This document shows, one piece after another, positions 1 to 64,000 of a DNA stretch of 64,000 nucleotides. The stretch is taken from contig DF237248.1 in the NCBI GenBank assembly GCA_000708835.1, forward strand, positions 1 to 64,000. The letters run 5' to 3'. The translations under genes and the position numbers were made by a program. The stretch comes from Klebsormidium nitens. Lineage: Eukaryota; Plantae; Klebsormidiophyceae. The stretch's first letter is position 1. Every line of letters starts with the position of its first letter. Below the pieces are notes generated by a model. It ran no database searches, was not told where the DNA came from, and saw only the letters and a program-made list of their open reading frames with translations.

Positions 1-60
1 AAAGGTCGAGTCTTGACTCACCTGGTTAACATGAACCACTAGCAAACCCCTGATCGAAAC

Positions 61-192
61 CTTCTGAGGTCAGAAGCGCGTCACCGTCGGCCGCGGCCGC
101 CGTACCGCGGGCAGCTACTGACTAACTTAGGGTGCGAAGCCGCGGCCGCCCGCGCAAACCACTGATTAGTACATTAGCAGCCCTCGATCGGA
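61..192 (-). repeat. GC-rich repeat fragment related (reverse complement) to the element at 32668-32980
   Basis: Reverse complement of 178-192 (TCCGATCGAGGGCTG) matches 32890-32904 at 14/15; reverse complement of 111-123 (AGTCAGTAGCTGC) matches 32914-32926 at 12/13, in the same order; both carry GCGGCCGC clusters. Confidence 0.5.
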
Positions 193-541
193 AAAGATCC
201 CATTGAAAGCATGTGAAAGCTACGGGGCAGGGGTTTTTTAATGGCCCGGCGTCTTGCACTTCCAACCTAGTTTGCCATCATATCGCCGCACAAGCCATGC
301 GAGTCTCCTGCCTACCACGTTCTACCTATGATACCTACCCAAATCGGCGCTGCAAGCTTCCGGGGTCCTGATCAAGTTGAAAACAAGTATAAGCACAGCT
401 GGTGGTAAATTCCAAGGATATTGTTGAGGAGCGTTGTTATCGGGACTTGTAGTGTTGATGCGGTGTACTACGGACCTCTGGTAGGTAGGCATAGGCTAGC
501 CACTGGAAAGGAGTCCAAGAAAGACACACACTCATACGGGA

Positions 542-595
542 CTCATACATGTATGCCATGAGAAGCCTATGGCCTATTTGGCTACGGCGAGAACG
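542..595. repeat. 54-bp non-coding block duplicated at 6540-6593
   Basis: CTCATA(C/T)ATGTATGCCATGAGAAGCCTATGGCCTA(T/C)TTGGCTACGGCGAGAACG; 2 mismatches in 54 bp; both copies preceded by a CA run and followed by GAGACCAT. Confidence 0.9.
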
Positions 596-1778
596 AAAAG
601 ATCGAGACCATTGGAGGGCCGCCCACGAGCCCGCGGCAGGCTCGTGATAGTTGAGACTGAGAGCTCAGAGTGAACTCAAAATCCAGGGGCAAAAGAAATA
701 ATATTGACCACCGAGATGGTTGCTTAACTATATAGGATATAGTGCTTGCAAGCTCGCGTTGATATGAGAATACATGATTGGCGCGTGTGAAGTAGACGGC
801 ATCAGTGGTGATCGTCGATGTGAACTTCTGAAGACCAATGACTCCAATGGCGCAGGCATTTTTACACACGTTGTCCTGCTACCCTGAGGCCCATCAGTGC
901 AGTGACGGCCGGTGGCATGCACGTGTTGAAAGCGAAGACTGGGATGCTATAACAAGCGCGGTAAGCGTCCAACCGGCACTTTTAGCTTCTGCAGGCCACA
1001 CTCTGTGGGCTCATGCAATGCACCAGCGCTTCCATTGACATGTACCAGACAAAATTGGACCAGTCCGATTTGCTACCTACCAGCTGATCAGCAAGCAGTT
1101 GCGACCTGAAGTTGCTAGTAGGCATTGCCAAATATTCCATGATCCCTTCATTTCTATGCGAGTTGTACTGTTCAATGCTCGTGGTTCTTGAACTCTCTTT
1201 GCTATCTGCAGCTGATGAGGATCACAATCCTTTCATATCGAGGCTCTATCCATACTTAACCTTTGTCTATGTCTAACCTAGCATGCCTTTACTTTTGGCT
1301 GCCCTAGGTCGGACCGCCTAGCTTGACAACTTTCAAAACCCCACCTGGGGGACGCACACGTTGCCACTGACCCATAGTGATGTTGTGTGTGTCGTTCTAT
1401 TCGATTGAAATCAATGAATGATCTGTACGGGAACACAGACAGGCGAACGACGCTAACATCTTAAAACAATAGTGCACGGGCCTCCCCCTACCGTTTTGAT
1501 AAGACAAATAACAGCGGGCTCATTGGAGACTGTAAATGATCGTCGAAAGACTCTTCAAAATTGCACGAGAACGTCAGTTCCACCATAATCCCAGAATAAA
1601 TGCGAAACAACGTGTTCCCAGTCTGAAATACCGTGTTCACAAGCGGATCAGTACTATGCAACAGTCACGCTTGTCGCTGCCCTGACTCCTCGCAGCATTT
1701 TCCTAATCCACAGCCTTCGGTCAGAGTAGCTTCGTTGGTGTTGACAGGTCAGTCGCTAGAACTAAGAGGCTTCGCTGG

Positions 1779-4700
1779 TCAAGCTTCCGGTGGAGGCGGT
1801 ATAGCTGACGTCAGCTCAAGCGTATGGAGCCTCACGGCTCCTAATAGCACCTCGGGCAGCTCCTTTTCCGTTTCGCCCTGTAGAAAAAGCCACGGAGCTG
1901 ATACCGAGCATCATGATGATTCCCAAATCAAGACCGTATATCCCTCCGCTTGATGCGTTCTTACAGTCCACTCACAGCACCATAGACCACCTTCGCAAAT
2001 TTACAACCCTTCCTTTTACTCGACGATACAAGGCGCATTACAAAACCTTTATGGATGGTCTCAACGGATGTGACAAAGGCAAGACTCGGCACGTGAAGTC
2101 TGCACATGATGTTTGACGTTTCTATGCGCTCATGTGAGTGGTAACTTCATTTACTGACAGGACCGAACAAAGCGCAACGCCACGCGGAAACGTTTTCGGA
2201 ACGTTTCGGAACGAGGAAGAGGAAATAAACTTGCCGATGCAAGTGGACTAAAGGGACCGACCCCCAAAGTGGAACGTTCGGCAAGCAATAGACGAGGAGA
2301 TTGCGGGTCGAATCTCACCCTGATCAGGAAGGCCAAGTCGACCACTAGAGCGGTGACAGCTGGCAGCACAAGGCCGAGCACAGAGCGCACGAGTGCCGAC
2401 GTCCCCATGTCGACATCAATCTGCAGGGCAGATCAAAGGCCTCGCTTGATAGTGAGTCCGTATGAAGGGAGGCTTTAGTTCTCACTTCATTTAAGCTTAG
2501 ATGCGCACGGGTATCTCCTTTTTAAGCCGCCATGCTGCTCGTCGCCTCTCGTCAGGCCGCGCAAAACGAGCGAGGGCTGTGAGCACAGAATGCTCTTAAA
2601 CTGATACTGCAGCAAATCAAAATCCAGAACAGAGGTGGTACATATTGATATAGGGATTGTATACGTGTGGGTTGGACAAGTATTACGCTGCAAAGCGCGC
2701 TTCTAGCACCTAAGTCAGTGCTTGGATATCTTAAGTTCAGCTTTTACAATCCACTAGCAAAAGCTCTTCAAGCAGTTGGTACGATGATAAAGTACGCCCG
2801 AGGAATACAAGATGCTGGAAGACTCTTATTTGTTGACAGCAAGAAGAAGCAAGTCAATATCAGCAAAGCAAGACGCGAGAAGAAGGAAGTACCTGCAAAT
2901 GCAGGAAACTACGCTGGAACGGCGCGTACCTCAAAGAAGTGCTCCCCCTTATCGTACCTGCACTTAAGCACCTGCGCTAGAGCCACCGGCCGAGAGCCCA
3001 CGCTCTGTCGGATCAACCATGAGCCCTGCACAGGAAGACAGGCACATCGGTTTTCGATGAGAAAGAGCAGTCCCGTTCAAGATAACTGAGGCTCCTGGCC
3101 AGTGAACCTGTCTAAAACCTCCGCACAATTTTCGAACCGTGAAACCTTACGAGCTGGGCTGCAATTGAAGTTCAAAAGCGTACGCTGACACATCCTGGCC
3201 GAATAGATTCGGTTCGTGAAGCCACCTTCCGCCGCTACACCAGTCCCCAAACGTAGTTCACCCGTACTGTTACTCAGCGCTGATAAAATTATGCAAGCGG
3301 AAGCACGAGTACCAAGGTTCTTTTATACAAGACAAGGCGTTCAAGTTGACTTTAAGCTACGGGAACCAAGATACGAAGGTCAACCAGGAAACTCGAATCG
3401 TCTTAATCAAGACGACTTGATTGGACAATCATTGCCGCCCAATACGAAGACGATATCGTCAGAAACGGAAGCTACGCATGAATCACCGTATCATAGCTGC
3501 TTCCGCTTCGGACGGGAATGTCCTTTCTGAGGACAAAAGATCCACCAGTCAACAAGAGTTGTTGCGCTCACATTGCGTATGTTGGGCAGCAGCGTGAGGC
3601 GCGCGTCCCGGTACGCTTCGTCCCCGTGCATGAAGGCGTGGAAGAGCATGCGGTCCGTGATGGGCTGGTACGACGCGAAGTAGTACACCATGCTGTAGTG
3701 CACGGGGCCCGCTGGGACCTGCGGACAAAGGACGTCACGGGTGACGTCAGATGCGGGGCAAAATGGCTCTCTAAAGCCGAGCAGGATAACGTCATCAGAG
3801 GACGCTTGACCGCACATATCCAGAGAGACTTGGCGAACGGGTGGAACAATGTTCTTAAACAAGGGCTGAGATGGCAGAATGAAGATGGGCGTTGAAAACG
3901 GGCAGAATTCGTAATTGAACTCATAAGCCGGGTGCCGGGATGACGTCCCCACTGGAGCAGGAGAATTGCAGCCCCTGACTTGGGGTGAACATTATCAAAG
4001 CAAACCCGAAAGAAAGGCCGAGCCCAGGAGAAAGCGACGACTCGAACTGGAACCGAGAGCCTGGTACAACGAAAAAGATATAAAGTAAAAGGATGCAGAT
4101 TTTATCAATAAGAGCAAAAGAATATAGAAACCATCAGCAATAGCATTACTGAACGAGCTTCGGGCCCCTCCTCACCTGCATATTGACGACGAAGACGAAT
4201 GGCGGCCCCCCTTTGAGCGTCCGGTTGACGAGCCCCCCGGGCCGCCGCGCCAGGCGGTCCATTCGGACGTCCGACTTTAACCAGTCCACCGCTACGAGTG
4301 TGAAAAAGGGCTCTTTCGCGGGCTCCTGCAAGATAAGCGGACACAGTCAGTCTGTCCTTCGAGATTCAGCTTCCTTCCTCAGAGAACGACCAGTTCTTTC
4401 AAGAAAGTGACAGTAGGCAGTCGTACTTCCCGACTTCGATACTTTTGGAAGTCAGCACCGGTTGCCTTTGAAAAATTTGGAACATGGGGGAACCATGGCG
4501 ATGGGACGGAAGGGGTCGGGACAGGAAACGCCAGGCTGATCGGCGGCGCAGATATCAACGTAAAGAAAAGATTACAGCTCACAGGCAACGAAAATGAAGT
4601 GCGCCCTGGCACTTGCAAGGTCCTCTCTTGCTCACTATCACGCCCCCTCAGCACCCCGGACCCTCGTCAACGAAAGCATTGGCAAAGTCAGTCAAGCAAG

Positions 4701-4892
4701 TCAAAGTCAAAGTCAGTCAGAGCAAGAAACGACTGGCCGTGCTTACCATCTTGCCATTGAAGGGGAAGCTCCTCGAGCGCAGGCTGAACCCCGCTGGGTC
4801 CGGCGCGGACCAGCAGTTGCGGCTGTCAGCGGCGTTTGACGCCCGTCGGACGGATCCCGAGAAATGGGGGATGGCGGGGGGTGTCGCGGTGT
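1779..4892 (-). CDS. EDR2 C-terminal domain (DUF1336) protein, copy A, multi-exon
   Basis: Exons approx. 4892-4747 (CWSAPDPAGFSLRSRSFPFNGKM), 4328-4175 (EPFFTLVAVDWLKSD...FVFVVNMQ), 3717-3571 (VPAGPVHYSMVYYF...LLPNIRN), 3026-2929 (GSWLIRQSVG...EHFFE), 2420-2319 (IDVDMGTS...VVDLAFLIR), 1877-1779 (GETEKELPEVLLGAVRL...PEA*). All GT-AG, frame preserved, matches DUF1336 motifs. Confidence 0.88.
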
Positions 4893-5274
4893 CTGATGAG
4901 AATGAACACAGGAGAGCCCTTCAGCTTTCGAAATGTTTGAAAACAAGGGAGAGCGTTGACCACTTCAGAACGGTTTTGAAGGATTGGCGGGCGGCAGGAA
5001 CAATTGATCAAGAACGGGCAAGTAAGAAGGTCTGAAGGACAGCGCCAGATATTGGGGCATGACGAGGGCAGTGGCGGCGTCTGGTTAGGACAGAGGAGGA
5101 GCTTCAGTCCAAAAAAAGAAGGAAGGCTTAGCTAGCAGAAAGCTTATAAATGACAAGGGGGGCAGCTTTCACCTGTTTGGACAAACAGGAATACGATGGC
5201 ACCACAGCGATTGCTTTGTGATTTGGTTTCAGAGGCGTTGTTGCTTCCTATTGCAGGCACACCAAGACTTTAGG

Positions 5275-6315
5275 ACACCCCTCAAAGAAGCACTCATGCA
5301 GGTCTAGGTTGGTTGCAGTGTCCACCAGTCCTGCCTCCTCATACCACAAGAAGGAGTCCAGATCGGCGGCCTGCGGTGCACCTTGCGCTGCTACGTCCTC
5401 TGCTTCTGACGCAGCCGTTGCCCGCAGACGCCTTCCTGTCATCAACCACACAAGGTTAGAATGTATGCCACAATCCTTCAAAAGCTCTCAGAACTGGCCA
5501 CTTCTATAGCCCCCTGGGAGGTGCAATTGCTGGCCATCCACGTTCAGAGTTAACAACGTGCTATCAGACGGAGCGCTAATCAAGAGGACTTTACTATAAG
5601 GATGTGGGTCGTCTGATGATGGGTGTAGATCAATGAGACCTAAGAAAAAGATGGACATCGCAGAGGAATCGTCTGATGGCAGACAACATGAAAGGACTTT
5701 GTCAAAGCTACAATTCCACTGAGTTTGCCTCCTTCCTTTTTGAGCAGGGTCATTGTGCCGTATCTGCTTAATAAAAGTGTTTGCGTCTGCTGCTTAATGT
5801 ACTTGGTGAACATGAGGTAAAGAACTTCACTTAGCTTTCTCGGGTGCACCAGGACAAGCCAGCAGTACATATGGACGCATCAATGTGGTGATTTCTTCTT
5901 ACATGCTTGGAAAAGCCAATTGTGCATGTATGTCCTCACCGCGTAGTTTTCGCCTTCCCTTCTGCCAGCAACTGCTTTGAGCAGGCACTCGACTCTTGTA
6001 ACTTAAGCTGCATTCAATCCGCCGCCATGGCCCCCCCTGCTTGTCAGCATTGCCATTTGTTATGCAGGTTAGGCAAGCTCCGCGCAGCCCTTCTTCTCCT
6101 TTGTTTCTCAACACGCTTTGCACATGCAAAGTACTCGAACATCTGACGCTTGCAGCAGCAGCCATACTGGCGTTGGGGGAGACACCGCCTTGAACCAAGC
6201 TGGAATTGTTTACTGACTCTTGAGGGCCGTGGCGAAATCGCGGGATCGCGTGCAGCAGGTAGTCAAGCGGTTCCTGGGTTAACCGGCTAAGATTCTGCTG
6301 CGGCGTAGGTTCCAT
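5275..6315 (-). CDS. Putative 5' exons of EDR2-like copy A (unrelated to START domain)
   Basis: ATG at 6315 (MEPTPQQNLSRLTQEPL...), plausible donor near 6148 and acceptor near 5430; CpG-poor like other gene 5' ends in the window. No homology recognised and the link to the 4892 exon is not resolved. Confidence 0.3.
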
Positions 6316-6539
6316 TTACGGGGTCAACTGACCAGCTCGGTTAAAACAGACCTCTAACGAACCTCCTCCACGGAAGCGGCGTCAGGTGCTACGAGCCGCG
6401 GCTGCGCGGATGTATGCCCGGTGCCAAGTGGCACATTACGTCACTGGCACGTGACGCATGAAACTCGGCAGATGAAGGCGTAGGATATTTCAGACAAGCC
6501 GTAGTCAAAGCAATCAAAGCAGCTGAGGAAACACACACA

Positions 6540-6593
6540 CTCATATATGTATGCCATGAGAAGCCTATGGCCTACTTGGCTACGGCGAGAACG
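6540..6593. repeat. Second copy of the 54-bp block at 542-595
   Basis: Direct sequence match, 2 mismatches; about 1.2 kb beyond the stop codon of copy B, as the first block is for copy A. Confidence 0.9.
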
Positions 6594-7801
6594 TCGGAAA
6601 AGAGACCATCAAACATACCGTACGGTATGTGTTGCGGATAATTGCTTCATGAAGATAGTTGCAATGGCATACTGCTTGGCGGTATTGGGCGTTTCCCGAG
6701 CAAACGAGTTGAGGCTTGATCGATGCATGCAGGCCCCTATAGTGCCGGCGCGGTGTAGATGTGCTAATTAGGCGATCTGGAAGTTCCCTCATTGAAGAGC
6801 GCCCGGGACCCCTTCGCGGGACTGTAGAATTACTAGACAGCCCGACTTAGTATCCAGAGGCTCCAACCATCAAAACCGGCTTACAATTTTTGTCGCGAAA
6901 GTTCAACGGTTAAAGCCTCAGTGGCTCATGCTACATTGCAGATGGAGCCTAGATCGTGGTAATGATCATGCATGAATTCAAATCTCACTATCACGGCCCT
7001 AATCGATTGAGCCCGCGCGCGGCTCTCCACCATTGCAAAAGCCTCTGTAGTGATGCATGCCCTGATTTGGCTTGGCATGGTTGACAATTACTACATTCGC
7101 GAGTAGCTAATTAGCAAACAGATGCCTCACAGATTTGCCAGTGGGCTTAATTGGGAAGTTGCCGAATGCTCGATACATCACGTAGGTCGTTTCCGCGTGA
7201 CACCGTACGTGCTCGTGAGTCTCAAGTTTTGTGTGTCTTTTAGCGGGACCAAAGTTACAATGGTTTTAAGTGAGGCCCCATCCACGTACTTGTCACTGTC
7301 TGAACTAACACTCTCGTCCTAAAACTGGTTCGCGCAGCCAGTGCTCTACTCCTACCTAGCGGACATGCACGTTGCAAATGAATCACAGTATCAATCTTGT
7401 TCCCAGAAAGCAGTATGGATTATTCAGGAATCCTGACGAAAGTAGGCAGCAAAAGAGGCTAACGTGTCAGAAACTGCAAGGGCCTCATCTTCCTGCTTGG
7501 ACGTTGTACAATCACAAAAGCCTGACAAGACTCCAAACTCACTGGAGATTGTGTTTGGTTGTTCAAACTTTCTCAGGAGCACATCTGTAAGCTACTTGCC
7601 ACGAAGCTCCCAAAACCTGTGCGAAACAATGTACATTCCCATACCAGATCTTTCGTATCTACTAAATCGATTAGGACGGTAATGCTGTCGCTGCCCTGTC
7701 TCCTCGCAAAATGTCGAACTTCGGGAACTCTTAGCCGTTCGGTCAAAGAAGCTTGATTGGCAGTGATGCGTAGACTCCCCGAATCTGGAAGGCTTCGCTG
7801 G

Positions 7802-10800
7802 TCAAGCCTCCGGTGGAGGCGGAATTGCTGACGTCAGCTCGAGCGTGTGGAGCCGCACGGCTCCTAAAAGCACCTCGGGCAGCTCCTCTTCCGTGTCGCC
7901 CTGTCCGAGGAGTCATTGTGCGGTGAGTCAATCGTTTACCTTTCGAGCATTACGAGGATTTTCTTCATTTTCTCCCTGCTGTATTGCGTCTTGTATAGTC
8001 CGTTCACAAGAATCTACCTAGACCACCTTTCTACGAAAGTACTGGTTTTTACTCTTGACGTTACAAGGAGCATCGAATCCCCGGTGATTTGCAGTCACGC
8101 ACGATGGAACGTCTTGACACAACTTGTCCACCAATCGTCTCCAATTGCAAGAAAGGCTTCATTGCTTTCAATTAGGTGAAGAGTTTGTCCTGACAAGTCC
8201 CATTCCTACTCTTACTATCCGCCATCTGGGGGGAAGCAGATAGAAAGGAGGGGTCACCAGGAAAAAGTGAAGACCTTGCCAACGAAAGCGGGAAAACGGA
8301 TGGATTCCCACATTGACGGACTGGGACGAGGACAAGGATACCGTCGGTCAATTCTTACCCTGATCAGGAAGGCCATGTCGACCACTAAGATGGTGACAAC
8401 TGGCAGCACGAGGCTGAGCACGTAGCGCACGATTGCCGACGTCCCCATGTCGACATCGATCTGTAGGAATAAAGAAGGTATTTGCTTTGCCACGATTTCG
8501 CGTGATGATGCGCTTGAAACGTCACAATCATCCAGGATCTTCTGCTGTCCGCGTGATTGTCCCTTCAAGCCGCGTTTTGCACGTCACCCGTCGTTGGCCG
8601 GCAAGGAAAGCGGTGAAATTTGTGAGCGCCCTGTCGCCTCAGGCAAGGAACTCCGATACTGAGCAGAAAGCATCAACAGGCAGTAAAAATTGGTCTACAC
8701 GTGTACTACATATTCGTAGAAAGAGAAGAAATCATTTTGAGGAGAGTGAGAAGCAGCAGATCGAGACGCGGAAACGAGGTCAGTACGCGCAACGCCGAAC
8801 AACGAAGAAAGACTGGCTGCGAGGCACGTACCTCAAAGAAGTGCTCCCCCTTGTCGTATCTGCACTTGAGCACCTGGGCTAGCGGCACCGGCCGCGAGCC
8901 CACGCTCTGGCGGATCAACCACGAGCCCTGCACAGGAAGACAGGCTCAGCAAGGGCAGGCTCAGCAAGGGCAACTCCATTAACTGGTGTGCCCGCCAGAC
9001 GTATGGAATCAGTCCGATACCTCCGCACAAGAGGTCTATAAGCGTACAGTCTAACAAGCTTGACCGCAGTCGAACGGCAAGGGACTCTATTAGTCGGGGC
9101 TATCAAGCAACCGGAACAAGAGCCTTCGGTGCTCTTGCTTCGGTGCTCTTGTTTACCAAGAAGAGTCGACCTCAACCGCAAGATTCGCAACCACAGGAAT
9201 TTGGGTCCTCTTGATTGGATCTTCTTATTCAAAGCGGCCAGCTCGTATTCCAGTTTCCACAAGAAACTTATTCTGAGCGGCAAAGCAGCGTCCGAACAAC
9301 ATGAAATGCGCCACTCACGTTGGGTATGTTGGGCAGCAGCGTGAGGCGCGCGTCCCGGTACGCGTCGTCCCCGTGCATGAAGGCGTGGAAGAGCATGCGG
9401 TCCGTGATGGGCTGGTACGACGCGAAGTAGTACACCATGCTGTAGTGCACGGGCCCCGCTGGGACCTGCGGATACATGACGTAACAAGTGACGTCTGATG
9501 CTGGGCTCAATGATGTTTGAAGAGGTTCAGAATGACTTCCTGAAAGAGATTGTAAACCGCGCAGATACGGCCCTGCTGTCTGTTGGCAAGCGGACAGGGA
9601 TGGCATTCTGAGAGAAGCGGTGAAGGCAGCAAAGGGGCGTCTGGATGTGTCGTAATCAGAAACGTAACAAGCAGGTAAGACGACCGTCGCAGGGTAAAAC
9701 TGCAGCGCTGCAACCCCTGAGGCGCGGGCACCTCTGAGAAGGCCAATTTGCAAAGAAGTTTGTAAGCACAACCAAAGGCCCCTCAGAGAAAGAAACTCCG
9801 AACACAAGACTGAGGGACTGGATAGGAAGAAAAGAGAGGAGAGAAGAATGGCATGCAGACGATATCGACCAGGTAAGCAACTCTTTTCAGCAGCGGAGGC
9901 GTCATGACAGCAATCTTTCCGGCCACTCCTTACCTGCATATTGACGACGAAGACGAACGGCGGCCCCCCTTTGAGCGTCCGGTTGACGAGCCCCCCGGGC
10001 CGCCGTGCCAAGCGGTCCATTCGGACGTCCGACTTGAACCAGTCAACTGCTACAAGTGTGAAAAAGGGCTCCTTCGCGCGCTCCTGCAAGACGATTTTTC
10101 CTTCGCTCAGTCTTCTAGGGGTCGGGTTCCTCCTCCTCCAAAAGCAGACATTCGAGAACGAAAGTGATTCCTCAGATAGCGGCATCAGAAAGACGTCGAA
10201 CATCACTCGGCGGCCATCCAATCAATGATCGGGATTAAGAGGAGAGCAGACGCGACTGCTTTCCCGCAAATGCCGAGCAGCGCCGAGCTGACAGACGTGT
10301 ATTGCACAATTTACTGTTCATGTGGAACACCTGGCCGCCGACCCACTAGGTTACTCGAGGAAGGAAGCAGTTGCCCTCATTAGAAAAGTGACTCGGGGAG
10401 AAGGAGCAGTTGCGTCAACTGAAACGGTTTTCGAGGAGGAGCAGTTGCTCTGATTAAAGGAGTTACTCGGGAAGAAGGAGCAGTTGCCCTGATTCGAAAG
10501 GTCGATCAGGGAGAAGGAGCCAAACAGAAAGGTTACTCGAGGCATAAAAAGCAGTTGTGCTCACCATCCCGCCATCGAAGGGATAGCTCCTCGAGCGCAG
10601 GCTGAACCCCGCTGGGTCCGGCACCGACCAGCAGTCACGGCCGTCCGCCACGTTGGACGCCCGTCGCACAGAGCCCGAAAAGGGGGGTATGGAGGGAGAA
10701 GTCGCAGTGTCTGAATTGGCAAAACGATCGAAGTTCGTAGAAGTCGCTGTATTAAAACTGGCAGCAGAGAAGAATCATGGCGCAGGGGCAGCGGTGTTAG

Positions 10801-13800
10801 ATAGGACAGATACGGAAACGACTAAAGTTGTGAAAAAGAGAAAAGGTCGGCCAGGATGGCTCCTAAGGCTTCACCAGGGAAGCATAGAGCATTCTTCCAC
10901 ACAGCGTCAAAAGTGGGAGAGCAAGGGGATTCGTGGAACCAGTGGTGGAAAGCTTCTGCTTCTGCTTCTGTTTGCGTCATTTTGGAATCCAGGCAGGCGT
11001 TACTCTGCCGAGTCGGACTGCTCCGATCAAAGGACACTGATCGAACGACAATTTGGAAAGCAGTCACTCACTACTTTCTTAAGCATTTCGCAGCGATACT
11101 TACCGACCAGAGAAGCGGGAGGGCTTCCCGCTTCGGACGCACTCTCGGACAGCGCGCCCTCCTTCGCGTCGAAGAACTCTGCATCGGCGTCCGACGCTTG
11201 CGAATCCAGGGTGCCCGAACCGATCGCCCGGGCGCTGTCGACCCTTCGGATAACTAGGGGGGCGAGGCGGGTTCTTTGCCCGGAGCTTTCTATCGATTGA
11301 GGATTCGCCGAGGTTGGGAAGTGGGCGGCGAAGTACTCCCGGGCACCTGCGAAGCACCGAAATGCAGAAAGATCCAAAATGTGTCCCTTTGCTCGTCTCT
11401 TGGCGGGAGCGTCCGCAGAGCATCAAGTCCAGATGTATACGTCACCACATGGAAGTATGTTCCTTGGCTTTGTCAATCTTTGATTGTCCGTCCTTGCGAA
11501 TCATCACAAGATTGAGCTTATAGCCATGAGTTTTAGCCGTTCGTCTCTGCTTCTGGAAGACGCGCAGATTGTAACCATCGTCACAGATTGGTCGCCGTCC
11601 TCTGATTAGCGTCGTGCGCAGACACCTTTTGACGTACTCCAGAGAAACCATCGAGACCGCCATAATTCTCAGATGACCAATCGCCAGTACGAAAGCAGAA
11701 CAGAACGAAGATTATGACAATCGAACGACTCGACCGTTCCGTGTCTTTGGCATACACAATCCGGAAGACGTTGTCAAACGCATCTTGAACCACTCACCGG
11801 CTATCCGGTAAAGTAGCTGCAGCTGCAATGCCTCGACCGCCTCGGCCGGCGGCCCGCAGAGCCACCCCCCCTCATCTAGTTCTACCACGTGCTCCAGCAA
11901 GGTCTGGGGTTGCGGGCCCCCTTGCAACGCCGTAATGATGTACCCGCCACCTGGCAAAAGACTCGGGGGTCAGAGTAATCCACGAAAACCGACTTGCAAA
12001 TGTCGTTTCACACACAGTTATAATCCAGGGTGCCCGGCAAATTCAAGCATCGACTTTCCTGGGTTTCGTCTCGAGGTTCACCTGAAAGGCATTGCATTTG
12101 GAATCATCAGATCCAGGCGCAGAACTGGCAAACGGTAACCAAGGTTTACGCACTCCGTGATTGCACTTCTCCTATAACCTTATTGCTATTTCATAACCAA
12201 CCCACTTTAACCCCAACCATACCTCTGGTGCCTGTCTTCAGTTGATTGGCCGTAAAGAAGAACCAGGATCAGCAATTTGGCAGAAGTTGGACGGGGCAGC
12301 TCTGTGTCACGTCTTGTCGCCTCCGGCAGGCAATCAGACGTCCGCTGTTCCGTTGTTTAGCAATCCACTTAGACTCGGTACACAAGAATCCGTGTACACG
12401 CTTCCATTGTGAATCCTTGAGAACGGAGGGGCAGCAGTCCTTCAAAGAAACCAAGTCTCATCCAGGAAGCGATGACGGAGAAAACCAGACAAATGGAAAA
12501 GTGTAAGGTCGATACCAATCTGTACTCGCCAAAAGGTCCCCCCTCTGCATATCCCTCCTGCTTTATACTATTTCCGCTTTGCTTTGTGCTTGCCCGAGCA
12601 GCCGTTCAAGGGTCGCCAAAAAGAACGGAGTCAACAGTTGTGCGTTAAGGCCTCACTTTTCAGTTGCCCCCGGGCATATCCTGCCTGTACCGGGCACTTC
12701 TTGTGCTGGGTGGACTGGTACGATACGACTGCAAGCAAGAGGTGCAGAATATGTGAAGCAGAAATTGCAAAGACTGTGCCCTTTAGATGTTCTCAGCAGA
12801 TTGACGGCTTCACTGACGAATCTGAAAAGGAGCGTGTAACATTATGCGCCACCCCAACATCTCTCTTGAAAGTAGGAAAATTCCTGAAGTAAGAAAACGC
12901 GAAAACTACGAAATCAACTTGCCGAAATCAACCATTCTCGTATGCTCGCTCACAGAAGGCGGCGCCGGAGACCATCGGAGTCAGCAGACGACGCAAATTG
13001 CAAATCCGACAAGGCAGCAGCTGTTACAACCAACAGACCAAAAGACGACAAACTGGTGACGCGGGACTTACCGATCGACCCACCAGGAGGCCTTACATTT
13101 GAGCGCAGAAGGCAGAAGTCCTGAGCTTTTACATTCCTGCAGGAAGTGCCCGAAAGTCCTCATCGACTGAAATGTGTGAGGGCACTACTCTTTATGGATA
13201 TGATCAAAGTCTCGATTGGCGTTTGCCGATAACATCGCTTTTTGACATCCTGTCTTAGAGATATTGGAGTCCAACTAGAAGCATCAGAACTGACGAGACC
13301 CAGATTCCTTTAGGGCATCCCGAGATACAGAGACACAGCGGCGGTTTTGGCAAATGCATTCCGTCATTCTCGAAGCATTTGACGCGTCCTTCTTTTCAAG
13401 TCAGACATATCAAATTGCTTTCAGGGAAAGAAAGCCACAACATTCGACACTAGGTAGAAGAACTTAACAACTCTGATTGCTTACGTGCCGACTGCCCTGA
13501 AGCACTTCTGCACGACGTCGGTGCTGCCGTCGATTTTCTCCACCACGCGCCCCTTGTCGAACAGCGGGTCCCACTGGCCCCTCTCCGAGGCCAGGCCCGT
13601 AACTAGATCGAAGACAGTGTCTGGGGCGGCGGCGACTACACCAACTGCCTTGAGGGAGCAGGACTGCAAAAAGAATGTTCGACTTGTGATAGACGGCAAA
13701 GCGTTCACGAGGACACAAAATGTTTTAAAGGGAAAAGAAGGGGCAGGGGCAGCTTGGACATGGAGTATCATGCTGCTGAGCGAAAAGGGGCGAAAGTAGT

Positions 13801-14895
13801 GAGCGGAAAGGGGCTGATGAACGGAGGAGTACGGTGCCGTGACCTTCAGTGCAGGCACTGACGGGGACCCCTTCGAGCAGTGAAATTGCCAAAAGACTCG
13901 ATATTTAGAAAGAAGGAACAAGAGGAAAAGTTGCGTACCAGGTTTCAACATTCAGTAGCCAGTGTGCAGAAAATTTGACATGCTGTGGCCGGGCTCCAGT
14001 AGCTGTGCAAGGTTTGAGCGGGACGAAAAGCAAGAAGAGCAAAATAATACGGAAAAGTGGCGAATCCTGCCGGAGAACCATAGATCGAGACTCAATGGAG
14101 GAGGGGGAACGGAAGAGTCAGAGAGGCAAGGGCCTGCAAGCTCCAGAGACCATCCGATTCAAGAGGTCGAGAAAAATCAGGTGAGGGAATGAGTCAAAAG
14201 GACCAAGAGTATCATCGGTCTTTTGAGACCAGCCGCGTATGTTTCTCCTGAAGTAGAAATGACATCAAATCCCTCCTGGCCATAGGTATAACAGCAGAAA
14301 CTTTACGAAAGGCTAGTTGGCTAATCAACCGGGGGACTCACCCCTGCCCTCAAGCAGCAGAAGCAGCCTCGCCCCTTCTTTCTCTCTGGAGAAGCGTCCA
14401 GAAATATCCTCAGGCCTGCAAGGAAGACACCAATAAGGTCGAGGCTGGCTTCAAATCTTTGAAAGGGCTTCAGCTGACTGCCTGTATGTCGACCATCTAT
14501 CAATGACACATTTCCAGATCAAGGAGATCATCGCTCGACGGAGGAGCAAGATCCAACTTACAGACGTGTTATTCTCAGATAATCATGCTGGAACTTGCCA
14601 AGCAACCGTGCACGCAGATTTGGCGTTCAATCTCATGTGGTGAAAGTTTGTAGAGGCTGATAGGAAGCTGCTTGTGAATAAGTACTTTCATGTGCATAGC
14701 GGCTAACTGAATCATGTGAGCCAGGGAGGCTTTGCTCTCGTACATTCAAAGGAGGTAACTGGAAATGAACCGAAGGGATCAGACTCTTACCATTCTCAAC
14801 TTTGACGAGTTTCCATTTGGCCCTGGGGGTGGCCCATGACGGAAGGGGCTCGCTCGCATCAGTCTCGCGGGGTCCGCTCAGCAGTGGCTGAGTGA
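7802..14895 (-). CDS. EDR2: EDR2-like START + DUF1336 lipid-binding protein, copy B, multi-exon
   Basis: START exons: KWKLVKVENG|LRIFLD (14895-14790, about 14417-14345), SLKAVGVVAAAPDTVFDL...QWDPLFDKGRVVEKIDGSTDVV (about 13665-13486), QDFCLLRS (13135-13073), YQSTQHKKCP...ARGQLKS, GGYIITAL...LEHVVELDEGGW...LLYRIAG|AREYF. DUF1336 exons parallel copy A (10710-10564, about 10084-9933, 9466-9320, 8935-8830, 8459-8357, 7900-7802). Confidence 0.88.
10350..10562. repeat. Degenerate intronic tandem repeat (5-6 units of about 35-45 bp)
   Basis: Recurring core ACTCG(G/A)G..GAAGGAGCAGTTG; the last unit abuts the donor site of the 10710-10564 exon; absent from the equivalent intron of copy A. Confidence 0.75.
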
Positions 14896-15395
14896 CTGCG
14901 AGGCAATGAAGACAATTTCGCTCAATGGAAGACAATTTACATACCCAAATCAAAAAGTATCACACAGGCTGCAGTGTCTGTGGCACGAACAGCGTTGATA
15001 GCTGGTGCGACCCTCAGTCTGACTGTTGTCAGATTGGGGGAAGGGCAAAGCATGCACTGAGGCCGATTCAACTGTGTCACTCAAATAACTTCTGTCCTGT
15101 CTTGAGATGGTCGACGGGGCAACAAGTTTGCACTGGTTGAAGCCATGATGATGACAAAACTTCCATGACTGGGGCGCCACAGGGGTGTCGCAAGGTGCTT
15201 TTAAGCCCGTGTACAACTGAGGGATTCCTCCGACTACTTGATAAATTGACAAGAATGCATATCCTTATGGACCCCGCTAAGAGTCATTACTCATTGACAA
15301 TGGGGGCTGGAATTGTGGTGTAGTCAAGGCAGCTAGACCCAAAGGCGTCAAGAGGACGTCTGAGCTCAGGATACTGGACTGCTGCTTCACCAACG

Positions 15396-15449
15396 ATTGA
15401 AGATGCCTAGGCAATTGAAGATGCTTACGCAATTGAAGATGCTTAAGCC
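15396..15449. repeat. 3 x 18-bp tandem repeat
   Basis: ATTGAAGATGCCTAGGCA / ATTGAAGATGCTTACGCA / ATTGAAGATGCTTAAGCC. Confidence 0.9.
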
Positions 15450-15849
15450 AACCTACTTTACTACAGCCTCAGCTGCCTTGAAAAACAAGAAGCTGACTGC
15501 AATGTTTTTCTTATATGCATATACTGATTCGTTGGAAAAGTGAAAACGAACGACTTAGGCTGGCTCACGTTTTGTCCTGGCTTGAAGCTGAGGATGACTT
15601 TCAAAGAGAAAGATCGGAATAGACTCAAAGGAAAAATTCAGAGCAATCAGCGCACAGACTCAACTTGCTGTTGAGAGACTTCTGGATTACAATTGCAAGG
15701 AGAATGGCTTGCAAATTGGTGAAGAAACTTCAATCAATGCGGGCTTGTGAAGAAGTACCTGAATCATGCTGAGTATCTGTTTCGCCTTCCATGCCCAGCC
15801 TTGTTAAAGCGAGATGCCCTGAGGACAAGAGCTCAACTTTAGTCAAGAA

Positions 15850-16491
15850 CACTATGGAGCGCTATATAAGTATGCGCATCATGAAAGATCCCTTGATTTC
15901 TGGGCAATTGTTGGTGATTTTCGACGTAAGGTATTTGCTCGATTGGCGCCTTCCTAACATGGGCTCAAGAACGCGAAGCGCATTGGCACAGGCCAAAAAA
16001 TAAAGCCCTTGCAGCTCACTACCCTGCGTGGTCGCCTCCCAACAAGAGGCGGCCAACCTGATGCAGGCTCCAGCAGTGATGTGGGTTGTATTATGGTGCC
16101 TGCACGCCTCACAGGAAATTCGAGGCGCCATTAGCAGCAGCTGTTGATGTCATGCCATGTCAGCATTGGGCTTCAAGCTTGGCCCGTTCGATGATAAAAT
16201 TTCAACGGTTGAGACTGCTCAAAGGGAATTCAGTGCTCCCTAGCCAATCAATAAGGCGGACAGTCATTGAATCGGGCGCATGGGGCGCATCCTCAGGTGC
16301 TTCTGCATGCCAATGGGCCAGGTGGGCATGCACTCAATTATGCAATTTTCCGAGGAGAAGCACACCACTGTGCACCATTGGCATTGAGCTGTGGACAGTG
16401 GGTTCCCTGCGAATCGTAGTATTATACCACCTCCTCACTCTCCTGCAGAAAGGTCTTCGACAACACTCTGTGTCGGCCCTCCCAACTCCAT
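15850..16491 (-). CDS. Possible N-terminal (PH-domain) exons of EDR2-like copy B
   Basis: Weak peptide resemblance to the EDR2 PH domain (LLEP...RRP; KAPIEQ...NQGIFHDAHTYIAL); candidate ATG at 16491 followed by a GTGAG donor. Exon chain not resolved. Confidence 0.25.
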
Positions 16492-17401
16492 GGCTCTGAA
16501 CTGGACTGGAATTGCTTAAGTGCAAGTCCTTGTTTGTGGAGACGCCGCTGCAATGCTGTGTGCAGTGGAGACTTTACATTCCCTGTCTCAGTGAAGGGGC
16601 AGGACTAGCGATCAAGCTGCTGCTTTTAATGGTCGCACAAGACAGTAAAATCAGAGACTTCTGCCTGAAAGGCTTTCTACTTGAGAGGCCACCTTAACTG
16701 GAGTCTGCAAGACCATTGAGCAGCATTCCTCCCAGCCTCTGGCGCACCAGAGAGGCCGCCATGGAACAAAAGGAAAATGAAGTGAGCAAATTGCATGACT
16801 GGGGTACTCCCAATCTGTTAGAACCAGTTGTCTCTCAATCATTTGCGCTTTAAAGATGAGGACACTCCGATGTAGCTTCACACTTCATTGACAATGGAAG
16901 GGTTGATTGAGAAAGGCTCTAATACTCTGTATCCAGATTTTAAGTCCAGTTGTATGCTTTCTTGGCAGAGAATACCTATTCATCAGGCTCATGTGACATG
17001 GTTTTCTGCAAGGATTGATGGAAGATTTCTTCACAAAGTGTCCTTACTTAGCGACACCGCCGCATAGACTCTACCTTTTTGAAACTGCTGAGTCCAAACT
17101 TTGCAAAGCGACAGCTTGTTGGAGTTTCGCAGCAATTAAGACCATGCTGGAAATCTCCTTGGGCAAGTATTGGGTGAACTGGTAGTGAACTTCGTGGTGA
17201 ACATCTTGAAATAGTAGTCAGCTGAGCTGCTATTGATTTCAGCTTCACACAGAGGCTCTGCTTGAAGATTGTTACAGGGACTTTCGGGAGAAGCTCGTGA
17301 CCTTGCGCCCAGCCATCCGGAAAGTGGAAGCAGTTTAGCGATTGCTAACCAAGCTGTTCTAAGTGCAGAAACCACCATAGAAGAAAGCGGGCTTCTCGCA
17401 G

Positions 17402-20002
17402 GCGATTCCGCACGTGTTCCTCCTCTCAGTGCCCGCTGTAATTGGTTTGACGTTCTTCAATGGCACCCTCTTTGGATACCACCCGACTCTGATGTCAATT
17501 GGGTACATGGCCCTGCTTGGGGAGGGCATCTTACTGGCAACCGGAGCGAAAGTGAGTGTTTTAGTCCCGCGTTTATACTTGAGAGGTCCTGTTGCTCTTG
17601 TCACATTCTTCTTCGGTGCCTTGATGGACATTGATGCAAAGTGCTAAAAGACCTGGACAGGCGGGTTTCAGACAGGCTCTGCCTAGCGGACCTGCCTAGC
17701 TCTGCCTTCTACTCTTTCGATTCAATCATGTCGCCCACAGACACAATTAAGATGCAATAATGACAGCTGGGGATACAAAGAGAGACAGGCGCTGTAGATT
17801 GACAAAGCCTTGAACAGATTCGTGTATCAGCAGTGTGTTAAGCGTCGATTCCTCCTCTAGAGAATGCGGTCTGGGTTGAGGTGGTTAGTCAAACCACAGT
17901 TGGAGCGTCCACTGTCAGGGGCGCTCGCTACCTCTGATTGACGAGCCTGCAGCCCTCGGTATGCCTTTCCTTGAGGTGCGCAGTATGAGAGGATACTTGA
18001 AGGATAGTCCGAGTTGCGCCCCTCAGAGTGTGTCCTTTCTGTAGTGCAGGGAAAGGATCGAGACTTTTACCTGTGGCTGCACAGCGTGTGCCAGGTGGCG
18101 GGAGCGGTGGCCATCTTTTGCGGGCTGCTGGCCATCCTGCAGAACAAGGTGCGCGCATACGCATTGCATGCGCTAGTCCTTTCCAGAACTCGAATGGGTA
18201 TCGGCGATTGCTTTCTTGATAACGTTCTCATGGTCTTGGAAATTGCGGGTCGATCGGAAGCTCAAACAAGTCCGAAGCTTCATTCGAAATCGTTGCCCCA
18301 CTGCTGAGCACTGTCCTCCATGGTCCAGTAGACAAGCCGATCATATTAATAAGTGACTGGCAGTGTGCCAAAGTTGGTTTCCAGTCTCAGATCGAGATAG
18401 GTGTCCGGCTCCCAATGTCTTAGGATCTGGCGAGACGCACTCTGGTTCTGTTCGGGACCCTTGACTCGAGTTGTCCCCACTTTCCCAATTGTGATTCGTG
18501 AACCCTTTCCTGGATCCGTGCGCTGAACCTACCTCAGTTACGCTGCCGTTCAGATCAAGTGAAGTAGATTACCTTCAGGTTTTGGTTTTCCATAATCGGG
18601 TCCCGTTCTCGAAGCCTTCCGGAAGGGTGTCGCGATGTCCTTGGACCTTTCTTCTCCTCCCCCACCTTGGGTGCAGGTTGTCACTTTCCCACGCCCCCGG
18701 ACAAATGCTCCCCTTTCCGGCCGATCTTCGACCTTCCGCTCCTCCAAACAGAAATCAGATGTGGGATTGGCGGGTTCCGAGCTGAGTGCCTCGCTTTCTG
18801 TCACCTTTTCCTGAGTTGACAGCGGACTCTCCTTTCCCCTGCAGTTTCAGTTGGGCAAGCCCCACTTTGTAACTTTGCACGCACGGCTCGGCTTGGGGAC
18901 GCTCATCATTACGGCGCTCGCCGCCACCGGGGGCCTCCCCGACTTCTACGGGCTTCCCCCCTCGTGGCGCAAGTTTCAAACGCTCGTCAACCGAACCCAT
19001 CGACGAGTAAGTGCCCTTCGCAACTTCGCTCCCTTCATCTATTTGTTGTCTACGGGTTTCATTCCTTCAGCTTTCTCTCGGACTTTCTGAAGCGAGGATT
19101 GGTCGGTCATCATGGTTCCAGATGCAAGTATCTACTCGCAAGTCTGTGATGACTTGCAGGCTCTTTCTTTTGACCGGTGAGTATTCACACCGCTGGAAGC
19201 CCGCGTTTTTCTGGCAGTTTCTCCGACCCGAAACGTCCTGGTCTCAGCACACCTTTTGTTTTCGGGGAGGGTCTTTGCTTGCTTTCAAAGTGCAACTTTT
19301 TGAAAATGGCCACACAATGTTCCACTCAGGAACGAGCTCAGCCAATTCAGCGGGCTGGCTTCCATCTCCCAATATCGGATCCCGGGAAGCGCAGTCAAGT
19401 TGACAGATCGTTGAAGGAAGTAGATCTTAAAGCACAGCGGAAATGCGCTCGCCCCATGCATGTGATACGCACGGTCTTGAACTCTGTATGGGCCTTGCAT
19501 TTTCGAAGGCAAGCACATTTGCAGTCACTGATGAGTTGAAGAGTTGCTATGCAGATCCTTTCTCAAAACGATTTTGAAGCGATTCTTGAGCCGGACTCTA
19601 CAGACGTCAGAATAGGCACGGAAGCAAAGAACGGTACAGCTGGCCGCACTCAGTCCTTCAAAAGTTGCTCGGTGCCTCCGGTCTGGCCACTTCGTTGAAT
19701 TCGATTCGATTACGTTGAGCTGATTCGCGAATCAGTCCTCCCTTTGACGCTGAACTGGACTTCCATACTCTTCTGCGCAGATTGGGCGGGTCGCATTCGG
19801 CGCCGGGCTCCTGACGATGGTCACGGGTCTTCAGACCTTCAAGCCTGCTCACCCGCTCCACAAGGGCTTGCTGACGTATGCATGCGCAGCGGGAGTCGCG
19901 GGCGCAGCCATCGTGGTCTTCAGCAAGAGCGGGCTAAGTCGATATAACCGGAAGCGGTTGCTCGGCAGTTTATGGGGAAAGTCGCCAAGGACCGTGCCAT
20001 AA
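17402..20002 (+). CDS. Cytochrome b561 domain protein (CYB561D/TScytb-like), multi-exon; start codon unresolved upstream
   Basis: Exons about 17402-17550, 18049-18149, 18851-19006, 19781-20002. Four spaced heme-ligand His motifs (YHPTLM, WLHSVCQ, TLHARLG, THRR|IG) in hydrophobic segments. Confidence 0.85.
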
Positions 20003-20283
20003 GCGCCGCCTACGAGGTAACGAGAAAGCGCGACAGAATCTCAAATCTGCCCTAAGCAGATGGGAGTCGCCGAAACTTACCATAACATATTGTCGCATAC
20101 ATGTCGGCCTGCGTCAAGATCAAGCACAGTGGGCACGAATGGGGCTATAATAAGCACGGTTGTTTTGAACACGTCTTTTGCAAAGTCAATTAATCGAGGT
20201 GAGATTTCGAGGCAGCTCTCGGGTTGTTCCCGAGGTGAACTGAGTAGGTACAATTGACAGTGGGTTCTTGGAATTTTTAAACA

Positions 20284-20867
20284 NNNNNNNNNNNNNNNNN
20301 NNNNNNNNNNNNNNNNNNNNNNNNNNNNNNNNNNNNNNNNNNNNNNNNNNNNNNNNNNNNNNNNNNNNNNNNNNNNNNNNNNNNNNNNNNNNNNNNNNNN
20401 NNNNNNNNNNNNNNNNNNNNNNNNNNNNNNNNNNNNNNNNNNNNNNNNNNNNNNNNNNNNNNNNNNNNNNNNNNNNNNNNNNNNNNNNNNNNNNNNNNNN
20501 NNNNNNNNNNNNNNNNNNNNNNNNNNNNNNNNNNNNNNNNNNNNNNNNNNNNNNNNNNNNNNNNNNNNNNNNNNNNNNNNNNNNNNNNNNNNNNNNNNNN
20601 NNNNNNNNNNNNNNNNNNNNNNNNNNNNNNNNNNNNNNNNNNNNNNNNNNNNNNNNNNNNNNNNNNNNNNNNNNNNNNNNNNNNNNNNNNNNNNNNNNNN
20701 NNNNNNNNNNNNNNNNNNNNNNNNNNNNNNNNNNNNNNNNNNNNNNNNNNNNNNNNNNNNNNNNNNNNNNNNNNNNNNNNNNNNNNNNNNNNNNNNNNNN
20801 NNNNNNNNNNNNNNNNNNNNNNNNNNNNNNNNNNNNNNNNNNNNNNNNNNNNNNNNNNNNNNNNNNN
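20284..20867. other. Assembly gap (584 N)
   Basis: Run of N. Confidence 1.
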
Positions 20868-22203
20868 AGGTGCATATGTTTGCCGACATCCATGACTTTA
20901 TTGTTTGCTATAATTGCATCGTGAGACATCTTGGCTTGGTTAGCATCGGCCTCGACTCTAGTAGGACTCGATCTTGACAGGCATGACAAACACCTGCAGC
21001 CTGTGAGACCTTTGTTTGCTGGCAAGTGGACCTGCGGATGTATGTTAGGAAGGTTGCACGCACATGCGAACAATTGCTGCTTGTACAGCTAGTAGATAAA
21101 GACGGTGAAGACATAGTTTGGATCAATCTGGAAGAGCTTAATGCTAGCTGAGCTGGAACCAATGTAGAGTACTCTAACCGTCGGCGGCGTTCAACTCGGA
21201 TCGAAGGTATCAAATTGTCAGTAAACGTCTTCCGTTCGACAGTTTAAATCTCACTGCTCGTCAATCATGAGCCTGTTGCTTATGATATGCTCTCTCGGAG
21301 TCTGCCGCCTTAAGATGACGGTCTTATTGAAGCGATTGCATCCTGCCAGGTCTGAAGCTGTTAATACATGAAGAATGACTCTCAAGACTGGCTAACGCCG
21401 CCGGATCATCACTGATGCTTATAGCGCTCGCGCGAGGACCGATGCTCTAGCATGACCTAGCTGCTAGGCTGCATGCATCCAATGTTTTGACCTGGCACGT
21501 GTCTGAAAACTTGGATTCAATCGTTGCTAGGCCGCCCGCCACATGCTGCGCAATCCATGTATGGCTGCCGTTGAGTCACTTCCTGCCTCATTTTACCGTC
21601 CAAATTATGAGATTGAACCTCACGTATAGGCGTCAAAGGGGTCTAGAGCACCATTAGTCAGGCCGCTCATCAATTTAGTGATCGTTGCAAATGCACTTTC
21701 ATGACCTTGTGCCCGGGGCCGATTAACCAGCAGCGCGTCCCGGGCCGTGCAGCATACGCGTAGCTACTAGAGGTTTTCTTGCGTACAAGGAAGGGGTGGC
21801 TGACACGGATCGGCTGTGATACGCAATTGTCATCTCTTATAAGCGCCATGTGCGGGCGGTCAATTGCCATTATTGTCATGCACGCCGGTTGCGCCGTCGA
21901 ATAGATTACATCGTACACGCATCGATCTGGTAAAAGCGAAGGGCTTGGATCTCCAGGATCGATCAGTCATTCAGCTTGTAAGCTCTTGATAATGTATGCT
22001 TCATTCATATGTGATGACGAGTGCTCAGAGTCATTTTGTGGATGCCATTATTGTTCGAAGCCCCGGCGGCAGACGCCTGCTCCCGCCACTGACTTACAAT
22101 TACGTGGTTGTGTGGTCACACTCAGTTTTACAGGTGAAAAAACAGTCCGCTCCTATCTCTTGTTTACTTCCCCGTTAGGAACGAATCTGCTGACTTTCAG
22201 TCT

Positions 22204-25200
22204 TCACAGGAAAGAGAAGATGCTACTTCTTTCCGGAATGGCAGCTGGGATTGCCTCTGATACACCGCCGACCTTCCGAGGAGCTTCAACCATCAGTGGT
22301 GAAACGTCTTCTTTCCGCCGTTCACCCAAGTGCTCGACGGGTGCGTTGGTGCCGCTTTCACGCTCAGTCAGAACGGCGGGCTCCGTGCTTGAGCCTTTCA
22401 CTGAGTGCGACTTGAACCCCAGAGCTGCAGCCATTTCGCCAATCTCGCCAGCAAAGTCCGATCTGAAAGAATCTGTGAAAGACTCCTTTTCGCGGCTAGA
22501 TCCGGACGCGAGAAACGTCTCGCTTCCGTACGAACGGCCTCCTCCGTTGCCTTCAGAATGAGAGGGCATCCCGGCTCCGTCAGCTAGGGTTACGTTCCGA
22601 CCTTCAGCTAGTCCGCCTCTGCTTCTGGCCCCCGTCAGAGCGGAATCGAAAGTCAACGTCGAGAGCGGCTGACTCTCTTCCGCGATTTTCCTTCTCAGAT
22701 CCGGCATCTTCCAGGTTGGGGCTTTCCTGTGAGCAGCTCCGTTGAGGAAAGATCCCAAAGGCGGTCGAGAAGTTACTGCTCTTCCCGCCTGATTTTCCGG
22801 TCCGCAAAGCTCTTCGTCACAGAAGCTTCTGTCCCCGGTCGAAGCGAGCCTGCTACCCCTGTTTTGAAACTCAAGCTTCCTCGGAGGCGAATCCCAGACG
22901 GCCTTCTCTTCCCGCTCGGGTCCTGGCTCGCAGTTGGCTGTGCGCTTCAAGGGTGCGTTGTTTTGCCGTAGGGAGAACCCAGAAGCAGGAGCTCGGTTCT
23001 TTCCGGAGGATGCCTTTGACATGGACGCGGCAAACGACTGTGCAGCGCTCGGGCCGCTTGGTTCTGCCGCTGCTGAGGAAGTGGATCCACTAGGAGCCCC
23101 TCTGAGGGAAGAGAGGGCCGTCACCTTTGGTTGCGCCGAGCGAGCGGAAAGCGTTGCGTCCGAGTGCGCCGACGGCCGGGAGAAGAGCTTGGCAGTGCTC
23201 GAGAAAGTACGCGTCCGCTCGGGAAGTTGCTCTGAGGAGGGTCCGTCTTGATTCGAGGAGGAGATTCTGCTCCGTTTCGGAGGGAACAGACTGTTCAACG
23301 GTGCTTCTGACATGTTCCGCTTTGCAGGAACGGGCTCCACTGGTGGAACCAGGTTTTCGGTTTTGGCGTGGGAAGAACCTCTGCTGGTCCATAGCGCTGA
23401 AAGAAAATTCTGAGGTCAAATCAGAAAAAAAAGGTTTAGCAATATGCATACGGAACCAAATTTGAATTGAGGCTCTCTTGTAAAACAAGCACTAAGGGCG
23501 GCACGTTCTAGCATAGTTCTTGCCAACATGGCACGTTTTCTCGACAACGACAGTCACAAACACAGAGATCTGGATTGAAAGGAACTCACATCGTTGCCAT
23601 CCGTTCCATTCGCTCTGCGTCCAGTCCAGGTTCCTCTTGCAACATGCATGCTCGCACGCGCTTCTGTCTGCAAAGAGAAAAGGGCGTTCATTTCTGCGGA
23701 AACGCTATCAAGAGGTGCTCCTTAGTCTCAAGGCACATTAGGACCATTTTATCTGGAAGGATTACCGCTTCTGAGGTTTGCAACGGAAGCATACAGATAC
23801 TCTCGGGCACCTCATCACGGAGTCCCTACTTGAGGAACAAAGTTTGACACGCCTGCAATAGTACTTCGAACCATTCTATTGCATCCTCACCTGCACAAGG
23901 GCACCTGCAAGCTTGCTGCTGCAGCGCCTCTCCTCCTGCCCCGGTATCTTGAAGAAGTTTTGCGGATCTGCAACGAAGTTCGAAGATTCATCACATGCGG
24001 CAACATGCATTCAATGGGCAATTCGTAATCAAAAGCAGTGGCAGCTTTTGAAAGGTACTTGGAAGTGCACTTGTCCAGCAAGATTTTTGGCTGAAACGGC
24101 GCAAAGACTGGAGCAATACCTGTGATACTAAACAAGGCAGCTCTGACCGAGGGGACAAGTCTAAGATTGTCATCGAGAACAGCTCACATGCTAGGCTCCA
24201 CTGACGATCCGGCTGGTGGCATTTCCAAGCTTGCGCCGTCCGATCCAGAGCATCGATCCGACTGAATTCTGGTGTTGTAACGAAAAGCCGTGAAATCCTC
24301 AAATGCTTGAGGGCCCATGTGCGGTCTTGGCATCTCCTGCGTTTTCTTAGCTGCTTTTTGGGCCGCTTTTTCACCGTTCTTGGAGGCTTTCTGTGATGCT
24401 GATGACTTTGCTGGTTCATGTGCGATCTCAGACTTTGAGGATCGGTCGTACGTGACTTGTGCGGTTATGTCAAGACCAACTGCAAGAAGGAAAAGAAAAT
24501 TGTTCTGGCTGGTCATGGAACGGCATTGCAATACGGGGAAGTCGTTCCCTTAAATACCGTACACCATGTGCGTTACGAACCGGAGGACAGACGCTTATCG
24601 CAGTCCTGAAGGAGGGTTATCATTGGAGAGCGTGCTGAGCTGTCTTACTACGACATCAGTGGAGTGGCCTTCAGAGCGTCTTGAATGCGTTGTACCGTTT
24701 GCAAAGTCTAGTCGGTTTTAGACCAGGAGCCTGATGCTTACCGTAGTCCTCCAAAATGACTGTGGCGGTGATGTTGGAGGGAGACCCGGAAGCGTTTCTA
24801 TTGGCGACTACGGTGAAGTAGTACGGGCTGCAGAAAAGCGAACAACCAAGATATGGGCATCAAGTGGGGCTTTGAAGCCTGACGACTGTCATCTAAAACT
24901 CGCTTGTCAAACGGAATCCAGGTTTTACTTGAACAGCAGTGCAACCATGTGGGTCACAATTACTGAGACGATTGCAGAGATACAGGTTGAGAGTCCCTAC
25001 CTCGAGAATTGGTCGAGCCTGCAAGGTACAAGGAGATGCAGTTGTTTTACTGCCCTCTAATCGCCACGAATCCACGACGAAGGAACCCCGGTTCATGTTT
25101 TCGGCAAGATTCAGGGATTCACTGCTATGCTCTTGGATTTCGAAGACTTGCTGGGCACTGAAACAAAGTCTCTGTCGATTTGATGCCTCCTGTCATACAA

Positions 25201-28200
25201 ACGCTTTAAATCTTCATACGTCGTAGGTCCGTGAACAAAAAGAAACATACCTTATCTTCTCAAAAGCCAAAAGCCTGTTATCTTGCTCGCTCCCGACCAC
25301 CTGCGAGGAAACTCCAGCTTTTAGGAGTCGTTGAAGGTGAGATCGAAAAGAGTCACTTGGATGAGGCTCTGACGTCAGAAAGTAACGTACGTACTTGCCT
25401 GCGCTTTCGCGGGAAGTCCTTCTTAATCAAGCCTCTATTTCTCCGGCGCTGGGCCCCATGAACCTCGTCTTGTGATTGCAAGGATGATGCGGTCAGGCTA
25501 GCGACTGGCGGATCATTTCAGATACACTTACCAGAGCTGCCGAATGCCACTGCTGGGCCCCCGCCTGGGACGGCGGCGAGATCCTGGTCAGCGTCACGAG
25601 GTACTCGTGTTGCCCGAGGAGATGCCTGTCCGTCTCATGCAGATCCAGGGCGACCCTTGCCGGCAGTTCTTGAAGGGCCTGCTTGAGCTGGTTTCCGAAT
25701 GGGTACTTTCTGCCCGTGATCGTCTCCAGCCTGCGCGGGTCCGCCTTCTCGAGCGCTTCAAAGGTGGAGAAGCCAGCTGCCAAGAGAGCCTGAAGAGGGG
25801 ATTGCGAACAGAAGGATTGGAAAGCCCTCCTTCTAAAAAGGCATGGTATATTCCGTGAGACCTTTGCAGATTGTAACCCGCTGCATGTACGTAGGTTTTA
25901 TGCTAGTAGGCCATGAAATTTTATATGTGGACACTCATGTCCGTGTCGTTTCGTCAAAATCAGAATCTTACCCTTTGTGTCATCGTCCCAACTCCGTGAA
26001 GCTGCTTCAGCAAGTTGGTGCTGTCTTCCCACATCCTTTGACGGAGACACTTTGCCAACGTCAGAGCCGCGACAGTCTCCTTGTAGCGTTTCTTAGAGGC
26101 GAAGTATTCACTCATACACCGTGCAATACGGGAGCCGTTCGAGCAGATTCCGGAAACGTCCTGCGGAAATGGAATGAAGAACCAACATAAACCAGCTGAA
26201 AACTGGCTCTCTCCAAGCATGGTGCGTCAGAATCCCAGAAAATGGCTAAAGAAACCAGGGTATGAAGTTACTGGTGTGAGAGTATTCAATGGAGGCAGCG
26301 TAATCAATCTCACGACGTGTTGCATACACTGTACTTACTTGGGTAAGCGTGAAGTCAAGTTGTGAAGGCTCTGCAGAGAGGGCATCGTTTGCAAGGACGA
26401 AGATCTTTTCTGGGTCCGTTTGAATCCTCTTTTTGGGCTTTCCGTTCGGACCCTCGACATGAAAACGGATCCGGCCAGAAGAGTCGTTGTTCATGTCGTT
26501 GAGCCTTTTCTTTTCGTCTCGCCTCAGCTTTATCCCTGCGGCAGGAGAAGAGAGTCATCGGGGCACTACAGCAGCGAGTGAGCTCCGACGAAAGGGTGAC
26601 TATTTCTTCTGCACCTCAAAGTAGGCCGTCGCAGTCTGCGGATAACATCCTCGATGCAGCGCATCAATGGTTATAAACAGAATTCATATCACGCTCTCGT
26701 TACTTACAAGAGAGCTCCTCAGCGCTTGAAAGGATCGACAGAAGCTCTCGCAGGTCGCCCGCTTCTTCGGTCTGCGTGATGAGCTTCATGGTTGTGAAGC
26801 TCAAGTAGAACCTTGCCATGAGTCTCCCAGGTTCTGAAGAATGACAAGAAGAGATGCATGAGGATTTAGAAATCGTTGAAATCTCTGGTTTCAGACGGAC
26901 TTGTGGCGAGGTGATACAAGGCGTTGAAATAAAAATTTGTGGGTCCTGTTCGAAAACATGGCTTGTAAAACTTTGATGAGCTCACCGAGCGGCTGTAGGA
27001 CGAAGCCATCGTCGTCCATCTCAATGAGACCGTACTTTGCAAGCTCGTGGACGTTCTCAACGCAAATTCCTGCAAATAAAATGCAAGATTCCGAGAGCCG
27101 TCAGAAGGACACGTCAGTAAGCCCTGGACCCTTTTGTCTGTAAGTAAAGTCTACAAAGCTCCTGAAAGACGCCTATTTCTGTAAGTATTTGAGAGGAACA
27201 AAAGGATGGAGAAGTGCCTCAAAACGACGCGCAATGCCTCAGCCAAGCCCTATTTTCTTAGCAGGCTTTCCTTTGAGGAAGCGGAGATCGCAGTGTTTTT
27301 GTTGAGACGCTTACCTTTCAGCTTCTCTTCCAGCTGATACTCGTTCACGTTGGCCTCGATCCCGTAATGCTTGGGATTCTGTACCGATGCCCAAACCACG
27401 TTTAAACATCGAACTTGGAAACGGGCCAAAGTACACTACGTTTGTGGTTACCATCATTTTTACATTCTCAGTCATTGAAGAAAGTAACAATCTGAATGGA
27501 AAAAGGATCTGCTTACCTTCTTGACACGCACGTATAGGTATGAGTTCTTCAGCCAGTCTATTGCCAGGCTGATGTCTGTCACAGTAAGCAGCACAACTTC
27601 TGCATTGAGGTGTTCCACGAGGCAATGAAGCAGCCTGCAGCAGAACCAAAATGCGCCAATTGCATACCATCAGATCACTTTGCTTCAGACGATGCGTCCC
27701 ATGATTGGGCGTTGAGTCTTCACACACTGAATTTAGTCGTTCTACATTCACCGTCTAGTGGAAACGTGACGTCCCTTTATTCAACCGGATTAAGTCATGT
27801 ACAGTGCTATTTCACCTGGATACTGTTCTGTTGCATCTTGTGCGCTTTGAATCTTTCAACCGTTGGCCGCAAAAGATGACGGCTTACTCTGACTCGACCG
27901 GTTGGGACCCTGTCAAAAGATTCTGGTACATGTGCACCTGCAGCAAAAGTTACAACACTCAAGTTCAAGCACTAGTATTCGCGAGATTCATGCCGCATCG
28001 AAACTTCTCAAACTTCCCCCACGCTGTCCTTGTCGGTGCTTTCAGACGAATGCACTTAATCCGCAGCAGATGTAGTCTCTCACCGTCTCATTCCTCGTCA
28101 TGATGACAACCGTGCCCGTATCGTCATACTGAGGCCGACCTGCTCTGCCAGCCATCTGCAAAATTACAGGTTTGTTTTGAGCGCCGCTTCTTTGATTTCT

Positions 28201-31200
28201 GGACAACCGTGTCAAGAAAGCTTTCAGAAATGCTTCGTCTCCGAAATATAAAAGCTGCTCTCGAATCTGTCGACAACTTCAACCATACCAGAAAACTGTG
28301 CTGGATACCTGAAGTATTGTTGACCGGTCGTACTCGACGTATCCACCTTTATCCTTGGCACTGCAGACCCAAAGTAGTGGATTCAACGTGACTGCGTGAT
28401 TTAATCATGAGATTCGAAGCGAATCAAGGAGCTTGCAGCTTAGAATTGCTTTGTGAGTCTTTACGAGAACTACGACAGTTACAAACTGAGCTTGGGTGGA
28501 TTGGGCTCGTACCGCATGCCTCAGCAGGTTGAGAGAAGCATCCGTGCATCTGAGGTCACTCCTGCCTATCACGTTCTCAAACAACCGGAATCTCTCGGCT
28601 TTGAAAACTCTTACTAGAATTGGGTCGATTTGATGACGACGAGGTGGGCAGGAAGGTTTACTCCATGGGCAAGCGTGCCGGTCGCGCAGACAACTTGCAG
28701 ATCGGCTCTCTTGAAGAGTCCTTCAATTGCAAGTAAACCAGAAGATTCAGGATTGAGGAGGAAGCATGTCAATGACAGCAGGGCTCCAATTTGTGCTGCC
28801 ACAAATGAATGACCAACAAGAGTCGCATGAGGGGACTCGAATAAGATAGTACGAAAGATCGTCAAAAGAACTAGGAAAAGCATCATCGAAGTAGAGTACC
28901 TTCGACGAGGGCGCGATCTTTCGCATCGAGCGCCGCGCTGTGGTATGCAACTGAACGAAACCACGAAAATCTTTTGTTATGAGTGACTCAAACAAGGCTA
29001 AAAGAGAACAGGCAGTAGCAGAGAGGATATTAGTGTCCTTATAGTAGGTGAGGACGCAGCACATGAATCAAATTCAACGATGTCGTGATGCACACGACCA
29101 TGCATAATCCTGATACTCACTTCCGTGCTTGATGCATGATTGGAGAATCTTGTCTTGAACCGTCAAGGCAGCTCTTTGAAGTCTTTCGTATTGCTCTTGA
29201 GACTTGATGAAGGGGTTGCTCCACCCCGGCTTATTGGTGTGCGCCACGAGAGCCAGTGCTGCGTCGGATGTTCCTTTTCTGGTGCTGCAAAAGACGAGCG
29301 TCGGACGCCCACCGCTGTGCTGCATGATGATATCTGAAAAAGACAAAAGAAGACCACGTACAAAGATTAGAGTCTGGTGAAGCGGAACGAATATTTCTCT
29401 TGTTTGTCTGCGATGAACAAAAAGCTAGAAGATCACATGCTTTAGGAGCTTTGCACGAGGAATGCATGGAAAGCGGAACTCACCGTTCAGGTAGCTCAGA
29501 AGTTTCTGCAAGGAAACAGATTATATATCAGATGATTCTGTATGAGGGTACAGCTTGTCAGCAACATACTGGCCATTCGTTATCTGCAGGCTTTGTAAAG
29601 ACTGCAGGGTTGCAGCAGACCTTTTTGGACAACGAGCACATGACCACCGTTGGCAGAGAATCATTCTGTCGTACGAAAAGACCGGTACAGAAGAGCGCTT
29701 ACCTTCTCGAAGAGGAAGTCGTTTCTAGCCGCCGGATAGCCTGCACAGAGCGAAGGACGTTGAATAAAAGCTGGATTTTGGGTACATTTCAGAGGAAGAC
29801 CTAGCAGGACAGAAGGAGCTTTGATCTATCCTATAAGATTTAGGTGGTCCCGCGAAACAGGCTCTACTCGAGACGATCGGCTTGTCTTACCATAGACCTT
29901 GGTGGTAAGTTGCACAGGTCTCACTTCCTCGCCGAATCTGTGATGGAGCAAGCAAACTCAAAGCCGTCAGGGACTGTTTAACCGAGGGGTAGAATCAGCG
30001 CAAAATCGTTTGGTTCGGCTGAAAATAAGGAAAGACGAGTTGTACGAAAGAGGTCCCAACCAAAGTGGTGAAAATCAAGTCGAACTTACACTTTTACACC
30101 TTGGACCGGACATCGAAGCCATTCTGCGATGTCTCTGATGTTGGGGATCGTGGCGCTGACGGCCATCAAACGGATCTTTGCAATAGGAAGGGACGTCATC
30201 TCGGGATACCTTGCAGACAAGAAAAAAACCGCTCATGGAAATCTTCGACCCAACACTGTCATGGAACGCAATCAATCAAGGCACGGGCGCAATTGCAGTC
30301 TGTTTTTGCCTTGATTGTCATAGAACATGGCTTCAGTGAAGTTGCATTCCACCTGCATGCATACAGGATTATTACTTACCTGGCTAGCATCTTCAATCGG
30401 CTGACAATGGCCTCCAATGCGGCACCTCTTGACTCATTTAGCAAGTGAACCTCGTCGATAAGGACAAGGGCAATGTCCCCGAAAAATGACATGCCTCCTG
30501 AATCATTTCTCTTTCTCGTCAAGGAGTCAAACTTCTCAGGCGTCGTGAGGATTATGTCAGCATCTTGAAGCTCCTTCAGTTGCGCGATATCGCTGTCACC
30601 TGCAAGGCGTTGGCGTGTCAATCTTCACTGTCAGTAAAAGCAGATGTCATTTCGTCAAAGACTTCTCCGTTCTTGAAGCAAATGCCTTGTAGGGACCAGA
30701 TGCTTTCTGAGAATTACTCCCATCCAAATTATTTACTCACCTGTAAGCTCTCGACAGCATAGACCCAATCGACCTCCAAACTTCTCCTCCCATTCTGCCA
30801 GCTTCTCTTGGACTAGTGCCTGAAAAGGCAGATAATGGATCACCGTGGGTGACTCCTTTTACCGCATCTGACCGGAGAATCTGCCAGATTAAGGTAGTTG
30901 TCGCAAGACAGACAGTTTGATTCAAGCACTCGTTGAGGCCCCGCCTTTTTCCGTGACCGTTCCCCCGAGCTTCACAAACAGATGCAACAGATTCCGATCG
31001 ACACGTAGACTCACCTTCATTGGGGCAATGTAAACCTGCAGTTCAAGACATTTTCTCCGGTCAGTCAAAGAGAGGACATAATTTCTTCAAGAGGAAAACG
31101 TTATGGCCTGAGCCAATTCTGTCGGATTCCAAATTTTGCTATGTTTACGTATTGAAGGCACTGCCCCAGTCTTAGGTTACAGTACTGAAATTTCTTGCGC

Positions 31201-31846
31201 ATCCAAATATCTGCAAACAGGGTACTGTACGAAACCCAACTACAATGCATCTCACCGTTTTCAGCAGACCAGGCTGGTGAACAAATGCTCCGTCTCGATC
31301 GAGGAAGCGTGTCAGTAGGCGCAGGATCGCCAATTCAAAGAGGACAGTCTTTCCGCATCCAGTCGGAGCTGCTCGCAAAACAACGAAAGACAGTGAGGAC
31401 CACTTTTACTATGGTACAACCGAATGGTACCTGTTTTTGCTCCTGCTCACGGATGGATAAAGTCTGATAATATCGATTACTTTCAGGAGGAATGAAGATC
31501 GGATCAAACCCCTGAGACTCACCTGCAACGACTAGATTGTGGTCCGATTCATACGCTTCCCTGAACGTGTCACTCTGGACCGAGTTGAAGTACCTGGCAG
31601 GACACGCAGCCCCACGATGAGTTCTCTGCTTTTCGTGGGGCTGTTGTAAATACGGTGCAAGCATCTCAATCCAACTTGTTTTGAAGACAGGTGACCTTGG
31701 GTAATTCTGTGATTTAGCCATAAATTCCTACGCCGGAAGAATGCGCATTTGACGGAACACGTGCTCACTGAAACTTGCCTGAAATCGAAAACGTTCTGGA
31801 AGCAGAACGGTAAGGCGGTCACCGCTTTCAAGGCATAGGACTCCAT
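22204..31846 (-). CDS. MER3: MER3/HFM1 (RCK) DExH meiotic crossover helicase with Sec63 region and long Ser-rich C-terminal tail, about 25 exons
   Basis: MESYALKAVTALP...FR|YFNSVQS; Walker A APTGCGKT; VYIAPMK|ALVQEK; IILTTPEKFD; LIDEVHLL; AVSATIPN; LVFCSTRKG; TLAHGVNLPAHLVVIKST; Q|MAGRAGRPQYD; HLNAEV; CSNGSRIARCMSEYF; ITGRKYPFGN; terminal SIFSFL*. Collinear with plant MER3. Confidence 0.96.
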
Positions 31847-33367
31847 CTGGACTGCACACAGAGGTCAACGTAGTTGATTTCCGACCCGCCAGGTTTGCTG
31901 GTACAATTAGCTGCTCAAGAAAACCTTGACGATGATGAGGTCAGACTGCCGAGTCTTCGTTTCGAGAGGCCCTCAAGTAGTCGACTCCATGAACGATTGG
32001 TGACACAGTACGATTTGATGCACGCGCTCTTGAAATCTTAAAAGGCTCCGTGGCCTTTTGATTATGAGCCTCTTAAAGAACAATTATCTCATGCAACGAC
32101 CTCGCAGCACGCTTTCCTTGGATCACTTGTGTCTCACTGTCCTAAATTGTGTTGAAGTCGGCTTCAAATGTATCAAGAAACTTCACAGTTCCTTTGAGAT
32201 GTGTCAGTAATCACCCCATGGTTCAATACGTACCTGAGTTGAAACGCAAATTGCATCATTTTTGACCTTCCGAAGGAACAACTCGTTTCGATCTGGACTA
32301 AGAGCTCACCTCACTTTTGCTTCCTCCTTCCGAAAGCAATTTTGGTGATCAGGGGGATTCGGAGAGGAAGCCCTTCTGATCAGAAGCAGTCTTTCAGTCT
32401 TTGCATAGATATAAGATGGACCTGAAAGACCCGTCAAGGTCTTCTTAGTCCCCACGCCCCCCTCTTGACGCAAATTTTGTGCCCACGTTTTCAAGTGCTC
32501 ATATTGCAGATTGCTTGAAAGACTATGCGCATGCTCTGCCCTCTAGCTGACATACTGCTGCACCCCTGCTCCTCCTTGAGCATCTTAGTCGGATCATTGT
32601 GGACATGAGCTTCCTTCATATGGAGGTAAGACCTAGCGCCGAACTGCTACCCTGTTTCACACTTTTACCAGGGCGGCCGGCCGCTGGACGTTTGGCGCAC
32701 CCAGCCGCCCGCGGGTCGCCCGTAGAGTTCTGACGCGGCCGCGTACGGGCCGGCGGGCGGCCGTCAAGGCCGGGCGTCAATCGCGCGCGCATTGCGCGAT
32801 CTTGTATACCCCTACAGCGCGCGCACACAGGGTACATACGGTACGCACGTACCGTCCATTGCAGGGCTCAGGGTTTAGAAGAACGATGCTCCGATCGAGA
32901 GCTGACTGAGTCAAGTCACTAGCTGCGCGACGTGACGGTTGGCGGCGCAGGCCGCGGGCGCGCATCGCGCGCGGCCCCATCAACATGAGCCGCCTGCAAA
33001 TTGTCTGGTCAGGACTGGTCAAGACGGGGCGCCTTTTTTATCAAAACATATCCAAGATCGACCTAGGTGCCTTCTTCAGGCAACTTGGCAACCAAAGTCT
33101 TTGCTTCAGATTCTACCTCTTGAGCGGAGAGCCGAAACGTGTTGAATGTTGCAGGAATGTTGCATCTTCTCGTGGAGAAGCAGATCGGACTACCTCTGTT
33201 TGTCGCCCTAGACGCAGAGTAGTGGGTGAAGTTGGTGTCCCGGGTTTTATTAGCCGATGATGTACGGTGCGGCACAGCGAAGCAGCAGGTTCTGCGAAAG
33301 ACCCAGGCGTGCTTAAGTAATAAGGAACCAGCATTTGATGCACAAATCTAGGCTCGTGTTTTGAGCC
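31847..33367. promoter_or_regulatory. Putative shared bidirectional promoter of MER3 and MSH4
   Basis: 1521 bp between divergent ATGs; no recognisable gene inside; inferred from geometry only. Confidence 0.6.
32668..32980. repeat. CpG-dense, hairpin-rich element (possible MITE-like or dispersed repeat)
   Basis: About 50 CpG in 310 bp by hand count. Inverted repeats ATCGCGC/GCGCGAT, ACGGTAC/GTACCGT, GCGCGC-ATC-GCGCGC. Related fragment at 61-192. No clear TIR or TSD found. Confidence 0.55.
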
Positions 33368-36300
33368 ATGGCAGAAGTGTCGTCTGCGGATGACACGCAA
33401 TTCGTTGTGGCCCTTATAGAGAATCGAGCGAAGGTAACCACTTCCCTTTTTGCTTTTTGAAGTGGAATTGTAGGCTACGTTGTGCGCTGCTTGGAGGAAG
33501 CTGTGGTATGCAGATATAGCTTCCTGTGTCAGGTCTGAAATTGTTGACTGTCGAGGAGTGTAAGACCATCTGATGTGTAGCTCAAGGTTTTTCTCCTTAA
33601 CGAAGCATTAGAACGGCTTTTGCTAGCAGCTTATCCATCCATAGAGCACCGCTGCCCACGAACGGCTTCAAAAATATTTCAGAAACACTTGGCAACAATC
33701 AAGGCTTGCCAACTCTTTTCCGTGCAGGAAGTTGGCATGGCTGCATTTGATCTAAGAACGGCTTCCTTACACCTCTCACAGTACATAGAGTCATCCAGGT
33801 CATACCAGAACACCTTGACCTTGCTTCAATACTTCGACCCAACAGAACTGATCACGTGTGCAAGCAACACTGACGGCATCGCGTCCCTGATCGAGCATTC
33901 TAGCCTTACGAGCGCACGGAAGTTAAGAAGCCCCACTCTTCAACAGCGATCTGAATCCTGTTCGACAATAAACCTCGCAATTGCAACAGACTAGGCCTGC
34001 TGAATTTTGGTTGTAAGCACAATGATTCTTCATGAATTGACTTGAAGAGAGATGCGGCTTTTAACTACAGACGAATGTGCAGTAAGATCTGCGAAAGCGG
34101 TGAATCCTGAAGCATCCCGTCTTTTTGTTGACAGACAGCTGTACAAAGGGGGTGTTTTGACGACACAAAGGTAAGCTCTGTTGTGAACTCCTTGCGCTGA
34201 TGTCACATGTCCGTTGCAGCAAGAAATAATGACCTCCTCATACTTCAGACCTCTTAGATTAGCTTTCAGTTTATGACGAAGCTGACTCTTCGATCCTGTT
34301 CAGGGTGCTCTTCTCGTGCGGAGTTTTGCTGTCACGACAGACTCCACCAATACAAATCTGGACTCGTATTACAAGCAGTATTATCTGGCCCTCGGAGCTG
34401 CTTCCGCTGCTCTGAAATGGTAAGCGTCCCAGATTACCTGACGTCGATGCTTATCTGTCTTTCAAAACATTGGTGTTTAGAATACCATCTGGTCGGTCAG
34501 CTGCTGGATCTTCAAAGATGGATTCTGTAACGCTAAAATAGGCTGAAGGCGATATCTACGTTTCTGAATGGCGAGCTGGTCTGCTTGCCTTGCAGGGTTG
34601 AGTGCGAGAAGGGTATCCTCATCACTAGCCACTCTCTGAAGGTAAACTTACTCAACCTCAAACTTCAATCGGGTGTCGCATTTCCAAGAACCTCTTTGGA
34701 AAAGGCCAAATATTTCTACATTTTACTATGCTTTTCGGTCAATCTTGACCAACTTGCATGACACATGTTGCAACCGTGCGCTACCGCTCCAAAGGATAGA
34801 GACTTACACAAGGATACTCGCTTTGCAGGTCACATACAATGGTAGCTACGACCACATGAATATCGACTCAACAAGGTGATTGGCCAGATCTGGACCTCAG
34901 CGGCTACGATTCCAGGATCTCATTCCGTTAGTGCGTATACTGAAATATCTGGCAACTTCATATGCTTCTGGGACATTCGACCTGCTCCTTGTCTCGATTA
35001 GTAACCACCTTACACACATGCACTTGCACTTGAACACATACTGCTTGAAATTTCCGCTTCAGAGCTTCCTGTCGCTGTCTTCCGTTCGCAGTGTCCAGAA
35101 TCTTGAAATCATAGCGCCTCTGTGGTGTTCTCCGAGTACGTCCTCCGCCAAGGCAAAGAAGGGAAGTCTCTTTGGCATCTTGAATAACACAAAGACAGTT
35201 TGCGGGTAAGTCCTTTTAAAAGAATCCGTACATCTTGATGGTACAAATCTCATACCTCTCTGCAACTGAATTTTTGACAGATTGGTTTGTTCAGGACTTG
35301 CGTTGAGCCGCTTCTCGACCTTATTATGCGTGAGAAACCAACAAAATTAAACTTCGATGCAGGAGTCGACTGCTGAAAGCAAATCTGCTTCAGCCACTGA
35401 AGGACATCGAGACCATAAACACGAGACTTGACTGTCTGGTAAGCATCCTCTAATGAGCAAGTTGACTATCAATCACCTTTTCAATGATTTAAAATTCCAA
35501 CAGCATTTCGTCGCACCAACCCGCAACACTTGTGCTTGCTAGTCACTTACTACAAACTTTAGCGGGCCCCACTATATTCGAAGAGCCATTCGATTTTCGC
35601 AAAACTACATGGCTGTGCAGGACAACCTCGTGGACGATGAGAACCTCTTCTTCAGTATCCAGCAAGTAATGTCTAAAGTACCAAAAGACATAGGTAAGAA
35701 CGAGAATCTGGACGGGTCTCCTTCTTGCGGAAGGAGATGAGAGGATAACATGGTATCTTTTCCGGCATCCCGCATCCTTGGCTTAGTATCAACCGCCTTA
35801 AACACTGCAATCTTTATCATAGATTGACTTCGTGGCTATCATATTGAGCCGCTAAGTGCAATCCTTTCGTGGTGTCACATCTTTTAGCCGTCGACGGGCG
35901 TGATCCAAAGCTCATGCCGTTGCGTTGCGACTCGGATACCTTCGTTCTTCCTGCAGATCGCGTCTTTTCGCAGTTTGCCTATAAACTGAAAAAGTCGATG
36001 AACATGGAAAGCAGTGGAGCCACCACGATGCGACGCAATCAGCAACTGGTCGCTGGAATCATCCTTCTCAAGGAGGCTCTTGCGTTGATACCAAGCCTCG
36101 CCGAGGTAAGAGCAGAGAAACTTGAAATTGCAGGCGCTGACCGCGTATATTTGTCGTGTTCGAAACTCCTCGTCTGATTCAAGCATTTATTTGGAGACTT
36201 CGAAAGTGCTTTGCTAGTAGTGGCCATGTTACTGAGCTCACTTACTTTCGTCTGAATTTTATCAAATTTTGAGAGGTGAATTCTGCGGCCGCCTCTGTGA

Positions 36301-39300
36301 TGAGTTTCAGCCCCCTGGCTCCATGTGCAGGTTCTCTCTCAGGCGAGCTGCTCACTTCTCGAGAACATCAGGGACTCTGTTTGCCTCCATCCGAAAGTGA
36401 AGGAGCTTCAAGATAGGTGAGGCTTCCTCATCCTAACACGATCCACAAATGACGACAGAGGAAACTTTCTGACTTGATTCGAACGGACGGATGCAGAACC
36501 ATTAGAGTGCTTTGAAGCCCTGAGCTCACAACCGGTAGAAATAATCGCTTCCTTTCCTACCCGTTCAAGGTCATTTAATTCGGTCAGCTTCAGAACTGGT
36601 AGTAAGAATTGCTTTCTTTCCTACCCGATCAAGGTCATTTACTTCGGTCATTCCATTTTGTTCCGCAGTATCGACGACATCATCGATGAGGATGTCTTGC
36701 ACTCCCGCCAAGCTTTCGTGGCCCGCACGCAGCAGTGCTTTGCGGTGAAAGCGGGTTTGGACGGCTTTTTGGACGTAGCGAGAAAGGCTTTCTGTGAAAC
36801 CACTGAAGGTAAGAGGCATGCAGACTCAATGTAAACTCAAGCCCCCAGGACTCGCTGCATTTCGAACGAGATCCGCGGGTCTCATCGGAAGGAACGTAAT
36901 CTCCTGGCCTTTCGCATCTGAGAATCTTGCCAGAATCCACTAATTTCAAGATAAGCTTGATTTTCTGGGAAATAAAGACTCCGTTGGCGTTTGTCTCGCA
37001 GATATGCACGAGCTGGCAAAGCGATACCGAGAGGAGTATGATCTCCCGAACTTGAAGCTGCCGTACAACGGGAAACAGGGCTTCTACATCAGTATCCCTG
37101 CGAAGGACGTGGAGACCGAGCCTTTGCCAAGGATCTTCATTCAGGTGACTAAAGATACAGCTTGCAACGTCGTCCAGTACAGCGCGTTCTTGTTCCGGGC
37201 ATGCCCGCAATCCCGTGTAATAATATGTCGAGAGTCACTTCGGAGTCCAACCCAGATTCTGAAGCAGATGTAGATGACTCCTTCCGCAGCTAGTCCAGAT
37301 ATGAAGAGTAAGCCAATTTCTTTCATCTTCTTTATTGCAGGTTACGAAGCACGGGAAGAACATCTTCTGCTCCACGCAGGAGCTTGTAGCTGTGAGGATT
37401 TCTCATCACCCTTTCAAGTTTCCAGATCCATCGAAAGCCTAGCATGGTAAAAGCCTTCTGATTTGAGTCCCTTGGAGGAGGCGTCTTCTGTCAGTCTAAA
37501 CTGGTTCTTTTCTTCATCTTGAGCCTTTGATGCTGCTCCTTTCGTGGCTCCTTACTCCATCAAATTGGTATTCTCGTACCATCTTCAAGTTTCTGGAAAG
37601 TCACGAATGTGATCTGAACATCTTGCTTCTATTGTTTCATGTCGCAGTTGAACGTTCGAAACAAAGAAGCTGCTGCCGACTGCTATTCGAGAACGGAGAG
37701 GGCTCTTGAAGGTATACTCGTGACTCCAGTCAGACGACAATAATCGTGTTTCTGAAATACGGTCTCGAACACTGTTCTTGTCGCTCGTCCTCACAGTCCA
37801 TTCGTCTTCTAGGTCGGTAGACATATGCAATCATCCATTGCAGATGCTTAGCATTCCCGGCACAACCCAAAAACTCCTGATCGATCCGGGGATTTTCGTT
37901 CTCTTGCAGGGCTGTGCCAGACCATCCGTGAGAACATCCAGTTGCTCATGCTCCTCTCGGAGTCTGTGGCTATGCTGGACATGCTGGTCAACTCCTTCGC
38001 GCACATCGTCTCGACGAGCGCGCCGGAGACCTACCACCGACCAGAGTTCACAGGTACTCAAAGATCTTCAGATGCACGGGTAAAATCTGGCCTGAGCTTC
38101 GAGTCAGGTCGCAACACTTCAAAACACTCTGCTCTTGTTGCTGGAGCCGGACGTCTGGTAAAGGATTGTATTGATCAAAATTGAAAGTCGCGTTCCTTTG
38201 TGCAGAGGATGGGCCCATCGCTATCGATGCCGGCCGCCATCCGATCGTCGAGGGCCTACATTCTGACACGCCTTTTGTTGTAAGGGGCCTTTACATCAGC
38301 TGATCCTTGCGATCCTTCATTGGATCTTCAATTGAATTTGCTTGGGATCTGTGTCCGCAGAAGCAAACCGTCTTCGCTCGGTATCACATAGAGTCTAGAG
38401 ATCAAACACCGCAGAAAAGAAAGGCATTAGACCTCATCCACCTTATCAAGTGTTATTGATCCGAGATTTTGTTTTAGCCTTTTACTTCGAACCTTGTTCG
38501 AACAAGACCGATCGATCTTAGTATATATTCTCTCATTTTTCCCGCTTCTATTGTTTCCAGGCAAACAGCACCTTTCTCTCGGAGGCTTCTAACATGATGA
38601 TCGTAACAGGGCCCAACATGTAAGCCCAGCTTTTTCGTAGTTTCTCAGAAACCCGGTTTGACGATTGAGATGGGTTAGCTCCTCCGTTTGGGTATCAGAA
38701 ACTGTCAGAAACTGCAAAAGCAGAGCCGCTCCTGGGTGTTCTCGGAGTGAATATGGAGCAGAAGGTGGAAGCAGAGATTTAGATAAACTTCATGAAGCAT
38801 TACTGCTTTTTCCACAGGAGCGGCAAGAGCACTTACCTCAAGCAGGTCAGCCTGATCGCGGTCATGGCACATGTTGGCTGCTACGTTCCCGCGCGATACG
38901 CGTCTTTCCGTGTGGTAGACAAGCTGTTTACCAGGATTGGCGCTGGAGACAATCTGGAGAGCAACTCGAGCACCGTAAGCTTCATCGACCCGTCAAGCCT
39001 CGGTAACTTACTGACTCTCAATCTGCAGACTGAAAGTATCACGAATGCCTTTGAGCGGGATCAGAGCAACACTGCTAATTCGAAGGCCGTTCAGAAACTC
39101 TCTTCACAAATCGTGGAGGGAATGTCCAGTCCGAATTCTTCGACGAGATGGCCATACAGTTCACCCTCAAGAAATGCGAACTGCCAATCTGCACTCGTCT
39201 TCTCGCCTGCTCATGTAACTTTCTGCGATGGCCTTCCTCCTGCAGTTTATGACTGAGATGCGCGAGACGGCCTTTCTCATGCAGAACATGACTTCCAGGT

Positions 39301-40587
39301 GGGATCACCAACCACCCGATGAGACCTGAAAGAAAGCTTGCTTTGTTTTTCTGCCTTCATACGCACGACTTCCTTAACCTAGATGTTCTTCCTTTTATGT
39401 GATTCTGACCCGCTACCGCTGGGAAGCGTGGGTGAAGGTATATCCAACGATCCTTTGCTCGCGTCAGAGCCTCTCTTCCTATGTGCATTCAAGGTCCTGC
39501 ACATCTTGTAAGTTCTGCGCTCTAAGCTTTTCTTCTCACCTCCGGCTCAGACATAGCCGTTTTTTGTTGCAGGAGCCTCATCGTGATAGACGAGCTGGGG
39601 AGGGCTACGTCCAGCACCGACGGTCTTGCAATAGCGTGGGCATGTAGCGAGGCGTTGCTAGCAACAAAGGGGTGAGGAAAGAAGCACCTTCGCAGCGCTT
39701 TCAAAGATGTCGCTTCTCATGTACTCTCCTAATGAGGCAGCACATTCCTGTCCCCTACGTTGTCCAGCGACACTTCTTTTCACCGTCTTCTTCCCTCGGT
39801 CTGCTATACCAATCAGGAGACAAGCTCGGACAAGCCATTGCTGGAGAGAGGTCTCATGAAAAGATCAATATCTTAGCCAAGCGCACCCGTTTGCCAGCCT
39901 GCTGCTGTCGAGATTTGCAGGTACGTTGTCTTCGCTACCCACATGTCGCGCCTGGCCGAGCTCTCGAGCATCTACCCGAACGTGAAGGTGTGCTTCCTTT
40001 CCGTCGCGGTCGACAACAACCGGCTCGACTTCCAGTACAACCTCCGGGAAGGCTACACGGACGTGCCGCACTACGGGGTGCTTCTGGCGGAAGTTGCGGG
40101 CATGCCGTCGGAGGTCATTCAGGACGCGAGAAGGATCGCGCAGAAGCTCGATGACCAGGTGAGAAGCAGCGGACTCCCTGGTTTTGCGTTCGATTTATCG
40201 ACTGAAGCGTCGAACTTGGTCTGCTTTCTGATTAACTTTAGCACGAAGCTTGAAACCATTTTCCGAGATTTCCGTCTCTTGTCTTCCCAGCCGAGAAACG
40301 CGTCATCGGGATGGTCGTTGAAGGCCGTGCATTTCTCTGCATAAGTATTTGGACTTGTTCTGTTGACTAATTGTCTGCAGCCATGATGCGCTGAACATCA
40401 AGGTTTGCATTGGATGCAGGAAACAAAACGGCTTGATTCCGGGTATTCCGCTTACCTCAATCTCCGGAAGGACTACTACGTTGCGCAGCGGCTGCTTTGC
40501 TTGCGTTACGCAAACTTAGAGGAAGAGTCGATGAGGGAGTACTTGCAGAATCTCAAGGACCAGTATCTCGATGGGCAGATTGGATGA
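33368..40587 (+). CDS. MSH4: MSH4, meiosis-specific MutS-gamma subunit, about 24 exons
   Basis: MAEV...[11 protein letters not shown]|[21 protein letters not shown]; RGCFDDTK; [10 protein letters not shown]; [13 protein letters not shown]; [24 protein letters not shown]; [14 protein letters not shown]; IDAGRHPI; Walker A GPNM|SGKSTY; DNLESNSST|FMTEM; Walker B DELGRATS; FATH; [12 protein letters not shown]; AQRLLCLRY...*. Diagnostic of plant MSH4. Confidence 0.97.
36543..36650. repeat. Intronic duplication of a 44-bp unit (64-bp period) just upstream of an MSH4 acceptor
   Basis: 36543-36586 versus 36607-36650, 4 mismatches. Confidence 0.85.
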
Positions 40588-41796
40588 ATCAGTAAACGGT
40601 AGACGGTCATGCTTTCAGCCGCGTTCAACGGGAGACTTCCGGCTTGAATCCGCTGCGCGCGTTCTGGCGGAAGTATTGCTTGTCGGCTCCTCAAATGTTG
40701 GTTTGGTCCTGCTCTCTGAGCTTAGGTGCACGTCTGTACACAATGCTCCAAAGCGCACGGCAACCGCAGTTTTCCTCAGCTCTAAAAATCAACACACCAC
40801 ATGGTCTTGAATACGCAGCTTTATGTTACGTGGTCATAGGCGCGCTTCGCGATCTTACGCTTGAAGAGCGACAAGCAAGAGGATACGTCCGCAGACCCCC
40901 TAACGCTTTGGCTCGATTACCATGTGCTCCATGTTTGCAGCGCGTGATCGAAAGACCGATATGTGGAAGCTCATGACGTAGCGTTTGGCGCTCTTAAAGG
41001 CTCGTCCTGTATCTTTGTTCTGAAGGCAATTTTTGCGTTGTGATGCTCATGATCGGCTATCTGATTACTCAAGGCGTACGTCAAGCTGCCAGCAATTGGT
41101 CCATATACGCAGAATATGCGCATGAGGCCCACTGCCAACCTGGGCCACCCTGGCCAGTCACTGAGTCAATTGCGAGCATGCAAGCTGGGTGCTGAGCGAA
41201 ATTCAATGGACTCAGAAGTGTTCGTAGTGAGCTCTAGCTAGCGTGTACGTTGACGTACGCATGTGGGTCGATTGCCGCAAAGCAACGGGAGAAGGCTGCT
41301 TCCAAGCCATGGCTATCCAGCAATCACAGATAGCGGCAGTGTGCGTGCTGCTAGATACATATGTCTTATAGAGTCGAAGGACACGTACCTGATATATACA
41401 TACGAGCGCAGACTGTCCAGCGACACCATTCTTCCAGGATATTCGTTTGCACGCCCCGAACTGACCGAGTGCAGAGAATGTCACAGTGAAATTTGCCCAC
41501 TAACCACTATCTGCATGAACTTTGCATGCCACTTCCTGATTTGATGTGGAGCGCGATCGGTCCAGATGAGATTGCCAGTCATCATCTCTGGGTTTTCTGT
41601 ATGTATGTATCCAACACTTTCATCATTATAAATATGGATCTGACTGAGCTTGCTCTAATATACAAATGCACTGTATGTTCTATTATATATGGCTCCGTTC
41701 CCCAATCCAGGCTTGTTCGAGATTTTTCTTGATATCTTGCCTCGCCCGCTACTCGCTAAGCACACTTGCCTGACAAATCATTCTGCGAGCGACGTT

Positions 41797-53446
<11,650 letters not shown>

Positions 53447-54655
53447 CTGTTGAGATTATGGATCAGTTTGCTGTGCCTTGATTGGTTAGAAGTGATCAAG
53501 GAATCTAGATGATGAGCCTTCTGTCACCAGGCTAAGAGCCACATTGGAAAACCTACTTGCTTGATCCACATGATCTCTGCCTGCGAGCAACTTTGCAATC
53601 AGAAGCTCGCACAATTGTATGCCTTCAGCTCTACTTGTGTAGCTGCAAACTAAATGCCCACCAATCAACTCATGATCTGGTCAACAAAATCGGTGCCCCA
53701 TTGCAGGTCAGTGGTCAGGAACAATGTGATCTGCCCACATTCCCTGGGTGCACGGTTTGCTGCTGCTCTGAGGTAGACCAATGAGGGCGGAATTACGAAG
53801 CAGCATAAGGGCCTACATGAATTCGCATGATTTGTCAGCACCACCCTGTTTTAGATCTTTGCATTTTCACGTTGATGTCAAATTCTGGCGCAAGCTCTCT
53901 CTGCATTGCGCATTCCTCATTCAGTGCTTGCTGGCACTTGGTGGCTCAAATTGTGCACAGAAATCTGGCGAGGCGCGACTAGGTAGATCCCTGCATTTGC
54001 AAGCTAGCTAGCTCTGCGTGATCATCTCTCGTCCACCCCCTTTGCACTTGGCATGTAGTTTGGCCAGCTGCCGGGCTTCTGTGTTGGTTGAAAGTTGGGG
54101 GGTAAGGATTGGCGCAAAAGTGGCCCCCCATTTGAGATATCTTCGCCAGGGGGTGCGCTTTGGCAACAGCATTGGCAAGCAGCATTGTGCATGATGAGCT
54201 CGCCAGAGTGATGAAGTCCAAGGAGAATTGCAATGCGGTAGCTGCGCTTTTCTGAGGCATTTGATAGCTTTTGAACGATCTTAATCCAGCTGGAAGGGAC
54301 GTAATTCAGCTGAGAGATGTCCTACGATCTGTTTGTTCTGGACAATCGACCCTTGCTCGGGACCTATCACATTAGCAAGGACGTTTGCAAGGCGAAAGAC
54401 AAATGTGCAATCCACCAAGCGCTCTGCTTGAGATCTAAACCAAAGCTGAGCAGGCGGTCAGCTTGTGGTATCAACGGCCGTCCCCCCCAAGATCTGGCCA
54501 ATGCCCCCAGCATACTCATTCATCGCACAGGATTTCTTCCAGCTAAGGGCGTCAAGTTCAGCAGGAAGCGGGGTTCACCACTTTCATACTCTGCACTTCC
54601 ATCAGCGACAAGCCTGCCTGTGTTGAATAACCACCCAAATCAATCACTCCTGGTG

Positions 54656-57600
54656 ATGCTTGTCATGATGGCTGAAGTTGTCGCACTGAGCCTTGTGCTC
54701 CTCCCTGCTTCGGTGCTGTTCATTGGGTAAGTGCACAGCTGATCACCACTGTTCAGTCTGTTGCCTTGCAGCAGTGGATAAAACGGGCCTGGCAACTTCC
54801 AGCTGGGACCCCTTTTGCGGCCGTGCAGTATACCAACTTGTAGTATCAAGTGCGCCTTCCAACAAAGCCACGCAAGCGTATTGATGCCAAGCCACTGATC
54901 CTCAGCACAAAGCCCTCTCGACCTCTTGGGTGCAGGGTCTTCTTCCAGCCCCGTCTCATCATGCAACTGACACAGCGACTTTTCCCCTCTGTCCTGTTCC
55001 TTTGGCCCACGAAGTGTGAGACCTCTTCCCCCCATTCTATCTGCATAGCCAAAGTTCTGAAATTTGTACTGCATCCCTCAGAAATAGCGGCATCTCTAAT
55101 TGGAAAGGAATGTCCTCTTAGGTGGTTTTGCAGTTTATGAAAATAAACATACAAAACTCGTGCCATTCTCATTGGGAGAGGCCCTTGAACCTGATTGTAT
55201 CGTTGAAGCAGTTTGAGCCTCTCAGAACGGGTTACAGTAAAGCAAGATATAAGTCCCCCTCCATTGTGTTCTGCGTATTTGGACTCTCAAACTCATTCAG
55301 TTCTTTTCCTGAAAGTCTCTTCTTTGAAGTGTTCTTTATCTCGATAATCCTTAATCTACTGCATTCTGTACTCGGGGCTGACGCTGTCCATACTTTGCTT
55401 GCAGCAAAGGTGGTGGCCCTGACGATTGACGATTCTCCACACGATGCCGTCACACCAGAGGTCAGTCACTTATGCTCCGCGCTTGATGATACGTCCTGAG
55501 TCTGGTAACACCTAAAATCCCAAATCCTCGAGCCAGGTTTGAGATGTGCGACCGTCCCCCTGGATCGAGAACAGCACAACAGGCTGCACTGATTAATCAT
55601 GAATTTGACGACATTTGCCCTCACCCATTGAGTCTGGTGATCTCAGCCCAATCAGGCTCTGCAGCTGGTTTTGAAATGAAATCAAGTGAGAACGTTAAAG
55701 CCCTTGAGAAGGTCCGAAATCCTTCACTGCAGCTTTCCAATTGCATCTCAAAAGAGTGGGCGTGCTGACCTGTCAAGGTCACATGACGATTTGTGTAAAG
55801 GCATAACATCAAAGGCTAATAGTGGCTTTTGCCCCGGTGTACGTGGGGAGTAATCCTGAGTGTGAAGTGTCCAGCCTGTTCGAAATTTTACCAACCGAGT
55901 GAATATGATTAAGTGCGCCGTTTTACAAGGCATTGATCGACCAGATTATACATGTAGGTTATGCCGGAAAGGTTCATACGACAGTATGACCACTAGACCG
56001 CCGAGTGATCTTGAAGCGTCTGAATCGTTTGACCGGAAATAGGGAAGGCCTCGAGCCAACTCGAAGTGGGTCACGTGGCTCCTTGAAGCAGTCCGTTTCC
56101 CCCGATTTCAAGCATGGTTCAGACCCAACCTGAATCTAAAACCGAGAGTTACTTGCCACGCTGGCTGAGAGTCGAACCCCAGCCTTTCTGGTCGACGCCA
56201 GCCCTTAAAACAGTGCGTCGCTTCGAAAGAAGTCGTCGCTTTCCCTTTGCAGGTACTGGACGTTCTTCAGGAACACGACTGCAAGGCCACGTTCTTCATT
56301 ATTGGAAGTTACTTGGACAAGTGGCCGCATCTAGTTGACCAAATGCACAAAGAGGGTGAGACTTGGACTTCTCATCTGAGACCCGTAGAAGTGCCAGCGA
56401 AGATTGAGGTGTGGCTGTCTTCCGCGCTCTCTTATTGGCGCCAATCTTTTTGAAACCGTTCGAAGCAGACAAGCGAAGGAGAGCCCAATCTTCCCTGCTT
56501 CGTAATCCTCTGCAATATCCGAAGTTTGAGACTCGTGAAGGGAGATCTGGTTTTCGAACCCAAAGCCGAGATTTGACGTCTGATCGTGTTGTTTTGCCAG
56601 GTCATGAGCTCGGCAACCACACGATGGAAGACACGGCGAGCTGGAAGTTGAGCAAGGTAAGTGATAGATATATTTCAGGCTTTCTGAAGACTCAGAAAGG
56701 AAACTCGGACCGGTTTCGGCCTTGTTGTCGACTTTCTGCATTAAGAAATTGACTCAAACAAACGGCGTGCCACTCGACAACGAGCCCATCGCTCGGGTCT
56801 AGAGTCCTCGATGGTCGGTGTCGAACGCTCAGCACCGTTCTCCTACTTGTAACCGTGTGGTGGGCATTACGAGTTCTGCCTTGGTTCTCAGCCTTCAATG
56901 CAGGACAACAATGAACGAAAATAGTTATGCGAAAGACGATTAGCAGTCGTGTTGCTTCCATGGCCCTACTTCGTGACGCGATCATTATGCTTGCCTTAGC
57001 ATGCCTTTGACCCCACCGATCGACCCTTGAAAAGATTCGAGACAGCCATATTCTCTACGGATTGAATCGTAGCCTCAAGAATCGCAGGTAAGCTTAGACA
57101 TGGACATGACTTGCTTCTGCTCGCCGCACTGCTTCGCAAGCAAGGGGATCGCAAAGCCAGATTCGTGTCGACCTTTCAGGCTGGACCGCCCTTCTCAAGG
57201 GATGCTCGTCAAATCATTTTTATTCCGTTCCGTTACTCTTCCAGGACGAATTGGAGCGGCAGCTGCTAGAAACGGACTCCCGGTTGCAGCCTTACTGGGG
57301 CGCGAACAGTATCAAGTGGTTCCGGCCGGTAAGTGACGGACTTTCCCCCGCTTTTTTTGTCACTCTCGTTCCTTCGGTATTCCTGAGATTCGAAGCCAGT
57401 CCGTAAGTGTGCAAAAAAGGGTTCGAAAACAGTCTCACTCACGCGGATGGACTATGCAGAAGGTCACCCATCCAGATCCGAAAGATGTTCGATCCGGACG
57501 GCGCCTTGAGGGTTCTTGTCGGGGTGCTTACATAATCTGCTTTAGAATCTGGTTTGCATCATGAAAGCTGGTTACTAGGTGGCAGTCTGGAAACACGTCG

Positions 57601-59218
57601 CGACAATAGAACGCTTCTAGACACCCGGTCCGTAAGCTGAAGTCGTTGACAACCCAAAAAAGAAACACTGTTCACTCGGATACTCCGTAAAAATAGTCCG
57701 TAAAAATTCTCTCAGCTTGAAGCTATTAGAGCGGGCATAGCAAACGGACGTAGAGTCGGACTACGAAGTCAATCGACCCGCGAATATCGCAATCCTATTT
57801 CACGGTCAGCGTGCCAGACGTTGACGAACAGACCTGTAATTTCAAAAGAACGAGTTTCCGGCTGGAGTAAGTGCCGATCAACATGTTGACCGCTAACCAA
57901 CTCACAAACCGCAGTAAACTTCTAGATAATAAGTTCTTTTCACCCCCGTACAGGGCCACGGCTGGTTCACGCAAAGCATGATGACAACCCTGCGCAAGCA
58001 CGGGTACCGCGTCGCGCTGGGGTCGCTCTTCCCACATGACCCCTTCTTCGTAGACCAAGGGCCGCTCATTGCGAAGTACCTTTTAGCCCGGGTGAGCTTT
58101 TTCTAGGATTCCCGAGAAGCTTTACCGCGCTTTTACAGAACGCATGGCAGATGACAGGGGGTCCCGAAGTGGGAAGCATCTCTGAACCCGGGTGAGCCGT
58201 CCCCGCTTTGCCGAGACATTTCCGCGCCTTTCCAGGACACGTGGCAAAGAGGCACCGTTTGGAGAGACTAAAGAGACCGCGCCACGGGAATTGAGGTCCA
58301 CCGGAGGTGTTCACGGACGGTTTCGCCGTCACTTTCGCCGTCAGAGCAGCTCGCTGGTTTCGCCGGCTGTGCACCTTTGAGACCAATTTGCAGAAGGCGC
58401 CTAAAGGCCAGCAGTTGACCGGTCGGCGCTGTTTGTAGAGCACGTCATACTGTCCGCGAAGTCCTGAATGAGCTTCTAGATGAGCTTTTGAGACATCAGT
58501 CGACCGGGGTCGCGCTGCGTTGCTAACCTCAGGACAAATCTGCGGTAATCTTTGAAAGGTCCTGCCCCCCTTGCGTCCACTGAGCAAGCCAAACACCGCT
58601 CCCGAGCAGCTAGAAGTTGATTGTAGAAGGCTGGTCTATCAAAACCAAATTAGGGGACGCATTCTCGATCGTACCACAATTGAAGGTGCCGTCTGACCAT
58701 CCCTCGCAGGTGTACCCGGGCGCTGTCATTATTCTCCATGATGGAAAGCCAAGCCGTCGACAGCTGATAGACGTGAGTCTTCGCTTGATTCTCAAGACGG
58801 GTCCCTTGCTTTTCGATGCCCTTCGTCACTATCTACTGAAATCTACGAAGGCCGTTCCTCTGACTTGTTCAATCTGCAGAGCCTGCATCTCTCGCTTTCT
58901 CGACGGATGCGCTGACGTCGGCTCGAGGCAGCAAAGATCTGTTAAGCCCTCGCCGGAATACGGTCGCTGGCTTTTTCTCCGCACTTGTCAGGCGTTGCTG
59001 TTGGTATTAGAAAGTCGACAATCTCTTCCGTCGTGTAAACTATGTGGGCGCTCACCGTTACGATCAATGCTTCCTGCCACGTCGTGCAGGCTTTGAAGAT
59101 TTTGCTACCCGAACTCAAACGCCGTGGCTATAAAGTAGTGACTCTTTCGAGCTTAGTCGGAGAGAAGCCTAAGGCAGGCAGTGCTTCCAATGCTGGTCGT
59201 CCTTCCAAAATCCAATGA
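54656..59218 (+). CDS. Carbohydrate esterase family 4 (NodB-homology) polysaccharide deacetylase with N-terminal hydrophobic anchor, 9 exons
   Basis: VALTIDDSP (motif 1), KATFFIIG, GHELGNHT (motif 2), WFRP|GHG (motif 3), FPHD (motif 4), IILHDG (motif 5), GYKVVTLS; GT-AG exons keep frame. Confidence 0.92.
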
Positions 59219-60228
59219 TGGAGCGGACCTCATGGACCAGTCGGTCTTTGCGTCCGGATGCAGCGGCCGCTAAAAGGCGGAACATTAGCAAGCTCATCTT
59301 GGCCGCAAGTCTTTACCTGCATATGACCGGGTTCGCTTTGTCAATCTGGTGCATGAGGTTGCTGCGCGGCGGGACTGGTTGGTGAAGAATGATGATTGGC
59401 TAGGGTCCTCGAGAAGGCTGCGCTTCGGCAACATGTGTGCATGTAAGGCATTGTGCGCATCATCACTCTTGGATCAATCAAGTGCTTCACTGATCTGGTC
59501 AAGATATCTTCTGTCGAATGCGTGTCCCAGTTTGTGATCTATTCAATGACTGCAAATGATGGGGACGGTTACATGTATATATAAATATTGATTGTGGTCA
59601 TGCACATTAGTGCATTGGCGCTCGCGCGTTTACTTCAGTCCGTTCAGGCACACGGACTCGCGGCTGCACCACTACAGCTGCATGACACTCAGTGTGATGC
59701 AGCCAGGCCAGCACATCATGGATGCGCGGAGTTCCGATAGGACATGGACGTACAAAGTACCGCCAGATCGATTAGCTGAATATTATTGAATGAGGAAGAA
59801 TTCTGTGGCTTCTACCATCATCAAGCGATGATTGTCATCATGCGTTTACGCATGCTTTCCATGTACAGACTCACCGCTAGAGCTTCCAATGCATGCGACA
59901 TGTATCATGTTCGACAGTTGGCAACGTACGTTGCACAATCCACATAATTAGTCCCGATTGTGTCCTTACGTATTTGGTTCGATAATTGCAAGATTTTTCA
60001 TCTCGTCCATCAGGGAGTCTGGGCTCTCGCAGTCTTCTACATCAACGTACTGCAGTATGCTGTACTTCTACTATGACAGAAGTCTTGGATCACAGGGCAC
60101 GGCAGCAAAATCAAAAAGCCACAATGGCAATTGCCTTTGATCAGATAATACAATAGCTAAGCAACGCGCGCACAAGAAGTTGTTGCCAAATTGCTGCGGA
60201 CCAGGTCAAATCCTAACCACCCGTCAGC

Positions 60229-63200
60229 TTAACCCAGGTGCTCGAGCAGAAACTCTGCCGCATTCCCGACCGCCTTGTCGATCACAGCCGGGTCCTCGTA
60301 GAACTGGAAATGGTTAACGCCGTCTTCCTTGACCAACTTCTTCTTCTCGCTCGCGATCGTCTCGAAGTGCTTGTAAGCTGACGGCGGCCCGTCCGAGAAC
60401 TCGCCGTGGATCATGATGGTCGGGACCTTCAACTGGGCGGCGCCAGCGTTGAGCGACTCGAACTCCATGTACCTGAAACGGTCCACAGAACGTCCGGTTT
60501 AGAACCAAAAGGTCCTCTTCCCCAAGCTCGATGAAGGTCTGAACGGGCTCAGAATGCTCCGGGAATCCAGACAGCTGCTACCAGTAACGAGCGTTAAAGC
60601 TGTTTACTTTACGCCCAGCTCGCAGAATTGGCAGGGATAAGCTAACCACGCCGTTGGATCAGGTGGGTTGGCTTCCTGCGGCCTGCCCAGTTCAAAGGTC
60701 GGCAAAGTTGACCCTCACCCACGGTCAACTCTGGCAGGTTCGGCAAACGCATATGAGGTAGCACCCAAGAAACAAACGATCCGAATGTCAAGGCACGAAG
60801 AAGTATTAAGCCAAACCGTTTTTCAATCGAACCCAGAACGAACTGTCAACACTCGGAGAGTCTGTTGCCAAAGCATGGCCACGCGATTGTGAAACCTCTG
60901 AGATGACGCAGTACGAGCGCGGACCTGACGGAGCTCATGAGCGCCAAGCCACATCGTCGATTCTGAAGCTAGAAAGGCTGAACGACAAATCAAACAAGAG
61001 CATGTTTTCGACCCATTTCCAAAGAGCTGTATGGCATGACGTAGTGTGAGCGCTAACGTAGTGTGAGCGCCACCCTGTTCTGCCAGATTTGCCTATCAAT
61101 ATTCATTACATTCTCGTTTGGTCAATACACTTTTTTTCCGAGGAAGCTAAAAGGCAAAGAACTTCAAGGGCTTTATGTCGAGACGTTTCAGAGCATTGGA
61201 AGAGCTTTAATTTCACGTAGAGGGAGCGCTGACCTGACGTACCTATTTTTTCGAAGAAGCAATATTTGATAAATTCCAAGGCCATTATGTCGAGACGTTT
61301 CAGAGGGTTTGGAACAACTACAGCTTCACGGCGAGCGAGCGCTGACCTGACGTAGCTCATGAGCGCCACCCGGTTCTCCCAGATGCCGCGATCGGCCCAG
61401 CCATGGTACCAATCCCAGATGGGCTTCCAGGGGAGGCCCACGTCCTTGCGGAGGGGATCAACGATCGGAATGTACTCAACCTGGAGCAAAGCACGAGGAC
61501 CGTTTGATTTGGATACGGCAAAGGGGCATGAGAGAGTCGGCAGAAATTAGGGATCACTGTATCGACCGGTCTGACGAATGCAAGCAAGCAACCGGCAGCT
61601 CGACAATTTCCAACTTCCGTATCATCTTTCTTTCCCCGGACGGCTGAGAGAACCTTCTCCAATTCGTGCGTCTTAGGTCCCCCTTCTTTCGAAGTTGTGT
61701 GTGGAGATCTGGTGGAGAGTTCGACTTCAAAATAGCTGCTGAAAGGTTCAGCCTGTTACCCATTCTGTACTGAACGAGATTGATCAGAAAGCGTTTGATG
61801 GTTTGCAGTGGACCCCGGAGTCTGCAAGTCCGCCAGATCTCCATATGAAGAGCGAAGAGCCCATCCAACCCCCTGCGGGAATAGGTACTGCGTCCAGATG
61901 CTACAATCCAGAGCTGATGAAACTTCACTGTAATGAAAGGACGACTTCACATGGTAATACAGAGTCGTCTTCAATCTCTTATCACCCAACCTGGAGACCG
62001 TTCTAGTTGCAACTCAAAGGTCATGTTGATCTGAGCTTCCGACCCTGACGACCTTCGATCCGACCACAAACGATATCGTTTGCTTTCAACTCCTCTGTCG
62101 AATCCAAGGTCGGTTAAGTTTGAAGCTCAACCACTCATCTCCCCCGACGCTTGATACTTCTTTAGGGCGGCATGTGCATTCCAGCAGAGTTCAAGGAAAC
62201 TCTGAGCTTCACTCTCAAATCCAACAATTCCAGACCAGATCGCTGGTCTTTCTTCAGAAGTGCTTCGACATCTCGTTTGGATCTGGAGATTTGCCACGCC
62301 AAAATCTCAAGCCACCCACCTCCCCAGTCGCCTCATACTTCTCCAGGAGGGCGGCCTTTCCTGTTCTAAGCGAAGTCTCAAACCCGACACCCTCAAGTCC
62401 AAATCGCTGCTCTGTCTTCAAATCGCTTCATATAACACATTCTTTGCATCTGAAACTCGTTCAGTCGAGAAACTCGAGCCACTCACCTCCCCAGTCGCCT
62501 GGTACTTCTCCAGGGCAGCCTTCGCCTTCTCACTCCGCTGCTGCAGCCGCGCCTCCGCTTCCTCCACCTTGATCTCCCCCCCCAGGAGCTCCAGCCCTCC
62601 GATAAGCGCCACGTCGTTATCATGCTCGCGATAATGGCCACTGACCACAGCCGCCGCTTTGATGTTCGGATTAGAGGCAGCCGCAACCATGACCTCCGAA
62701 GCGCCCTCGCAGACCCCAAGCGCCGCAATCTTGTCTGCGAAGCGAGGATTACAGTTATGAGTGCTGGGGTGATCAGCGTTCTAGAGTAACGAAGCGTTCT
62801 AGGCAATTGCGATTGGGCCGCCGCAAGCCCCGCGTTTCAGAGTTGAGATTCCTAGGATTGCCGCCGCAAGCCCCGCATTTCAGAGTTGAGATTCCTAGGA
62901 TTGCAAATTTCACCCTTTCTCTGAACTACTAGCCGGGATTAAAGTGGTTATCTGGGTTGTTTCAAGTCCTTGCTTTGAATCTCAACAACCTCAGCAATTC
63001 AGTGAGTGACTTGGATGTGCTCCATTCCTCAACCCAACAATCGTTTGGACCCTATGCAACCCAAGTTCACACTCACATTGATCCTGCAAAGCTGAGTCCA
63101 GTCGAAATCAAAGTCCTGTCAAAGTCAAAGTCCTTCACCCCCTGGAAACTTCGAAGCTCACCTGCGTCAACCTCGGGCCGGCTCTTCAGGAACTCAATCG

Positions 63201-63498
63201 CACTGCCCAAATCCACCACCTTGTTCTGCGGCTCCTCCAATCTCCGCGGTTCTCCCTTACTCGCCCCATGCGTCCGGCAGTCAAACGCCAGAGCCACAAA
63301 CCCCTCATCAGCGAGCCTGGTTGCGTACTGAACCGGTGCCTGTTCTTTGACATAACAGAAGGGCCCCAGGATCGCAACAGCTGGCGCTTTGCTGACGTCA
63401 CCCCCCTGAGGAAGGTACAGATTGCCCACCAGTTCCACGCCCTCGCTCTGGAAGGTCACGGGCTCGACGGTGTAGCGGCCGTGCCGCGGGGGCGCCAT
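60229..63498 (-). CDS. Alpha/beta hydrolase (COG1073/YcjY-like, dienelactone-hydrolase-type Cys nucleophile), 4 exons
   Basis: VTFQSEGVELVGNLYLP; VKEQAPVQYATRLADEGFVALAFD...HGASKGEPR; nucleophile elbow GVCEGA (62703-62717); PTIMIHGEFSD; VNHFQFYE. Confidence 0.9.
60905..61372 (-). repeat. Degenerate echoes of an exon end and donor site in a hydrolase intron
   Basis: True junction GGCGCTCATGAGCTACGTCAG|GTCAGCGCTC at about 61335-61372; echoes at about 60912-60945, 61036-61072 and 61225-61245; TATGTCGAGACGTTTCAGAG occurs twice (about 61174 and 61286). Confidence 0.7.
62315..62525 (-). repeat. Intronic copy of a hydrolase exon 3' end and donor
   Basis: CACCTCCCCAGTCGCCT(GG/CA)TACTTCTCCAGG at about 62484-62514 (real exon end) and about 62318-62348. 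Confidence 0.8.
62817..62902. repeat. 2 x 43-bp tandem duplication in intron
   Basis: GCCGCCGCAAGCCCCGC(G/A)TTTCAGAGTTGAGATTCCTAGGATT twice, 1 mismatch. Confidence 0.95.
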
Positions 63499-64000
63499 CT
63501 TTGGGGGGCGCTGCAGAGAAATCTGATGCTTTTGTATTTTACAGATAGCCAATCGTGGTTGAGTTCTGGAGAAGTGCGCACGCAGCCCAGATGGGATTGC
63601 CCTGAACTCTTAGTGGGGCTTTGTAGATTCGAGATCTGGAAAGAAAAGGCAGGAGGCAAACGACATGTGGGTGCCTTAGTTTTGGCACTACCCAGACACT
63701 CGTCTCACCCTTCCAATGCCTTCAATTTGAAAATGCCCAGACACTCTTTACCCTTCGAGTGGCCTAAAGTCTGAACTGCCCACCGCTCACCACACCTTCA
63801 ACCACAGCCAATAGAAAACTCCTACTGTGGCAAAAAGCAGTAATACATACAGAGCTCCAAGGCATACTCACGGGGATCCCTCACTTAAAGGGCCAGCTGC
63901 CGAGGGGGCTGAAAAAAGTTTTCGGTCTGGCATTTGAAGGGACAAAGTGGTTTCCAGATCAGTACAAGTTGCAGCCTGGTCTTTTTCTGAGCTTTGAGTG

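Follow-up and report, generated by a model that had tools for sequence, protein, structure and literature searches.

The closest described systems are the land-plant genes for MER3 and MSH4, together with the bidirectional gene pairs of mammals. Arabidopsis MER3/RCK (AT3G27730; yeast Mer3, human HFM1) combines one DExH helicase cassette with a winged-helix domain and a Sec63 unit in a protein of about 1130 amino acids, whereas Brr2 and ASCC3/Slh1 carry two helicase cassettes. Land-plant MSH4 (Arabidopsis AT4G17380) has about 792 amino acids, with MutS domains II-V, no domain I, and the Walker A sequence GPNMSGKST. Mammalian head-to-head gene pairs are reportedly enriched for DNA-repair genes, and a bidirectional promoter is usually defined by start sites that are less than 1 kb apart. 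In Arabidopsis, the MER3 and MSH4 genes are located on chromosomes 3 and 4, respectively (PMC9957857).

In the streptophyte alga Klebsormidium nitens, MSH4 adjoins MER3. The window examined here is the whole stretch of 64,000 nucleotides that forms positions 1-64000 of scaffold DF237248.1, such that record and window coordinates are the same. MER3 on the minus strand and MSH4 on the plus strand lie head-to-head and are divergently transcribed, with 1521 bp separating the ATG codons at 31846 and 33368 (Table 1). Both genes are genuine and intact, and both are under purifying selection. Like bidirectional gene pairs, the two are divergent, are related through DNA metabolism, and have a CpG-rich segment in a short spacer. 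Unlike such pairs, their start codons are separated by the full 1521 bp, and the arrangement is conserved in the nearest relatives only.

A preceding sequence-only reading had assigned the same gene identities, head-to-head orientation and coordinates, all of which agree with our sequence reading and ortholog matches. Its outer ends are also right: the MER3 stop codon finishes at 22204 and that of MSH4 at 40587. It had likewise placed the Arabidopsis genes on the correct two chromosomes. It had further described the interval between the two ATG codons as holding nothing recognisable. Indeed, the spacer yielded no Rfam family, no tRNA and no Pfam match on its eight ORFs, and its sequence is not repeated elsewhere in the window. 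The author of that reading knew of no description of the arrangement, and our search of the literature likewise found no account of MER3 and MSH4 in a head-to-head configuration.

Table 1. Coordinates of the features of the MER3-MSH4 locus, numbered as in the window.
Feature	Position	Strand	Remarks
MER3/HFM1 ortholog	22204..31846	-	about 27-29 coding exons, about 1450-1490 aa
MER3 exon 1 with start codon	31761..31846	-	read directly from sequence
MER3 exon with helicase motif II (DEVH)	30380..30622	-	Pfam DEAD, E=6e-10
MER3 exon, helix-hairpin-helix part of Sec63 unit (ADPRRLETITGRKYPFGN)	25526..25789	-	Pfam HHH_5, weak
MER3 terminal exon, low-complexity tail	22204..23409	-	about 400 codons, stop-free for 403
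Spacer between both ATGs, presumed home of both promoters	31847..33367		1521 bp
GC- and CpG-rich island in spacer	32647..33046		GC 0.58-0.69, CpG observed/expected 1.1-1.4 (100-bp steps)
MSH4 ortholog	33368..40587	+	23 exons, about 792-797 aa
MSH4 exons 1-6	33368-33433, 33728-33921, about 34149-34170, 34304-34419, 34596-34641, 34829-34875	+	
MSH4 exons 7-12	35092-35205, 35363-35438, 35621-35693, 35957-36105, 36331-36416, 36669-36808	+	
MSH4 exons 13-18	37002-37144, 37341-37391, 37648-37711, 37910-38053, 38206-38279, 38561-38619	+	
MSH4 exons 19-23	38818-38974, 39246-39298, 39573-39671, 39921-40158, 40420-40587	+	
MSH4 exon with Walker A ATPase motif (GPNMSGKSTYL)	38818..38974	+	Pfam MutS_V, E=5e-21

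The distance between the two genes (1.5 kb) is about equal to the next gap in the window, which separates the MSH4 stop from the malic-enzyme gene by 1.2 kb. A search of the window for further meiotic genes found none besides MER3 and MSH4. The recognisable neighbours in the window are an EDR2_C-domain gene, the malic enzyme and a hydrolase-like ORF.

The nearest relatives retain the pairing. Contigs from two sequencing runs of other organisms, called X5 and X6, together tile the interval that begins in MER3 exon 1 and reaches MSH4 exon 1-2, with an identity of about 80-93%. Those of run X6 cover positions 31787-33046 and 32269-33397, and those of run X5 cover 31510-32136, 32157-32872 and 33123-34151. 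Further out, the arrangement disappears. A more divergent Klebsormidium-like relative, represented by loci L008, L009 and L041 from two independent metagenome assemblies, has neither MSH4 nor any similarity to the window in the 20.7 kb upstream of its MER3 start. MSH4 was also not found upstream of MER3 at loci L007, L039 and L040, and at L040 the head-to-head partner of MER3 is an ARM-repeat gene. In L008 and L007, none of the ORFs on the upstream side of MER3 matched a Pfam family.

The same result is obtained when the search starts from MSH4. No MER3 was found near MSH4 in Myrmecia bisecta, where the neighbours of MSH4 include PP2C and Cas1_AcylT, or in Chara braunii, where no gene is annotated within 10 kb of MSH4. 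Among 28 metagenomic MSH4 loci, several of which have 5-10 kb of upstream flank, none carries a piece of MER3. In one close relative (L002, SRR23617307; dS 0.55) the contig begins at MSH4 exon 2 and the upstream side falls outside it, and the contig of the protist-like P0074 begins right at this gene. Among the lineages checked, the pairing therefore occurs only in K. nitens and the relatives nearest to it, which is not the distribution of a conserved functional cluster. Given that it is missing from every more distant relative checked, the pairing looks like a young, local accident of gene order rather than a conserved regulatory module.

The juxtaposition of MER3 and MSH4 is real but confined to K. 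nitens and the closest relatives, and we consider it fairly probable that it is a neutral product of rearrangement, of no demonstrated selective or regulatory significance. A rearrangement most likely brought the 5' ends of the two genes together, and parsimony over the outgroups would make the adjacency a derived state. Each gene would probably be driven by its own proximal promoter, located at its own end of the spacer, and the adjacency itself would be neutral. Any co-expression would come from a shared trans-acting meiotic programme, as it does for unlinked ZMM genes in other organisms.

Comparison of the spacer among near relatives is consistent with this arrangement of promoters. The spacer ends adjoining each gene can be aligned, and the middle, which has diverged or has been replaced, is the least conserved part. 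In run X6, positions 32746-32860 correspond to a segment of the same length but diverged sequence, and 33046-33159 are swapped for 26 letters. In run X5, the contigs end in unrelated sequence around 32873-33122. The GC-rich island likewise varies strongly among relatives. Because the middle of the spacer is its least conserved part, two separate proximal promoters fit better than one central shared element.

The main alternative was proposed by the sequence-only reading, which moved from the improbability of a chance adjacency to a co-regulated meiotic gene pair under one bidirectional promoter. In its full form, this account holds that the spacer is one bidirectional region controlling a module that selection has kept in the K. 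nitens clade. The head-to-head orientation, with 1521 bp between the ATG codons and nothing else encoded there, is what such a module would present, as is the GC- and CpG-rich island. However, no other part of the spacer varies as much among relatives as this GC-rich centre, and the ATG-to-ATG distance exceeds the usual 1-kb limit for start sites, although UTRs are not included in the 1521-bp figure. Similarly, near relatives keep the arrangement at about 90% identity, but at a non-coding divergence of about 10% such persistence would be expected even if selection played no part, and no lineage beyond these relatives conserves it.

The K. nitens genome has 16,215 genes (PMC4052687). If their order were random, one named pair would be adjacent with a probability of about 1.2e-4. 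Ten ZMM genes form 45 pairs, and the probability that any of these is adjacent is about 0.006, and that any is head-to-head about 0.0014, all for a pair that was picked after the fact from a scan in which very many windows and pathways were covered. A ZMM adjacency within this one genome is thus nominally unlikely, and this nominal chance of about 0.006 counts in favour of a module. Divergent neighbours are often transcriptionally coupled, and by analogy some transcriptional coupling of MER3 and MSH4 is plausible.

In 16 RNA-like runs carrying the same species label, about 0.00 of 840 sampled words were present, and MER3 and MSH4 were both undetected. This is compatible with joint silencing of a module but uninformative about coupling, as two meiosis genes would both be expected to be missing from vegetative RNA whatever their positions in the genome. 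The step from an unlikely adjacency to a shared bidirectional promoter is unsupported. That reading had named absence of the adjacency in relatives as grounds for giving up its proposal; this is what we observe in every lineage tested beyond the nearest Klebsormidium relatives, whereas the nearest relatives retain the pairing. On balance, we regard a selected, co-regulated module as a possible but doubtful account of the locus.

A related proposal is that MER3 and MSH4 are a recently formed regulatory unit of the K. nitens clade, in which control elements in the 1.5-kb spacer came to be shared after the rearrangement. We consider this unlikely.

The preferred reading, a neutral juxtaposition of two ZMM genes, presupposes that both genes are correctly named. 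It is highly improbable that the helicase is instead a fragment of the Brr2/ASCC3 type, or that MSH5 or a mismatch-repair paralog has been taken for MSH4. Such a misassignment could be read from the structure comparisons, in which the DEVH exon finds its best PDB matches in SLH1, ASCC3 and Brr2 cassettes, and the ATPase exon in MutS, MSH3, MSH6 and MSH2. However, no chain named MER3, HFM1, MSH4 or MSH5 occurs among the PDB matches of the exon pieces, so the best matches are paralogs and this comparison cannot discriminate orthology.

The predicted MER3 protein has the architecture of a single-cassette DExH helicase with winged-helix and Sec63 units, followed by a long and poorly conserved C-terminal tail. 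Its exon model is approximate and was built on conservation with relatives, not on RNA. The helicase core can be read in exon pieces that include AAPTGCGKT (Walker A), LIDEVHLL (motif II) and QMAGRAGRPQYD (motif VI, QMxGRAGR). Pfam matches on these pieces are to DEAD, SNRNP200_wHTH, Sec63 and HHH_5, and only one set of them occurs between 31846 and 25500 before the low-complexity tail begins. A single cassette between start and stop argues against a protein of the Brr2/ASCC3 type. The larger tail makes the protein longer than Arabidopsis MER3 (about 1450-1490 versus about 1130 amino acids).

Both ends of the protein also correspond to those of Arabidopsis MER3. The ATG at 31844-31846 on the minus strand opens an exon reading MESYALKAVTALPFCFQNVFDFR, and exon 1 probably ends at a donor of the GC-AG type, GCAAGT, which directly follows ...FDFR near 31778. 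The start falls at the same codon in two relatives, L005/L008 (blastn 31849-31775) and L007 (tblastx 31846-31772). The N-terminus (M..LK.V..LP..F...F.FRYFNS.QS) resembles the Arabidopsis sequence printed in PMC9957857, and the helicase motifs correspond as well. The tail ends in SSIFSFL followed by the stop, which is identical to the C-terminus in L005, and Arabidopsis MER3 ends in ...KSIFSFL (PMC9957857). The plant-type C-terminal end, SIFSFL, is therefore present in K. nitens MER3 and is another point against misidentification.

Database names agree with this assignment. When exon fragments were used as queries, all eight named fragment matches were 'ATP-dependent DNA helicase HFM1/MER3', with no other name among them. 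Two of the eight came from a word search with the helix-hairpin-helix exon and six from the search with the DEVH exon. An ESM Atlas search with an 82-aa helicase exon returned generic DEAD-box clusters only. Over residues 1-1000, comparison with L005 gives dN 0.165, dS 1.62 and dN/dS 0.10. Judged by its sequence, the helicase gene is a MER3/HFM1 ortholog, with a predicted role in meiotic class I crossovers.

The MSH4 model rests on a spliced alignment guided by three proteins, those of Cryptomeria (P0156) and Selaginella (P0004) and the public K. nitens model (P0154). The last of these is GenBank GAQ86597.1, annotated as 'putative MutS homolog 4', and matches most window exons at 100%. The 23-exon model is free of internal stops, although the exon 2/3 boundary is uncertain, and its ATG at 33368-33370 matches the start of the Selaginella and Cryptomeria proteins. 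Pfam identifies MutS_II (weak), MutS_IV and MutS_V on the exon pieces; P0154 and its relatives match MutS_III, IV and V. About 25 residues separate the start codon from the beginning of domain II, and the mismatch-binding MutS domain I is absent, which speaks against a mismatch-repair paralog.

The best 120 matches of P0154 show 53-65% identity over 92-99% of its length, and most of the named ones are called MSH4; land-plant MSH4 shares 53-59% identity over 92-99% of this public model. A representative search with one MSH4 exon returned no more than 416 proteins, headed by MSH4 from plants and algae. In length, domain content and Walker A motif the K. nitens protein resembles land-plant MSH4 and is otherwise unremarkable. 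Against L002, dN is 0.018, dS is 0.55 and dN/dS is 0.032. These matches identify the predicted protein as an MSH4 ortholog (MutS-gamma subunit), rather than MSH5 or MSH2/3/6.

It is scarcely credible that the two genes were brought together only by the assembly, through two scaffolds wrongly joined at the spacer, an outcome that the sequence-only reading had named as fatal to its proposal. The 2014 assembly is based on short reads (PMC4052687) and an N gap lies at 20284-20867 in the window, but the spacer and its surroundings contain no Ns. In four DNA runs that carry the label of this organism, two of which are flagged as perhaps being the source sample, Logan contigs contain 0.71-0.99 of the words of the stretch. 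In addition, near-relative contigs of about 90% DNA identity (runs X5 and X6) tile across the spacer and cross from MER3 exon 1 into it and from it into MSH4 exon 1.

The analysis also bears on the public annotation. The public helicase model has 1003 amino acids with DEAD/ResIII/Sec63 matches and a CDS start at 32259, and the public MSH4 model has 677 amino acids and a CDS start at 34052, missing five real 5' exons and beginning with a spurious one. Homology favours the ATG codons at 31846 and 33368 over these starts; the 5' ends of both public models are incorrect and can now be amended.

For the biology of the alga, the young head-to-head arrangement should not be taken as a conserved module. 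If the pair does prove to be co-regulated, it would offer a compact handle on the Klebsormidium meiotic programme, with one 1.5-kb fragment reporting on two ZMM genes. If the two genes have recently become a regulatory unit, the locus would be a natural example, in a streptophyte alga, of pathway genes becoming co-regulated via gene order. To our knowledge, no sexual cycle has been described for Klebsormidium. That K. nitens has kept full-length copies of both genes under strong purifying selection speaks for their ongoing use in meiosis or recombination.

MER3 and MSH4 are both present and are arranged head-to-head, as the sequence-only reading had it. The MER3 start codon (ATG 31846, minus strand) opens MESYALKAVTALPFCFQNVFDFR and is kept in two relatives, and the N-terminus is similar to that of Arabidopsis MER3 as printed in PMC9957857. 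The MSH4 start codon (ATG 33368, plus strand) opens 22 residues that are followed by a GTAACC donor, with exon 2 beginning at 33728, and this N-terminus aligns from residue 1 with the MSH4 proteins of Selaginella and Cryptomeria. The 1521 bp between the two ATGs had been described as holding nothing recognisable. Our searches of this spacer agree, revealing no Rfam family at the gathering score, no tRNA, no Pfam match among its 8 ORFs, and no second copy within the 64-kb window. The spacer does include a GC/CpG-rich island with GCGCGC-type palindromes, which is its most variable part among close relatives, where it is diverged, deleted or replaced.

Features of the MER3-MSH4 region and its neighbours (DF237248.1; numbering is the same in the window)
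Feature	Position	Strand	Basis or remark
EDR2_C-domain gene	9271-10221	-	
Assembly gap	20284-20867		584 N
MER3	22204-31846	-	conservation with two relatives
Spacer between start codons	31847-33367		1521 bp
GC/CpG-rich island, 400 bp	32647-33046		within spacer; base composition
MSH4	33368-40587	+	spliced alignment
MSH4 exons absent from public model	33368-33433, 33728-33921, about 34149-34170, 34596-34641, 34829-34875	+	spliced alignment
Public MSH4 gene model (P0154)	34052-40587		
Spurious first exon of public MSH4 model	34052-34081	+	spliced alignment
NAD(P)-malic enzyme	41797-50587	-	
Hydrolase-like ORF	63076-63609	-	

The spliced models of both genes were searched against databases exon by exon. 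MER3 exon pieces give one Pfam match each to the DEAD, SNRNP200-type winged helix, Sec63 and HHH_5 domains, and word searches with two pieces returned only fragments, every named one being 'ATP-dependent DNA helicase HFM1/MER3'. The terminal exon runs for 403 codons without a stop and ends in SSIFSFL, a C-terminus shared by one relative, and Arabidopsis MER3 ends in KSIFSFL. This helicase domain set, the named fragments and the SIFSFL end bear out the identity first proposed. Solved-structure matches of a MER3 exon piece include no chain named MER3 or HFM1 and hence do not discriminate.

Conservation with two relatives yields a MER3 model of about 27-29 exons and about 1450-1490 aa, with several boundaries approximate. 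In the public MER3-like model the protein is 1003 aa long (DEAD/ResIII/Sec63) and its CDS begins at 32259. Homology instead places the start at 31846 and suggests the longer protein, with a terminal exon of roughly 400 codons. For intron 1, GC-AG splicing is probable, with a putative GCAAGT donor at about 31778 directly after ...FDFR, and a GT-only model runs on into the intron. The only N gap in the window lies about 1.3 kb past the MER3 stop.

For MSH4, the public protein GAQ86597.1 (P0154, 'putative MutS homolog 4') is a 100% match to most window exons. Exon pieces match Pfam MutS_II, MutS_IV and MutS_V, and the piece at 39877-40341 is 96% identical to a 78-aa fragment in a representative protein library, whose 90% cluster includes GAQ86597.1. 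The best 120 relatives of P0154 share 53-65% identity at 92-99% coverage, and most of the named ones are MSH4; the top match among these 120 is an unnamed Mesotaenium (Mesen1) protein. The MutS domains and named relatives thus uphold this assignment as well. A purpose-written protein-guided spliced alignment exactly reproduced the public 19-exon model with P0154 as guide, and gave 23 exons and about 792-797 aa with the Cryptomeria or Selaginella guide. The public model (677 aa) is therefore truncated N-terminally, lacking exons 1-3, 5 and 6. The sole uncertain junction is exon 2/3, where a GTTAAG donor at 33922 is followed by a weak acceptor before 34149 or another before 34135.

An assembly mis-join between the two genes is very unlikely, because contigs from sequencing runs of two near relatives tile the region from MER3 exon 1 to MSH4 exon 1 (X6: 31787-33046, running from MER3 exon 1 into the spacer, and 32269-33397, running on from the spacer into MSH4 exon 1; X5: 31510-32136, 32157-32872 and 33123-34151). 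Four DNA runs labelled K. nitens contain 0.71-0.99 of the window words, two possibly being the source sample and hence not independent, and related sequence is present in runs of four other organisms. The near relatives share the arrangement at roughly 80-93% identity in non-coding DNA. Their least alignable part is mid-spacer (32746-32860 diverged, 33046-33159 replaced), and their contigs run into unrelated sequence and end around 32873-33122.

The pairing, kept in these near relatives, is absent in every more distant lineage examined. A Klebsormidium-like relative (JGI metagenome), recovered from two samples as independent assemblies (L005/L008/L041 and L006/L009), carries an intact MER3 with no MSH4 in 20.7 kb upstream (tblastn, four MSH4 proteins), and nowhere is this flank similar to the window. 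No MSH4 occurs in 3.6 kb upstream of MER3 at a further locus (L007), or in the upstream flank of about 9.4 kb at two others (L039, L040). At L040 (6248-7978 and about 9380 onward), which comes from another organism (Logan run SRR33208241), the gene lying head-to-head with MER3 is of the ARM-repeat/PUB-like kind; the divergent partners of MER3 therefore differ between lineages. A metagenome scan by alignment of conserved MSH4 exon 2 recovered 28 MSH4 loci, which represent several lineages of plants and algae. Upstream flank of 5-10 kb is present at several of these loci, and all 28 are without any of nine MER3 exon pieces. Myrmecia bisecta MSH4 has unrelated neighbours. In Chara braunii, no gene is annotated for 10 kb to the left or right of MSH4, which is one uninterrupted 824-codon ORF (BFEA01000087.1; L010 10001-12475), in contrast to the 23 exons of Klebsormidium, and is possibly a retrogene-like copy. 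In Arabidopsis the genes are indeed on separate chromosomes, 3 and 4 (AT3G27730 and AT4G17380), whereas they adjoin in K. nitens. The pairing is limited to one lineage, and parsimony makes the adjacency a derived state of the K. nitens clade.

Chance adjacency had been judged unlikely. With 16,215 genes (PMC4052687) in random order, one named pair is adjacent with a probability of about 1.2e-4, and for the 45 possible pairs of ten ZMM genes the probability that at least one is adjacent is about 0.006, and that at least one is head-to-head about 0.0014. These values are nominally small, but the pair was singled out post hoc from very many windows, pathways and genomes, and a chance event predicts just such non-conservation. 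A spacing of 1.5 kb is unremarkable, the next gap, between the stop codon of MSH4 and the malic-enzyme gene, being about 1.2 kb. No further meiotic gene was seen among the recognisable genes of the 64-kb window. The literature searched in full text, with incomplete coverage, nowhere describes MER3 or HFM1 as a neighbour of MSH4, in line with the earlier statement though not proof of novelty, and the word meiosis is absent from the K. nitens genome paper (PMC4052687).

A putative bidirectional promoter for the two genes is plausible, and conservation is not in its favour. Sixteen RNA-like runs labelled K. nitens contain about 0.00 of 840 sampled words of 29000-37000. In the cultures sampled, both genes thus seem to be silent or expressed at a very low level, which is expected of meiosis genes and is uninformative on a shared promoter.

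We know of no described sexual cycle in the genus Klebsormidium. Both reading frames are intact. MSH4 is 96.5% identical in amino acids to that of the relative in L002 (dN 0.018, dS 0.55, ratio 0.032), and MER3 residues 1-1000 compared with the relative in L005 give dN 0.165, dS 1.62 and a ratio of 0.10, with a faster evolving tail (ratio 0.39). Such strong purifying selection on MER3 and MSH4 (0.10 and 0.03) argues for ongoing meiotic or recombination use.
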